The notes under the pieces were generated by a model. It was given only the letters and a program-made list of their open reading frames with translations. It had not been told where the DNA came from and ran no database searches. Positions 1 to 64,000 of a DNA stretch of 64,000 nt are shown piece by piece; the stretch's first letter is position 1, and each line of letters begins with the position of its first letter. The DNA is taken from NCBI GenBank assembly GCA_963666215.2, contig CAXWPL010000004.1, forward strand, positions 800,001 to 864,000, read 5' to 3'. The DNA is from Acidobacteriota bacterium. Lineage in GTDB: Bacteria; Acidobacteriota; UBA890; WLXD01. The translations under genes were made by a program, and so were the position numbers.

Positions 1-183
1 ACCGCCGCCGCCGCCGCCACCACCGCCGCAGGCGATCGGCAGGGCGAGTAGCGCCAGCACAGCGGCACGGCCGAGCGTCGCTCGGTCAGCGAGCGTGCGC
101 CAAGAAGCCTTCGGGCGCGACGTTTCACGAGCGAGCCGCGCAATCGCGAACCAGCCGTGGTCAGGTTTCGAGCCTCGAGCCAT
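1..183 (-). CDS. Lipoprotein, N-terminal part (runs off the window edge)
   Basis: Not in the ORF track. GGAGG then ATG at 183 gives MARGSKPDHGW...RAAVLALLALPIA-C-GGGGGGGGG, i.e. a hydrophobic signal, a lipobox Cys and a poly-Gly linker. Confidence 0.7.
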   Translation of the reverse strand, partial: MARGSKPDHGWFAIARLARETSRPKASWRTLADRATLGRAAVLALLALPIACGGGGGGGGG

Positions 184-400
184 TGGACGCCTCCGGAGGT
201 TCGTGTTTGTTTCTTCAGGCCTGAGCTTTGGTACAACGCTAGGTCCCGCCGCTACGCGATATCAGTGGACGGCGAGCTCGTAGCCTACCTTCAGGATGAG
301 CGCGCGGTCGTGCAGCGACGGACCTCCTACAACGAGCTCCCGCCCGGTATTGCGGCTCGGCTCTCTCAATAGACGCCACGCCGCTCTCCGCCCGCGCCGG

Positions 401-2206
401 CTAGCTCGCAGTCAACGGCCAGAGCTGCGGCAACAGCAACGTTGCCAGGAGCCAGAACAGCAGGTTCAGCGGCAGGCCCACCCTCATGTAGTCGGCGAAG
501 CGGTAGCCGCCGGGGCCGTAGACCATCAGGTTGGTGTGGTAGCCGAAGGGCGTGCTCATTGACGACGACGCGGCGAACGCCACAGCCATCAGGAGGGTCA
601 CCGGGTTGACGCCGAGATCGTGGGCCGTGGCGATGGCGATCGGAACGAGCAGTACCACAGCGGCGTGGTGCGACATGATCGAGGCGAAGACGGTGGCGAG
701 CAGGTAGAACGCCGAGACGAGGGCCACGGGACCGTAGGCGCCGGTGGCGTTCAGTACCCCTCTGGCCACGAGCTCCGCGGTGCCGCTGTTCTCGATGGCG
801 ATGCCGAGCGGGATGACGCCAGCCAGCAGGAGGATCACCGACCAGTCGATGGCGTCGTAGGCCTCCTGCGGGGTGATACAACCGGCGGTGAACATCAAGA
901 CGCAGCCGAGCAATGACGCCGCAAGGATGGGCATGGCGCCGGACGCCGCCATGACGACGACGAAAGCGAGAATCATCAGGGCGTAGGTGCCCTTGCCGCT
1001 GCGAAGCTCGGGAAGATCCACTTGACGCAGGCCGAGGAAATCGGAGCTGTGGATCAGGCTGTCGATGGCTTCGCGGCGCCCTTGGAGCAAGAGAGTGTCG
1101 CCGACGCTCAGAATGATGTCGCCGACGCGCTCGCGGATCGTTTGGTCGTGCTGACGGATGGCGAGGGCGAACACGCCGTGCTGGCGGCGGAAATCCACCT
1201 CCGCCAGCGTGCTGCCGACGAGCGACGAGCCCGGTGCGATGATCGCCTCGGCGAGCGTTGTTTCCTCGCTCGACAGATCGCGGTCGGCGTACTTTTCGCG
1301 CGGCCGGATTGTCAGCCCTTCGGAATGGGTCATGCTCAAGATCTCCTCGAGCTTGCCCTTGACGAGCAGGAGAGCTCCTGCCTGCAACTCGACGTCATGG
1401 ATCGCGCTCGAGTGCCGTACTTCGCCGTGCCAGATCTCGACCACCGCGACGCCGTAACGCTCGCCCACATGGGCGCTCGCGAGCGTCTCGCCCACGAAGT
1501 GCGAGTCGTCCCCAACCTCCAGCGTCGTCAGATAGCCACCGAGGTCGTACTTGCCGGTCAAGCTGTCGGCCGACTGCCGCTCGGGAAGAAGGCGTCGCGC
1601 GGCGACGAAGAGGTAGGGCACTCCGATGAGAAAAAAGACGCCCCCGAGCTTGGCGAACTCGAACATCGACAACGCGCGGATGCCGCGATCGGCAGCCATC
1701 GAGTTGACCAGGATGTTCGTCGAAGTGCCAATGAGGGTGCAGGTGCCACCGACGATCGAGGCGAACGAGATCGGAATCAACAACCGCGACGGACTGATGC
1801 CCGTTTTCTTGCAGATCGTCAGCGTGATCGGCAAGAACACCGCGACCGCCGCGGTGTTGTTGATGAACGCCGAGATGATGCCCACCGTGAGCAGCAGAGC
1901 GATGAAGATCGTCGCTTCGCCGCCGCTACCCAGGCGGCGCAGCATCAGCGAGCTCACCGCTCCCACGATGCCCGTCCTGAAAAGGCCGGCGCTCAGAACG
2001 AACATCGCGGCGATCGTCACCGTGGCGGTGTTGCTGAACCCCGAGAGCGCCTCCTCAATGCTCAGGAAGCCTGGTCGGAAGAGGCCGATGACCAGCAGGA
2101 CGGTGAGGATCGAAACCGAGACGACGTCGTAGCGGATCTTCTCGGTGACGAAAAGGACAAGCGCGACAAGGACGATCGAGCAAACCAGTAGCGTGTCGAC
2201 GCTCAT
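401..2206 (-). CDS. SLC13/DASS-family permease with TrkA-C (RCK_C) domains
   Basis: Motifs SAFINNTAAVA, GGTCTLIGTSTN and TPFGYHTNLMVYGPGGY, with a central soluble TrkA-C pair. The likely start is MSVDTLL (2206), not the ORF-track start at 2365. Confidence 0.9.
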   Translation of the reverse strand: MSVDTLLVCSIVLVALVLFVTEKIRYDVVSVSILTVLLVIGLFRPGFLSIEEALSGFSNTATVTIAAMFVLSAGLFRTGIVGAVSSLMLRRLGSGGEATIFIALLLTVGIISAFINNTAAVAVFLPITLTICKKTGISPSRLLIPISFASIVGGTCTLIGTSTNILVNSMAADRGIRALSMFEFAKLGGVFFLIGVPYLFVAARRLLPERQSADSLTGKYDLGGYLTTLEVGDDSHFVGETLASAHVGERYGVAVVEIWHGEVRHSSAIHDVELQAGALLLVKGKLEEILSMTHSEGLTIRPREKYADRDLSSEETTLAEAIIAPGSSLVGSTLAEVDFRRQHGVFALAIRQHDQTIRERVGDIILSVGDTLLLQGRREAIDSLIHSSDFLGLRQVDLPELRSGKGTYALMILAFVVVMAASGAMPILAASLLGCVLMFTAGCITPQEAYDAIDWSVILLLAGVIPLGIAIENSGTAELVARGVLNATGAYGPVALVSAFYLLATVFASIMSHHAAVVLLVPIAIATAHDLGVNPVTLLMAVAFAASSSMSTPFGYHTNLMVYGPGGYRFADYMRVGLPLNLLFWLLATLLLPQLWPLTAS

Positions 2207-2345
2207 GTGGGCGCTCTCTTTGATCAAGCGGGCGTTGCGCTCGGACAAGCGCCCCCGGGCGGGCCGATTGCCGAGTCGATGGACCGCAGGACGGTAGCAT
2301 CCGACGCGGGACGAACGCGATCGGGGCGCTAGCTGGCGGTATCGA

Positions 2346-2540
2346 TCATGCGAACCCGAAGCCACTCAGAACGCTCGAGAAGATCGCCAGGCCGGTCACC
2401 CAGAAGCCGAGCTGGCGACCGGCGACGAAGAAGTCGCGCGACGAATGGGTGCGACGCATGGCCCACAGCCCGACGCCGATGCACAGGAGCAGGTAGATCA
2501 ACACGCAGCCGAGGATGATCGGGTAGCGGTATGTCTCCAT
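2346..2540 (-). pseudogene. Truncated sodium:solute symporter (SSS/PutP-like), N-terminus only
   Basis: YLLLCIGVGLWAMRRTHSSRDFFVAGRQLGFWVTGLAIFSSVLSGFGF is a typical SSS N-terminus, but it stops after 64 aa (family members are about 450-500 aa). Confidence 0.8.
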
Positions 2541-3047
2541 CAGCTGCCCTCGCCGTCATCGCTTGTGGTTGACCGCTTGGCCTCGACCAGGCTGTGGAAC
2601 TCCGCCTGATCCTGCTCCGTGTAGATCCACCGAGAAAAGCCATGCGCGTACAACAACCCGTACAGCGCCGGTAAGGGCCAGAGCACGTACAGCATCATTG
2701 CCGTGGACGGCGGTAGCGATAGCCAGAGCGGTTGCGCCGCGTCGCCGATCGAGGCGCGATACAGGCCAACGAGCAACGTCCAAGCGCCCAGGTAGAGGGC
2801 GGTAACGAGAATCACGGCCGCCGAACGCCATCAGGGTGGAGAACAGCAGCACGAGCAACAGTCCGAATACCCAGGCGTAGGCCATGACGGGCCCGTGGCG
2901 CGTCGCAGCGGGGCCACCCTGGCGCATGGCCGCGTGGTCGGGGTGGATGATCCCCGTGGCGTTGTCGGCGGCAGGCACGAAGAGCCCGAGCCAGACCAGC
3001 ACCACAACAATCGCCAGGCACCAGGCGAAGAGGATCTTGTCGAGCAA
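2540..3047 (-). pseudogene. Small multi-TM membrane protein, frameshifted near 2815
   Basis: The hydrophobic frame LLDKILFAWCLAIVVV...FSTLMAFGG continues in another frame as VILVTALYLGAW...LYVLWPLPALYGLLY. Its stop overlaps the SSS start codon. Confidence 0.6.
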
Positions 3048-3058
3048 GGAGCGGCCCT

Positions 3059-4486
3059 TCAGTTGCGGCCCACCATTGCGGCCAGCTCGTTGGCCGTACG
3101 CGGCAGACCCGAGGACAGCAGCTCGGCGCCGTCCGCCGTCACCAGCACGACATCCTCGGTGAACACCGCGATCTGCTCGTCGTGGTTGTAGTACCAGGGC
3201 TCGACGGTGAACACCATGCCGGGCTCGAGTCGGGCGGTGCCGCTTGAAGGGTCGCCGCTCGACAGACCGATGTGGTGGCCGAAGAACAGCCCGGCCTGCA
3301 TGTACTTGCGGTGCTCGGCAGGGATCGTCGCCTCGCCGATGCGTTGCAGCTCGGGCAGCGTGGTGCCCGGGCGAATCGCCGCGATGATGGCGTTGGCGGC
3401 GCCGATTTCCATGGTCAGGATCTCCTCCTGGCGCGGCGTGAAGGCGCCGCTCACGGGAAACGTCCGGCCGATGTCGCTGATGTAGCCGTTGATCTCGCAG
3501 CCAACATCGAGGATCACCAGGTCGCCGGCCTCCATGGAGCGATTGCGACGGTTGTAGTGTGCCGCCAGGAGGCGCCATGGCCACAGAGAGTTGGGGCCCG
3601 ACTTGACGATCGGCGTGAACGGAATCCGCTGCGCGCCGCCGGCGCGGCAGCCGGCCTCGAACTCGCCTTGCAGAGTGCGCTCGTCGACGCCGGGGCGCAC
3701 GTGGCGGGCGGCGCGGCCGATCGCCGTCACCGTGAGCTTGGCTGCCGCGCGTAGTGCGTCGACTTCGGCGGCCGACTTGATCATCCGCAAAGCCGCGATT
3801 TCCGGATACGCGTTCAGCAGACGCGCATCGGGCTGGCGGCGCCGCAGGTAGTCAACGAATCCGTCGACCACAGGACGCCTGGCGATGGGCGCGGGTGCTC
3901 CCGCGGGAGCGGCGGCGCGCTCACCGACAACCGGTCCAGGTCGCTCCACGTTGACCCACAGCGTCGACCCTGCTGAAGTCCATTCGGCAAGCCTGGTGTC
4001 GAGCTCGTCGATGGAACGGATCGCATCAACGCCCGACCGCGGTAGCAGGTCCGCGTCGTCGATGAGCGCACGCCCCGGGAAATCGTTGGGGCGTGAGGCG
4101 CTCTCGAAACGTGCGTCGGTGACGGGCACGAACAGAGTCGCGCGGCCACCCTCGCCCGCTTCGATTGTCAGCACCGAGTCGGGCAGCTCGAGGCCTGTGA
4201 AGTAGAGAAAGTCGTCGAGCTGTCGGAAGGTCTCACCGTCCGACCGACCTTGCTGTGCCGGCGCCAGGTACACGCCGCTGCCGCCGGCCTCGGCCGCAGC
4301 GATACCGTTGGCGAGACGGTGCCGCCGCGCGCTGTGCTCCGCCTCGTCGAACTGCAACTTGCTCCAGTCGAAGAACGGCTGCGGCGGTGTTGTTGCTGTT
4401 TGTGCGTGCACAACGCTCGCCGCCGCCAAGACGAGCACGGCCGCGAGTCGAGCCCGACCCCCTAGAGCCGAAGCCGAGAGCGACAA
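3059..4486 (-). CDS. Secreted Xaa-Pro aminopeptidase (M24B)
   Basis: Signal peptide; FRQLDDFLYFTG, LRMIKSAAE, DVGCEINGYISDIGRT, GHHIGL, TVEP and EDVVLVT metal-ligand motifs. Confidence 0.9.
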   Translation of the reverse strand: MSLSASALGGRARLAAVLVLAAASVVHAQTATTPPQPFFDWSKLQFDEAEHSARRHRLANGIAAAEAGGSGVYLAPAQQGRSDGETFRQLDDFLYFTGLELPDSVLTIEAGEGGRATLFVPVTDARFESASRPNDFPGRALIDDADLLPRSGVDAIRSIDELDTRLAEWTSAGSTLWVNVERPGPVVGERAAAPAGAPAPIARRPVVDGFVDYLRRRQPDARLLNAYPEIAALRMIKSAAEVDALRAAAKLTVTAIGRAARHVRPGVDERTLQGEFEAGCRAGGAQRIPFTPIVKSGPNSLWPWRLLAAHYNRRNRSMEAGDLVILDVGCEINGYISDIGRTFPVSGAFTPRQEEILTMEIGAANAIIAAIRPGTTLPELQRIGEATIPAEHRKYMQAGLFFGHHIGLSSGDPSSGTARLEPGMVFTVEPWYYNHDEQIAVFTEDVVLVTADGAELLSSGLPRTANELAAMVGRN

Positions 4487-4495
4487 GCTAGAGGA

Positions 4496-5914
4496 TCACC
4501 GGCGCTCGGAGCCGGCGCCGCTGCTGTTGCTCGCGACGGACTCGAGGTAATCGAACAGCACGTTCGACATCACTCGCATGCCGATCGGTACCGAGGCATC
4601 GTCGGCCTGGAAAGTCGGCGTGTGGTGGCCACCCGAAGTGGTGCCAGCCTTTACCGTCCCCAGCCGGAAGTAGAAGCCGGGCACCTCGTTGGCGAAGATC
4701 GCGAAGTCCTCGCCGCCCATTGTCGGCGGGATCTCGATCGTGTTGTCGCCGCCGATCACACGCCGGATCGTTGGCACCATGGCGTTCGTCAGCTCGGGAT
4801 TGTTGATCGTTGCGGGAGTCACACGGTCGTAGTCGAGCTCGTAGGTGCCGCCGTACGCCTGCGTGAGGCCGTCGAGAAGCTCCGCCATGCGCACTTCGAT
4901 CTTGTCGCGTGCTTCCGCGCTGTAGGTCCTGACGGTTCCCTCGAGGTGAACCTCGGCGGGGATGATGTTGAAGCGCTGCCCGCCCTGGATGATGCCAACG
5001 GTCACCACGCTCGGTTCCAGCGGGTCGAGGTTGCGGGAGCGGATCGTCTGCAGAGCGAGAACGGTCTCCGAGGCGATCACCACCGGGTCGACCGAGAGGT
5101 GCGGGGCCGCGCCGTGCGCCTGGGTGCCGCGGATGTCGATGCTGAAGTGATCCACGGCCGCGAACGCCGGTCCCACCGTGTATCCAACGGTGCCAACCTC
5201 CATCTCCGAAAAGGAGTGCAGCCCGAAGATCGCCGCTGGTCGCGGGTTGTCGAGCGTTCCCTCGGCGAGCATCAGCTCGGCGCCGCCAACTTCTCCTTCT
5301 GGCGGGCCTTCCTCAGCAGGTTGAAAGATGAACTTCACCGTGCCCGGCAGCAGCTCGCGCATCCCCGCCAGAACCGACGCCACCCCAAGCTGTACGGCCG
5401 TATGAATGTCGTGGCCGCACGCATGCATGACGCCGACTTCCTGGCCGAGCCAGGCTATGCGCACGTTCGACTTGAACTCGTACGGCGTGTCCTCAGTGAC
5501 GGGCAACGCGTCCATATCGGCACGAACCGCCACCACCGGTCCGGGGCGTCCGCCCTTCAGGATTCCGATCACGCCGGTGTGCGCGATGCCCGTTTGCACG
5601 TCGATGCCAAGGTTGGTGAGGTGATCGGCAACCATCTTGGCGGTTTCGAACTCGCGGTTGCCGAGCTCGGGGTTCTGATGAATGCGATGGCGCAGCTCGA
5701 GGATCGCGGCGCTGTGGTTTGCCACGGCAGTGGCAATGGCGTCGGATCGCGACTGCGATTGCAGCGACGCGACCGGCGAGGCGAATGAGGCGGTGGTCAC
5801 AATGCCGCTCGCGGCGAACACGCAGGCAAGGGCCGCGAGGCGCAGGCTCGTGGCCTGCCCAAGCGAGCTGCACGGCCCGCGAAAAGCACTCGGCGACGTT
5901 GGAACGGTTGGCAT
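4496..5914 (-). CDS. M20D-family amidohydrolase/carboxypeptidase with signal peptide
   Basis: HQNPELGNREFET, RADMDALP, MHACGHD, FQPAEEG and GGEDF motifs. The ORF-track start (6013) lies inside the tRNA, so the start was moved to ATG 5914. Confidence 0.88.
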   Translation of the reverse strand: MPTVPTSPSAFRGPCSSLGQATSLRLAALACVFAASGIVTTASFASPVASLQSQSRSDAIATAVANHSAAILELRHRIHQNPELGNREFETAKMVADHLTNLGIDVQTGIAHTGVIGILKGGRPGPVVAVRADMDALPVTEDTPYEFKSNVRIAWLGQEVGVMHACGHDIHTAVQLGVASVLAGMRELLPGTVKFIFQPAEEGPPEGEVGGAELMLAEGTLDNPRPAAIFGLHSFSEMEVGTVGYTVGPAFAAVDHFSIDIRGTQAHGAAPHLSVDPVVIASETVLALQTIRSRNLDPLEPSVVTVGIIQGGQRFNIIPAEVHLEGTVRTYSAEARDKIEVRMAELLDGLTQAYGGTYELDYDRVTPATINNPELTNAMVPTIRRVIGGDNTIEIPPTMGGEDFAIFANEVPGFYFRLGTVKAGTTSGGHHTPTFQADDASVPIGMRVMSNVLFDYLESVASNSSGAGSERR

Positions 5915-5986
5915 GGGTACGGATCCCGGGTGGGCTCGCCGTCCGGAGTAAGCAGACAAGAATCGGCTAGCGGGCAAGAAAAAAGG

Positions 5987-6059
5987 CTCCTGAGGCTGGA
6001 CTCGAACCAGCAACCCTCCGGTTAACAGCCGGATGCTCTGCCAATTGAGCTACTCAGGA
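5987..6059 (-). tRNA. tRNA-Asn (GTT)
   Basis: Reverse complement TCCTGAGTAGCTCAATTGGCAGAGCATCCGGCTGTTAACCGGAGGGTTGCTGGTTCGAGTCCAGCCTCAGGAG folds as a cloverleaf with a GTT anticodon. CCA is not fully encoded (CCT). Confidence 0.97.
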
Positions 6060-6171
6060 ACCGGGTGTTACACCGGTTGGCTTGGCAGTTCAACCGGCGG
6101 AAAAAGAGGTTAGCACCGGGTCCTTGGGCGGACAAATATCTTTTGCGGCGCGGTTTGGCGGCAAGACGCGG

Positions 6172-6774
6172 TCAGATTTCGCGTCGTCCCTCGAGCGCGC
6201 GGCCCATGGTGACCTCATCGGCATACTCTAGATCGCCGCCAATCGGTATGCCCGCAGCGATGCGCGAGACTTTTGTGCCGGTGGCCGCAAGCAGTCGCGC
6301 GATATAAGCGGCGGTGGCCTCCCCCTCAACCGTCGGGTTGGTGGCGATGATCACCTCGGTGACCTGGTCGCGAGTGACGCGCTCCAGTACCTCGTCGAGG
6401 TGCAGCTCGGCGGGGCCGATTCCGTCGAGCGGCGACAGCACGCCTCCGAGCACGTGGTATTTGCCGCGGTAGCGACGCGTGCGTTCGATGGCGGCGAGGT
6501 CGTGGCCTTCCTCCACAACACACAGCATTGCGGCGTCACGCCCGGCGTCGCTACACAGCGCGCAGGGATCGCGATCGGTGAGGTTGTTGCAGATGCCGCA
6601 GGGCTTGATTGCGGCGCGCACGTCGCGGATCGCGTCCGCAAGCCCCTCGGCCTCTTCGCGAGGCGTCTTGAGCAAATAGAAGGTCAAACGCTGCGCTGTC
6701 TTGCGGCCGATCGTCGGCAGCCTCATCAGCCGCTCCACCAGATCGGCTACCGGCGCAGATTCTTCGTATGACAT
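6172..6774 (-). CDS. recR: Recombination mediator RecR
   Basis: LPTIGRKTAQRL HhH, C4 zinc finger, YHVLGGVLSPLDG and ATNPTVEGEATA Toprim motifs. Confidence 0.98.
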   Translation of the reverse strand: MSYEESAPVADLVERLMRLPTIGRKTAQRLTFYLLKTPREEAEGLADAIRDVRAAIKPCGICNNLTDRDPCALCSDAGRDAAMLCVVEEGHDLAAIERTRRYRGKYHVLGGVLSPLDGIGPAELHLDEVLERVTRDQVTEVIIATNPTVEGEATAAYIARLLAATGTKVSRIAAGIPIGGDLEYADEVTMGRALEGRREI

Positions 6775-6812
6775 GAGGTTTCCACACCTGCCGGGTTCCC
6801 GGCGTTGGCCGC

Positions 6813-7127
6813 CTAGCCGCCCAGCAAGCCGGCAAGTCCGCCCATACCGCCGGGCATCATTGAGCCGACCTTCTGTTGCACGGTCTCGTCGACGCTTCGG
6901 GCGGCCTCGTTGATCGCCGCCACAATTAGATCCTGGAGCATTTCGACGTCTTCGACGTCGACAACTTGTGGGTCGAGCTCCAGACTCACAAGCTGCTTGG
7001 AGCCGTCCATCGTCGCGGTCACCATGCCACCACCCGCCCCTGCCGAGATGCGCAGATCCGCGAGCTCGGCTTGCAATTCCTCCTGCATGCGCTGAGCGTC
7101 CTGCATCATTTTCTTGACGTTGAGCAT
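6813..7127 (-). CDS. ybaB: YbaB/EbfC nucleoid-associated protein
   Basis: MMQDAQRMQ...AGGGMVTAT...DVEMLQDLIVAAINEA; lies between dnaX and recR. Confidence 0.96.
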   Translation of the reverse strand: MLNVKKMMQDAQRMQEELQAELADLRISAGAGGGMVTATMDGSKQLVSLELDPQVVDVEDVEMLQDLIVAAINEAARSVDETVQQKVGSMMPGGMGGLAGLLGG

Positions 7128-7182
7128 CGCTTCTCCTGGCCCTGGTCGCCTTGCTGTCGAGATCGAGCAGGCCGCCGATGGA

Positions 7183-9276
7183 CTATTCGGTGGGCCGCGC
7201 CTCGTCGACGCGACTGATCTTACCTTTCACCGCCTCGACGAGCTCCTGGACAAAGGGCTCGTTCATCGCCCGCGCAAACAAGTCAACTTGAGCGGCCGAC
7301 TGCGGCTCCGAATCGGGGGCGGCGGTGGAAGCTGCCGCGCCGGCAGCTGCGGGGAGCGACGCAGCGCTCGGCGGTGGTTCGTCGGGCTCGTGCGTATGTG
7401 GCGGAGGCTCCTCGACGTTCGGCATCTCGCTTGCGGTCCCGCCGGCTTCTTCGATCGGTCCGGTCCCTGTGGTCGACATCCCCGCCGGCGGTGTTGATAC
7501 GGCTACCAGAGCTGGCCGCGGGGCTGCTGCTCCGGGCCGAGCCCGCGCACCGTTGGTTGCGGCAGGTACGACCGATGCGCCTTCGACCAACCGAATTCGG
7601 GCCACCGCTCGGCGTCCGAGGATGTCGCTGCTGATGCTCGACAGCAGCTGCAGCACGCCGGGCTCATTGATCTGATCGCTGAAGAAGGCGCCTTGCTTTC
7701 CAAACAGGAAGACAACGGCCTCGGCGGCGAGCTCGATCCCGACGGCGCGGTTCAATGCCCGAGCGATCATTGGGCGCTCTTCGTGCAGTGTGTCCTGGAT
7801 CCGCGCCAGCAGGCTGGTCTCCGGAAGGTGGCTCGGAACCTCGACCACGTCGGTCTCGATTGGCTCGGCAGTGGCCGGAGCTGCCGCCGTTGCGTTCGGA
7901 GGAGGCGGTGAGCTCGCCGGTTGAGTTACCGCGGCCGCGATGTCGGTCGCCGGCGTCGGAGTGGCCACCGCCGCCGCGACGTCGGTTGTCGGCGTCGGAG
8001 TGGCCACCGCAGGCGGGATGTCGGTTGCCGGCGTTGGAGTGGCCACCGCCGGACGCATGGCGTTGCCGGTGGGTGGGGCGCTTCTGGGCTGACCGCCGCC
8101 CGCCACTGGCGTCGCCGAAGGCGTGCCGTCGCCGCCGCCGCGGAGCTCGGCCAGCAGGCGCTCGATGGGTTCGAGCCGCGGAAGTCGCGCCAGCCGCGCC
8201 AGAGCAATCTCCACGTGGTAGCGCGGCCGGTTCGACATCTTGATGCGGTACTCGTTCGCGGCCAGCAGCGAGAACGCACGGTCCAGATCAGCGATCTCGA
8301 AATTCGCGGCCTGTTGCCGCAGCCTTTCCATGTCGCCCTCGGGCAGGTGGAGCAACTCGCCGGCGTTCTCGACGGTGTGCACCACGAGCAGGTTGCGGAT
8401 GTGGCCCATGAGCTCGACGGTAAATCGGTGCAGGTCGACTCCCTGCTCCATCATCTCGTTCACCAGCATCAGAAGGCCTGCAACGTCGCCAGCCGCTACG
8501 AGGTCGGTGGCGCGGTACACGAGCACGCGGTCCACGAGCCCCAACAGCGTGACAACGGTTTCCTCGTCGATCGATTCCCCGGCGAACGCGATCAGCTTGT
8601 CGAGAAGGCTGAGGCTGTCGCGCAGGCTGCCGTCCGCTGCTTCTGCAAGCAGCGCCAGGCTCGCCGCCGAGACGCTGAGCATTTCAGCCTCGGCAACGCG
8701 CGCCAGGTGCTCGCTGATGTCGCGCTGGCTGACGCGCGAAAACGGGTAGTGCTGACAGCGCGACAAGACTGTCGGCAGGATCTTGTTCGGCTCGGTCGTG
8801 GCGAGCATGAAGACGACGTGAGGAGGCGGCTCCTCGAGTGTCTTGAGCAGCGCGTTGAAGGCGCTCGTGGAGAGCATGTGCGCCTCGTCGATGATGAACA
8901 CGCGGTAGCGATCGCGCGAGGGCGCGTAGCGCGTGACCTCGGTGAGCTCGCGGATGTTGTCAACGCCGGTCTGTGAGGCCGCGTCGAGCTCGATGACGTC
9001 GAGGGCGCGGCTCTCGTCAATCTCGATGCACGACTCGCACACGCCGCACGGCTCGGCGCTGGCTTGTTCGCCAGCGCGGCAGTTCAATCCTTTGGCGAGC
9101 AGGCGCGCCGCCGTCGTCTTGCCGACGCCGCGAATTCCCGAGAAGCAGTAGGCGTGAGCGACGCGACCATCACGCAGCGCGTTCGTTAACGTGCGCACGA
9201 CCGCGCGCTGGCCAACCACGTCTTCGAATCGCCGTGGCCGCCACTTGCGGGCCAGAACCTGATAACCGATCGTCAT
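7183..9276 (-). CDS. dnaX: DNA polymerase III subunit gamma/tau
   Basis: YQVLARKWRP, GIRGVGKTT, zinc-binding Cys residues, IIDEAHML, NALLKTLEEPP and SRC motifs. Confidence 0.98.
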   Translation of the reverse strand: MTIGYQVLARKWRPRRFEDVVGQRAVVRTLTNALRDGRVAHAYCFSGIRGVGKTTAARLLAKGLNCRAGEQASAEPCGVCESCIEIDESRALDVIELDAASQTGVDNIRELTEVTRYAPSRDRYRVFIIDEAHMLSTSAFNALLKTLEEPPPHVVFMLATTEPNKILPTVLSRCQHYPFSRVSQRDISEHLARVAEAEMLSVSAASLALLAEAADGSLRDSLSLLDKLIAFAGESIDEETVVTLLGLVDRVLVYRATDLVAAGDVAGLLMLVNEMMEQGVDLHRFTVELMGHIRNLLVVHTVENAGELLHLPEGDMERLRQQAANFEIADLDRAFSLLAANEYRIKMSNRPRYHVEIALARLARLPRLEPIERLLAELRGGGDGTPSATPVAGGGQPRSAPPTGNAMRPAVATPTPATDIPPAVATPTPTTDVAAAVATPTPATDIAAAVTQPASSPPPPNATAAAPATAEPIETDVVEVPSHLPETSLLARIQDTLHEERPMIARALNRAVGIELAAEAVVFLFGKQGAFFSDQINEPGVLQLLSSISSDILGRRAVARIRLVEGASVVPAATNGARARPGAAAPRPALVAVSTPPAGMSTTGTGPIEEAGGTASEMPNVEEPPPHTHEPDEPPPSAASLPAAAGAAASTAAPDSEPQSAAQVDLFARAMNEPFVQELVEAVKGKISRVDEARPTE
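7933..8049 (-). repeat. Three 39-bp in-frame tandem repeats in the DnaX linker
   Basis: Encode AVATPTPATDIPP / AVATPTPTTDVAA / AVATPTPATDIAA. Confidence 0.85.
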
Positions 9277-9329
9277 ATACGGGTAAATATCGGAAATTAA
9301 GGGAAATGGGTCGAGCGAAGAGACGGGAC

Positions 9330-9431
9330 GAACACCGGGTGATCCTGCGGCACCTGCAGGCTCCCGTTTAGCGCTGCTCCCTTCCGGGTCTGACGCGGTT
9401 CACAGGGCTGCACCGCACAGGGCCCGGTGTC
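9330..9431 (-). ncRNA. ffs: Small signal recognition particle RNA (4.5S)
   Basis: The reverse complement contains TCAGACCCGGAAGGGAGCAGC (SRP helix 8) within a long hairpin closed by GACACCGGG/CCCGGTGTTC. It lies upstream of dnaX, a conserved position. Confidence 0.93.
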
Positions 9432-9439
9432 GCCCCGAA

Positions 9440-9531
<92 letters not shown>

Positions 9532-9599
9532 CCAAACAGTCGAGCGAGCATCCTAGCAGGCGGACAGGGGGCGAGAACGCCCTCTCCGTCTCAGTCTAG

Positions 9600-11142
9600 G
9601 AGTCTGTCCGAGTATTCGGTGAGTTCGGCGTAAACTGGCGCTTGGTTGTGGGAAATGCCCTGAACAAGAGCAGGGGGAGAGCGTGGCCAAGACGTTTCGA
9701 GCCTACGAGCCGGACCAATTGTTGCTGATGCCGCCATCGCTGCGGGAGTGGCTGCCGGACGATCACCTGGCGTACTTCGTGTCGGACTTGGTCGGACGGC
9801 TGGAGCTCAGCGAGATCCTCGACAGCTACGAGGACAAGGCCGGCTACCCACCGTATCACCCGGTGATGATGACCAAGCTGCTGCTGTACGGCTACGCGGT
9901 CGGGGTGCGCAGCGCGCGGAAGCTGCAGCAGGCGACGCGAGAGAATGTCGGGTTCCGGGTGCTGTGTGCGGGCAACGAACCGGACTTCCGAACGATCGCA
10001 GCGTTTCGTGCCAGGCACCTCGAGGCGATGGAAGGACTGTTCCAGCAGGTGTTGACGATCTGCGCGCAAGCGGGGATGGCGAAGCTGGGCTACGTGGCGG
10101 TGGACGGCACGAAGATCAAGGCTAACGCCTCCAAGCACAAGGCGATGAGCTACGGGCGGATGAAAAGGGAGCGCAAGCGGCTGCGCACCGAGATCCGTAC
10201 GTACCTGCAAGAATGCGTCGCCCTGGACGAAGCCGAAGATGCGCGCTACGGCGCCGACAAGCGCGGAGACGAGCTACCTGAGGAGCTGGCCGACCCGGCC
10301 AAGAGGTTGGATGCGATCGAGCGGGCGATGGCGGCGCTGGAGCAACAAGCTACGGAGAAAGCCGAGCAGAAGGGCAAGGAGCCCAGCAAGCCGAAGGACA
10401 ACGCGCAGTACAACTTCACGGATCCCGACAGTCGGATCATGAAGTCGGCGGACCGCGCCTACATCCAGGCGTACAACGCCCAGGCAGCGGTCGACGAGCA
10501 GCACCAGATCGTCGTGGCGGCCGAGGTCACCCAGCAAGCCAACGACAAAGGGTGGCTGGTGCCGATGGTGCACCAGGTGGTTGACCGATTGGAGCTGGTG
10601 CCCGAGCAGGTCAGCGCAGACGCGGGGTACTGGGTGGAGCGAGATGTGGAGCGGCTCGAGTGGTACGACATCGAGGCGCTGGTGGCGCCCAAGAAGCTGA
10701 GGCACAGCGATTGGCGCAAGCCACCGACAGCGGAGGGACCGCCCCCGGAGGGGCTGACCACGAAGCAGCGCATGGAGCATGTGCTGAACACGGAAGAGGG
10801 CCGCAGAAAGATGATGCGGCGCTGGGTCACCGTCGAGCCGGTGTTCGGCCAGATCAAGAGGGCAATGGGGTTCCGGGAGTTCTCCATGCGGGGGACCGGG
10901 AAGGCTCAGGGCGAGTGGAAGCTCGTGTGTACGGCCCACAATCTGCTGAAGTTGTTCCGCAACGGAGTGAGCATGGCGCCGCGGCCCTCCGGGGAACTAC
11001 TCCACAGCGCCGCAGCCGCTTGAAAGTGCCGTCGCGCCAGCTCGGCTATGCCGTCGTAGGGCGCCAATCTCTACGACATCTCCGTCTTCGCCAACTCGCC
11101 GCTTCGACCCACCTTGCGTCTATCCGATACCCGGACGGAATC
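9600..11142 (+). mobile_element. IS1182-family insertion sequence
   Basis: Imperfect terminal inverted repeats: GAGTCTGTCCGAGTAT at the left and GATTCCGTCCGGGTAT (reverse complement) at the right. Flanked by (C)TAG on both sides. Confidence 0.85.
9683..11023 (+). CDS. IS1182-family transposase
   Basis: PPSLREWLPDDHLA, PYHPVMM, PDFRTIAAFR, DGTKIKANAS, NFTDPDSRIM, ADAGY and VEPVFGQIK motifs. Confidence 0.95.
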   Translation: MAKTFRAYEPDQLLLMPPSLREWLPDDHLAYFVSDLVGRLELSEILDSYEDKAGYPPYHPVMMTKLLLYGYAVGVRSARKLQQATRENVGFRVLCAGNEPDFRTIAAFRARHLEAMEGLFQQVLTICAQAGMAKLGYVAVDGTKIKANASKHKAMSYGRMKRERKRLRTEIRTYLQECVALDEAEDARYGADKRGDELPEELADPAKRLDAIERAMAALEQQATEKAEQKGKEPSKPKDNAQYNFTDPDSRIMKSADRAYIQAYNAQAAVDEQHQIVVAAEVTQQANDKGWLVPMVHQVVDRLELVPEQVSADAGYWVERDVERLEWYDIEALVAPKKLRHSDWRKPPTAEGPPPEGLTTKQRMEHVLNTEEGRRKMMRRWVTVEPVFGQIKRAMGFREFSMRGTGKAQGEWKLVCTAHNLLKLFRNGVSMAPRPSGELLHSAAAA

Positions 11143-11145
11143 TAG

Positions 11146-12470
11146 CAGGCTGCTGAAAAACGGCTCACGAGTGTCGATCCGGTCCCCGAGCGGCAGCGTG
11201 GAGTAGGCATGGCGCGCACCGTTGAAGGGGGGCGATCGCAAACGACCCTTCGCTCGTCACCTCGAGAGGCGGTTTGGCGCTCCCGGGTCCCACTACCTTC
11301 ACGTCAGCGCCTCGAGATTGCGCATTCTCACCAAGGTGAACGCTGCCGCGGTGAAGACGAACATCCAGCCGACGCGGTCGACCCCTCGGTGCTTCGTCTT
11401 GCGGATCAGTCCTACTGTCTTGCCCCAGCCAAAGACCTGCTCGACGAGCTTGCGTTTGACCTGGCTTTGCTTGTACCCGGCGTGCCTCGTGGTGCGGCCA
11501 TCGATCGCGCTGCGTCTGTTGGTGTCGTTCTGCGCCACATACGGCGTTACGTTCCGATCTCTCAGCTTGCCGACGCACTCCTTGGTGTCGTAGTTCTTGT
11601 CGCCACCCATAGTCACGCGATCTGTCCCGGGGATCTCGCCGGCCATCGCCACTGCCGCATCTCGTTCCGCTGTGCCTGAAGCCTTCGTTACCATCGCGTT
11701 GGTCGGCAGCCCGTGGCGGTTGTCGACTACCAGGTGGCCCATGTAGCAGAGCTTCGCCTCGGATCCCTTGCTCTTCCTATACAGGCGGGCGTCAGGATCG
11801 GTTCTCGAGGCGTGTGTATCGCTCTTGCGCCGCTGTTTGCGGAAATCGACGTCCGGGTTCCGGCCGCCACCACTGGGTGGATCCTGCCGCCCGCTCGGGT
11901 CTTTGGGCTGGTAGCTCTTGTGCGATGCCCACGCTTCGATCAGCGTTCCATCAACGGTGAAGTGCTCGTCCGATAGCAGTCCGCGCCTGCGCGCTTGCTC
12001 CACGACTTGCTCGAAGAACACTTCGGCGACCTCACCACCGAGCACCCGGTCTCGGTTCTTGGTGAACACCGTCGCATCCCACACCGCATCGTCCATGTTC
12101 AAGCCCACGAACCAGCGGAATAGCAGGTTGTAGTCGAGCTGCTCCATCAGCATGCGCTCGGAGCGGATCGTATACAGCACCTGCAGCAGCAATGCCCGCA
12201 ACAGCTTCTCCGGCGGGATCGACGGCCGCCCCGTGTGCGAGTACATGCCGGCGAACAGTGGCGACATCTGTTCCAGCACGTTGTTGACGATCTTCAGCAG
12301 CCGCCGCAGCGGATGGTCCTTCGGTACCCTCTGCTCGGGCGAGATATAGCTGAACGCTGCCACTTGACCCGCGTCTTCACCACGCATCTGCTCACCTCGT
12401 CGATGCTTCCGGTTGGCACGGGGCTGCATGGGTCAAGCTACATGAACGCTAGGAGTTTTTCAGCAGCCTG
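11146..12470 (-). mobile_element. IS5-family insertion sequence
   Basis: Perfect 16-bp inverted repeats CAGGCTGCTGAAAAAC (11146-11161 and 12455-12470), each flanked by CTAG (11142-11145 and 12471-12474). Confidence 0.92.
11299..12387 (-). CDS. IS5-family transposase
   Basis: MRGED...FSYISPEQRVPKDHPLR, GRPSIPPEKLLRALLLQ, LLFRWFVGL, VDGTLIEAWAS, DKNYD and RKLVEQVFGWGK motifs. Confidence 0.93.
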   Translation of the reverse strand: MRGEDAGQVAAFSYISPEQRVPKDHPLRRLLKIVNNVLEQMSPLFAGMYSHTGRPSIPPEKLLRALLLQVLYTIRSERMLMEQLDYNLLFRWFVGLNMDDAVWDATVFTKNRDRVLGGEVAEVFFEQVVEQARRRGLLSDEHFTVDGTLIEAWASHKSYQPKDPSGRQDPPSGGGRNPDVDFRKQRRKSDTHASRTDPDARLYRKSKGSEAKLCYMGHLVVDNRHGLPTNAMVTKASGTAERDAAVAMAGEIPGTDRVTMGGDKNYDTKECVGKLRDRNVTPYVAQNDTNRRSAIDGRTTRHAGYKQSQVKRKLVEQVFGWGKTVGLIRKTKHRGVDRVGWMFVFTAAAFTLVRMRNLEALT

Positions 12471-12483
12471 CTAGAAAACACAG

Positions 12484-13455
12484 CTAGTCATTCTTCGAAT
12501 CAGAGAAATGGTCGCCGGCGCGCCTTGGCGCGTAGGGTCCGACCATCCGCACCTTCGCTTTGGCGCCGCCAAGCCACCACGCCGTCTCGCCGAAGGTGCT
12601 GCCGTGCGTCACCACGAGTCGCCAGCACTTCGACAACACGAGCAGATCGACGAAGGCGTGCCGAAGCGCGACGGGGTCACTCCGATCTCGGCTGATTCCT
12701 TCGCAGACGGCAACCCGGGGGAAGGCTGATTTGACCAGCGGCACCACGTTCACGTCGTCCGTTGCGAGAAACACCTGCACGTCGGTGTCACTCTCGACAT
12801 CCAGCCGTGCGGCCTGGATCAGCTCCTCGGGCGAGACGTAGAAGTTCGCCTGTTTGCCGAAGTCACCCTGGCGAATATGGAGCCCCACGACCTTCGGTGC
12901 GAGCTCAGAAGCGAACTCCTCCGTTGCATCGACGATCGCCGGATGGGGGCGCAGTCGCGCGAAATAGGGAACATAGGTCTCCACGAGCTTCGCCGGCGTG
13001 TGGTCGTACATCCCGTCGATGAACTGGTTTGTGCGCAGGTCGCGGAACCAATGAGAGTTTTTCCGGATATTCGGTAGCGGGTAGGGGTTGTCGAGCGGAA
13101 CCTCTTCAGGCCGAACCCACAGCCGCCAATCGCTGGGATAGGTGTCGGCTCGCAGGGTCCAAGGCCGGTTTTCGAGCTCGATGAACTCATTAACCAGAAC
13201 GTCACTCAGCGGTGCCATGCAGTGGGCGTTCTTGGCCCAGTGGACTGCAAGGCGCTTGTCGTAGACGTCAGCCACCCGCATCGCCGAGACGACAAACTTC
13301 AGTCGATTGCTCAGACCTCCGCCCGCTGACGCATCAAGACGGCCGCCTTTTCTGGGGCGGCACCCATGCACCGACAGGCGTCGGCGCACTTCCCTGCCTG
13401 CCGCGACGAGCGCGGACGGCGACCTTCGGGCGAGCGATGCGATCCAGGAAGGCAT
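12484..13455 (-). CDS. Fucosyltransferase-like GT-B glycosyltransferase (GT11/GT23/O-FucT superfamily)
   Basis: GGGLSNRL, VGLHIRQGD, VFLATDD and DLLVLSKC...GSTFG correspond to the conserved fucosyltransferase motifs. Start uncertain. Confidence 0.75.
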   Translation of the reverse strand: MPSWIASLARRSPSALVAAGREVRRRLSVHGCRPRKGGRLDASAGGGLSNRLKFVVSAMRVADVYDKRLAVHWAKNAHCMAPLSDVLVNEFIELENRPWTLRADTYPSDWRLWVRPEEVPLDNPYPLPNIRKNSHWFRDLRTNQFIDGMYDHTPAKLVETYVPYFARLRPHPAIVDATEEFASELAPKVVGLHIRQGDFGKQANFYVSPEELIQAARLDVESDTDVQVFLATDDVNVVPLVKSAFPRVAVCEGISRDRSDPVALRHAFVDLLVLSKCWRLVVTHGSTFGETAWWLGGAKAKVRMVGPYAPRRAGDHFSDSKND

Positions 13456-13584
13456 GGAGGAGCAGCGTACGCGCCGCTTCCGGGCGCCGACAACCGCGCG
13501 AGCGTCTCGCAATGGGCCGACGGCGCAAGCACGCAGCGAGAGGAGCAGTTGGCAGACGCCGGCGGCGGCGAGTACCTTCGACGT

Positions 13585-14739
13585 GTGACCAACCCACTTC
13601 TGGCCCATCGGCGCGAGTACATGTTGTGGGGCGCTGCCGCGTTGGCGCTGGCGCTCCTGCTGTACGGCTTCTACCTCGTATTCTCGCCGTTCTTCAAGGC
13701 GATTGCCTGGGCGATCATCCTGGCGATCCTGCTGACGCCGGTGCACACTTACCTGCGCCGGTGGGTGCCGAAACGTGGCCCACGGGCACTGCTAACGTGC
13801 CTGATCGCTGCTCTGGTTCTCGTCGGCCCAACGCTGACGCTCGGCACGATCTTGGTGGGCGAGCTCGTCGAGTCGTTCGACCACTGGCAGGAGCAAGCTC
13901 GGCTCGGCGCCATCCGCGAGTGGGACCCAACCAACTGGCGTCCCGTGGTCTGGCTTCGCGACACGTTGGAGACCTATCTGGCGCCCTATCTCCCCGAGAG
14001 CGACCTCGACCGCTACTTGAATCTCGACCAGGTCGATCTCGAGTCAACAGTGGCGTCGGCCGCCCAGCGCCTTTCGCAGTTCCTGCTGAGCACTTCGCGC
14101 GGCGCTTTGAGCAACCTCGCGACCCTCGCCTTCACCCTCGTCGTCACCTGGCTGACCTTGTACTACCTGCTCAAGGACGGCGAGCTGTTCGTGCAGCGGC
14201 TTCTCGAGATCGCGCCGTACCCGGACGATCGCAAGGAAGCCATGCTGCACCAGCTCAGCGGTGTGATCACCAGCAGCGTCTACGGCGGGCTTGCCGTTGC
14301 TGCTACACAGGGTCTGCTCGGCGGCATCGCCTTCGCTGTGCTGGGACTCCCGTCGCCGGTGATGTGGGGCGTCGTGATGACGATCCTCGCGTTCGTCCCG
14401 CTGCTCGGCGCGTTCGTTGTGTGGGCGCCGGCGACGATCGTGCTGCTCGGCCAAGGTCGCTGGATTGCGGCGTTGCTGCTGCTGCTGTGGGGCGTGCTGG
14501 TGGTCGGTCTCGTCGACAACCTACTGCGGCCGATGCTGATCTCAGGGAGCACGAGCATGCACCCGTTGCTCATCTTCATGGCGGTTCTCGGCGGGATCCA
14601 GGCGTTTGGCTTTCTCGGACTCTTCATCGGACCGGTTCTGGTAGCGATTGTTACCGCGGTGCTCGATCTGTATCGCGGGGTTGTTCGGGGTGACTACGGC
14701 GAGTTGGGACGGGCCGCTGCGAGTGCCGACCCGGGGTGA
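13585..14739 (+). CDS. AI-2E family transporter
   Basis: PFFKAIAWAIILA, QGLLGGIAF, VDNLLRPMLI and HPLLIFMAVLGGI...GLFIGP motifs. Start placed at GTG 13585. Confidence 0.92.
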   Translation: MTNPLLAHRREYMLWGAAALALALLLYGFYLVFSPFFKAIAWAIILAILLTPVHTYLRRWVPKRGPRALLTCLIAALVLVGPTLTLGTILVGELVESFDHWQEQARLGAIREWDPTNWRPVVWLRDTLETYLAPYLPESDLDRYLNLDQVDLESTVASAAQRLSQFLLSTSRGALSNLATLAFTLVVTWLTLYYLLKDGELFVQRLLEIAPYPDDRKEAMLHQLSGVITSSVYGGLAVAATQGLLGGIAFAVLGLPSPVMWGVVMTILAFVPLLGAFVVWAPATIVLLGQGRWIAALLLLLWGVLVVGLVDNLLRPMLISGSTSMHPLLIFMAVLGGIQAFGFLGLFIGPVLVAIVTAVLDLYRGVVRGDYGELGRAAASADPG

Positions 14740-14875
14740 ATCCGCGCTAGCGCAGGGCAGTAGATCCTCGGTGTAGCAGGTCTGCTGAGACCATCTCCTG
14801 CCGCGCCGCGATGCGAGCGGCGAGGCTGTTTGCTGCTCCGCCGAAGGCTAAATTGGGCGGTGTACACTCCGGCGC

Positions 14876-16669
14876 ATGACGGGCGAAATTCTTATCGTCC
14901 TGGCCGTCCTGATCGGCGCCCTGGCGCTCTGGCTCACCGAGTGGCTGCCGATCGATCTCGTCGCGCTGTGTATCCCGATCGTCTTCATTCTCACCGGGAT
15001 TCTCGAGCCAGGCGAGGCTACGGCCGGGTTCGCGAGCACCGCGTTGCTCACTGTCGGGGCGATCTTTGTCGTCTCGGCTGGCCTGACGCGCACCGGCGTC
15101 ATCACCTTCGTCGGCGACAAGATCATCCACTTCGCGCGCGGCGACGATCGACGGCTGCTGCTCACCGTCATGGTGACGATGGCGGCGTTCTCGGGCTTCA
15201 TCAACAACACAGCCGTCGTGGCGATGTTCTTGCCGATCATGCTGAAGGTGGCGCGGGAATTCGACATGCCGCCGTCGAAGCTGCTCATTCCGCTGTCGTT
15301 CGCGTCGATCTTGGGGGGCACGCTGAGCCTGATCGGTACCTCCACCAACATCCTTGTCCACAGCCTCATGGTGGACCACGGGCTACGCGGGCTCGGGATG
15401 TTCGAGTTCACGCCCGTGGGCTCGATCTACGCCGTCGTTGGCATTGCCTACCTCTACTTCATCGGCAGCAAGCTGCTACCCGACCGCGGCACCGTGACGT
15501 CGTACCTGTCCGGGCAACGAGGCGCCACCGAGTACATGACCGAGGTTCAGGTCCCGGTGGGCTCTGCTCTGGTGGGCCGGTCTGTCGAGGAGGCGCTGGG
15601 CAAGGCTCACTCGGAAATTCGATTGCTGCAGATCATCCGTGGCGAGATCGTCTTCTGGCCGCCGCTCGACCAGGTGACGATCGAGGCAGACGATGTTTTT
15701 CTCCTGAAGGGCGACGTCAACGAGCTGTTGGCGCTCTACAAGCGAGAGGGCCTCGAGCTTCTGCCCGGCCTCAAGGCCGACGCGGCGCGCTACGCCGTCA
15801 AGGACATGGCCCTGGCCGAGGTCGTTATTACGCCCAACTCGCCGCTGATCGGTCGATCGCTTCGCGACGTCCAGTTCCGCCAGCACTACGGCGCCTCCGT
15901 GATGGCTCTGCAGCGTCACGGCGAGCACCTGCGGGATGAGCTACCCACCATCCGTCTGCGGGTTGGCGACGTCCTGCTGGTGATGGCCGACCGCACCGAA
16001 CTCGCTCGCTTGATGACCTTCGACGAGTTTCTCGTGCTCGACGCGGTTCAGGAGGTCGTTGTACGCGGCGACAAGGCTCCCTTCGCTTTGGCGTTGGTGC
16101 TCGGGCTGGTTGTCGCCGCCAGCCTGACCTCAGTGCCAATCCTGGTCCTCGCCATGGCCGCCGCAGTGCTGATGGTGCTCACCGGCTGTCTGACGATGCG
16201 CCACGCCTACGCCTCGCTTGATCTCTCCGTGCTGGTGCTCATCGGTGGAGCGATCTCGCTCGGCAAAGCGATGGACGTCACCGGCGCCGCAGAGCTCATC
16301 GCCACGCAGGTTGTGGGGGCGTTTGGTCCCTTCGGGCCCCAGGCAGTGCTGTCGTCTGTTTACCTGCTGACGGTGCTTTTTACCGAGCTGATGTCGAACA
16401 ACGCCGCCGCCGCGCTGATGATTCCGATCGCCTTGAGCATTGCCAACGGCCTCGGCGTCGACCCACGACCCTTCGCGATTGCGGTCGCGTTTGCTGGATC
16501 GGCGGCGTTTTCGACGCCAATCGGGTACCAAACCAACACGTTGGTCTACGGTCCCGGAGGCTACAAATTCCTCGACTACACGCGCATTGGGGTGCCACTC
16601 AACCTGATTCTATGGCTGCTGGCAACGCTGCTGATCCCGCTCTGGTGGCCACTCGTGCCCGTGGGCTAG
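14876..16669 (+). CDS. SLC13/DASS-family permease with TrkA-C domains (paralog of 401-2206)
   Basis: SGFINNTAVVA, GGTLSLIGTSTN, MSNNAAA and TPIGYQTNTLVYGPGGY motifs. Confidence 0.92.
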   Translation: MTGEILIVLAVLIGALALWLTEWLPIDLVALCIPIVFILTGILEPGEATAGFASTALLTVGAIFVVSAGLTRTGVITFVGDKIIHFARGDDRRLLLTVMVTMAAFSGFINNTAVVAMFLPIMLKVAREFDMPPSKLLIPLSFASILGGTLSLIGTSTNILVHSLMVDHGLRGLGMFEFTPVGSIYAVVGIAYLYFIGSKLLPDRGTVTSYLSGQRGATEYMTEVQVPVGSALVGRSVEEALGKAHSEIRLLQIIRGEIVFWPPLDQVTIEADDVFLLKGDVNELLALYKREGLELLPGLKADAARYAVKDMALAEVVITPNSPLIGRSLRDVQFRQHYGASVMALQRHGEHLRDELPTIRLRVGDVLLVMADRTELARLMTFDEFLVLDAVQEVVVRGDKAPFALALVLGLVVAASLTSVPILVLAMAAAVLMVLTGCLTMRHAYASLDLSVLVLIGGAISLGKAMDVTGAAELIATQVVGAFGPFGPQAVLSSVYLLTVLFTELMSNNAAAALMIPIALSIANGLGVDPRPFAIAVAFAGSAAFSTPIGYQTNTLVYGPGGYKFLDYTRIGVPLNLILWLLATLLIPLWWPLVPVG

Positions 16670-16890
16670 AAGGCCTCGCGGAAGTGTGGCGCGCCCTACG
16701 ACAGCGCCGCGCGAGGGCGCACGTGTCCCGAGCTCGCTCGGCGAGCTTTGAAGGTCGCTATACTTCTCATGGTCGCGGCCAGATGGTTCGATCGTATCCG
16801 CAGGGTTACCGCAGAATCCGATGTGCTAACTCCGATCCTCCCGCCAAGGCCGCTCGGCCGGGCCCGAAGGACCGTCACAAGAAGTCGTCG

Positions 16891-17673
16891 ATGAGGATCC
16901 ACCGCTCAACCACCATTTGCGCTTCATCCCTGCTCGCGGTCGCGCTTGCGGCCGTGCCGCTTACCGCCGCGCAGGAAACCCTCGCCGCCACGATCAACAT
17001 TGAATCGAGCGAGGGCTCCTTCGACATGACGTTCACCAGCGGCGGCGACGTGTCGAGAATGGACATCAAACAGCCCGAAAACGAGATGTCGATTCTCATG
17101 TCGGTTGTCTCGATGACCATGATCATGCATGCCCAAAAAACCTACATGGAATGGACCAAGGAGATGATGGACCGTATGCAGGCGATGATGGGGGGCATGG
17201 GCAACATGCCCGGCAGGCCGGGTGGACGAGGCGGTGAGACTGCCGACACTTTCGATCCCAGCCAGATCGTCTTCGAGCGCACCGGAAACACCGACACGAT
17301 CAACGGGCACTCGGCGTTCGAAGTCGCCTATAGCGACGACCAAGGGCGCGAGGGCTCACTCTGGATGACCGACGATATCCAGATCGGTCTGATGGAAGCG
17401 ATGCTGCAGGTATCCACGGTAATGATCGACAATCCGATGATGAACATGGGGCGCATGGGTGGACGCGGCGGCTCGAACCCGATGAGCAACATTCGCTCGC
17501 AACTGGCGCTGGCGCGCGCTCAGGGACTCCCGGAGGGCAAGGTGATCCGCATCGTCGACCCGGCGGGCGGTACCGTGATGACACTCGCCGGCGTCGGTGC
17601 TCCCGCTGCCGGCTGGGACAAGGTCCCGGCGGGGTACGAGCGTCAGCAGATGCCCTTCGGGCGCCAAGACTGA
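16891..17673 (+). CDS. Secreted DUF4412-like protein
   Basis: Signal peptide, a beta-rich N-terminal half (IMHAQKTYME), TGNTDTINGH and a C-terminal VPAGYERQQM; very Met/Gly-rich. Confidence 0.65.
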   Translation: MRIHRSTTICASSLLAVALAAVPLTAAQETLAATINIESSEGSFDMTFTSGGDVSRMDIKQPENEMSILMSVVSMTMIMHAQKTYMEWTKEMMDRMQAMMGGMGNMPGRPGGRGGETADTFDPSQIVFERTGNTDTINGHSAFEVAYSDDQGREGSLWMTDDIQIGLMEAMLQVSTVMIDNPMMNMGRMGGRGGSNPMSNIRSQLALARAQGLPEGKVIRIVDPAGGTVMTLAGVGAPAAGWDKVPAGYERQQMPFGRQD

Positions 17674-18024
17674 TTGAGCGACGAGCGCCTCGACCTGCTA
17701 GCGGCCTGCACCGAGAGCAAGCGGCTGGACCGCGCGTCCAAGGAAGCCGCGCGCGTCGTGTTCCAGTTCGACGGACCCGATCTCTACTTGGCGTCGGTCA
17801 GCTCGTATCACGTCGTTGTCGACGCGGGCGCGCGTCGTGTTCAGCACGGCTGCCGCGACTTCTTGACCGAGTCGCGAGCCAGTCGCCTGTGCAAACATGT
17901 TGCGGCCGTGTTGCTAGCGATGGAGGAGTCGACGGCGTTGGCCGTGCTGCGCGGCCTCGCCGATCCGCACGGCGACCAGGGTTGGCACGTTGAGGCGATG
18001 GCCGCGAGGGGCTTTCGCGGTTGA
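17674..18024 (+). CDS. Small SWIM-like zinc-finger protein
   Basis: HGCRDF...LCKHVAAVLL motif. Confidence 0.65.
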   Translation: MSDERLDLLAACTESKRLDRASKEAARVVFQFDGPDLYLASVSSYHVVVDAGARRVQHGCRDFLTESRASRLCKHVAAVLLAMEESTALAVLRGLADPHGDQGWHVEAMAARGFRG

Positions 18025-18106
18025 ATCGCTGAATCGCCTGAGTCCTCGCGACCCTCGGGTCCCGCGACCCTGGGTTCCTCGCGACAACGCTGAAGGAGAG
18101 ACGGGT

Positions 18107-18487
18107 GTGAGCAGTGGCCTCGAGGAGTTCCGTCGGTTTCGAGAGGAGATGAACGAACCCATCCTGGCGTCCGACAACCGCGAGCTCAAGAGATTCTTCG
18201 CGCTCGACAGTCGCGCCTACGAAAACGGCGCGCTCGACGTGAAGACGAAAGAGCTGATGGGGTTGGTGGCCTCGTTGGTACTGCGCTGCGACGACTGCAT
18301 CACCTATCACGTGGTGCGCTGCAAGGAAGAGGGCGTGACGCGGCCCGAGTTTCTCGAAGCTTTCAACATCGGACTCGTGGTTGGCGGTTCGATTGTTATT
18401 CCCCATCTGCGGCGAGCTGTTGCCCGTCTAGATGAGTTGGATGAGCTTGCCGAGCCCGAGCAACAGGGCGGGCCCGCTTCGAGCTAG
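18107..18487 (+). CDS. Carboxymuconolactone decarboxylase/AhpD family protein
   Basis: GALDVKTKELMGLVASLVLRCDDCITYH; SD AAGGAG precedes GTG 18107. Confidence 0.88.
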   Translation: MSSGLEEFRRFREEMNEPILASDNRELKRFFALDSRAYENGALDVKTKELMGLVASLVLRCDDCITYHVVRCKEEGVTRPEFLEAFNIGLVVGGSIVIPHLRRAVARLDELDELAEPEQQGGPASS

Positions 18488-19008
18488 AACGCTCGAGTGC
18501 GTTCGAGGCGCTCTACGAAACGCGCCAGCGCCGCGGGCGCCGCGTCACTCGCCAGATCGACGATCCGATCGTCGCCGGCGTGCAGCTCGAGAGCTGCCCG
18601 CGCCGACCCCGACTTGGGACCGTAGAGCGCGGCGCCGCCGCTGAGGTTGGCAACGACTCGGCGTGCTTGCCCGTTCCAGGCGCAGATGAACCAGTCGTAG
18701 TCGCCGGCAGTGAGTCCCGTCGTCAGAACGTTGGCGGCCGCGCCGCGGTTAATCGAGAACCCGAAGCAGTCGTCGGCGTCGCAGATCGCCTGGTACACAT
18801 CCCCAAGGCCGCCGCTGTGGGTTGCCACCGCGGTCATGACAACGTCGTCGGCAGAGGTAAAGCCGCGCAGCAGGCAGGTGTCGTTGCGCAGTCGCAGGGC
18901 CTTCACTTGGGAGTCCGCGGACTGCGGAATCAGAAGCACGGCGAGGGCGAGCGCCGTCGAGGCGACAAGCAGAGAGAGGCGGATGGCGCGGGTACCATGA
19001 GCAGACAT
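18484..19008 (-). CDS. Secreted hypothetical protein
   Basis: SD GGAG, signal peptide ending SADS-Q, and a beta-rich domain with 4 Cys. Confidence 0.65.
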   Translation of the reverse strand: MSAHGTRAIRLSLLVASTALALAVLLIPQSADSQVKALRLRNDTCLLRGFTSADDVVMTAVATHSGGLGDVYQAICDADDCFGFSINRGAAANVLTTGLTAGDYDWFICAWNGQARRVVANLSGGAALYGPKSGSARAALELHAGDDRIVDLASDAAPAALARFVERLERTRAF

Positions 19009-19361
19009 GATCATCTCCGTGAGATCAGGCGGACTTCATGGGGCTTGGGGACCCGGCGCGAGCGGCACATGCCGTACACGCCTATCGAACTAGTTTGCCG
19101 GTCGAGGTCAGCGGTTGCACGTCCAAACCGGCTCGCGAAGCGGCCGCCGCTTGGGGCGGACAGTAGTCCAGTCGGTCTGCGATGCCGCCCGTCCGCGGGC
19201 CGTTGGTTTCGTTTCCACGAGGCGACCTTTATGCTTGTGCGGACGCGCCCTGGTAGCCTGACCCCTCGGGCTCCACACGATTGCTTGACAACCTGGTCGA
19301 GGTGGCGAGAGTGCCCCTCGGCTCCCCGGTTTTTCGCTCCCTGTTATTGGAGGAATTGCGG

Positions 19362-19883
19362 ATGAAGTCGCGGCTTTTGCTTGGGGGGCTCTGCATTGCG
19401 GTTGCCCTTGTCGGACCGCTGGGCGTCGTGCAGCCTGCATCGGCGGATGTTTTCACCGGTCATATCAACGCTGGCAAGAGCGTCAAATTCTCGGGCACGA
19501 CCGACACGTCGACGTTGCTCCAGCTCCATGCGATCTTCTTTCACCCCAAGGCCGATCCGGACATTCTGATCACCACCGGAACCGGTAGTGATCTGGAGAC
19601 CCTGCTCGACAGCAAGTCGGGGGTCCTGCGCCTTGAAACCGCCGGGCTGGGGGTCGTTGGAGCCACGAAGATCACGATTACGTTGACCAACAACGGGCCG
19701 AGCCGAACGCGCTTCGCGCTCACCATCACCGAGATTTCCGACGCGGGCTCCTCGAAGGGTGCGTCGATTCGTCTGCAGCAGGTGGGCGGGTTCGATGCCG
19801 ATGGTGCGGTGTCGAGCGACGAAGACCGCGCCCTGCAGCTGCTCGTGCGGCAGCAGCGGGCGAGCAAAGGCCTTGGCTCATAG
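19362..19883 (+). CDS. Secreted hypothetical beta-sandwich protein
   Basis: SD GGAGG, signal peptide ending PASA-D; followed by a terminator. Confidence 0.7.
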   Translation: MKSRLLLGGLCIAVALVGPLGVVQPASADVFTGHINAGKSVKFSGTTDTSTLLQLHAIFFHPKADPDILITTGTGSDLETLLDSKSGVLRLETAGLGVVGATKITITLTNNGPSRTRFALTITEISDAGSSKGASIRLQQVGGFDADGAVSSDEDRALQLLVRQQRASKGLGS

Positions 19884-19907
19884 TACGAGCCCAGCGGGTC
19901 TGAAGTA

Positions 19908-19942
19908 GAAAGGGGGGCGGCCGTTGCGGCCGCCCCTTTTTT
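19908..19942 (+). terminator. Rho-independent terminator, probably bidirectional
   Basis: GGGGCGGCCG-TTG-CGGCCGCCCC followed by TTTTTT, between convergent genes. Confidence 0.85.
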
Positions 19943-19995
19943 CGTCGTCGGCCCGTCGCAGGCTCCGCGGGGAGCTTCACGAGCTCCTCGTCGAC

Positions 19996-20529
19996 TCAGG
20001 CGCTCGTTGCCTCGAGCCGACGTTCGATTTCCGGTCCGAGAGCTCGCCAAGACCAGTGTGGTGACTTGCCAACCTCGATCTCGTGGCCGTCGAGAATGAC
20101 CTCAGCCACGCCGTCGAGCGCGAATAACGCGGACGCCACACGGTCGGACTGAGCTCGGCGCTTGCCCTCAAAGACTCTCTTGGGGTCGAGCGCGGTGCCA
20201 TGCCACGCGAATCGTCGCCGCGGCGACTCCGCCTCGATCAGGTCGCGGATGTCCTCGACGCCGAGCGCCTGCCTGAGCAGGCTTTCGATGGGCAACAGCA
20301 GCGGTGTCCACTCGGCGCTCCGCTCCTTGCGGAGCCGCACCTTGTAGGGGTTCAGGCTGATGTCGCGCACACCGCTCATGCTGAGCAACGTGCGCACCCA
20401 GTCGCGATGACGACGGTTGTCGGGAGGCAGCGCCGGTCCGTAGGACTCGACGACGTGGTCCGTGAGAATGTCGTCGGTGTGGACCACGAGCACGTGCGGA
20501 TTTACAGGAAACTCGCGCAGGGCCTTCAT
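19996..20529 (-). CDS. Protein with two Nfu/NifU N-terminal-like domains
   Basis: Repeated pattern: LLSMSGVRDISL...RKERSAEW and ALFALDGVAEVIL...GKSPHWSW...PEI. Confidence 0.65.
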   Translation of the reverse strand: MKALREFPVNPHVLVVHTDDILTDHVVESYGPALPPDNRRHRDWVRTLLSMSGVRDISLNPYKVRLRKERSAEWTPLLLPIESLLRQALGVEDIRDLIEAESPRRRFAWHGTALDPKRVFEGKRRAQSDRVASALFALDGVAEVILDGHEIEVGKSPHWSWRALGPEIERRLEATSA

Positions 20530-20715
20530 GTTGAGTGAATTCTCGAGGGGGACCTGGCGGAGACCCATCGGCTGCCTCACGGCGAGGGGCTGCGACCAAG
20601 CTAGCAGCGTCGGGCACCGTCCAGCAAGGACTCGTCTCCCAACCTCGGAGCCCAAAGCCCGGAGCTCCGGACCGTGGCCTGCGCAGGTGGGAGCGATGAG
20701 CGCGCGTCTTTGTCT

Positions 20716-21282
20716 CTAGGCCGCGGCGAACAGATTGGGCAGCTTGCCGAGGATTCGCCAGTCGAAGCTACTCGCCTCGTTTGGCTCCTTGCGGTGCAGT
20801 CGGGCCATGATGGCGCCGCGCCAGGCGAGGGCCTGCGGCGGATTGGCCGACAGAACCTCAACCAGCTTGATGGCCGGCAGCTCGATGAACACCGAATCGA
20901 CCCTCGTAGTCGCTGTATAGCGACGCTCGGGCTCGCCGAGCAACGCGAGATCGCCGAACGTGGCGTATGGACCGAAGACTTCGTAGCTCGTGGAGGAGCC
21001 GCTAGCAGAGCTTCGCTCGACGGTGACGGCACCGTCGAGAAGGATGAACACGCGATCGGCAGATCCGCCCTGGACGAAGATTCGCTCTCCCTCGAAAGCC
21101 AGGCGGCAAACCGCTGAGCGCGCCAGCCCGACGAGGTCGTGGGAGTCGATGTCCGCCAGGTGGGCACAGTTGGCCAGCAGCATCGAGCTTACACCTCGCC
21201 TCGAAGGGTTCGACACGATCGCTGTTCGAGTCGACGCGCCGTTCCTGGGGCTTCGACGAGTCCGGCTTGCTCTTGTAGACAT
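20716..21282 (-). CDS. Stand-alone cyclic-nucleotide-binding domain protein
   Basis: GERIFVQGGSADRVFILLDGAV...FGDLALLGEPERRYTAT, with no Crp-type HTH after it. Confidence 0.8.
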   Translation of the reverse strand: MSTRASRTRRSPRNGASTRTAIVSNPSRRGVSSMLLANCAHLADIDSHDLVGLARSAVCRLAFEGERIFVQGGSADRVFILLDGAVTVERSSASGSSTSYEVFGPYATFGDLALLGEPERRYTATTRVDSVFIELPAIKLVEVLSANPPQALAWRGAIMARLHRKEPNEASSFDWRILGKLPNLFAAA

Positions 21283-21581
21283 GCGAATACCTCTCGTTGG
21301 CTCTTGTCGAGCGGGGAAGGCCCGGACCCTGCTGTCTCGCGGAATCACCCTCGGTGGCGGGTGCTCTTGACTCTCTTGGACGCCAACGGCCGGAAGGTTT
21401 CCCCTCCACGATGACAAAAACGTATCGCCCGTCACGTCAGGCGATAGCCGTGGGCCTAGACAGTGCTCGCGATTGCGGCCAAAGTATCGGGCGGACGAGC
21501 GTCGGCGCTGGCACCGAACACCTGCCGGAACGGGTACATCTGGTCGATCCGATGGGGAGAAGAGGGCGCCGGCCTGCCCCG

Positions 21582-21941
21582 ATGAACGGAGGAACACCAA
21601 TAAAAGCCAAGGAACGTCGAGTTGGAGAGGTCGTTGTCGTCGACCTGAAGGGCAAGCTGACAATCGGCGTCGGTGACGTCGTCCTGCGTCAGGTCGTTCA
21701 AAGCCTGACGGAGCGCGGCGAGACGAAGATCCTGCTGAACCTGGAATCGGTTGGCTACATGGACAGCGCCGGAACCGGTGAGCTCGTCGCGACACACTCG
21801 TCGGCGAAGGAGCAGGGCGTCAGCCTCGAGCTCCTTAACCTGAGCGCCAAAGTCCGCGATCTGCTCCACTACACACAGCTGGTCTCGGTGTTCGAGAGCT
21901 ACGCTGATCTCGACGAGGCGGTGAGGAGCTTCGCCGACTGA
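21582..21941 (+). CDS. STAS-domain anti-sigma factor antagonist
   Basis: VVVVDLKGKLTIG...ILLNLESVGYMDSAGTGEL, with the phosphorylatable Ser. The true start may be ATA 21600 (see findings). Confidence 0.9.
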   Translation: MNGGTPIKAKERRVGEVVVVDLKGKLTIGVGDVVLRQVVQSLTERGETKILLNLESVGYMDSAGTGELVATHSSAKEQGVSLELLNLSAKVRDLLHYTQLVSVFESYADLDEAVRSFAD

Positions 21942-22016
21942 CGAATCATCTTCGGCGGCTTCAACCAGGACTCACGATTTGCCTCATGGCCGAGCCGGTG
22001 TTATCCCTAGCCCGCC

Positions 22017-23260
22017 ATGAGTCGAGATCGAGCGGCCAGTAGGATCGCACCGAACAGTCCGCCGGCCCGACTTGTGCTTGCCGACGGCACCATGTTCGTC
22101 GGCCGCGCCTTCGGAGCCCGCTCGGTGAATGTGGGCGAGGTGTGCTTCAACACCAGCCTCACCGGCTATCAGGAGATCCTTACCGATCCCTCGTACGCCG
22201 GGCAGATCGTCGCTCTCACGGCAACACAAATCGGCAACGTCGGCGTGAACCCGGAGGACGCTGAGTCCGCGAGGCTGTTCCTGTCGGGCTTCGTGGTGCG
22301 CGAGCTTTGCGACACTCCAAGCAACTGGCGTTCCGAGCGCGGGCTCATCGAGTATCTCGCAGACGCCGGCGTGCCCGCCATCGAGGGCATCGATACCCGT
22401 GCGTTGGTCCGCCGTATCCGCGACCACGGTTTCCAGATGGGCGTCTTGTCCACGGACCCCGAGGCGCAAGACGAAGCCGAGCTGCGGGCCTTGGCCGGCT
22501 CGGCACCAGCTCTCGCCGACCGCGATCTGGTGGCCGAGGTGACGTGCCGCGAGCCCTACCGCTGGAGCGAGCCCTCCTGGGCAGGCATTGAAGGTAGGTT
22601 GCCGCGACCGCGGGTGCCACAACCGCTGTTGAACCTCGTGGCCTACGACTACGGCATCAAGCGCAACATCCTGCGGTTACTCGTTGACCAGGGCTTCGAG
22701 GTGACCGTGGTGCCCGCAACGACGACGGCCGCCGTCATCGATGAGATGTCGCCCGACGCGGTGTTCCTGTCGAACGGGCCCGGGGACCCGGCGGCAGTGC
22801 GTGAGGTCCGGGAGATTGTTCGGCAGTTGGCCAACAGCTATCCGATTTTCGGCATCTGCCTCGGCCACCAGATCCTCGGCCTGGCGCTCGGTGGCAGTAC
22901 GCACAAGCTCAAGTTCGGTCATCACGGGGGCAACCAGCCCGGCAAGGACCTGGCCACGGGCCGCGTCGCGATCTGCGCCGAGAACCACGGCTACGCCGTC
23001 GACGCCGATTCTCTGCGCGCGGCCGGCGAGCCGGTGGAGATTACCCACATCAATCTCAACGACGGTACTGTTGAGGGGCTGGCGCACGCTACCAAGCCGC
23101 TGTTCTCGGTGCAGTACCACCCCGAGGCTTCACCCGGGCCACACGACGCCGGTTACTTCTTCGATCGCTTCCGTGACCTCGTGCTGCGGCACCGCGCCGG
23201 GGAGTCGGTCACCGGCCTCGATGTGGCGCGATCGGTGGATCAGAGCCAGGGTGTCACCTG

Positions 23261-23261
<1 letters not shown>
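22017..23261 (+). CDS. carA: Carbamoyl-phosphate synthase small subunit
   Basis: [29 protein letters not shown] and SVQYHPEA motifs. Confidence 0.98.
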
Positions 23262-26521
<3,260 letters not shown>

Positions 26522-29500
26522 AAGCCCTCTCGGGCGCGAACCGTCACACCACGTCGGGTGACCCGAATCCGCGCGCTACGCCAACGCGATTCCGCCGTTT
26601 CCGGATCGCCGAGGCCGAGCGTCGTTGGATCGATGCCGATGACGTAGCGCATCCGCGTGTCGCGCAGGATCTGTTCGAAAGCTTGGCTGAAATCGGTGCC
26701 GCCGAGAAACGGAATGCCACCCGTGTCGCGCGCGAGAGAGTTGAGCGGGCCTTGTAGGCTGAGCCGCGCTTCGGTGGCGAACGCGCGGCCGGCGAAGAAC
26801 GACGCTTCCATGTCGGCGCCCACCAGTCCGCCGCCGCCGATGGTGTCGACGGTGTACACGCTACAGCGGCAGCGGCGCAGGCTCTCGGTGAGAGCGGCGA
26901 CTTCGGTGCGCAGGTCGGTGCTCGTGAGGTTGATCGTGCCGCGGAAGTCGAGCGCCTGTTGCGAGCTGTACTGCTCGATGATGCTTTGCGCCGTGCTACC
27001 CGCTCGCAGCTCGAAGCCGCCCGAGAGCAACACCCAAGTCTTCGGTCGATTCGTCGGGTCTCCGTCCACGAGCGCAGTCGCCAGCTCGGTGAGTGCGCGG
27101 ACCAGATCGGTGCCTCGGGCCGCCTCCTGCATCACGAATGTTCTCGCCAGCGTACGCGCCGAGCGGATCTTGAGCTCCTCCCAGTCGGAACAGCTCGTGA
27201 AGCAGTTCGAGAACCTGCCGGCGGGCTGCGGGGTGCATTGGTTGCTGCCACAGTCACCAATCGGACATCCGTCGTTGCGACAGAGCTCGCCTCCAACGTC
27301 ACGCACGATCTGCTCGAGGTAGTGACTGCTGCTGTCGAAGGCGTTGCCGCGCAGACGCTCCAGCGACTCGGCGATCAGCGTGTGGTTGTCCGTGAAGCCG
27401 GTGACGATGCGGAACGTTCTGGTTGCTCCGACCTCTACGACCGCCACCAGATCGTCGGGCGCCAGCCCGTTGGCGACAAAGTCGACGGCTTCGTCGAGCA
27501 TGCCTGTCCAATCCGACGAGGATGTGGTCAACAGGTCGGCGACAATCACGAAATTACGTCGCACAGGCGCCACCGATTCGGTCACCCCCGGTGCTAATGG
27601 GTCGAGGAAAGCTGTCGGCGCAGTGGAGCCCTCCAACCGAACGAAGCTGGGAGTTACCGTCTGTCCCTCGATCTCGATCGTGAAGTCGTCGGCCGACAGG
27701 TCGGTAACGAAGCGATCGCTCGAGTCCCAGACGCCGGCATCCAGAGCGACGATCTCGACCACCGATGCAAAAGTCGGAACTTCTTGGAACCCGTCGCTGG
27801 GCCCAGGAAGTCTCAGTCCCGCTGCTCCCGACGTGCCGACACCGCGGGTGCGCCGCTCACTCGTTGCCGCAAGCCGCGCAAAAGCCGCCGGGTCGTCGGG
27901 ATTGAGCTCGTCGTCGAACGCGAGGTCGACCACCCAGTTGCGCACGGACTCGGCGCCCACGGCGGCAACGGTGCCGGCCAACAAATCGCGCCACATCGCT
28001 GCGCCCGTCGAACGCGTAGCGCCAAGAGCCGCGCCCATCGCCTCGGGAAGCAACCGCGCCTGCAGCGTGGGCGGCAAGCCCTGGTCTTCCAACTGCACCG
28101 CCAAAGCCACGCGCACATCGAATAGCCGGCTGTACAGCGCGGGGTCTGCGACGGAGTGGCCAGCCTCTCCGTAGGGCACCATCGGCGGCTCGCGCAAGCC
28201 GAGGTATTCGCCTCGACGCCCGGCGGGCATGCCGATCATCTGATCGAGCTTCCAGCGCAGCTCGGCGTTGTTGTCGAGAGGCGTGTTGTCGGCGAGGCGG
28301 CCGAGAAAGTAGAGGTTGCCCGGCGTCAGCAGGCCGGAGGCGGCAAATCGATTGCCGCTGGTGATGGCGTCGATCAGCGCCTGGGCTTGGTGGGGTCGAT
28401 AGACGCGGTAAAGAGCTTCGCGGAGTTTGGCACCGTTGGAGCTCCCTCCGCCGTCGGCTGCGAGATTGCCCGCGCCCGCGTCCGACCCCGGGGCCGGAAG
28501 CTCCGGATTGCGGGCCTCGATCGCGGCATCTACCCAGCTCCGGCCGATCTCGTGCATGCGCGCCACGTAACTCTGCACCGCGGCGTCGAGCGAGCCGTAG
28601 TGGAGGAAACCGATCGTCGCCCCCCAGGTCTCGTCCACCGTCTCGTCGAGCTTGGCGCCGCCGCGGGCCAGAGCCGCCGACTGCAGGTTCCAGCGACCGA
28701 GGCTGGCCGGCACACCCATAAGGCTGTTGCGTAGGATCGCGCCTTCCGTCTCGTGCCACGTCTCCGCAGTCGACTGCCAGGCTCCCACCCATTGGCGAGC
28801 GTCGCCCGGTATCGATTGCGGCTCGACGACATGCGGCCATACGACGTGACGATGTTCGCCGAACGGATCTTCGCTGTTTCCGAGGTGCAGGCCGTACACC
28901 AGGCCAACGAGCGCGTCGCCGAGCCATGAGCTCGCGGCGTAGCGCAGCCGCGTGCCCACATCGGCGTCATAGCCTCCGGCACGCAGAGCCGCAGCGAAGC
29001 TCTCGCCGCGCGCAAAAAGCTCAGGCCTCGCGATCGGTACCGCCAACGCTTCGTCCAGATCACCCCGCACGGCGGTCGGTGGTACTGCCTGCCTGACCTC
29101 ATCGAGCAGCTCGAGCACGCGGTCGGCAGCGGAGGCGGCATCGCCAGGGGCGCTGGCAGCCAGCGCGTCGAGCTCCAGAAGGTGCTCGACGGCCGGCACG
29201 TGTTGCGTACCAACGTGGGTGCTGAGCTGCTCGCCCAGTACCCGCGCTGGAGAGTACGTGTATGGAATGCCGTCGACCTCGATCGACTGCTCGCTGATGC
29301 CACCGATGAGACCCGCACGAATGACGTGGCGGCGGGCCTCTTCGTCGGGGTCCCAACCGAGCGCCAGCAGCCCTTCTGCAACGCGCGGTGACAGCTGCAG
29401 CCGATACCATTCCGCCAGTCGCGTGCCATAGCCGCGGGCCGCGTTGCGGTCGTCGCGCGAGCTCGGGACGTTCGTGCCCTGGCCGTCCATTTCGAGGTCG

Positions 29501-31154
29501 AACAGCGCGCGCAGAACGCCATCAACTCGATCACGCGCGATCGTCTCGTTGAGCATCAGGCGGTGCACGAGCAGCAGCGTGGCCTGCAGCTGTCGGGTAC
29601 TGTGGATTCGGGTTTCGTCGTGTCCGATGGTGGCGACCGCGCCCACGTGGCGAGCGAACGCTGCGGCGGTTTGCGGTGCCAGGGGTATCGGCAGGGTGAG
29701 GAAACCGAGCGCTTGTGACAGCTCCGGGTGTGAAATCAGAGCGGCGAGTGCCGCGGCCGCGGTTGCTTCGGGCTGATAGCGTGTCGCGGCACTGCCCTCG
29801 AGGAACCGCCGGATCGCGCCCGCCGGGCCGAGTTGTGCCGCCGAGCCGGAGGCGAGACGTTCGATCAGCAACGCGTCGTTCGAGGCCGTCGAAGCCGCCG
29901 AATTCCCCGATCCGAGCCAGACGCCAGCGCCGCCAGGCCACGCCAGGCCACGGCCGTCGTTGCGCAGCCTGAGGTCAGCGAACAGGTCGGCGAGGTCACC
30001 CGGCCAGCGAATCCACTCACTCGCGTTGTTCCCAGGCGGCAGGCGGATCGAGGCGACGAGCCGTCTTGCCCAAGCGGCGCGCTCTTCTGGCGATGGAGCA
30101 CCGAGCGTGAGCAGGTAGTGGGCCCGCGCCGGAGGGGTCAGGGTCAGCGCGCGCCACAGATGCGCCGCCGGTCGATGGCTGCGTGCCAGGAGCGCGCCGA
30201 GGATCGAGCTCGTGGTTCCTGCCGAAGGAAGGCCGAGCGCGGCGCTCCAGGCGTCGATATCCCCACCGGGTAGCTTCAGCGTCCCTGCGGAGCCGCCCCC
30301 GGAGGCTCTCAGATAGGGGGCCAGCTGCAGCAAACCGCTTCGCAGCTCATCGTCTTCGTACAGCCGGACGGGGCCGATGGTGCTCAGAACCAGCGTCTGC
30401 GTGGGTGAGTCGAGTTGCGCGAGACCGAGCAACAACGCGCGCGCACGTGCGTCGCGGACGAACACGCCGAAGGCCTCACCGCCCGCCAGGGAGCGGCCGA
30501 GGATGTTCTCCCATGTCGCAACACCGAGCAGCAGCGGTTCCATACCCTCGTCGACCACGATCTCGATCGTTTCGCCCGCCGCCCAGCGGCGTGCCACTCG
30601 ACTGAGCGGCAGGCCGAGATAGCCGAGCAGGTCGCGGCGCAGTGACTCGCGCGCACCGCCAACGCGCTCCAGGTCGAGGCCACGCTCGGTCGTGAGACGC
30701 AGCCCGAAGAAAGCCAACAGCGCTTCCGCCTTGCGGTACGCGGCGCCTGACGCGGCGAGGCTCGGCAAGACGCCGGCGTACATACCATCGAGCTCGGCAA
30801 GCCGGTCGCGCAGCGCGTCGAGCTCGTCGAGGAACCGCTCGAGGCGCTCCGCACGGGACGCGAGCGCGGGGTCCGAGAGAGCCTCCGCCATCTGCGGCAG
30901 CAGGTCATCGAACCCCAGCCGCAGGCCCACGGGGGCGGGCAGGCCGAGCGCGGCGCGGACAAACGCTTGTCCACCGGGAACGGCGATGGTCTCTTCTTGA
31001 GCCGGCGGAAGTGGAGGCGCCGGCGCGACGGGATTGCCGCTGCGAGCGAGCACAGGCAACGTCAACAGCCCGAACATGGCGCTCGCCGTGAGCACGCGTA
31101 GACGTTTCCGCCACATGCAATCCGGTGTGGCGCCTGGTTGGTGGTTTGCACTCA

Positions 31155-32350
31155 TCACTGCTCGTTAAAGTAGCCCGCCTTGTGGCGTAGCAGCACGTCG
31201 CGGCGGGCGATATCGATTTCGATGTCGTGCCATCCGGGCGCGGAGTCGCTCGGGCGGTAGGAGAGGAAGTACAGAGCCCGCATCTTGTGTGCGATCTCGG
31301 TGAAGATCTCGGGGAGCTTGTCGGTGTTGCGCTCGAAATAGGCCTCGCCTCCGGTGGCGTCGGCGATTGCCTCGAGCTGCTCGCGAAGCTGACGATTCTG
31401 AAGAGCTTCTCCCTGGCCAAGCGCGAAAACGGTGACCCCGACCTCGCGCACACGAGCGATGACGCGCCCAAGTGGGTTGCGACTCTGGACGTTCTCCCCG
31501 TCGGTGAACAGGAAAATCACCCGACGCTCCGGTGTTGAGGCGCCCTTGTCGATCTCCTCGAGCTGACGGAGCCCGTACAAGAGGGCGTCGTAGAGCGCGG
31601 TGTCCCCGTTGGCAACGATGCCTCGAGCGAAGGCCGAAACCATATCGAGGCGCTCGGTGAACGGAGTGTAGCTGTGAATCCGATGGTTGAAGCCCATCAA
31701 ACGCACCTGATCGCCGGGAGCTAACTCCTGCAGGAAGACGCCGATGGCGTCGATTGTCTCCGGCATCTTCTCGGACATGCTGCCGCTTTGATCAACCAGC
31801 ATTGCCACGCGCAGTGGCGCCTCGGTGCGCACAAAGCGCAGTGCTTCTTGGACCACGCCATCGTCTTTGATCGTTAGCTCGTCGAGCCTGACGTCCGAGA
31901 GGAAGTTGTCGTTTCGAGCCACTGCCGCCAAATTGAGGCCAACTGCGTCGACGCCGACGCGAAAGACGGGCGCGTCGATCGTCGAGTAGGAGCCCTCGGC
32001 TACGCCCTCGAGGCCGGCTGCGTCGTGAGCGACCACGCGAACGAAAAAAATCTGCGAGTTGCGTGGCAACACCGTGGCCCAGCGATAGGGAGGCGCCTCG
32101 AGGATGCCCAACGACGTGTCGTTGAGGAAGGCTTCCACGCGCGCGATCTCAGACCGGTTCGGAGATCGCACGAGTGCTTGCACCACGAGCGGGTCGGAGG
32201 GGGGTTGATCGGCGAGCGGAGTTACGATCTTCACCTCGGGCTCGAGGCGCGCCGGCACCGCGGCCTGCCTCGCCGGGCTTGCACGCGCGCCCGTAGAGGC
32301 GAGCGCGGTTGCAACCGTTAGCAGGAGGCTGAGTCGTCGGGCGTTCCTGA
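31155..32350 (-). CDS. Ig-like domain plus VWA domain protein (VWFA-related); start uncertain
   Basis: Bacterial Ig-like segment (RVEAFLND...APPYRW...VAHDAAG), MIDAS DQSGSM, TALYDAL, FTDGEN, ADATGG and LRHKAGY. Confidence 0.82.
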
Positions 32351-32439
32351 TGCCGGTGGCGCGGTACTCACAGTGCTGCCGCGCACCAGCCCCTCGAAGC
32401 CGAAGCGCCGGACGGCCGCGAAGATAACCCGCAAGGCTC

Positions 32440-34053
32440 CTAGATAATCGGGCGGCGCGCGTAGTGATTCCAGCCGAATACTTGCTTGACCGCCATTGCC
32501 AGATCAAAGCCTTTGTGCTCGACGGATTCCAGGCATTTGTTGAAGCGTGCGGGGAGAATCGCGTGGCCCTCGAACTCCTCGTTCCACGACCCAACCGAGA
32601 CGATCGGCGCCGGCAGCGCGGAAGTTCCGAGGCGATCACCGAACTGTGGCCGAACGAAGCCAGTCAAGTGATGGTCTTGCATCGTTCGCAGGAAGTCGAC
32701 GTACATTTTCCGAGTCGTCCAAAGTCGCTTGAGTCCGGTTTTGGCGAATCCCGCCGCGAGGCTGGGGATGATCAGCAGGCGACGTCCGTTGAACCGGTTA
32801 CGCATCTCACCTACGGTCGCCCAGTTGCTCTCGTTGAGTCGTTTCTGCAGCTCGACGTAGCGGCCGCAGAGATGGCCGCCATGGGCGATCACGTCCCTCT
32901 GCGATGAAGCGTGGTGATACGAGTACAGGGCGTTGAAGTTGACCAACCGACGTAGCCGGTCGTTCCCGAAATGGTCACCTTCCGACAACAAAAGCTCGTC
33001 ACCAACCAGGTAGGGGAGAGTCCCATACTCGTTGCGGAAGCGACGCCGTGCGACTTCCAGGGTGTCGTCGATCCAGTCGAACTCGCCGGTGTTCGGATCG
33101 CGTACGCCCCAGGCGTGTGTCCCGAAGAAGAAGATGACCGGCTTGCCTTCGAGCGTGAAGATACGCGTCTTGGCGGAGGCCTCGGCGAAGTGACGCGCCA
33201 TCAAGATGAAGTCGTTGATCAGCGCGTTGCGGACTTCCAGCTTGTTGAAATCGACGCGCTTCCCCGGTCCTGGCGATCCCAAATTGATGCCTGCCTCGTA
33301 GAGGAGCGCCATGTACCGCGTGCGCGCGTTCCTGGCCTGTAGGTACCCGCTGGTGTAGTTTTGCCAGATCGAGCGCCGCACGGTGGGGCTGATCCAGCTG
33401 AGGGCGTCTACGGTCACCCCGAACTCGTTCTTGAGCCGGTTGAAGCGCCATTCCACAGCAGGGTCGGAAGACGCGTAGTCGCCTTCCAGATATCCTACCG
33501 TCAGCGTCTTCCGGTTGCGCTTGGCTTTGCGGTACCAGCCGTAGTGCCAGGCCACGGTGATGGGGCGCTTGCTGGTCGACGAGGTGGTCGCTGGCGCCTG
33601 ACGCGTAAACTCGCGGTAGGCATTGAGATCGGTCTCGCCAACCCGCCCGCGAGCGAAGAGGTCGGCGCGATAGTCATAGCCCTTGTTCGGTTTGACGCTG
33701 TATCCGCGGCTGCGATCGAGCGACGCGAGGATCAGTTGCTCGTCGCTGGGCGAGAGCCTGCCGTCGCCATCGACGTCAGCCAGATAGGGCACCAAGCCGA
33801 GCGCCTGGGCCCGAGCGAGGTCGGGGCTGGCGAGGTTGCCCAAGAGCGCGCCGAGCGGCGCGCCGCCGAGGCCGAGCGCTGCGCCCAGGCCTGTGCCGGC
33901 GGTGCGGAGGACTTGGCGGCGCGAGCATTGCCCGCGAGCGCTTGGGGGAAGCCAGGCTCTGTTCACAAAGGTCGGCTGCGGTCCGTCGATTCGTGGAGCA
34001 AGGCGCGGCGGTTCAGCGCAAGCCCTCCCGGAGTGATCAGGCTCGCGCCCCAT
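32440..34053 (-). CDS. Tat-exported dockerin-like domain plus GH99/GH71-like glycoside hydrolase
   Basis: SRRQVL Tat motif; ADVDGDGRLSPSD and RADLFARGRVGETDL loop pair; VAWHYGWY, GKPVIFFF and SWNEEFEG motifs. Confidence 0.7.
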   Translation of the reverse strand: MGREPDHSGRACAEPPRLAPRIDGPQPTFVNRAWLPPSARGQCSRRQVLRTAGTGLGAALGLGGAPLGALLGNLASPDLARAQALGLVPYLADVDGDGRLSPSDEQLILASLDRSRGYSVKPNKGYDYRADLFARGRVGETDLNAYREFTRQAPATTSSTSKRPITVAWHYGWYRKAKRNRKTLTVGYLEGDYASSDPAVEWRFNRLKNEFGVTVDALSWISPTVRRSIWQNYTSGYLQARNARTRYMALLYEAGINLGSPGPGKRVDFNKLEVRNALINDFILMARHFAEASAKTRIFTLEGKPVIFFFGTHAWGVRDPNTGEFDWIDDTLEVARRRFRNEYGTLPYLVGDELLLSEGDHFGNDRLRRLVNFNALYSYHHASSQRDVIAHGGHLCGRYVELQKRLNESNWATVGEMRNRFNGRRLLIIPSLAAGFAKTGLKRLWTTRKMYVDFLRTMQDHHLTGFVRPQFGDRLGTSALPAPIVSVGSWNEEFEGHAILPARFNKCLESVEHKGFDLAMAVKQVFGWNHYARRPII

Positions 34054-34262
34054 TGTCCGGCTGGCGCTCTGGGGGAGTCGGCCCAGCTTCTGGTTCGAGG
34101 TTGAATCTATAAAAGTTCGTGATGGGACGCAATTTTGTACCGCGAGTCACGCGTTGTCGTCAAGGTGGGCGGCAGATAACGTGTAAGTCGGTGCGGCGCG
34201 TGCGGCTAGCTGCGCCGGGTGGAGCTGCTGGCGGATGTTGACCTCGCGTGCGTGGCGGAGGG

Positions 34263-36530
34263 TTATCCTTCGTAGTAGCGGCGCGGGATCCAGCTCCATC
34301 CCGATCCCGCCGACGCAGCGGCGCCGGGCGCCGCCTGATCGAGCACTTCGAGCGCCGCTTCCACGACGTCGTTCGTGGACAGCACGGTAGCCTTCTCGAG
34401 CGCTGGGGACTGCCCGACCCCCGGGACGTTCTTCTGCCCGACCGCGCGGGTTGGCAGAGCGGGAAAACGCTCGACTGCGGCGCCCTGGATTGCGCGCACA
34501 AACCCAGCGAACGGGCGGTCCTCCGAGGCGACGACCAGCCGCCCGGTGCGTTCGACGCTCTCGAAGACCGCATCGAGATCGGGCGGCACGAGCGTGCGTA
34601 GATCGATCACTTCGGCGTCGATGCCGTCGCGCTCGAGCTCGCCGGCGGCCTCGAGCGAGGTCCACACGGCACGACCCCAGGCGACGATGGTGACGTCGTT
34701 ACCCGATCGGCGCGTGGCCGCTTTCGAGAACGGCACGCGAATCGACGAGTCAATATCGGGCACCTCTCCACGCATGATCGACTTCTTGAGCTTCTCGACA
34801 CTCTCGGCGTCGGCGGCCTCGTCTGGAAAGGCGCGGCCGAGCGCGAGGCGGTAGAGCCACTTGGGGTCGAGAACAATTGTCGGCCCGCGATACTCGGCGG
34901 CCGTCATCAGCAGGCCGTAGACGTCGTAGCTCGACGACGGCATGACGATGACCAACCCGGGAATCGACGCCAGGTAACTGTCGAGGCTCATCGAGTGGTA
35001 GATGGCCCCACCGCCAAAGGGGTCGACCGGCATCCTCAAGATCACGTGCGAGGTCGCCTGGCCGTTCGACGACCACCGCAGGTTGCCGAGGTGGACGAAC
35101 CAATGGAACGCGTTCAGGGAGTAGTCGCCGAACTGGATCTCCGGGACAGCGATGAGGTCGTCGTGCAGACCGGCGCCGCAGGCCGTCCCGATGATCAGCG
35201 GCTCGTTGAGCGGCGCGTCGATGACACGGTCGGGGTGCTTGGCCTTGAGTCCGGCCGTGGCCGTCATGACGCCACCCAATCGCGCGACGTCCTGGCCCCA
35301 AATCACTCCGTTGTGGTTGCCGACAATCTGGTCGAGCGCGGCGCGGACAGCGCCGGCATAGCTGATGTTCGTGGTCGCGTCCCCGTCCTCGGAGGCTTCC
35401 TCAACGCTCGGAAACGGCGCATAGATCTCCTCGTAGATCGAGTCGGCCGGCGGATCGGGCTCAGCGCGTACCCGTTGGATCAAGGCGCGCACGCTCTCGA
35501 TCTGTTCCTCCATCAGCTTGCCGGGTGTGTGGTGAGCGAAGAAGTCACGTCCGGTACCCTCTTTGCGGCGCAGGATGTCCTCGATTGCGAGGTGGTTGTG
35601 CAGCACCAGCTTCTCGCCGAACGCGATCAATGGATCCTGCTGTGAAAGGTCGAAGGTGACGTCGGCTGCCGAGCTGTGACCGTTGAAGCGCGGCAGGTTC
35701 TGAACGTGCAGGACGACGGCGGTTTGGTTGTCTTTCACGTGGCCGGCGACCGCTTTCGTCGTCCGAAAGACGTCCCAGAAATCGCGCCCATCACACTCGA
35801 AGTGCTCCAGCCCGAACGCCCGAGCGTAGGCGGCGTAGTCCTTGATGCCCTGGCCTTCTTCCGGGGTGGTGCTGATGGCGACGTTGTTGTCGGTGACCAT
35901 GATGATCAGCGGCAGCTTCCACACGCTGGCCGCGTTCATTGCCTCGTGCAGGTCGCTTTCCGCTGTCGTGCCGTCGCCGATGATCGCTATCGCGACGCCG
36001 TCTTCGATTCCTTTGACCTTCATGCCCATGGCGTACCCGGCGGCCTTGCCGAGCTGCATGCCAACCGGGCTCTGGATGGGCAGGACCCCGATCTCGGGGT
36101 AGTAGTGGTGATTCACCATCTGTCGGCCGCGACTCAGCGGGTCGGTGTCCTTGGAGAACTGCTGCCGCAAGATGTCGGCCGTAAAGTTCTCGTGCCCGTT
36201 GAGCTCACACCACATGCTCACCAAGGCGCCCGAGCGATAGTGCGGGATTATGCCGAAGTGCTCCACGTTGACGACCTTCGACAGCGCGAGGGCGGTTGCG
36301 ACGCCATGAACCTCTTCGCCGGGGCCCCAGATCGCGAACTTCACCTCGCCGCGGCTGACCAGACGGACGATGTACTCCTCCGCCGTACGAGATCGAATCG
36401 CTACCCGATAGGCCCGGACGAGCTCGTCGGACTGCAAACCGGTCTCTGACTCTGGCTTGTTACTCGGAACACCACGCGCGGGCGGGGATTGGAGTTTTCG
36501 CGGACGCCTCCACTGGATCCGTATGCTCAT
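34263..36530 (-). CDS. Fused 2-oxoacid (probably branched-chain) dehydrogenase E1 alpha/beta
   Basis: TPP motif GDGTTAESD...NN, GHSSA, GQDVARLGGV, DAPLNE, EIQFGDY and EVIDLRTLVP. Confidence 0.9.
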   Translation of the reverse strand: MSIRIQWRRPRKLQSPPARGVPSNKPESETGLQSDELVRAYRVAIRSRTAEEYIVRLVSRGEVKFAIWGPGEEVHGVATALALSKVVNVEHFGIIPHYRSGALVSMWCELNGHENFTADILRQQFSKDTDPLSRGRQMVNHHYYPEIGVLPIQSPVGMQLGKAAGYAMGMKVKGIEDGVAIAIIGDGTTAESDLHEAMNAASVWKLPLIIMVTDNNVAISTTPEEGQGIKDYAAYARAFGLEHFECDGRDFWDVFRTTKAVAGHVKDNQTAVVLHVQNLPRFNGHSSAADVTFDLSQQDPLIAFGEKLVLHNHLAIEDILRRKEGTGRDFFAHHTPGKLMEEQIESVRALIQRVRAEPDPPADSIYEEIYAPFPSVEEASEDGDATTNISYAGAVRAALDQIVGNHNGVIWGQDVARLGGVMTATAGLKAKHPDRVIDAPLNEPLIIGTACGAGLHDDLIAVPEIQFGDYSLNAFHWFVHLGNLRWSSNGQATSHVILRMPVDPFGGGAIYHSMSLDSYLASIPGLVIVMPSSSYDVYGLLMTAAEYRGPTIVLDPKWLYRLALGRAFPDEAADAESVEKLKKSIMRGEVPDIDSSIRVPFSKAATRRSGNDVTIVAWGRAVWTSLEAAGELERDGIDAEVIDLRTLVPPDLDAVFESVERTGRLVVASEDRPFAGFVRAIQGAAVERFPALPTRAVGQKNVPGVGQSPALEKATVLSTNDVVEAALEVLDQAAPGAAASAGSGWSWIPRRYYEG

Positions 36531-36740
36531 CGCCCACACCTGGGGTTGCGACAGGCCGACGGTGACCGTCAGGGGCTGCTGCGGTCCGCCCGTCGCGTGC
36601 GAAGGGAAATGCTAGCGTTGAAAATTGCAGAAGCAGCGAGTATATCAATGACGCGGAAAAGCGAAGCGGGCGCCGCGCCCCCCATTGCGCGACGCCCACT
36701 CCGTGGTCGCCAAAACGAGCGACCCTGGACAGCTTCTGAA

Positions 36741-37436
36741 TCAGTCGCTGAGCTTCACGTTGAGCTCGAGCGTCGGATCGACGATCGCCGCGCGCCGGGT
36801 GTAATCAAAGGCATGCCGCACGTAGAGCGGGTAGACGCCGGCGCCGCCGAAGCCGCCGACAATGCGGTACTCGCCGCGCAGCAGCGCGAAACCGAGCTGC
36901 ACCTCGCCGTATGCATTCGTGAAGGCGTGCTCGCGGCCGTTGGTGAAGTACGACCAGCGCTCGCCGGAGCCGCCGCCGTTGAAGATTCCTCGCATGCTGT
37001 CGGGGCGGCCGAGCGTCACCCACACGCGCCCACGGTCCGATCTCCAGCCGCGTGGGAACTGCGCGAATCGGTCGTTGGCGGCGGCCACGCGTTCGTAGAA
37101 GGCGATCTTGAACGGATTCTTCGTGGTCGTGGAGTCGTCGTCGCGGCGGTCCCAGAACCAGCGAATGAAGGCAACCCGATCGGCCGACGTGCCCAACTTC
37201 TTCCAGACCTCGCGCTCGGACTTCAACGCCAGGTACTCAACGGGGCCATCCATCCACTGGTCGATGTCGCCCTCGTAGTACGCCATCGCCTCGGCACCGA
37301 TCGTCGGGAACTCGTTGAAGCCGGCCGTAGCTCCCGCGGCGGGCATTGCGGCGGCGACAACTGAGGCCACCGCGAAGCTCAGCGCGGTGCGAAACGTGAG
37401 GGATTTGCGAATCCAGGTCCTTCTGTTGCTACGCAT
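36741..37436 (-). CDS. GWxTD domain-containing secreted protein
   Basis: FWDRRD...NPFKIAFYERVAAANDRF...GWRSDRGRVWVTLGRPD...ERWSY; SD GGAGGT; signal peptide. Confidence 0.9.
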   Translation of the reverse strand: MRSNRRTWIRKSLTFRTALSFAVASVVAAAMPAAGATAGFNEFPTIGAEAMAYYEGDIDQWMDGPVEYLALKSEREVWKKLGTSADRVAFIRWFWDRRDDDSTTTKNPFKIAFYERVAAANDRFAQFPRGWRSDRGRVWVTLGRPDSMRGIFNGGGSGERWSYFTNGREHAFTNAYGEVQLGFALLRGEYRIVGGFGGAGVYPLYVRHAFDYTRRAAIVDPTLELNVKLSD

Positions 37437-37559
37437 CGTCGTACCTCCGGGCGCTTCGGTTGATCTGGGGTTGAGGGAACGTAACGGTCGGGGCGGGTAC
37501 CCTTTCCAGGACCTCGACCGTCGGGCAGCGGCCAGCTGAGGCTGACTGCCGATGCACAC

Positions 37560-37575
37560 AGCAATATGTGTGCCA
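37560..37575 (-). promoter_or_regulatory. Sigma54 (-24/-12) promoter for the GWxTD gene
   Basis: Reverse complement TGGCACA-CATA-TTGCT is an exact match to the TGGCACR-N4-TTGCW consensus, about 125 bp upstream of the start codon. Confidence 0.8.
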
Positions 37576-37725
37576 CCCGACTCCAAAAAGTTTCCAGGCG
37601 ACAGTTAGACGGCACGGGGGGCGGACACAGGCCACGAGAGGTAGTTGTGGGGACGTCAATGACGACGTCGGGGCGAGAGATGGCCGCTCGGCTCCAGGGC
37701 CATGGGCCGGCGTTATACCGACGCA

Positions 37726-37775
37726 TGTCCAAATACCGACACTCCTATCTCGGCCCGACTGTCGTCGGGACGACA
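37726..37775. promoter_or_regulatory. Two candidate enhancer (UAS) sites, TGTC-N8-GACA
   Basis: TGTCCAAATACCGACA (37726-37741) and the palindrome TGTCGTCGGGACGACA (37760-37775), 150-200 bp upstream of the sigma54 promoter. Confidence 0.6.
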
Positions 37776-37874
37776 CGGCCGTGGCGACGCCCAAACCAGC
37801 TCACGCTCGCTGCTGCGGCGGCAGCCCAAGGCGGGCTTAGTGGTCGATTCTTTCCACTAGAATGGGCCGCACTC

Positions 37875-39809
37875 ATGACACGATTTCTGCAGAAGCTGCG
37901 GCTGGCCCCGGCGACCGCCAGCGAACCCGTGCTCGTGGGGCTGCTCGTGTTGCTGGCTTTGCTGGTTGTTTCGCGGGGCCCCACGTCGATGAGCGGCGGC
38001 GCGCCTCACTACCTGGCGATCAGCCATTCGCTGGTCTACGACCTCGATCTCGACCTGACCAACCAGTATTCCGAGTCCGACAGCACATACGTCTTTCGTC
38101 CCGAAAGCGGCGGCACCCACCTCGTCGCTGGCCGTGACGGTGGCCTCTATCCGGTGCGCGACCTGGGGTTGCCGTTGCTGCTGACGCCGGGCCTGGCGGT
38201 ACTCGATTTCATCGTCTGGACGATTCCCGAGCCGGCGCTGCGCGCGGCTCGCTGGAGCCGTGCGAACGCGCTCCGCGACCTGCTATCGATGCTCATGCTG
38301 TTGCTCTACGGGTTGACCGCCACGCTGGCTCTGCGGACGACTCAACGGCTCGCTAGCGACGAGAGCGGGGCGCGCTTCGGTTGGTGGGCAACTCTGGTGG
38401 CGTTCGCGACACCACCCTTGCTGCCACTCTCGATTCTGATGTTCCCGGAGGTACCGGTGGCCTTGCTCGCCGTTGCCTTCCAGCTCGAAAGCCTCCGAAG
38501 TCGCCCGCGGCTGTGGCTGCAGCTCAGCCTGATCGCGGCCTTTCCTTGGATGGGCTTGCGCTACACGCTGATCGCCGCCGTGGCGCTCGCCTGGCTCGTC
38601 CTCAGAAACCCGCGTGTGTTTTCGAAGAGCAAGTCCGAGCTTGCCATCCCGCTGGGATCTGCGGCGCTGCTTCTCTTTTCCAGCTGGTGGATGTACGGCT
38701 CATGGCTTCCTTGGGCGCGCTATGCCGATCCGGTAGAGACGAGGACGTTCTGGCTGCTGATGTTCCACGCGCTCGGGCTCTTGGCCGATCCCTTCTTCGG
38801 TCTGCTCATGGTGGCCCCCTTCTGGTTGATCGCATTTGCCGGTGTGCAGGAAACGTGGGGGCGGCGGCGCGGTGCCGCGGTGTTCGGCCTGGCCACCTTC
38901 GCACTGCTGTTCGCTTCGGCCGCTCTGCGTCAGGGTTGGTGGGGTGGATACTCCCCCTCGGCACGCCTGCTGGCGCCGGCGCTGCCTGTTCTCGTTCCGA
39001 TGCTCGCGGTCGGCCTGGCTCGACTGTGGCACGGGTGGAAGCGTTTGTTGATCGTCGGCACCGTAGGCTGGGCGACCGTCTTGTCCGGCGTCCTGGTGTA
39101 CGAGCCGATCAATCTCTGGAGCGACGCCGAGCGCGGCAGGTCATTGCTCTCACCCGCTTTCGCTGGCTATCCGCTGGCCCAGTCGGATGCGCCGCGCGCC
39201 TGGGTGCTTGTGCGTCCACCTCCGGTCGATCCGCCGCTCGGCTTGGCGGTGCACCGCGGGAATCTGAAAGCCGTATTGCGTGCGTTGACCGACGGTGACG
39301 ACGTAGACGCGGCCACCAGCACCGGGGAAACGCCCCTGATGGCCGCGGCGTCCGACGCCCGTGGTGGCATTCTTCGGGCATTACTCGATGGCGGGGCCGA
39401 CCCGGCGCTCGCGGATCTCGACGGCTGGACTGCGCTCATGCTCGCGGCTCGCAACGGCAACACCGACGCCGTCAAGCAGCTGCTCGACGCGGGGGCCGAC
39501 GCTCGGGCCGCCTCCCTTCTCGGTTGGACCGCCTTGATGTGGGCGGCCCAGGGCGGACATCGTGGCATCGTCGACGCGTTGCTCAGCGCCGGGGCAGCTG
39601 TCGATCAGGCGCGCGCAGACGGCACGACCGCCCTCGCTCTCGCGGTTCAGCGAGCACACGAGGGGGTCGTAGCCAGCCTGCTCGCGGCCGGGGCCGATCC
39701 TCGGTACCGCTCCACCGGGCCGGCGCCCCTCGATTGGGCCTCGGCCGCCGACAACAGGCGGCTGGTTCGCACTCTGCGTGCGGCCGCTCGCGACGAGGGG
39801 GCCGCATGA
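37875..39809 (+). CDS. GT-C-like polytopic membrane protein fused to C-terminal ankyrin repeats
   Basis: PHYLAISHSLVYDLDLDLTNQY, FPEVP, FGLLMVAPFW and WWGGYSPSARLL motifs. Then repeats GETPLMAAA, GWTALMLAARNG, GWTALMWAAQGG and GTTALALA. Confidence 0.8.
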   Translation: MTRFLQKLRLAPATASEPVLVGLLVLLALLVVSRGPTSMSGGAPHYLAISHSLVYDLDLDLTNQYSESDSTYVFRPESGGTHLVAGRDGGLYPVRDLGLPLLLTPGLAVLDFIVWTIPEPALRAARWSRANALRDLLSMLMLLLYGLTATLALRTTQRLASDESGARFGWWATLVAFATPPLLPLSILMFPEVPVALLAVAFQLESLRSRPRLWLQLSLIAAFPWMGLRYTLIAAVALAWLVLRNPRVFSKSKSELAIPLGSAALLLFSSWWMYGSWLPWARYADPVETRTFWLLMFHALGLLADPFFGLLMVAPFWLIAFAGVQETWGRRRGAAVFGLATFALLFASAALRQGWWGGYSPSARLLAPALPVLVPMLAVGLARLWHGWKRLLIVGTVGWATVLSGVLVYEPINLWSDAERGRSLLSPAFAGYPLAQSDAPRAWVLVRPPPVDPPLGLAVHRGNLKAVLRALTDGDDVDAATSTGETPLMAAASDARGGILRALLDGGADPALADLDGWTALMLAARNGNTDAVKQLLDAGADARAASLLGWTALMWAAQGGHRGIVDALLSAGAAVDQARADGTTALALAVQRAHEGVVASLLAAGADPRYRSTGPAPLDWASAADNRRLVRTLRAAARDEGAA

Positions 39810-40855
39810 GTCGCGGGCGCGCACTGGCCGGCAACCTGGCACTGGCGGCGGCGACGCTCGTGGTGACCATAATGGTTGCCGAGTTGGCGTTGCGCGTTGT
39901 TGGCTACGCCTACTCCCCGTTGCACATCGAGATCATCGGCGGCGACGCACGGGTGCAGCACGTTTTCGAGGACGGCCACTTCGAGTACGACGCGGAGCTC
40001 ATCTGGCGCCCTCGTGCCGGCCGCTCAGTATTCAATCTCCAGGGTTTTCGGGGTGCCGATCTGGAGCAGCCGAAGCCAACGAACGCCTACCGTATCTTCA
40101 CGGTCGGCGACTCCAATACTCTCGGCTGGGCCGGTGATCGAGGCCCGAATTGGCCGCAGTACCTGGGCGAACTGCTAGCCGACGCCGGCGGAGTGACGAT
40201 CCAGGACTCAGATCAGCCTGCCGCGGTGACGGTCACCAACGCCGGGGTCTGGGGTTACACCGCGTTTCAGGGATACCGACGCTTCCAACAAACACTGCAG
40301 TACGAGCCAGACATGGTTCTGGTGAGCTTCGGCGCCAACGACGCGCACCGCGTTGCCTACGCCGACTCCGAGTTCGAGCTCAGCCGGCTCCGCTCGTCCC
40401 GACTCGATCAGATGTTGTCTCGCGTGCGCCTCGGCCACGTGCTGCTGGCGCTTCTGGATCGTTCTTCCGCCACAGTCGAGGCCGACCTGCGTCCGCGTGT
40501 CGGGCTCGACAGCTATCGCGATCTCCTGACCGCGATGGTTCGAGAAGCTCGTGAGCGCGATATCCGCGTCGTCTTGCTGACGCGGCCTTACATAGGAGCC
40601 ATCCGAGGGCCGATGTTGTGGAAGAACTTCGCTCGCGACTACGCCGTCGCAACGGCGGAGGTCGCGGCGGCCGAGTCGGTACCGCTCATCGACATCTATT
40701 CGGTGTTCCGCGAGCAAGAAGAGCTGTTCGAGGACGAGTCGCACTTCACCGAGGAAGGCCACCGACGCGCCGCGCGCGCGGTGTATGAGGCAGTTCGCAC
40801 CGAGCTGTGGCGGGCTGGTCGTTGGCGAGCGCGGACGACCGAACTCGACCCGTAG
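39806..40855 (+). CDS. Membrane-anchored SGNH/GDSL hydrolase or O-acetyltransferase-like protein
   Basis: N-terminal TM, NLQGFR, GDSNTLG, NAGVWGY, GAND and DESH; ATGA overlap with the upstream gene. Confidence 0.88.
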   Translation: MSRGRALAGNLALAAATLVVTIMVAELALRVVGYAYSPLHIEIIGGDARVQHVFEDGHFEYDAELIWRPRAGRSVFNLQGFRGADLEQPKPTNAYRIFTVGDSNTLGWAGDRGPNWPQYLGELLADAGGVTIQDSDQPAAVTVTNAGVWGYTAFQGYRRFQQTLQYEPDMVLVSFGANDAHRVAYADSEFELSRLRSSRLDQMLSRVRLGHVLLALLDRSSATVEADLRPRVGLDSYRDLLTAMVREARERDIRVVLLTRPYIGAIRGPMLWKNFARDYAVATAEVAAAESVPLIDIYSVFREQEELFEDESHFTEEGHRRAARAVYEAVRTELWRAGRWRARTTELDP

Positions 40856-41029
40856 TCGCGATCCCGAGCACGGCGGGTCGTGTTGCTGCCCAGGCACGGC
40901 CAACCCCGCGGACGCCAAGTCCGCCACACCTCGAGCGCAGCACGACTCCAGGGGGTCCGCTGCCCGTTTCGCTAGCCGCTTGTCGGCTCGATCACGCTTC
41001 TCCTTGCCGTTCTCGGTCTTCGTGACGCG

Positions 41030-41100
41030 TTTTTAGTTGTCAAACCATGCTCAAACATTTATAAAACTTCTATTAGATGTTTAAACATACTAAAATATCT
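41030..41100 (+). promoter_or_regulatory. AT-rich promoter region with two related operator-like boxes
   Basis: ATGCTCAAACAT (41047-41058) and the perfect palindrome ATGTTTAAACAT (41077-41088) are 30 bp apart. TAAAAT follows at 41091. Confidence 0.55.
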
Positions 41101-41156
41101 TGCGACACACCACACACCACGACATCTTCGCGGATCCAGCAGGAGTTCCTGTCTCG

Positions 41157-41561
41157 ATGGGCCTCAACTGGCAGGCGATGCCGGCTTGCGGCCGCGTCGC
41201 GTTCACTCTCTGTTTTCTCGCTGCGGCTGCAGCGTGTGCTCGATCGACGCCGGAGCTCCTGCTCGAGGTGCCGGCCGAGCTGCAAGGCACGTGGCGCGCC
41301 GAGGATGCCGACTGGGAAGGCGCCTACCTGGACTTTCGCGCGCTGTTCGTCGAGATCGGTCGGGTTGACGGCGACTCCGACCTCTATCCAGTGGTTGGAG
41401 TCACGGTGGACGCGCAGCCCCGCGTCAGCTTTTACGACGTGCACTACAGCGACTCGTCGGGTGGAAAGTACGCGCTGCGTGTGCTGATTGATTCGCGCGA
41501 GCCGCAGGTTCTCATGATGCAGAACCGTCGGCATGTCGGCTGGCGTCGGGAGGCCGTGTGA
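41157..41561 (+). CDS. Predicted lipoprotein of unknown function
   Basis: Lipobox LAAAAA-C, then VPAELQGTWR and a beta-rich body; SD AGGAG; stop overlaps the next start. Confidence 0.7.
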   Translation: MGLNWQAMPACGRVAFTLCFLAAAAACARSTPELLLEVPAELQGTWRAEDADWEGAYLDFRALFVEIGRVDGDSDLYPVVGVTVDAQPRVSFYDVHYSDSSGGKYALRVLIDSREPQVLMMQNRRHVGWRREAV

Positions 41562-42721
41562 TGCGACGACAGCTGAGGAAGCGCCGCCGACTCCTGATCG
41601 ATCGACTGCAGCACAGGTTGCTGCTATTCGCCGCGCTCTACATGGCCGGCGTTGCGGTGATCTTTCTGCTGGTGATCTTCCTGCCGCCTGCCCTCGAGCT
41701 GCGCGACCCGGCGCTTTCGGTGGCTCGTCGACGTGACGTGGCCACCGAGCTCATCGGCATTCATCGTCGGCTGTGGCCGGCGCTCGCCGTGGCAGCGTCG
41801 GCGGTTCTGCTGCATGTGCTCTTGACATCGCATCGCATCGCCGGGCCGCTCTACAGAATCCGCACTGTCCTCGCCGCCGTGACGCGTGGCGACCTGTCGG
41901 TCCATACCGGGATTCGCGCGCACGACTACCTCACGAACGAAGCGAGGGTGCTCACCGAAACCGTCGACTCGCTGCGGCGCCAAGTGGAAGTGTTGCGCGA
42001 GCATCGCGATCGACTCACAGCCTCGGTAGCGATGACGGGCGAGGGTCTCCAATCGTGCTCTGTAGCCAAGTCGTGGGTGCACTTCCGCCAAGCGCGAACC
42101 GATCTCGCCCGGTTGAGCGCTGCGATCGACTGGTTCGATCTGGAGGGCGAGTCGCAGCCGGCGGAACCGTTGGCAGTTGGCGCCGGTCCGCCGAGCTCGC
42201 AGCGTCAGTCGGCGGACGCAGCGGGCACGGGGGGAGCCGAAAACGACACCGAGAGCGATGAAGAGCGACCAACACCGTTGCGCGCGGCCGGCTTCTCGCT
42301 TATCGAGGTACTGCTTGTGGTCGGCGTCATCAGCACGATCGCCGCGATCGCCGTTCCGGCGTACATGGAGGTCTACGACAGGGCCCGCGTAGCCAAGGGG
42401 ATTGGTGACGTCGACGCGATCTCGACCGACATCGTCGCCTGGCGCGCCTCCAACAGTGCATACCCCGACACACTCGTGCCGGTCGGCTACTCCGGCTATA
42501 TCGATCCCTACGGCGAGCCGTACGTCTACTACAACGTCGACAAGAACGGCGTAGGCGGCGCGCGTAAGGACCAGTTTCTCAAGCCGCTCAATTCCGATTT
42601 CGATGTCTACAGCATTGGCATGGACGGCAAGTCCACAAGGCCCATCCAGGCCCCGCGGAGCCAGGACGACATCATCCGGGCGGCGAACGGTGGCTTCATC
42701 AACCTTGCCTCGGAGTACTAG
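41558..42721 (+). CDS. 2-TM/HAMP domain fused to a type IV pilin/pseudopilin domain
   Basis: Two TM helices and HAMP SHRIAGPLYRI...GDLS...IRAHDYL. Internal G|FSLIEVLLVVGVISTIAAIAVP at residue 246, then DPYGEPY and DVYSIGMDG...DDIIRA. Confidence 0.8.
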   Translation: MMRRQLRKRRRLLIDRLQHRLLLFAALYMAGVAVIFLLVIFLPPALELRDPALSVARRRDVATELIGIHRRLWPALAVAASAVLLHVLLTSHRIAGPLYRIRTVLAAVTRGDLSVHTGIRAHDYLTNEARVLTETVDSLRRQVEVLREHRDRLTASVAMTGEGLQSCSVAKSWVHFRQARTDLARLSAAIDWFDLEGESQPAEPLAVGAGPPSSQRQSADAAGTGGAENDTESDEERPTPLRAAGFSLIEVLLVVGVISTIAAIAVPAYMEVYDRARVAKGIGDVDAISTDIVAWRASNSAYPDTLVPVGYSGYIDPYGEPYVYYNVDKNGVGGARKDQFLKPLNSDFDVYSIGMDGKSTRPIQAPRSQDDIIRAANGGFINLASEY

Positions 42722-43106
42722 AGCGTTCTCTCGCACCTGCCGGAGGGGCCGAGTCGCCGCCGCTTTCGTTCGGGCGATTTCTGCCTCGCCGCGCGCACAC
42801 GAACTGCCCGAGCTGGAGATGGCTCCGGTGATCGAGTTCCCGGGCCTCTCCAACCCCGACCCCGGCACCGAGCAAGGCGGCCGGCCGCGCTGATTGCGCG
42901 TGGCACCTGAGACGGAGCCGCGCCAAGAGCTTCGCCGCGCTTCCGCCAACCCGGCGTCGAGCAGCGCTTCGATCTGCTGAGAGTCCGCACTCCGCGCCTG
43001 GTAGGCTGCCGTGCGCATGCACCGGCGTGCTGCGCCGGTTGTTTTCGCTCGCTCGCTCGTTGAGTGGATGCGGTTGATTGGGTGCGGTTGATGTGGTCGG
43101 AAAGCC

Positions 43107-46100
43107 TTGTCTCAGTCCAGCCATGAGCTTCCGGGCGCGCTCAGCCCCGATCGTTCCACTTCGATGAGGGCAGCACGGCTCGTACGCTCTTCCTCGGCGG
43201 CGCGCCGGCTCCTCGCGGCCCAGGAGTGGCTCGCCTCGCAGCTCGAGGCGTCGGCGCCGCCACCCCGACCCGGCTCCGGGACCCTGCTGTTGGCGCCAAC
43301 CCGTGGTGCGGCCGACGACTTGCTGCGCCGCGCCGTTGCCGCCGGCGGCGCATGCGGGGTCTATCGAACCACGCTGCCGCAGGTGGCGGCCGAGCTGGCC
43401 ATACCCGAGCTCGCCGCGGCCGCGCGCGCGCCGGTGAGCGCACTGGGTATCGACGCGCTCGCGGCGCACGCGGTTTCGATTTGCCTGGAGCGAAACCAAC
43501 TACGCTACTTCCGGCCCGTCGCAGAGCTACCCGGGTTCGCACGTGCCGTCGGGGCGACGCTGAGCGAGTTGCGCAAAGGCGGCGTCGAAGCGAAGGCGTT
43601 GGCCGCCGTAGGCCGAGCTGGCCGCGATCTCGAGGCTCTGCTGAGCGTGTTCGACGACGCTCTCTCCCGTTGGGGCCTCGTCGACGAAGCCGACCTGCTC
43701 CGTCTCGCTGCGCGTCGTGTGGAGCGTGCACAGGGCCGCGCCGCCGGCATCATTGGACTGCCTCTACTGCTGGTCGACCTTTCACCCGCGTCGCCGGTCG
43801 AGGAACGCCTCTTGGCCGCCCTATCGGCGGCGGCACCGGCGGTCCTGGCGACCGCGGTCGACGGCGACGACAAGGGCTGCGCGGCGCTACAGCGGTCGCT
43901 GGGATGCGAGCCCGAAGACCTCGACCTGGAGCGGTCGGCTGGCGTCAGCGTCGGGTCGACCACGCGACTCGAGCGGCTGCGCCGAACCGTATTTCGTGCA
44001 GACCATCCCGGCGGCAACGTCGGCGACGACGACGGCACCCGAGCCGTTGGTCCGCCTGCCTCGACGGCGCCGGCCGACCACGACGATGCTCCGCCCCGGC
44101 TTCCGGGCATGGAGCTCGACGATTCTCTCGACGTGCTTTCGGCTCCCGGTGAGGGTCGCGAGTGCGCCGAGATTGCCCGTCGCGTGCTCGAGCACGCGGC
44201 CGCTGGCACGCCGTTCGATCGAATGGCGATCCTGCTGCGCGATCCACACGCCTACATGCCGCTCCTGGAGGAGGCCTGCCGCCGCGCGGGATTGCCCGTT
44301 CATCTCACTCGTGGCGCGGTTCGTCCGCATCCGAGCGGGCGCGCTTTTCTGGCTCTTCTTTCCTGCGCCTCCGAGGGTCTCTCAGCCTCCCGATTTGCCG
44401 AGTACCTGTCGCTGGGCCAGACGCCCGTGCCCGACGCCGAAGGTCGGCCCCGCCTCGTCGAGGTGCCGTGGGTGGAAGCCGAGGGCGCGCAATTGGTCTT
44501 CAAGACGCTGGTCGAGCCGCCGACCGAGGCCGAGCTCGTCGCGGTGGCTTCTACAGCAACCACCCAGCCTGCCGACATCTCCGGGCCCACCGACTTGGCC
44601 GATCCCTTCGATCCGGCCGATGGCACCGCCGACACGTCGCCGGTGCTCGCGGGCACCTTGCGTGTGCCGCGACACTGGGAGCGTCTTCTGGTCGACGCCG
44701 CGGTGGTGGGCGGCCGCGAGCGCTGGCGCCGCCGTCTTCGCGGCCTGAGGGCAGAGCTGCGGTTGCAGCTCGAGTCGCGCGACGAGCCCGACGACAATCG
44801 CGCGGCCCACATTCGTCGGCGACTCGCGCGGCTGCACAACCTGGAGAGTTTCGCCCTGCCGGTAATCGACGCCCTCGCCACGCTTCCTGGTTCGGCGGCT
44901 GCGGCCCTCGAGGGCGCGCCCGGCCAAGGCGCCAGCTGGGGCACGTGGCTCGAGGCGCTGCGCCGGCTCGCGATGCTGACATTGCGCCACCCGGAGCTCG
45001 TGCTCGGTGTGCTCGCCGAGCTGCAACCGATGGACAGCGTCGGCCCCGTGCTGCTCGACGAGGTGCAGCGCACGCTGCACGAGCGGCTGTCGACGCTGCG
45101 GGTGGAGCCGGGGTCGCGCCGCCACGGGCGCTTGTGGGTGGCCTCGATCGACGAAGCACGCGGGCGCGCTTTCGACATCGTTTTTCTGCCTGGGCTTGCT
45201 GAAGGGTTGTTTCCGAGGCGCATTGGCGAAGACCCACTGCTGCTCGACAACGCCCGAGACCTGCTGCAAGCGGCGCTGATAACCAAGGAAGAGCGTTACC
45301 AACACGAGCGACTGCTCTTGCGCATTGCGGCCGGTGCGGCGCGTCGCCGCTTGGTGGTCTCGTACCCCACGCTCGACATGGCGCAGGGTCGGGCGCGAGT
45401 GCCTTCCTTTTACGCGCTCGATGTTCTGCGGGCTGCTGAAGGCAGGCTTCCCGATATCGAGGAGTTGCAGGCACGCGCAGCGGCGAGCACCAGCTCGTTG
45501 CTCGGCTGGCCGGCGCCTCAGGACCCGGCGCGCGCCATCGACGAGGCGGAGTTCGATATCGCCTATCTCGAACCACTGCTGGCGCGTTCTCCGAACGATA
45601 TCGCCGGCCGCGCGCGCTTTCTGTTGGGAACGAACCCGCATCTCGACCGTGCGCTGCGGGCGCGCTGGCATCGCTGGAAGCAGCCCTTTACCCCGGCCGA
45701 CGGCTTGGTGGAGCCCGGCGCCGCTGCGCTGACGGCACTGTCGGGGCACCGTCTGACGGAGCGCAGCTACTCGCCGACAGCGCTGCAGCGATACGCCGCT
45801 TGTCCCTACCAGTTTCTGCTGCACGCCGTCCATCGGCTCAGGCCTCGGCCGGAAGTGGTAGCGCTCGAAAAACTCGACCCACTGACGCGCGGCAGCTTGT
45901 TTCACGAGATCCAGCACGAGTTGCTGATCGAGCTGCGCGACCGTTCGCTTCTGCCGGTTACTGCCGACAATCGCGCCGAGGTCTTCGACGTCGCGGACGC
46001 TGTACTGCAGCGCGTGGCCGCCGTCTATCAAGAGCGGCTGGCGCCAGCGATCCCTCGCGTGTGGCGCAACGAGATCCAGGCGATCGGGACCGATCTGCGC

Positions 46101-46721
46101 GGTTGGCTGCAGCGCGTCGCGCGCGACGACGGCGATTGGATGCCGGCGCATTTCGAGCTCGCCTTCGGGTTGGGCACCCAGCCCGGCCGCGACGAGGCGA
46201 GCCAACCCGACGAAGTCGTTGTGCTCGGCGGCGTTCGGCTGCGCGGCGCGATTGATCTTGTTGAGCGTCGCCGGGTTCCGGGTACCTCGAAAGCCGTGGG
46301 CGGAGATGAAACGGCCGCGCCGACGTGGCGCGTGACCGACCACAAAACAGGCAAGGCTCCACGGGAGCGGTTCCTCGTACTGCGGGGTGGCGAGGTGATG
46401 CAGCCGCTGCTCTACGCGCTCGCCGCCGAAAGCCTACTCGAAGGTCCAGTTGCCTCCGGGCGTCTTTTCTACTGCACCCGTCGCGGCGAATACGAGACCC
46501 GCGAGGTTGAGCTCAACGCCGACACCCGCGCACGGGTCGAGCAGGCGCTCGGCATGATCGACGACGACCTCGCGGCCGGTTTCTTGCCGGCCGCGCCGCG
46601 GGACGGCGCCTGCCGATACTGCGACTACCGCATTGTCTGTGGTCCGTACGAGGAGATTCGCCTGCGTCGCAAGGACCAGGGTCGACTGGCCAGGCTGCGT
46701 CTGCTGAGAGGCACGCCGTGA
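43107..46721 (+). CDS. addB: AddB-like inactive helicase plus PD-(D/E)XK nuclease with Fe-S Cys
   Basis: FDRMAILLRD, LPGLAEGLFP, SPTALQRYAACPYQF, RGAIDLVE, DHKTG, QPLLY and CRYCDYRIVC; coupled to addA. Start uncertain. Confidence 0.88.
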   Translation: MSQSSHELPGALSPDRSTSMRAARLVRSSSAARRLLAAQEWLASQLEASAPPPRPGSGTLLLAPTRGAADDLLRRAVAAGGACGVYRTTLPQVAAELAIPELAAAARAPVSALGIDALAAHAVSICLERNQLRYFRPVAELPGFARAVGATLSELRKGGVEAKALAAVGRAGRDLEALLSVFDDALSRWGLVDEADLLRLAARRVERAQGRAAGIIGLPLLLVDLSPASPVEERLLAALSAAAPAVLATAVDGDDKGCAALQRSLGCEPEDLDLERSAGVSVGSTTRLERLRRTVFRADHPGGNVGDDDGTRAVGPPASTAPADHDDAPPRLPGMELDDSLDVLSAPGEGRECAEIARRVLEHAAAGTPFDRMAILLRDPHAYMPLLEEACRRAGLPVHLTRGAVRPHPSGRAFLALLSCASEGLSASRFAEYLSLGQTPVPDAEGRPRLVEVPWVEAEGAQLVFKTLVEPPTEAELVAVASTATTQPADISGPTDLADPFDPADGTADTSPVLAGTLRVPRHWERLLVDAAVVGGRERWRRRLRGLRAELRLQLESRDEPDDNRAAHIRRRLARLHNLESFALPVIDALATLPGSAAAALEGAPGQGASWGTWLEALRRLAMLTLRHPELVLGVLAELQPMDSVGPVLLDEVQRTLHERLSTLRVEPGSRRHGRLWVASIDEARGRAFDIVFLPGLAEGLFPRRIGEDPLLLDNARDLLQAALITKEERYQHERLLLRIAAGAARRRLVVSYPTLDMAQGRARVPSFYALDVLRAAEGRLPDIEELQARAAASTSSLLGWPAPQDPARAIDEAEFDIAYLEPLLARSPNDIAGRARFLLGTNPHLDRALRARWHRWKQPFTPADGLVEPGAAALTALSGHRLTERSYSPTALQRYAACPYQFLLHAVHRLRPRPEVVALEKLDPLTRGSLFHEIQHELLIELRDRSLLPVTADNRAEVFDVADAVLQRVAAVYQERLAPAIPRVWRNEIQAIGTDLRGWLQRVARDDGDWMPAHFELAFGLGTQPGRDEASQPDEVVVLGGVRLRGAIDLVERRRVPGTSKAVGGDETAAPTWRVTDHKTGKAPRERFLVLRGGEVMQPLLYALAAESLLEGPVASGRLFYCTRRGEYETREVELNADTRARVEQALGMIDDDLAAGFLPAAPRDGACRYCDYRIVCGPYEEIRLRRKDQGRLARLRLLRGTP

Positions 46722-49700
46722 CGAACCGATCGGACCGATCCGACGGGCCCTCCCAAGGCCGCGAGGGTTGCCAAGGCGGCCGCGAGAACAGTGACGCCGG
46801 CGAACATGCTGCGCTCGCGCAGGTCGTAGACGATGCCATGGCGCGTGAGCGCATTGTCGGCGAGCTGCGCCAGAGCTTCCTCGTCGAGGCGGCGGCCGGG
46901 ACCGGAAAAACCACGATCCTGGTGCGGCGGCTGGTCGCGATGTTGCGCGAGGGCGAGGCGCAAATCGGCGGCATCGTGGCGGTGACCTTCACCAACAAGG
47001 CCGCGGGTGAGCTCAAGTTGCGTCTGCGGCAGGAGCTGGACGTTGCTCGAACGGACGCCGAGCGCCGCGGCCTGACCGAAGCTGCGGCACGGCTGGGCGA
47101 CGCAATCGCGCACCTCGAGGAAGCGCACATCGGCACCATCCACGCGTTCTGCGCCGAAATTCTGCGCGAGCGACCGGTTGAAGCGCGGGTCGACCCGGCC
47201 TTCCGAGAGATCGACGAGGAAGAGGCGACGAGGCTCTACAACCAGGGCTTCCAAACCTGGATCGAGGCCAAGCTCGGGGAGATGCCCGAGGGCCTTACCC
47301 GGGCGCTCAGCCGGCTTGCTCTGCATGCATCGCTCGACGGGCTGACTCCGCTCGCGCGCTTGCGTGACGCCGGACGACGACTGCTCGACTGGCGCGACTT
47401 CGCGGCAGTGTGGACGAGGCGAGAGTTCGCGCGCGAGAGAACGATCGAGCAACTGCAGACGTCCATAGCCGCGCTCGCAAAGCTCCACCGCGACAGCGAG
47501 GTCGACGGCCGGGGTGACGGGTTGCGTGGGGCAATCGAGCCCGCGCGAAGCCTCGACGAGTGGATTCGCAGCTCGATCGACGCCGGCGACCCGCCCGACC
47601 TCGACACGCTCGAGGCTCGGTTGCTGCTCACGTTGCGCGAGCTCAAGCGAAACTCACGAATGAAGGGCCGCGGCTCGTGGCCGGTCGAGGGGTTGTCGCG
47701 CGCCGACGTGGCCACGGCTCGTGACGAGCTCATCGCCGAGCTCGAGGCTTTCAAGACCGAGGCCGATGCGGACCTTGCGGCGCTGCTGCGCTCAGAGCTC
47801 GGCGAGGTTATTAGCGGCTACGAGGAGCTCAAGCATCGCGCCGGGTATCTGGACTTTCTCGACCTTCTACTGAAAGCGCGTGCCCTGATTGTGGGCGACC
47901 GCGGCGTCCGCACCCACCTGCAGCGACGCTTCAGTCACATCCTCGTGGACGAGTTCCAAGACACCGATCCGTTGCAGCTGGAGATTCTTCTGGTGCTCGG
48001 GGCCGACGATCCGGCGGTCGACAGCTGGCGCGACGTTCGCCCCGCCGGCGGCAAGCTGTTTCTGGTGGGCGACCCGAAGCAGTCGATCTATCGCTTCCGG
48101 CGCGCCGACGTGGTGCTCTACGAGGAGGTCAAGGAGCGACTCGTGGCGGCCGGCATGGAGCTGCTCTACCTCAGCCGCAGCTTCCGTTCGGTGCCCGACG
48201 TGCAGGCCGCGGTGAACGGCGCGTTCGCGCCGCTGATGCTCGGCGACCGCACCACCGGGCAGCCTGACTACGTACCGCTCGAGAGTGATCGCGAAAACAT
48301 CGACGGGCAGCCGGCCGTGCTGGCGCTTCCGGTGCCCGAGCCGTACGGCACGTACCGCGTTACCAAGAAAGCTGTCGACGAGGGACAGCCCGAGGTCATC
48401 GCTGCGCTGGTGCGCTGGCTGGTACGCGACAGCGGCTGGCAGGTTCACGACAAGGCGTCCAAGCGACTGCGCGATGTGGAGCCGCGCGACATCGCCCTAC
48501 TGTTCCGGCGCTTTGTGTCGTGGAACACCGACGTCACACGCCGCTACACGCACGCGCTCGAGGCGCGAGGCATCCCGCATCTGCTGGCGGGCGGCCGCTC
48601 GTTCCACCAGCGCGAGGAGGTGGAGACGCTACGCGCCGCGCTGACAGCGATCGAGTGGCCCGACGACGAGCTGTCGGTGTTCGCCACGCTGCGCGGCGGG
48701 TTCTTCGCGATCTCCGATGCCGCGCTCCTGCGTTTCCAAGTGGAGGTGGGCTCGTTGCATCCGTTCCGGCCGCTTGCGGCGGCGGCTGACGCCGCCAAAG
48801 CAGAAGCACAAACACCTCAGGCGGCATCGGGCCTCCGAGAATCTTCTCCGGTGGTGCTCGACGCCGAGCTCGAGCCGATTCGCCAGGCTCTGCAACTGCT
48901 CGCGCACCTGCACGCTCAGCGCAACCGGGTGCCGATTGCGCAGACCATCCATGAGCTGCTATCGGCCACACGCGCGCATGCCGGACTCGCCATGCGCCCC
49001 GCCGGCAATCAGGTGCTCGCCAACGTTCAGCGCGTGAGCGAGCTCGGGCGCGGCTTCGACGTGCGAGGTGGCCTCTCGTTCCGTGGCTTCGTGCAACGGC
49101 TCACCGACGAGGCGGAGCGTCCCGGATCCACGGAGTCGCCGGTACTCGAGGAAGGCGCCGACGGTGTCCGCATCATGACGGTTCATGGTGCCAAGGGGCT
49201 GGAGTTCCCGATCGTCGTGCTCGCCGACATCACCGCGAACCTGACTCACGCCGAGCCCGGCGTCCACATCGATAGCGCACGCGAGCTGTGCGCAACTCGC
49301 GTCCTGGGGTGCTCGCCGTGGGAGTTGGTCGAGGCTGCCGACCTCGAGCGTTCGCGCGACGCGGCCGAAGGCGTACGTCTCGCGTATGTCGCCGCCACGC
49401 GGGCGCGAGACCTGCTCGTGGTGCCGGCAATCGGCGACAAGCCGTGGGAGGGCGGTTGGTGCGGGGCGATGAATCCGGCGATCTACCCGGCGCGTGAGAG
49501 CTGGCGCCAGTCGGAACGCGCTCCAGGTTGTCCGGAGTTCGGCAGTCGCTCGGTTCTCTCGAGGCCGCAGCGCGCCCACGGGGAGGTTGAGCTGTCGGTG
49601 GCTCCCGGACTGCACGAGTCGGAAGTCGGAACCAAGGCCGTGTGGTGGGACCCCAGCGCTCTCGAGCTCGGGATAGAAGGCAACTTCGGGTTGCGTCAGG

Positions 49701-50461
49701 AGCAGCTGCTTGCCGACGTCTCGAAGCCCAGGGCGGCCGTCGGTGACAGCGGTCCAGCGGCGAGCACCCAGCTCGGTCCGGGTGACGACAACTCCGAGCC
49801 GGCGGTGACTCCGAGCGTTGTAGCCGCCGGCAGCGAGTTGCACGAGCGCTGGCAGAGCTGGCGCAAGACCACACTCGAGAGCGGGGCCAGCCCGGAGATC
49901 CAAGTGATCGCCGCTAGCGAGGCATCGCACCTTCCTCCGGGGCCGCCGCCCAGCATCGAGGTTCTTCTTGCCGCTCGCCCCCAAGAGCGTCCGTCCGGTC
50001 GTCGTTTCGGCACGCTTGTCCACACGGTGTTGCGCGATTTGCCGTCACTTCTCGGCTCGCTGGCCGTCGGCGACGTGCCGGTTGACGCCCCGCCCGTGAT
50101 CGGCGATCTGACGCGCTTTCATGCACGCCTGCTGGGCGCTCCCGCCGACGAGGTGAAGGCGGCCATCGCTGCGGTCGAGGGCGCACTGGGGCATGAGCTG
50201 GTCCAGCGTGCTGCGGCCTCCGCGGAAGTGCATCGGGAGCTGCCATTCTTGCTTCGACCCGAGCCGCGCTTCGCGATCGAGGGCATTCTCGACATGGCGT
50301 TCCGCGAGGCCGGCACCGAGGGCTGGACGATCGTCGACTTCAAGACCGACGACGACGTGGAGCACCTTGCCGAGCACTACCGCGTGCAGATGGCCTGGTA
50401 CGTCTCCGCCGTCGAGCAGCTGCTGGGCGGGCCGGTACGCGCGGTACTGCTGGCAATCTGA
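46718..50461 (+). CDS. addA: AddA-like UvrD helicase plus nuclease
   Basis: AAAGTGKT, TFTNKAA, VDEFQDT, VGDPKQSIYRFR, MTVHGAKGLEF and YVAATRA; C-terminal GILD...VDFKT...QMAWY. Confidence 0.92.
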   Translation: MTNRSDRSDGPSQGREGCQGGRENSDAGEHAALAQVVDDAMARERIVGELRQSFLVEAAAGTGKTTILVRRLVAMLREGEAQIGGIVAVTFTNKAAGELKLRLRQELDVARTDAERRGLTEAAARLGDAIAHLEEAHIGTIHAFCAEILRERPVEARVDPAFREIDEEEATRLYNQGFQTWIEAKLGEMPEGLTRALSRLALHASLDGLTPLARLRDAGRRLLDWRDFAAVWTRREFARERTIEQLQTSIAALAKLHRDSEVDGRGDGLRGAIEPARSLDEWIRSSIDAGDPPDLDTLEARLLLTLRELKRNSRMKGRGSWPVEGLSRADVATARDELIAELEAFKTEADADLAALLRSELGEVISGYEELKHRAGYLDFLDLLLKARALIVGDRGVRTHLQRRFSHILVDEFQDTDPLQLEILLVLGADDPAVDSWRDVRPAGGKLFLVGDPKQSIYRFRRADVVLYEEVKERLVAAGMELLYLSRSFRSVPDVQAAVNGAFAPLMLGDRTTGQPDYVPLESDRENIDGQPAVLALPVPEPYGTYRVTKKAVDEGQPEVIAALVRWLVRDSGWQVHDKASKRLRDVEPRDIALLFRRFVSWNTDVTRRYTHALEARGIPHLLAGGRSFHQREEVETLRAALTAIEWPDDELSVFATLRGGFFAISDAALLRFQVEVGSLHPFRPLAAAADAAKAEAQTPQAASGLRESSPVVLDAELEPIRQALQLLAHLHAQRNRVPIAQTIHELLSATRAHAGLAMRPAGNQVLANVQRVSELGRGFDVRGGLSFRGFVQRLTDEAERPGSTESPVLEEGADGVRIMTVHGAKGLEFPIVVLADITANLTHAEPGVHIDSARELCATRVLGCSPWELVEAADLERSRDAAEGVRLAYVAATRARDLLVVPAIGDKPWEGGWCGAMNPAIYPARESWRQSERAPGCPEFGSRSVLSRPQRAHGEVELSVAPGLHESEVGTKAVWWDPSALELGIEGNFGLRQEQLLADVSKPRAAVGDSGPAASTQLGPGDDNSEPAVTPSVVAAGSELHERWQSWRKTTLESGASPEIQVIAASEASHLPPGPPPSIEVLLAARPQERPSGRRFGTLVHTVLRDLPSLLGSLAVGDVPVDAPPVIGDLTRFHARLLGAPADEVKAAIAAVEGALGHELVQRAAASAEVHRELPFLLRPEPRFAIEGILDMAFREAGTEGWTIVDFKTDDDVEHLAEHYRVQMAWYVSAVEQLLGGPVRAVLLAI

Positions 50462-50494
50462 CGGAGAGTCATGGCCGGTCGGATGAAACTTCTG

Positions 50495-50560
50495 CTTGTG
50501 TGTCTCGTATTTCCTATATTAAATATATCGATAATAGACCTATTTGATACAGGAATAACG
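50495..50560 (+). promoter_or_regulatory. AT-rich promoter/operator region of the PadR gene
   Basis: A sharp AT-rich patch (TATATTAAATATATCGATAATAGACCTAT) directly upstream of the PadR gene. Confidence 0.5.
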
Positions 50561-50615
50561 CTGTCGACACCCTGTTGGCTCCACGGAGACGTCAGATGAA
50601 CGCGAATACAAGCCG

Positions 50616-50999
50616 ATGACGAGTGCCGCTCCCGCCAAGGGATTCCTACCGCTTCCGCATCTGGCGTTCCAGGTGCTTGTCTCTCTCGCCGAGGCCGACC
50701 GGCACGGCTACGCGATCGTCAAAGAGGTTGCAGCGCGCAGCGGCGATCGCCCACCGAGCACGGGCTCGCTCTACCTGTCGATCGCGCGGCTGCTCGAAAA
50801 CGGGCTCATCGGCCAGAGTGAGGAGCCCGCCGATGGGGGCGGTCGCCGGGGCCGTGTTTACCGGTTGACCGGGCTCGGGCGTCAGGTGGCCGAAGCCGAG
50901 GCTGATCGTCTAGCCAGCTTGCTCGGGACAGCCGCAGATCGCCGGTTGCTGCCGGCAGGCGCGGCGCATGGCGCGGCCTCCGGGTCGGCGAAGAGTTAG
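50616..50999 (+). CDS. PadR-family transcriptional regulator
   Basis: VLVSLAEADRHGYAIVKEV...TGSLYLSIARL...RVYRLTGLGR. Confidence 0.92.
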   Translation: MTSAAPAKGFLPLPHLAFQVLVSLAEADRHGYAIVKEVAARSGDRPPSTGSLYLSIARLLENGLIGQSEEPADGGGRRGRVYRLTGLGRQVAEAEADRLASLLGTAADRRLLPAGAAHGAASGSAKS

Positions 51000-51044
51000 A
51001 AGAGTTAGAAGGCCTAGCAGGGTTAGCAGGAGGAGCCGGGCATC

Positions 51045-52577
51045 ATGGCCATCCAACCGCGTCAGCCCGCAGACAGCTGGCGGCACGCGGCGTTTCGACT
51101 CGCGCTCGTCGCGCTGCCTGAGTGGTTTCGTGACCGCTTCGCGGCGGACATGGAGGCGACGTTCCTCGAACGCTTCGCTGTTGCACGCGCGGCCCCACTA
51201 CCAAGCGATGGCCGCCGTCGGCGGCCGAGGACGCCGGCGCTCCGCGTCCTTCTTGCCGAGCTCGGCGCCGTGGCCCGGCTCTTCGTCCGTCTTCGTTGGA
51301 GCGGCCAAGCGCTGCTCGATCTTCCCGAGCACCCGGCTCGTGTTGCGGGTGTCATGCCCAAGGAGAGACTGCTCGTGGAGACGCTGATTCAGGATTTCAA
51401 GTTCGCTCTTCGCATGGTGCGTCGTAACCCCGGGTTCGTGGCCGTCGCCGTCCTTACCCTGGCGCTCGGCGTGGGTGCCAACGCCACGATCTTCGGGATG
51501 GTCGCGTCGATGATGGCGCCCCGTTTGCCGTACGCCGACACCGACGAGCTGATGATCGTTTGGTCCACGTTCCCCGAACGCGGCATCGACACCAACTCGA
51601 CATCGCCTGCCGACTTTCTCGACTGGCGATCGCAGAACGAGACCTTCGTCGACCTAGCGGCCCAAACGTCGTGGAGTGCCAACCTGACGGGCGGCGAGCG
51701 GCCGCTTCGTCTCGATGGCTATCGAGTTTCCGCCAACATATTCCGCGTGCTCGGTGCCCAACCGCTCCTCGGCCGCGACTTTCTTTCTAGCGACGATGCA
51801 TCTGGCGCCGAGGGGGTCGTAATGCTGAGCTGGCGGCTATGGCAAAGGCTCGGCGCTGATCCGGGTTTGATCGGTGACTCGCTGCGCATCGACGGGGCCG
51901 AGCATACGGTCGTCGGAGTGATGCCCCAGGGCTTCGAGTACCCACAGTTCCAGTTCCGGGGTGATTTCTGGGCGCCGATGCGGCTGACGCCGGAGCAGGC
52001 TGCCAGGCGTGGCGGCCGCAATCTCGTCGTCGTCGGACGGCTGTTGCCGGACACAACGCGTAAGGCCGGCGAGCTCGATATTCAGCAGATTGCGGAGCAG
52101 CTCGCGGCCGAACACCCTGTAGACAATGCCGGCCGCAGCGCCCGGCTCGTAGCGATCGACGGAATGATCGCCGAGCGGATGATGCCCGCCTTCGCGGTGC
52201 TGCTGGCGACCGTCGGGGCGGTGCTGCTGATCTGCTGTGCGAACGTCGCCAACCTGTACCTGGCTCGCGCTTCGGTGCGACGCCGCGAGATCGCCGTGCG
52301 CTCGGCGCTCGGTGCCTCGCGAATGCGCGTCGTGCGTCAACTGCTGACCGAGAGCGTTGTGGTGGCTACGGCGGGCGGCATTTGCGGATACGCGCTGTCG
52401 CAGGTCGCCGGCACACTGATCATCTCGAGTCTTCCAGCTTTTGTGGTACGCGTGGCTCCGAGCGCGATCGAAGGCGGGGCAGATTCCAGAGTCCTCGGGT
52501 TCACGATGATTGTCTCGTCGGACCGTCGCCGCCACCGCCGAATCCGCCATCACCACCGCCACCGGCTACGGGAGTGA
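51045..52577 (+). pseudogene. ADOP/MacB-FtsX-type ABC permease, truncated at about 52517
   Basis: QDFKFALRMVRRNPGF, TLALGVGANATIF, CANVANL and RRREIAVRSALGA motifs. Family similarity ends at VLGFTMIVS and the second half of the permease is absent. Confidence 0.8.
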
Positions 52578-55212
52578 AGCGCGGGTAGCGCAGGTCCCAG
52601 GTGACACGGTGCAGGCCCTTCGAACTGCTGCCTGTCAGTCGGCGGACAACACCACCCGAGCTGTCGCGTACGGTCAGCACCATCGCCGGGTCGGCCTCGC
52701 GATCCTCTGCCCGGAGCTCTTCCCAGCTCGGATAGAACACGTCTTCACCCTCCTCGGCGGCCTTCTTGTCGCGCTCCTGGCGAACCTCGCGTCTCGTCTC
52801 GAGCGAGTCGCGCAGGTGGTAGGTGAACGTGGCGCCAAAGGCCGGGTTCGGCGCGATGAAGTAGTCGGCGCCCTGAAAGGCGCGATCGTTCAAGGCGATG
52901 GGCGTTGCCTCGAAGTAGGCCAACGCGTCGCGCGTCGGAAAGATGTGGGCCTCTGCTCCGAGCGCCGCATCGTCGAGCGTGCGCAGGGCGGAGTAGTCGT
53001 CGAGCACGTAGAAGCTGCGGCCGAACGAGGCGATGACGAGGTCGTCCATCTGGCGTTGGATCTCGATGTCGCGAACAGAAATGGTCGGCAACCCGGAAGA
53101 CAGCTCGACCCAATGATCGCCGCCGTCGCGCGTGAACCAGACGCCGAACTCCGTCGCCGCAAACAGCAAACTCGCATCGACATGGTCCTGCTCGAGCGCG
53201 TACACCGAGCCACGCTCCGGCAGGTCGCCCGTGATCGACGTCCATGAAACGCCTCTGTCGGAGCTCTTGAAGACATACGGCGCGAAGTCGCCCATCTTGT
53301 GGTTGTTGAATGCCGCAAAAACCGTGTCCGCGTCGTGCAGCGACGCCTCCAGATCGTTGACGTAGGTTATGTCGGGAACGCCTGGGACCGCATCGATGCG
53401 CTGCCAGGAGTCGCCGGCGTCCGCGGTTACTTGCACCAGGCCGTCGTCGGTACCGGCGTACAGCAGGCCCTCGACCAGCGGCGATTCGTCGAGCGCGACA
53501 ATCGTCCCGTAGAACGACGTCGAGTTGTTCTTGCGCACAGAGTCGACGCCCCAGACGCGTCCCATGATCTCCAGGCGGTTGCGATCGAGGTTGCGCGTCA
53601 AGTCGCCGCTTACCGGCCGCCACGCGTTTCCACGATCATCGCTGCGGAAGAGAATCTGCGAGCCGAAGTAGAGGCGCGCCGGATCGTGCGGGCTGATGAG
53701 AATGGCCGAGTCCCAGTTCCATCGCAGCGGCGGCCCGTCAGCCGACTCACGCGGCTTCACGTCGAGGCTCTCGCCGGTCTTGCGGTCGTGGCGCACCAGG
53801 CCGCCATGCTGCCACTGCGCGTACATGATGTCGGCGTTGCTCGGGTCGATGGCGGGCTCGAAGCCGTCGCCGAAGACGGGGATCGTCCAGTCGGAATTGC
53901 GGATGCCGTTCACCGCCGTCGTACGCGCTGGGCCGCAGTGCGTGGCGTTGTCCTGGGTTCCACCACAAACCGTGTAGAACGGCGCGTCGTTGCCGACCGA
54001 CAGCTTGTAGTACTGCGTGATCGGCAGGTTGGTGAAGAAGCGCCAGGTGCTGCCGCGATCGAAGCTCTCGTACAGGCCGCAGTCATTGCCGTTGAGCAGG
54101 TGGTTCTCATCGTCGGGATCGATCCACAGCGCGTGGTTGTCGATGTGCTTGTCCTGCTCGCCAACGCTGTTCCAGGTGCGGCCGCCGTCTTCGCTCCTTT
54201 GCGCGCGCGTATCCATGGCGTACAGCCGATCGAACTGATGTGGGTCGGCGAAGAGCTCCTGGTAGTACTGCGGGCTGCCGGTGACGTAGTCGCTGCGCTT
54301 GCTCCAGCTCGCGCCGGCATTTTCCGACACGTATGTGCCGCGCCCCTCGGCGGCGTCGACCAGCGCGTAAACGACATCGGGTCGCTGTGGCGAGATCGCC
54401 AAGCCAATACGGCCCAGGTCGCCCGACGGCAGTCCGCTCGTCAGCTCCACCCATGTCTCGCCGCCATCGACCGTCTTGTGAATGCCGGCTTCCGGGCCGC
54501 CGTCGAGCAGTGTCCAGACATGACGCCGGCGCTGGTAGGCCGCCGCGTACAGCACGTCCGGATCGCGCGGATCCATCAGCAGGTCGGTCACCCCGGTGTC
54601 GTCGCTGATCTCGAGCACCTTCGTCCACGTTTCGTCGCCGTCGCCGGTCAGGTACACGCCACGTTCGCCACCCGAGCTCCACAGCGGACCCTGTGCGGCG
54701 ACATAAACGGTGTTGGAGTCCTCCGGATGAATCAGGATGCGGGCGATGTGTTCGGAGCTCTCGAGGCCCATGTTGCGGAAACTCTTGCCGCCGTCGACCG
54801 ATTTGTAGATGCCGTCGCCGTAGGCCACCGAGCGCTGGCTGTTGTTCTCGCCGGTGCCTACCCAGATCGTCAGCGGGTCGTGTGGATCGACGACCACGGT
54901 GCCCACCGAGTAGGAGCCGTACTCGTCGAAGATCGGCTCCCACTGCACGCCGGCGTTGATTGTTTTCCACACACCGCCCGAGGCGACGCTCACGTACCAG
55001 GTGCGCTCGTTCGTCGGATCAACCGCGATCTCGGTAATCCGGCCCGACATGAACGCGGGTCCGATGCCGCGCCACTTCAGCGCCGACACCGTCCCGGAGG
55101 TCAAGCCGCCGTCTTCCTCCGCGGGTTCCTCCTGGGCGACGACCAGCGGCGCGGCGGCGAGCGCAGCAACCAACACCAGGGAAAACGCGAACCACGACCA
55201 ACGGCTCTTCAT
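52501..55212 (-). CDS. Secreted VPS10/BNR-repeat glycosyl hydrolase-like protein, apparently 3'-truncated
   Basis: WRGIGPAFMSGRI, many SxDGGxTW Asp-boxes and GGTQDN. Ends WDLRYP...GGGGDGP then TRQSS, lacking the GTYTV strand that the paralog at 55984 retains. Confidence 0.85.
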   Translation of the reverse strand: MKSRWSWFAFSLVLVAALAAAPLVVAQEEPAEEDGGLTSGTVSALKWRGIGPAFMSGRITEIAVDPTNERTWYVSVASGGVWKTINAGVQWEPIFDEYGSYSVGTVVVDPHDPLTIWVGTGENNSQRSVAYGDGIYKSVDGGKSFRNMGLESSEHIARILIHPEDSNTVYVAAQGPLWSSGGERGVYLTGDGDETWTKVLEISDDTGVTDLLMDPRDPDVLYAAAYQRRRHVWTLLDGGPEAGIHKTVDGGETWVELTSGLPSGDLGRIGLAISPQRPDVVYALVDAAEGRGTYVSENAGASWSKRSDYVTGSPQYYQELFADPHQFDRLYAMDTRAQRSEDGGRTWNSVGEQDKHIDNHALWIDPDDENHLLNGNDCGLYESFDRGSTWRFFTNLPITQYYKLSVGNDAPFYTVCGGTQDNATHCGPARTTAVNGIRNSDWTIPVFGDGFEPAIDPSNADIMYAQWQHGGLVRHDRKTGESLDVKPRESADGPPLRWNWDSAILISPHDPARLYFGSQILFRSDDRGNAWRPVSGDLTRNLDRNRLEIMGRVWGVDSVRKNNSTSFYGTIVALDESPLVEGLLYAGTDDGLVQVTADAGDSWQRIDAVPGVPDITYVNDLEASLHDADTVFAAFNNHKMGDFAPYVFKSSDRGVSWTSITGDLPERGSVYALEQDHVDASLLFAATEFGVWFTRDGGDHWVELSSGLPTISVRDIEIQRQMDDLVIASFGRSFYVLDDYSALRTLDDAALGAEAHIFPTRDALAYFEATPIALNDRAFQGADYFIAPNPAFGATFTYHLRDSLETRREVRQERDKKAAEEGEDVFYPSWEELRAEDREADPAMVLTVRDSSGGVVRRLTGSSSKGLHRVTWDLRYPRFTPVAGGGGDGGFGGGGDGPTRQSS

Positions 55213-55352
55213 CGGGACTCTCTCCAGTGTGTGTGTGACGGCGGCCACAATTTTGGGTGGCGACAATCCAGTCGAGGCGGGAGGCGGCGACAAACGCGAC
55301 GGTGCGCCGTGCAGATCGCAGGCGAGCTCGGCGTCGCGCAGCCTCGTTGCGA

Positions 55353-55880
55353 TCAGGCTCGCTCCACCAGCTCGTGGTTGAGCATCGCGTCGCCGTCGAA
55401 GACGAAGCGGCCGTGGAAGCGGCTGCCAGCCAGAAGGCGCGGCAGCCAGATACGGTCGTCCTCCCACATCTCGTCGTACGGAATTCTCTCGAGCGGCACC
55501 CACATCGGAATCGCCTCGTCGGTCTCGATCGGGTCTCCCTGCAGATCACCAGAACGGAATACCCACACGTGGATCGAGTAACCATCCACGAACTGAAACT
55601 CGAGCTCGCCCATCTGGACGGGATCGATCGGCGTGACCCCGATCTCCTCCTGGGTCTCGCGGATCGCTCCGTCGACCGCCGACTCACCGGGCTCGATACG
55701 GCCACCGGGCCCGTTAATCTTGCCGGCCCCGAGCCCGCGCTTTTTGCGGATCAGGAGCATCTGCCCCGCGCGGATGACGAACATCAACGTGGCGCGGTCG
55801 ACGGGTTGCCACGCAGCCCAGTCGATCTCGTCAACCGATCGAACCCGGGTGAACACATCTGGAGGAGGCTCTTGCTGCAT
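55353..55880 (-). CDS. Nudix hydrolase, MTH1/NUDT1-type 8-oxo-dGTP diphosphatase
   Basis: LLIRKKRGLGAGKINGPGGRIEPGE...RETQEEIG, ETDEA and IPYDEMWEDD motifs. Confidence 0.9.
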   Translation of the reverse strand: MQQEPPPDVFTRVRSVDEIDWAAWQPVDRATLMFVIRAGQMLLIRKKRGLGAGKINGPGGRIEPGESAVDGAIRETQEEIGVTPIDPVQMGELEFQFVDGYSIHVWVFRSGDLQGDPIETDEAIPMWVPLERIPYDEMWEDDRIWLPRLLAGSRFHGRFVFDGDAMLNHELVERA

Positions 55881-55983
55881 GGCGCCGCCAGCCTAGCGCG
55901 TTGACGGAACCGCGACAGCTCCTTAACCTCCCGATCGACTCGGCCATGCCGTAACCCTGCGCCCAGATCCTCCGGAGTCCCCA

Positions 55984-58668
55984 ATGTCTCGTTCCCGTAC
56001 GCTCGTCTACAGGTCGGCACTCGCCGTTCTCGTGTTCTTGTCAGGCGCCGTTATCAGCGCCAGCGCCCAGCAAGCAGGTGGTCCGACGCCCGCCGAAGAC
56101 CGGCTCGCCTGGTACGAGCGGCACGTCGGCATGAAGGACAGCTCGCTCTTCAAGAACGTGCAGTGGCAGTTCGTCGGCCCGACGAACGTCTCCGGACGGA
56201 TGACCGACATCGCCGTCGTCGAGCCGCGTGGCGAGAACTACACTGTGTTCGTCGCCGGAGCGTCGGGTGGCGTGTGGCGTACGAAGAACGAAGGGACAAC
56301 GTGGGAGCCGGTGTTCGAGCACGGGGCATCGACGTCGATCGGCGACGTCACGATTGCGCCGTCCAACCCGAACATCGTTTGGGTGGGCCCCGGCGAGGGG
56401 AACATCTTCCGCAGTTCGATGGCCGGCGCCGGGGTCTACAAGTCGACCGACGGTGGCGACAGCTGGGAGCACAAGGGACTCGCCGCCACCCACACGATTC
56501 CTCGGATCGTCATTCACCCGACCAACCCGGATGTGCTCTACGTCGCCGCCAGCGGCCGCGAGTGGACCGACAACCCCGAGCGCGGCGTCTACAAGAGCAC
56601 CGACGGCGGCGACAGCTGGGAGCTCGTGCTTTTCGTCAGCGAGCGCACTGGTGCCATCGATCTGGTGATGGATCCGTCCGATCCGAACCGGCTCTACGCC
56701 GCCACCTGGCAGCGGATTCGCAAGAAGTGGAACGATCCCCGCAACGAGGCGGGCTACTCCGAGAGCGGCATCTATCGCACCGACAACGGCGGCGCCGACT
56801 GGCAGGCCATCAACGATGGATTACCGGAACCACACTTCCGTGGCCGCATCGGCATCGACGTAGCGCGCTCGAACCCGAGCACGATCCACGCCTTCGTCGA
56901 CAGCTACGACGTGGCGCGGGTGCCCGAAGGCAACGAGACCGACTCCTACGGCCGGCCGCTTGCACCCGTGATCCGGGGTGCCACGGTGTTCCGCTCCGAC
57001 GACCGCGGCGACACGTGGCGCCAGGCTAGTGAGACCAACGAGCACATGGAGCGTCTCAACGCGACGTATGGATGGGTCTTTGGCCAAATGAGGGTCGACC
57101 CCAACGACGCCGAGACGATCTACGTCATGGGGCTGGGTCTGAACGTGTCGAACGACGGCGGCAAGACCTTCCGGCGCCTCTCCGGCATGCACGGCGACCA
57201 TCACGGCCTGTGGATCGATCCGCAGAACTCGAACTACCTCATCAACGTCAACGACGGCGGCGTGGATATCTCGTATGACGCCGGCGAGAACTGGAAGAAC
57301 TTCAATGACAACCTGTCGCTGGTGCAGTTCTTCAACATCGGCTACGACATGGACGAGCCGTTCAACGTCTATGGCTCGGTCCAGGACCATGGTTCCTATC
57401 GTGGACCCATCGATCTGAGGAACGGCCGCGACGAGATTCCGGCCGCCGAGTTCGCGCGCGCGCCGGGCGGCGAGGGATCGAGTCACGCGATCGACCCCAC
57501 CAACCCGAACCGTGTCTACTCTGCCGGCTTCTACGGCAGCATCACGCGCACCGACCTCGAAACGGGTGAGCGGGTCTCGATCGCGCCGCAGGCGGCCGAG
57601 GGCGAGCTGCCCCTGCGTGGCCAGTGGGTGGCGCCGTTCATCATCTCGCCGCACAACCCGCGGATCATCTACCACGGGTTCAACAAGCTCTTCCGGTCGA
57701 TGGACTTGGGCGACAGCTGGGAACAGATCAGCCCCGATCTGACCTACAACGAGCTCGAACTGATCGGCGACATTCCGTACCAGACGATCTTCTCGATCGC
57801 CGAGTCGCCACTGAAATTCGGCCTTATTTACGCCGGAACAGACGACGGGCGCATCTGGGTGACGAAGAGCTCCGGCGGCGAGTGGAGCGAGATCACCGGG
57901 AACCTGCCTGCAGGCAAGTTCACCGCCGAGCTGGTTGCGTCGGCCTACGACGAGGCCACGGTGTACCTGGCGCAGAACGGCAAGCGCGAGGACGACTTCA
58001 TGCCGTATCTGTGGAAATCAGCCGACTACGGCGCCTCCTGGGAAAACATCGCCGCGAACATTCCGTCGGGTCCGGTCAACGTCATTCGGGAGGACCCGGA
58101 GAACGAGAACCTGCTGTACGTCGGCACCGATCTCGGTGTTTATGCCAGCATCAGCGGTGGCGAAGACTGGCAGGTGCTGCCCGGCGGCCTGCCAACGACG
58201 TTCATCCACGACCTGATCATTCACCCCCGCGATCGCATCATGGTGGCCGCCAGTCACGGGCGTGGCATGTGGGCGCTGGACATCTCGAAGATCGAGCAGC
58301 TCACCGGCGAGGTGCTCGCCAAGCGGCTGCATGTGTTCGACGTCGACGCTGGCCGCGTTCGGCGAGGACAATTCGGCTTTGGATTCGGCGCCGGCACACG
58401 ACCCGTCTACGTGCACTATTACATGAGCACTGCGACCGACGTGAAGGTCGAGATCCGCGACGCCGACGGTGGTGTGATCGCCGAGCTCGAGGCCACCGGC
58501 GACGCCGGTTTGAACCGCGCCCGATGGGACCTGCAGAGGCAGGGACAGGCCGAAGCCGCTGGGCCACAGCGCGGTCGCGGGTCGCCGTTCGTAGCGGCCG
58601 GTACCTACACCGTGGTCGTCACGGCGGGTGGCGAGTCGGCTGAGAAGACCGTCGAGGTGGGTGGCTGA
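55984..58668 (+). CDS. Secreted VPS10/BNR-repeat glycosyl hydrolase-like protein
   Basis: Signal peptide, GPTNVSGRM, repeated KSTDGGDSW, HGDHHGLWIDP and a C-terminal WDL...AGTYTV. Confidence 0.9.
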   Translation: MSRSRTLVYRSALAVLVFLSGAVISASAQQAGGPTPAEDRLAWYERHVGMKDSSLFKNVQWQFVGPTNVSGRMTDIAVVEPRGENYTVFVAGASGGVWRTKNEGTTWEPVFEHGASTSIGDVTIAPSNPNIVWVGPGEGNIFRSSMAGAGVYKSTDGGDSWEHKGLAATHTIPRIVIHPTNPDVLYVAASGREWTDNPERGVYKSTDGGDSWELVLFVSERTGAIDLVMDPSDPNRLYAATWQRIRKKWNDPRNEAGYSESGIYRTDNGGADWQAINDGLPEPHFRGRIGIDVARSNPSTIHAFVDSYDVARVPEGNETDSYGRPLAPVIRGATVFRSDDRGDTWRQASETNEHMERLNATYGWVFGQMRVDPNDAETIYVMGLGLNVSNDGGKTFRRLSGMHGDHHGLWIDPQNSNYLINVNDGGVDISYDAGENWKNFNDNLSLVQFFNIGYDMDEPFNVYGSVQDHGSYRGPIDLRNGRDEIPAAEFARAPGGEGSSHAIDPTNPNRVYSAGFYGSITRTDLETGERVSIAPQAAEGELPLRGQWVAPFIISPHNPRIIYHGFNKLFRSMDLGDSWEQISPDLTYNELELIGDIPYQTIFSIAESPLKFGLIYAGTDDGRIWVTKSSGGEWSEITGNLPAGKFTAELVASAYDEATVYLAQNGKREDDFMPYLWKSADYGASWENIAANIPSGPVNVIREDPENENLLYVGTDLGVYASISGGEDWQVLPGGLPTTFIHDLIIHPRDRIMVAASHGRGMWALDISKIEQLTGEVLAKRLHVFDVDAGRVRRGQFGFGFGAGTRPVYVHYYMSTATDVKVEIRDADGGVIAELEATGDAGLNRARWDLQRQGQAEAAGPQRGRGSPFVAAGTYTVVVTAGGESAEKTVEVGG

Positions 58669-58693
58669 GGCGAGGTCGACAGCTGGCCAGGGC

Positions 58694-59602
58694 TCAGGAG
58701 GTCGGTTCCAGACCGTAGAGTCGGGCGGCGTTGCCCCCGAGGATGCCGTCGATCTCGGCCGGTGTTAGTTGTGGCCAGCCGCTGCGCGCCGCGATCTCGT
58801 TGATGCCGTGCCGGATCAGCTGGATCCAGCGCCGCATGTCAGCGCCGGGATCGTCCGAGAACACACCGGAGCCCGCGGACCAGTAGTCGGAGGCGTACAT
58901 CAGCTTGTCGAGCACGCCGAGCTCCTGCGCCTTCACCAGGTTCCAGGTCAGCGTCATCGGCCGGTCGTAGGTCATCGCCAGGTCGGCGAAGATGTTCACG
59001 TCCGGATTGGCCATCAAGAAGAAGAGCTCCTCGTACCACGGGTAGTTGAGGTGCTCGAGCACGACCTTGAGGTCGGGAAAATCGATCAGCACGCTCTGCA
59101 GCGACTCGATGCGCGCGTAGCGGTAGGGCGCCAGGGCGATGCCGGCAGTGCTGGCGCAGTGATGGAACTGCACGACAACATCGAGCTCGACGGCACGTTC
59201 GTAGAACGGGTATACCTGCGGGTCGTCGGAGGCGTAGTAGCCGTAGGGTGGAGTGAGCAACACACCCTTGAAGCCGTGCTCGGTCACGGCTCGGGTGAAG
59301 TACTCGAGCGCCGGCTTGTTGAACCGCCCGGCGGCGTCGATCGGTTCGACCGCGGCGAGGCCGACAAACAGATCCGGATGGGCTCGAATGCACTCGAGGA
59401 CGTGGTCCTCGCCGCACGACGAGCCCCACATACGCGTGGTGTCCTGGCCCATCACGACGGCGCGCTCCACGCCGGCCGAACGCAGCCAGCCAACTAGACC
59501 GTCGAGCTCCGTGTCGACCGGATGCCGATGGCCGATGCTCGCCTCGGCAACCTCGTCGAAGTTGTCGGCCCGCAGAACGTGGAGGTGGGAATCGATCAGC
59601 AA
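58694..59602 (-). CDS. Amidohydrolase_2 family metal-dependent hydrolase
   Basis: IDSHLH, YPFYE, QFHH, FPDLKVVLEHL, YASDY and ILGGNAARLY. Start placed at TTG 59602. Confidence 0.88.
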   Translation of the reverse strand: MLIDSHLHVLRADNFDEVAEASIGHRHPVDTELDGLVGWLRSAGVERAVVMGQDTTRMWGSSCGEDHVLECIRAHPDLFVGLAAVEPIDAAGRFNKPALEYFTRAVTEHGFKGVLLTPPYGYYASDDPQVYPFYERAVELDVVVQFHHCASTAGIALAPYRYARIESLQSVLIDFPDLKVVLEHLNYPWYEELFFLMANPDVNIFADLAMTYDRPMTLTWNLVKAQELGVLDKLMYASDYWSAGSGVFSDDPGADMRRWIQLIRHGINEIAARSGWPQLTPAEIDGILGGNAARLYGLEPTS

Positions 59603-59627
59603 ATGCCCAATCTCCCGCAACCGACGC

Positions 59628-61436
59628 TCACGCGGAGCTGTCGGCGACCGCGGTCGCGGTGTCGTGCTCGAGCGCGTCGAGGCGACGGAAGGCGGCGAAC
59701 AGATCGCCGCGGATGAAGTCGTTCTCAACGATGTTGAGCAGGTAGTAGCTGTCGTGGATCTCGTCGAGAACGGCGCGTGCGCGGCTGCCGGTCTCGTAGA
59801 AGTCGCCCCACTGCTGTTTCCAAATCGCGAACGCCTCTTCTTTCCAGATCATGAAGCTCTGGAACTCGACGACGGTCGGTTGGATGATCTCTTTGCCCGG
59901 GAAGATGCCCCAGGTGACGGCGTTGACGCTGTTGGGCGGCACGTTGAACTGAGCGTCGCCGGCTACGTTGACGGCCTGGTACGTCAGCGACGGGAACTCG
60001 GCGACGATCGCCAGAAAGCGTTGAAGCCGTTCCGGCGACAGGAACATCTCGATATAGGCCTTCTGGTAACAAACACCGCCGGCCCCGCCCCAACCGAGCT
60101 CGGGGTGAGAAGAGGCCACGCCATTGACCTGCGGCTGGCTGTTGATCGTCAGATAACCGTTGGCGTTGAGGGCGACGAGCTCGTGCGAGATCAGCTGGGT
60201 CTCACCCTGCAGACCACCGTCGACCCACGGTAGGGAGTCGATTTCGCCGGCACAGAAGCGCGCGAACACCTGGAATACGTCTTCGACCCGTTCGGGCTCG
60301 CCGTAAACTTGCTCGACGGCGTCGCGCGCCGCCAGGCGAATGCCGCGTCGCATGAGGTAGTACTCGTTGAGCGTGCCGTAGGACGGGCTTCTGCGATCGC
60401 CCCAGCGGCCGTTCGGGAAGTCGTCCCAGTTGGCGGTGCGGGCGAGGTAGCTCTCCGGACGGTTACTCCAGAAGATCGGGCGTACATCCTCGCCGCCGCG
60501 CGACGGATCGTCGGTGCTGCGCCAGGGCAGCGAACGCTCCGCCACATCGTCGGCGCGCAGACCGAGCGCGTCGACGATGCGGGCGACCGACCACTCGAGG
60601 TTGAGCGTGTAGAAGTGCAGCCCCGGGGCGCCATATTCGAGCAGTCGTCGACTCATTTCCACGCACAAGTCAACGCCATACTCGCGGACCTGCGCGTCGT
60701 CTTGCTTGATGGGCTCGAGTGCCGCGGCAACGCTGTCGGGCACCGAGACCTTGGTGAACGTGGCCATCTTCTTGAAGCGGCTGTAGTTCTGGATCGGCAG
60801 CATTCCGGGAATGACTGGGCAGTCGATACCGCGGCGTTCGCAGCGACCGAGAAAGGCCAAGTATTCATCCACGTCGAAGAGCAGCTGCGTGATCACGAAG
60901 TCGGCGCCACAATCGACCTTGTGCTTCAGATAGTCGGTGCAGCTCTCGCGATCGGCGGCCTCGAGGTGGCCCTCCGGGTAGCCGGCCACGCCGACGCACA
61001 TGCTGTCGCCGAAGCGCGCTCGAATGTGCTCGACGAGCTGATAGGCGTAGGAGAATCCCCCCTCGACGCGTTCCCACGCGGCCGCTCCCTGCGGGGCGTC
61101 ACCGCGCAGTGCGAGGATGTTACGGATTCCCGCGGCGTAAGCGGCGTCGAGCGCGGCGTCGAGCCGGTCGACCGTCATGTTCGTGCACGTCAGGTGCATG
61201 AGCACGTCGATGCCGAAGAACTCCTGCGCGGTCGCCGAGATGGCGAGCGTTTGATCGCTCGTCGAGCCGCCGGCGCCCCAGGTGACGTCGACGAACGTCG
61301 GCCCCAGGTCGATCATGCGATCCATGCGGCCGTAGAGGTTGTTCAGGCCCGCGTCGGTCTTCGGGGGGAAGTACTCGAACGAGAAGAAGGGCTCGCCGGC
61401 CGCAATGTGTTCGTTGATCCGGTCGATAATCCTCAT
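59628..61436 (-). CDS. metF: Methylenetetrahydrofolate reductase, eukaryote-type with C-terminal SAM-binding regulatory domain
   Basis: Catalytic FSFEYFPPK, DVTWGAGG, LALRGD and ITQL motifs. Regulatory RPIFW, WDDFPNGRWGD, TINSQP, YQKAY and NAVTWGIFPGKEIIQPT motifs. Confidence 0.95.
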   Translation of the reverse strand: MRIIDRINEHIAAGEPFFSFEYFPPKTDAGLNNLYGRMDRMIDLGPTFVDVTWGAGGSTSDQTLAISATAQEFFGIDVLMHLTCTNMTVDRLDAALDAAYAAGIRNILALRGDAPQGAAAWERVEGGFSYAYQLVEHIRARFGDSMCVGVAGYPEGHLEAADRESCTDYLKHKVDCGADFVITQLLFDVDEYLAFLGRCERRGIDCPVIPGMLPIQNYSRFKKMATFTKVSVPDSVAAALEPIKQDDAQVREYGVDLCVEMSRRLLEYGAPGLHFYTLNLEWSVARIVDALGLRADDVAERSLPWRSTDDPSRGGEDVRPIFWSNRPESYLARTANWDDFPNGRWGDRRSPSYGTLNEYYLMRRGIRLAARDAVEQVYGEPERVEDVFQVFARFCAGEIDSLPWVDGGLQGETQLISHELVALNANGYLTINSQPQVNGVASSHPELGWGGAGGVCYQKAYIEMFLSPERLQRFLAIVAEFPSLTYQAVNVAGDAQFNVPPNSVNAVTWGIFPGKEIIQPTVVEFQSFMIWKEEAFAIWKQQWGDFYETGSRARAVLDEIHDSYYLLNIVENDFIRGDLFAAFRRLDALEHDTATAVADSSA

Positions 61437-61622
61437 TGCGGCGAAGATAGTACGCGATTCGCGGTGATCCTAGCGTCGCCGAATCGCCGATCGCCGGCTC
61501 GCCATGGGGCGTCTCGCCGGTGAACGGCGCCGCTCCGCGTGCGGCGTCTGTGCGGTCCCGCACCACGGATCCTGGTAAGTTGCTCGGAACGGAGCATTCC
61601 CACGGGAGGGCGTGGAGCCGCG

Positions 61623-63767
61623 ATGCTTCCAATTTCTGGTTCTTGGCCGGGCACCCGGCGAACAGCGATGTTCTTGGCGATCGTACTGTCGCTGATGCCG
61701 CTGGCAGTCACGCTAGCGGGTGTTCAGCCGCAGCAGGGGCCGCCGGCCACGTCCGTGCAGCCACAGTTGCCTCCGGAGGCCGCGCCGGTTTCCGTTCAGG
61801 CTGGCCCGGCGCCCGCCCAGAGCGGCGCGGAGGCTGCCGCGCCGTCAGAGGAAGAGCCAGCTGCTCTGCGTCCGGGACGAGGTCCGACCGATGCCACCGA
61901 CGTCGAGACGTTCATCGACGGCGTGATGTCGGCCCACCTCGAGGCCTACGACATCGCTGGCGCTACCGTGGCTGTCGTCCGCGACGGAGAGGTGCTGCTC
62001 GCCAAGGGTTACGGCTTCGCTGACGTCGAGGAGCGCAGAAAAGTCGACGACGACGTTTCGCTTTTTCGCATCGGCTCGATTTCGAAGCTCTTCGTCTGGA
62101 TAGCCGTGATGCAGCTCGTTGAACAGAATCGCCTCGATCTCAATACCGACATCAATGAATACGTCGACGCATTCGATATCGCCGAAGCCTTCCACGGGCC
62201 GGTCACGATGGCCGACTTGATGACTCACGGCGCCGGGTTCGAGGATCAGGTCATCGGCCTCTTCAGTCGTGACGAGGCCAGCCTGCGCGAGCTGCCCGCG
62301 ATCATTGCCGACGAGATGCCGCGGCGTGTACGTCCTGCCGGCGAGGCCGCTTCGTACTCCAATCACGGAACCGGCATGGCAGCGCATGTGGTGGAGGCGA
62401 TCTCGGGCCTGGACTTCATCGACTACGTTGAGCGCAACATCACGGGTCCGCTCGGCATGAGCCACACTACGCTCCGGCAACCGGTGCCAGCCCACCTGAT
62501 CGCCTACATGTCGAAGGGCTACACCTTCAGCGACCGCAAGTTCGACGAGAAGCCGTTCGAATTCGTGCCGCTGGCGCCGGTTGGGGCGGTGTCGGCCAGC
62601 GCCGCCGACATGGCCCGGCTGATGATCATGTTCCTGCGGGAGGGTGCCTACGGCCCAGATGGTGCGGCGGGCCTGGATGGCACCGATAGCGTGGCCGCCG
62701 CAAACGACATCGCAGGGCAAGGCCGAATCCTTCGAGCAAGCTCGATGCGTCGCGCGCTCAGCCCGCTGCATCGCCACGCGCCCGAAGTCAATCCGATGGG
62801 CCACGGCTTCATCGACTCGAGTAGCAATGGCGAGTGGGTGATTGGACACGGCGGCCGAACGCTGTGGTTCCACTCCGACCTGGCGCTGCTTCCGGACCAC
62901 GAGGTCGGCGTGTTCGTTTCGTACAACAGCGCGCGCGGTCGCACGGCCAAGGGCGCGTTCATGCGGCAGTTCATGGACCACTACTTTCCGTTCGACGATC
63001 CCGAGGAGATTGCGCCGCCTGCCGACCTCGAGGCATGGGCTTCGCGAGCGAGTCGCTACGAAGGCAGCTACCGCGCCAACCGATACTCGCACTCGACGAT
63101 CGCCAAGATCGGCGCGCTCGGTGCCGTGGAGGTATCGGCGACCGACGACGGCGCACTGATGACCAGCTCCACCGGCCGCATTCGCTGGCTCGAGGTGTCG
63201 CCGCTGGTGTTCCGCGAAGAAATGGGTCACGACCGCCTGGTGTTCCGCGAGGACGCCGACGGCAACATCACGCATCTGTTCCTATCGGGCCTGCCGATCA
63301 TCGCTTTCGACCGACTGTCGGCCTACGAGACGCCGCGCACGCACGCCGTCCTGGCGGTCAGCTCCGCGTTGCTGCTGATACTGACCGTGGTGCTGTGGCC
63401 AATCGCCGCCCTCGTGCGCAGCAAGCACGGATACGAGGTTCGCCGGGAGCATCGACTTCCCACCGGCGCTCGATTGAGCGCCTGGACGGGTGCCGCGCTC
63501 ATGGTGGTCTTCGCGGCAGGCTTGGCGTTCGCGCTTGCCGATCCCAATGAGATCGTATTCGGCGTCGCTCGTGGACTGATCCTGGCGCTGTGGATGCCGC
63601 TGCTGGCGATTCCCTTCGCCGCGGCAACGGTCGTGTGGACGGTGATTCTGTGGCGCGAGGCGCGCGCCGGTTTCTGGACGCGCGTCATCTACACGCTGCT
63701 CGCGCTCGCCTTCATCGTGACGTACTGGCTGTTGCACTACTGGAACTTGCTGGGGTTTCGCTACTAG
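61623..63767 (+). CDS. Serine hydrolase (beta-lactamase/AmpC-like) with three C-terminal TM helices
   Basis: FRIGSISK (SxxK), LMTHGAG, YSN and HGG motifs; hydrophobic C-terminus. Confidence 0.9.
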   Translation: MLPISGSWPGTRRTAMFLAIVLSLMPLAVTLAGVQPQQGPPATSVQPQLPPEAAPVSVQAGPAPAQSGAEAAAPSEEEPAALRPGRGPTDATDVETFIDGVMSAHLEAYDIAGATVAVVRDGEVLLAKGYGFADVEERRKVDDDVSLFRIGSISKLFVWIAVMQLVEQNRLDLNTDINEYVDAFDIAEAFHGPVTMADLMTHGAGFEDQVIGLFSRDEASLRELPAIIADEMPRRVRPAGEAASYSNHGTGMAAHVVEAISGLDFIDYVERNITGPLGMSHTTLRQPVPAHLIAYMSKGYTFSDRKFDEKPFEFVPLAPVGAVSASAADMARLMIMFLREGAYGPDGAAGLDGTDSVAAANDIAGQGRILRASSMRRALSPLHRHAPEVNPMGHGFIDSSSNGEWVIGHGGRTLWFHSDLALLPDHEVGVFVSYNSARGRTAKGAFMRQFMDHYFPFDDPEEIAPPADLEAWASRASRYEGSYRANRYSHSTIAKIGALGAVEVSATDDGALMTSSTGRIRWLEVSPLVFREEMGHDRLVFREDADGNITHLFLSGLPIIAFDRLSAYETPRTHAVLAVSSALLLILTVVLWPIAALVRSKHGYEVRREHRLPTGARLSAWTGAALMVVFAAGLAFALADPNEIVFGVARGLILALWMPLLAIPFAAATVVWTVILWREARAGFWTRVIYTLLALAFIVTYWLLHYWNLLGFRY

Positions 63768-63958
63768 CGACCAGCAGCGATGGTGTCGGCGACCACCTCG
63801 CCGCCCTTCATCACGAGGGCAACGTTTTCGAGCACGCGTATGTCGTCGATTGGATCGCTCTCCACGGCGATCAGGTCGGCAATGTCGGCATAGCGACCGG
63901 GCGCGATCGCGCCGCGCAGCGTGCGAACTAGCGACGGCTTCGAGCTTGAAGCCGCCAT
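63764..63958 (-). pseudogene. C-terminal remnant of an amidohydrolase-family gene
   Basis: GAIAPGRYADIADLIAVESDPIDDIRVLENVALVMKGG is the standard last strand region of amidohydrolases. The catalytic barrel is missing. Confidence 0.7.
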
Positions 63959-64000
63959 CCTTGATATTCGAGCTGGGCTGCTAGAGTAGCCGCGCGGTCG

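What the first reader, a model, noticed from the sequence alone, without database searches (positions are those of the whole stretch)
59628..61436. Eukaryote-type, two-domain MTHFR in a bacterial chromosome
Seen: a 602-aa ORF in which the MetF catalytic barrel is followed (about 60530-59628) by the linker and regulatory domain. Its motifs RPIFW, WDDFPNGRWGD, ETQLI, LTINSQP, GWG..GG..YQKAY and NAVTWGIFPGKEIIQPTVV match human MTHFR and yeast Met13. It has no introns, host-like high GC and bacterial neighbours. Established: typical bacterial MetF is about 300 aa, and the SAM-binding allosteric domain is usually described as eukaryote-specific. The Ser-rich phosphorylated N-terminus of the human enzyme is absent. 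Inference: either an ameliorated eukaryote-to-bacterium transfer or a bacterial lineage related to the source of the eukaryotic enzyme. The gene looks leaderless (TATCTT 7 nt before ATG), which leaves no room for a SAM riboswitch, so SAM feedback may act on the protein.
Basis: partly seen in the sequence, partly recalled or inferred. Interest (0 to 1): 0.78.

Follow-up and report, generated by a model that had tools for sequence, protein, structure and literature searches.

The report
Bacterial two-domain SAM-sensing MTHFR
This bacterium's only methylenetetrahydrofolate reductase carries the SAM-binding regulatory domain that the papers read here describe as eukaryote-only, and the same two-domain enzyme turns up, rarely and patchily, in several bacterial phyla.

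Summary
Window 59628-61436 (-) is one intact 602-aa ORF: a full MTHFR catalytic barrel (PF02219, 1e-110) followed by the linker and SAM-binding regulatory domain (PF21895, 2.7e-91). It matches solved fungal and human MTHFR at E 1e-180 and 4e-171. It is the only MTHFR found in the genome. Its codon use is host-like, and independent assemblies reproduce its linkage to its neighbours.

Every residue that the human structures assign to the two SAM sites, the pi-stack and the Tyr plug is present, apart from small changes at a few positions. These residues are kept in 33-34 of 34 bacterial homologues. SAM feedback inhibition on the protein is therefore the most likely mechanism, but it is inferred.

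The architecture is rare in bacteria:
- 16 of 301 genomes sampled from the window's phylum
- 21 of 131 in the phylum of the Oligoflexales MAGs
- 1 of 201 in the phylum of the Planctomycetota-labelled MAG
- 0 of 14 model genomes

Source labels add Marinimicrobia, Eisenbacteria and a Deltaproteobacteria MAG. In three trees the window's gene sits in an all-bacterial, multi-phylum clade, so it is not a recent transfer from a eukaryote. The direction of the ancient transfer is unresolved. The leaderless claim is not supported. Papers up to 2026 still say bacteria lack this domain.

The parts
59628..61436 (-). Complete two-domain MTHFR gene (602 aa plus TGA stop)
   Evidence: ORF. Pfam and NCBIfam. 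PDB matches 8uy2 at 1e-180 and 6fcx at 4.3e-171 over residues 1-592 and 2-575.
60561..61421 (-). Catalytic FAD-binding TIM-barrel domain (residues 6-292). The catalytic residues are E21, D50, T52, H81 and Y276.
   Evidence: PF02219 at 1e-110 across the whole profile. Residues were mapped on human E63, D92, T94, H127 and Y321 from the 8qa4 alignment. Their positions were checked. They are kept in 33-34 of 34 bacterial and 25-26 of 26 eukaryotic rows.
60351..60560 (-). Inter-domain linker (residues 293-362). It holds L303-P304-W305 (SAM site 1), S324 (human sensor A368), F340-P-N-G-R-W345 (SAM site 2 and pi-stack) and Y359-Y360-L361-M362 (human plug Y403-Y404-L405-F406).
   Evidence: Alignment to 8qa4_A, whose chain numbering equals the native human numbering. 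Motif positions. Roles of the residues from Froese 2018 section 13 and Blomgren 2024 sections 7, 9 and 10.
59709..60536 (-). [quoted passage not shown]
   Evidence: PF21895 at 2.7e-91. Residue mapping. Conservation. The homodimer model uses residues 503-523.
61467..61472 (-). TAGGAT, a -10-like box 30 nt upstream of the ATG. It matches the conserved cgcTA(A/G)(A/G)AT box upstream of orthologues.
   Evidence: Upstream sequences of 27 orthologous loci plus the window's own were printed. Window sequence. This is a motif comparison only, with no transcript data.
61444..61449 (-). No Shine-Dalgarno motif lies between it and the ATG.
   Evidence: Sequence. The box is not conserved in the orthologues' upstream regions. 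The sigma-70 scan of 58500-62000 found 0 sites.

Best explanation
The gene encodes the organism's housekeeping 5,10-methylenetetrahydrofolate reductase, of the two-domain 'type 1' kind otherwise described from eukaryotes.

The N-terminal FAD barrel reduces CH2-THF to CH3-THF, which feeds the cobalamin-dependent methionine synthase MetH. The C-terminal domain pairs two protomers and senses the SAM/SAH ratio.

By analogy with the human enzyme, two SAM molecules would bind, one at site 1 and one at site 2. The linker would then rearrange, and Tyr360 (human Tyr404) would stack on the FAD and block the NAD(P)H/folate site. SAH at site 1 would release the block. Methionine-cycle feedback on this step would therefore act on the protein and not through an RNA leader.

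Shown: the architecture, residue conservation, sole-copy status, bacterial linkage, and membership of a bacterial multi-phylum clade.
Inferred: catalysis, dimerisation, SAM inhibition and SAH relief.

The lineage acquired the gene by old horizontal transfer among bacteria, and it stands in place of the MTHFR forms used by sister genera.
For: 1. Architecture and similarity. PF02219 plus PF21895 are both matched. TIGR00677 is above its cut-off. PDB matches are E 1e-180 to Chaetomium MTHFR and 4e-171 to human MTHFR, across both domains. Full-length identity to 18 named eukaryotes is 47-52%.

2. Mechanism residues. Roles come from Froese 2018 and Blomgren 2024.
- Site 1: P304, W305, E412, T413, T430, S433, Q434, T508, T521.
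- Site 2 and pi-stack: F340, N342, R344, W345, W531, Q458, D247, A248.
- Plug: Y359-Y360.

3. Constraint in bacteria. Across 34 bacterial two-domain rows, 15 of the 17 site and stack residues are identical in 33-34 rows. The exceptions are T413 (T in 24, S in 10) and F340 (F in 31, Y in 2, one gap). The weaker site-2 contacts Q245 and A248 vary and are given under evidence against. The plug Tyr is Y in 26 and H in 8. Mean pairwise identity is 58% in the regulatory domain and 57% in the catalytic domain.

4. Sole MTHFR. The own genome has 1 PF02219 match and 1 PF21895 match, in the same gene. The two-domain gene is also the only PF02219 match in 7 of 7 other carriers checked: G301-G305 and G002 and G055.

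5. Pathway. A full-length MetH frame of 1306 aa and MetK are present.

6. Regulation. No Rfam hit lies in 56000-64000. The genome's single SAM-I riboswitch match precedes MetX.

7. A real bacterial locus. Synonymous codon use is at the 99th percentile of 2113 long ORFs of the genome. In 3 of 4 runs laid, from three studies, one 12.5-13 kb contig spans 58000-63000 with 0-1 differences. One of these runs may be the window's own source.

8. Dimer. The homodimer model of residues 296-602 scores ipSAE 0.67 against a best control of 0.00. In calibration this mark was reached by 20 of 30 solved pairs of one chain and by 1 of 23 single chains. The runs agree in at least 84% of contacts, and partner pLDDT is at least 72. 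Like complexes are solved (6fcx, 8uy2), so this pass may reflect likeness only.

9. Clade. The window groups with its sister family f2 and Acidobacteriota-labelled proteins (100*, 96*, 98*). It lies inside an all-bacterial side of 28 rows (99*, full length), 21 rows (97*, catalytic domain) and 22 rows (98*, regulatory domain).
Against: - No biochemical data exist for any bacterial member.
- A regulatory domain does not guarantee SAM inhibition. I recall from Roje et al. 1999 that plant two-domain MTHFRs are NADH-dependent and SAM-insensitive. The 2026 review passages I read confirm only the NADH dependence and mention a SAM-insensitive chimeric yeast Met13.
- Human D289 is Q245 here and varies among bacteria. 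A292 is A in only 17 of 34 bacterial rows. The fourth plug residue is M, not F.
- Human sensor A368 is S324 here. Froese 2018 reports Ser at this position in lower animals.
- The genome is 91.7% complete, so a second MTHFR in the missing part is not excluded.
- NADH or NADPH preference cannot be read from the sequence.
- The neighbours (an amidohydrolase 8-32 nt downstream and a divergent beta-lactamase-family gene) have no link to methionine. They are not shared with any other two-domain locus, so gene context adds nothing.
- All trees are 'quick' searches with SH-aLRT support only.
Confidence: 0.78

Rival explanations
1. The enzyme is an active two-domain MTHFR, but its C-terminal domain serves only for dimerisation and stability, or binds another ligand. 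There would then be no SAM feedback, as I recall for plant MTHFRs.
For: I recall from Roje et al. 1999 that plant enzymes keep the domain yet are SAM-insensitive. That paper appears only in the reference list I saw. Some second-site contacts differ here: Q245 for human D289, and M362 for F406. Nothing has been tested in any bacterium.
Against: Of the 17 site-1, site-2 and stack residues, 15 are identical in 33-34 of 34 bacterial rows, and the plug Tyr is Y in 26 of 34. In the sampled non-animal eukaryotes the plug position is Y in only 3 of 26. A domain kept only for dimerisation would not need to conserve the ligand pocket, the FPNGRW loop and the plug.
Confidence: 0.15
2. The gene is eukaryotic DNA wrongly joined to a bacterial contig or bin, through assembly chimera or contamination.
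For: The genome looks like a metagenome-derived assembly: 5 contigs, 91.7% complete, 2.97% contamination. Most other bacterial carriers are MAGs.
Against: - The gene lies 860 kb into a 1.06-Mb contig.
- In 3 of 4 runs laid, from three studies, one contig spans the gene and both neighbours with 0-1 differences.
- Codon use is at the 99th percentile of host-like preference.
- It is the genome's only MTHFR.
- Related copies sit in single-contig genomes of 4.6-4.9 Mb in genus g132.
- There are no introns.
Confidence: 0.01
3. The gene reached this lineage by a recent transfer from a eukaryote, for example a host or prey organism.
For: The architecture is universal among the sampled eukaryotes and rare in bacteria. 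Identity to eukaryotes is 47-52%. Within the window's own family, the other 10 genomes lack the domain.
Against: - The nearest relatives are bacterial: 61-66% identity to the sister family f2 and to Acidobacteriota-labelled proteins.
- The window lies in an all-bacterial clade in the full-length, catalytic-domain and regulatory-domain trees.
- No sampled eukaryote is closer than 52% identity.
- Codon use is fully host-like.
Confidence: 0.03
4. Deep origin, version A. The two-domain enzyme arose on the eukaryotic stem and passed to bacteria once or twice long ago. It then spread between bacterial phyla by horizontal transfer, and the window's gene descends from that spread.
For: - All 26 named eukaryotes from about six supergroup-level lineages have it.
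- Bacterial carriers are rare and patchy: 16 of 301, 21 of 131, 1 of 201 and 0 of 14.
- Bacterial clades mix phyla, and one phylum holds two distant versions, window/f2 and g132.
- With g132 removed, the outgroup attaches among eukaryotes, and the main bacterial clade sits next to Rhizaria with support 89-93.
Against: - With g132 included, the rooted catalytic-domain tree places bacterial two-domain groups at the base.
- Monophyly of all two-domain bacteria is not rejected (p-AU 0.35). Eukaryote monophyly is not rejected either (p-AU 0.21).
- The closest single-domain outgroups found are bacterial: L061 and L062, at 41-42% identity.
- The Pfam paper reports that the stand-alone relative of the regulatory domain, DUF6919, is bacterial.
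Confidence: 0.45

Closest known systems
Human MTHFR (PDB 6fcx, 8qa4-8qa6) and Chaetomium thermophilum MTHFR (8uy1, 8uy2): two-domain, SAM-inhibited 'type 1' MTHFR
   Same: - The domain order is the same: FAD barrel, linker, regulatory domain.
- The match runs over both domains at E 4e-171 and 1e-180.
- Catalytic E, D, T, H and Y are present.
- SAM site 1 (P-W, E-T, T..S-Q, T, T) is present.
- Site 2 (FPNGRW), bridging Q458 and stacking W531 are present.
- The Tyr-Tyr plug is present.
- A symmetric regulatory-domain dimer is modelled through the strand at 503-523.
   Different: - The host is a bacterium.
- There is no Ser/Thr-rich phosphorylated N-terminus.
- S324 stands for human A368, Q245 for D289 and M362 for F406.
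- There are no introns, and codon use is bacterial.
- SAM response and NAD(P)H preference are untested.
Ordinary bacterial MetF (E. coli, Thermus; TIGR00676, PRK09432), single domain of about 300 aa
   Same: The FAD TIM barrel and the reaction are the same. E-values to the solved E. coli and Thermus enzymes are 1e-49 to 1e-60 over residues 6-295.
   Different: - These enzymes have no linker or regulatory domain and oligomerise through the barrel (papers read).
- The window protein scores below both models' cut-offs.
- Identity to the single-domain MetF of sister genus g4 is only 29-31%.
- In trees these proteins form the outgroup.
Bifunctional homocysteine S-methyltransferase/MTHFR (NF006396, YitJ type), the commonest form in the phylum sample
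   Same: It has a similar length of 618-636 aa and supplies the same metabolic step. It is found in sister genera g2, g3 and g5 of the window's family.
   Different: The extra domain is N-terminal and catalytic (homocysteine methyltransferase), not a C-terminal SAM sensor. The window protein scores 56.6 bits against a cut-off of 453.
DUF6919 (PF21897), a stand-alone bacterial relative of the regulatory domain (Pfam 2024 paper)
   Same: There is weak similarity at residues 384-484: 26.4 bits against a cut-off of 27. The paper reports a shared fold and conserved pocket residues.
   Different: The similarity here lies inside a full MTHFR_C domain fused to a barrel. In 201 genomes sampled from the window's phylum, all 8 matches lie inside two-domain MTHFR genes, and no stand-alone copy was found.

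Membership tests
Two-domain type 1 MTHFR (PF02219 + PF21895; TIGR00677) | Full-length MTHFR catalytic barrel | tested here: met
   PF02219 at 1e-110, profile 1-287 of 287. TIGR00677 scores 385.8, above its cut-off of 310.
Two-domain type 1 MTHFR (PF02219 + PF21895; TIGR00677) | [quoted passage not shown] | tested here: met
   PF21895 at 2.7e-91 over residues 301-576. One ORF with no stops. A colinear match to 8uy2, 6fcx and 8qa4 runs across both domains.
Two-domain type 1 MTHFR (PF02219 + PF21895; TIGR00677) | Catalytic residues (human E63, D92, T94, H127, Y321) | tested here: met
   E21, D50, T52, H81 and Y276.
Two-domain type 1 MTHFR (PF02219 + PF21895; TIGR00677) | SAM/SAH site 1 residues (human P348, W349, E463, T464, T481, S484, Q485, T560, T573) | tested here: met
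   P304, W305, E412, T413, T430, S433, Q434, T508 and T521 are all identical to human.
Two-domain type 1 MTHFR (PF02219 + PF21895; TIGR00677) | Second SAM site and pi-stack (human F384, N386, R388, W389, W583, Q509, D289/D291/A292) | tested here: met
   F340, N342, R344, W345, W531, Q458, D247 and A248 are identical to human. D289 is Q245.
Two-domain type 1 MTHFR (PF02219 + PF21895; TIGR00677) | Auto-inhibitory aromatic plug in the linker (human Y403-Y404-L405-F406; Y404 is essential) | tested here: met
   Y359-Y360-L361-M362, so the Y404 equivalent is present and F406 is M.
Two-domain type 1 MTHFR (PF02219 + PF21895; TIGR00677) | Homodimer through the regulatory domains | tested here: inconclusive
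   This is a model only. ipSAE is 0.67 against a best control of 0.00. In calibration the mark was reached by 20 of 30 solved pairs of one chain and by 1 of 23 single chains. Like complexes are solved, so the pass may be from likeness.
Two-domain type 1 MTHFR (PF02219 + PF21895; TIGR00677) | Allosteric inhibition by SAM and relief by SAH | not testable with these tools
   This needs an enzyme assay or calorimetry.
Chordate MTHFR subgroup | Ser/Thr-rich phosphorylated N-terminal extension | tested here: not met
   Residue 2 aligns with human residue 44, and there is no N-terminal extension.
Ordinary single-domain bacterial MetF (TIGR00676 / PRK09432) | Score above the equivalog cut-off, and a length of about 300 aa | tested here: not met
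   278.9 against 293.7, and 191 against 382. The protein is 602 aa.
Bifunctional homocysteine S-methyltransferase/MTHFR (NF006396) | N-terminal homocysteine methyltransferase domain, and a score above 453 | tested here: not met
   56.6 bits, matching the barrel only.

The most novel reading that the evidence does not exclude
The SAM-sensing two-domain MTHFR was assembled in bacteria, by fusing a type 1 barrel to a DUF6919-like SAM-binding domain. The ancestor of eukaryotes then took it from bacteria. On this reading the window's clade is a surviving bacterial lineage of the enzyme that became the universal eukaryotic regulator of the methyl cycle, and not a returnee from eukaryotes.
Probability: 0.3. 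Interest if true: 0.8.

Novelty: new member of a known kind. Interest (0 to 1): 0.6.

Why it matters
The papers I read state that the regulatory domain and SAM inhibition are absent from prokaryotes:
- Froese 2018 (passages and section 13)
- Yamada 2024 (passages)
- Blomgren 2024 (abstract and sections 7, 9, 10)
- Yu 2025 (passages)
- the Pfam 2024 paper (DUF6919 passage), which says 'typical only for eukaryotes'
- a 2026 review (passages)

Here a bacterium relies on such an enzyme as its only MTHFR, and related copies occur in at least six phylum-level groups. This has three consequences.

1. The textbook domain distribution needs correcting.
2. Protein-level SAM feedback on MTHFR probably exists in some bacteria, alongside riboswitch control of other met genes.
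3. The origin of the eukaryotic regulatory domain becomes a testable question that has bacterial full-length relatives to work with, not only the distant DUF6919.

Intron-free bacterial enzymes may also be handy models for studying the allosteric switch. The protein itself is an ordinary member of a well-studied family, so the surprise is taxonomic and evolutionary, not mechanistic.

Tried and rejected
- Synteny. The three neighbours' proteins hit none of the other MTHFR loci. The beta-lactamase-family neighbour has orthologues at 52-55% identity in sister genus g4, but nothing else within 20 kb is shared. No insertion site could therefore be defined.

- Riboswitches near other MTHFR genes. 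The Rfam gathering scan of 20 loci found 0 hits. The SAM-II search of the own genome found nothing, but its control rang in no genome, so it is uninformative.

- Expression. The look-up of sequencing runs listed no RNA holder, so nothing can be said on transcription or the 5' end.

- ESM Atlas. The best hit scored 0.81 and was a mostly eukaryotic MTHFR_C cluster. That is below the tool's trust level and was not used.

- 'Single-domain type 1' bacterial relatives. Many 275-330-aa hits at 47-55% identity appeared. Two of the 275-aa clusters also contain 608-aa and 638-aa proteins, one of them a fungal protein from Diplodia. At least part of these hits are therefore fragments of eukaryotic genes. 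Named single-domain eukaryotic paralogues nest inside eukaryotic groups. No conclusion was drawn on bacterial single-domain type 1 enzymes beyond L061 and L062.

- Rooting. The root among bacteria did not survive removal of the long, compositionally odd g132 rows, so it was rejected as evidence of direction.

- Limits of the sample. No animal sequence could be included, because none was returned as a stored protein. The PDB chains could not be used in trees.

- Tools not available. Supplementary files of the papers were not opened. The orthologue alignments in the supplements of Froese 2018 and Blomgren 2024 may hold bacterial rows that I could not see.

- Paper searches for a prior description of bacterial two-domain MTHFR. 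None was found in the open-access library. Subscription papers are not covered.
Full report
**1. The observation**

Window 59628-61436 on the minus strand is a single open frame of 602 codons that starts at ATG. No other ATG, GTG or TTG lies between the upstream stop and that ATG. Homology to solved MTHFRs begins at residue 1-2, so the start is secure.

- Pfam finds the MTHFR barrel across its whole profile (residues 6-292, 1e-110). It also finds the 'MTHFR, SAM-binding regulatory domain' (residues 301-576, 2.7e-91).
- NCBIfam places the protein in TIGR00677 ('fadh2_euk', 385.8 bits, cut-off 310). It falls below the cut-offs of the ordinary bacterial MetF models and of the bifunctional YitJ-type model.
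- Against the Protein Data Bank, the best matches are the two-domain enzymes of Chaetomium thermophilum (1e-180) and human (4e-171), colinear over both domains. Single-domain bacterial enzymes follow at 1e-45 to 1e-60.

**2. Is it really part of this bacterium?**

- The window lies in a 1.06-Mb contig of a 4.65-Mb, 5-contig genome that is 91.7% complete.
- Gene GC is 64.2% against 65.1% for the genome. Its synonymous codon choice sits at the 99th percentile of 2113 long ORFs of the genome for host-preferred codons, in both halves of the gene.
- In three of four public runs laid, from three different studies, one 12.5-13 kb contig covers 58000-63000 with 0-1 differences. One of these runs may be the source of the window. 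The fourth run has a contig break at 61266-61297 and low depth.
- The neighbours are ordinary bacterial genes.
- The gene is the only match to either MTHFR family in the genome.

A chimera or contaminant is therefore very unlikely.

**3. Mechanism read from the sequence**

The chain numbering of 8qa4 equals the native human numbering: N456...E463-T464 falls where Froese 2018 places it. I used this to map the residues that Froese 2018 (section 13) and Blomgren 2024 (sections 7, 9 and 10) assign to regulation. I checked the positions by script.

| Role | Human | Window |
|---|---|---|
| Site 1 | P348, W349 | P304, W305 |
| Site 1 | E463, T464 | E412, T413 |
| Site 1 | T481, S484, Q485 | T430, S433, Q434 |
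| Site 1 | T560, T573 | T508, T521 |
| Sensor | A368 | S324 |
| Site 2 and pi-stack | F384-P-N-G-R-W389 | F340-W345 |
| Site 2 and pi-stack | W583 | W531 |
| Bridging Gln | Q509 | Q458 |
| Site 2, barrel side | D289-N-D-A292 | Q245-D-D-A248 |
| Plug | Y403-Y404-L405-F406 | Y359-Y360-L361-M362 |

The catalytic residues E21, D50, T52, H81 and Y276 are present.

Conservation across 34 bacterial two-domain proteins:
- Fifteen of the 17 site-1, site-2 and stack residues are identical in 33-34 rows.
- T413 is T in 24 rows and S in 10. F340 is F in 31 and Y in 2, with one gap.
- The two barrel-side contacts Q245 and A248 vary among the bacterial rows.
- The plug Tyr is Y in 26 rows and H in 8. In the 26 non-animal eukaryotes sampled it is Y in only 3.
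- The regulatory domain is as conserved among bacteria as the barrel (58% against 57% mean pairwise identity).

A model of two copies of residues 296-602 gives a symmetric dimer through the strand at 503-523. The score is 0.67 against a best control of 0.00. In calibration this mark was reached by 20 of 30 solved pairs of one chain and by 1 of 23 single chains. The runs agree in at least 84% of contacts, and partner pLDDT is at least 72. Like complexes are solved, so this shows likeness and not binding.

The genome has a full MetH and MetK. Its one SAM-I riboswitch match precedes a MetX (NF006449, 320 bits against a cut-off of 296). Nothing from Rfam lies near the MTHFR gene.

The most likely reading is a housekeeping MTHFR that SAM shuts off, and SAH reopens, by the mechanism shown for the human enzyme. 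This step is inferred. I recall, from a paper I did not read here, that plant enzymes keep the domain but are SAM-insensitive, so the inference is not safe without an assay.

**4. The leaderless claim**

TATCTT lies 7 nt before the ATG, and there is no Shine-Dalgarno motif. Orthologues, however, share a different box, cgcTA(A/G)(A/G)AT. In family f2 it lies 20-25 nt before the start and is followed by GGAG. In genus g132 it lies about 10 nt before the start. In the window (TAGGAT, 61467-61472) it lies 30 nt before the start.

The consensus promoter scan found nothing, and no RNA run was listed. The 5' end is therefore open. The divergent gene's signal-peptide-like Met is about 230 nt away, so space for a leader exists. 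It is simply not a known riboswitch.

**5. Distribution**

The regulatory-domain family was found in:

| Sample | Genomes with a match |
|---|---|
| The window's phylum | 16 of 301 |
| Other genomes of the window's own family f1 | 0 of 10 |
| Sister family f2 | 10 of 15 |
| Distant genus g132 (three single-contig genomes) | 5 of 5 |
| Phylum holding the Oligoflexales MAGs | 21 of 131 |
| Phylum of the Planctomycetota-labelled MAG | 1 of 201 (itself) |
| Model control genomes | 0 of 14 |

- A protein identical to that of G215 (family f2, same order as the window) carries the NCBI label Acidobacteriota. The window's phylum is therefore most likely Acidobacteriota.
- Source labels on other two-domain proteins add Marinimicrobia/Neomarinimicrobiota (including a fosmid record labelled Chloroflexi), Eisenbacteria, a Deltaproteobacteria MAG and Proteobacteria MAGs.
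- Sister genera of the window's family use other forms. These are an ordinary single-domain MetF (frames of 320-491 aa) in g4, and the bifunctional homocysteine methyltransferase/MTHFR in g2, g3 and g5.
- In the phylum sample, 58 of 61 genomes have some MTHFR, mostly the bifunctional form.
- In 8 of 8 carriers checked, the two-domain gene is the only MTHFR.
- No stand-alone DUF6919 was found in 201 genomes sampled from the phylum.

**6. Phylogeny**

All trees used IQ-TREE 'quick' with LG+C20 PMSF and SH-aLRT support. A star marks support of 95 or more.

- Full length, 64 rows (34 bacterial, 26 named eukaryotes from Discoba, Amoebozoa, Fungi, SAR, Archaeplastida and a haptophyte, and 4 unlabelled; no animals). 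The window joins f2 and Acidobacteriota-labelled proteins (100*), then an Oligoflexales MAG (95*). It lies on an all-bacterial side of 28 rows (99*).
- The same split appears with the regulatory domain alone (22 rows, 98*) and with the barrel alone (21 rows, 97*). The two domains therefore share one history.
- A second bacterial group falls on the eukaryote side with weak placement. It consists of g132 from the window's own phylum, the Deltaproteobacteria MAG and unlabelled proteins. The phylum thus holds two distant versions, at 48-50% identity to each other's representatives.
- Eukaryotes as one side of a branch are not rejected (p-AU 0.21).
- Rooting the barrel tree with ordinary MetFs puts two long-branched single-domain bacterial MetFs (41-42% identity) next to the type 1 clade. 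It puts g132 and the delta MAG at the base of that clade. All two-domain bacteria as one clade is not rejected (p-AU 0.35).
- When g132 and two other long rows are left out, the base becomes eukaryotic and the main bacterial clade sits by Rhizaria with support 89-93.

The direction of the ancient inter-domain transfer is therefore unresolved. What is robust is that the window's gene is not a recent import from any sampled eukaryote.

**7. What is known**

Passages I read say that bacteria lack the regulatory domain. They come from Froese 2018, Yamada 2024, Yu 2025 and a 2026 review. The abstract of Blomgren 2024 calls it a domain that eukaryotic MTHFR appends. The Pfam 2024 paper calls the two-domain architecture 'typical only for eukaryotes' and points to stand-alone bacterial DUF6919 as a relative.

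Five searches of the open-access library found no description of bacterial two-domain MTHFR. The sequences themselves have long been in public databases under the plain name 'methylenetetrahydrofolate reductase'.

**8. Verdict**

This is a real, well-supported bacterial member of the two-domain, SAM-sensing MTHFR family. It is the sole MTHFR of its genome and belongs to a rare, multi-phylum bacterial clade. It corrects a repeated statement about domain distribution and opens the origin of the eukaryotic regulator to testing. As a protein it is an ordinary member of a known family, and its regulation remains to be measured.

Noticed in passing
L003-L007 (genus g132, same phylum as the window): A second, distant version of the two-domain MTHFR occurs in the same phylum. 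It is 48-50% identical to the window's protein and has a long stem branch and odd amino-acid make-up. It groups with a Deltaproteobacteria-labelled MAG protein and falls on the eukaryote side of the trees. This suggests two separate acquisitions within one phylum.
   Followed up: partly
G000:C5:1030035-1030162 (L040 1501-1628): The genome's only SAM-I riboswitch match (76.4 bits) lies just upstream of a 419-aa MetX (NF006449, 320 bits). SAM control by RNA therefore exists in this organism, but not at the MTHFR gene.
   Followed up: yes
Alignment of 34 bacterial and 26 eukaryotic two-domain MTHFRs, column of window Y360: The plug tyrosine, essential for SAM inhibition in the human enzyme (Y404), is Y in 26 of 34 bacterial rows. 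It is Y in only 3 of 26 sampled non-animal eukaryotes, where H, Q and G are common. At this position the bacterial proteins resemble the human enzyme more than most protists, fungi and plants do.
   Followed up: partly
L027 and protein P0164: Two source labels look doubtful. The MAG labelled Polynucleobacter (L027, G304) is grouped by the genome tool in the same phylum as the Oligoflexales MAGs. The fosmid protein labelled 'uncultured Chloroflexi' is in one 90% cluster with Marinimicrobia-labelled proteins.
   Followed up: no
Proteins P0337 and P0384 and their clusters: Many 275-aa 'single-domain' metagenomic MTHFRs at 48-49% identity share 90% clusters with 608-aa and 638-aa proteins, one of them a fungal protein from Diplodia. 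They look like exon fragments called on eukaryotic contigs and not like bacterial enzymes.
   Followed up: partly
Proteins P0284, P0292, P0300, P0307, P0289, P0338: Named eukaryotes (Chlorella, Micractinium, Mucorales, Amoeboaphelidium, Mesostigma) have single-domain type 1 MTHFR paralogues of 299-320 aa. These nest within their own eukaryotic groups in the barrel tree, which suggests repeated loss of the regulatory domain.
   Followed up: partly
window 58694-59620 (-): An Amidohydro_2 gene follows the MTHFR stop on the same strand after only 8-32 nt. Its likely start is a TTG, and one candidate is preceded by GGGAG. No terminator-like site was found in the short gap between the two genes, so the two may be co-transcribed. 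The pairing is not seen at any other two-domain locus.
   Followed up: partly
window 43107-50461 (+) and 52504-58668: There is an AddAB-like helicase-nuclease pair: a PD-(D/E)XK protein of 1204 aa and a UvrD plus PD-(D/E)XK protein of 1247 aa. Downstream lie a MacB/FtsX permease gene (51045-52577) and two large Sortilin/BNR-repeat proteins on opposite strands.
   Followed up: no
window 61266-61297 and 60807: In run X9 the contigs break at 61266-61297, where 32-42-letter records at depth 85 pile up. The run's 2.9x contig lacks one base at 60807, inside the gene. Both are probably artefacts of a low-depth assembly. The other three runs show neither.
   Followed up: no
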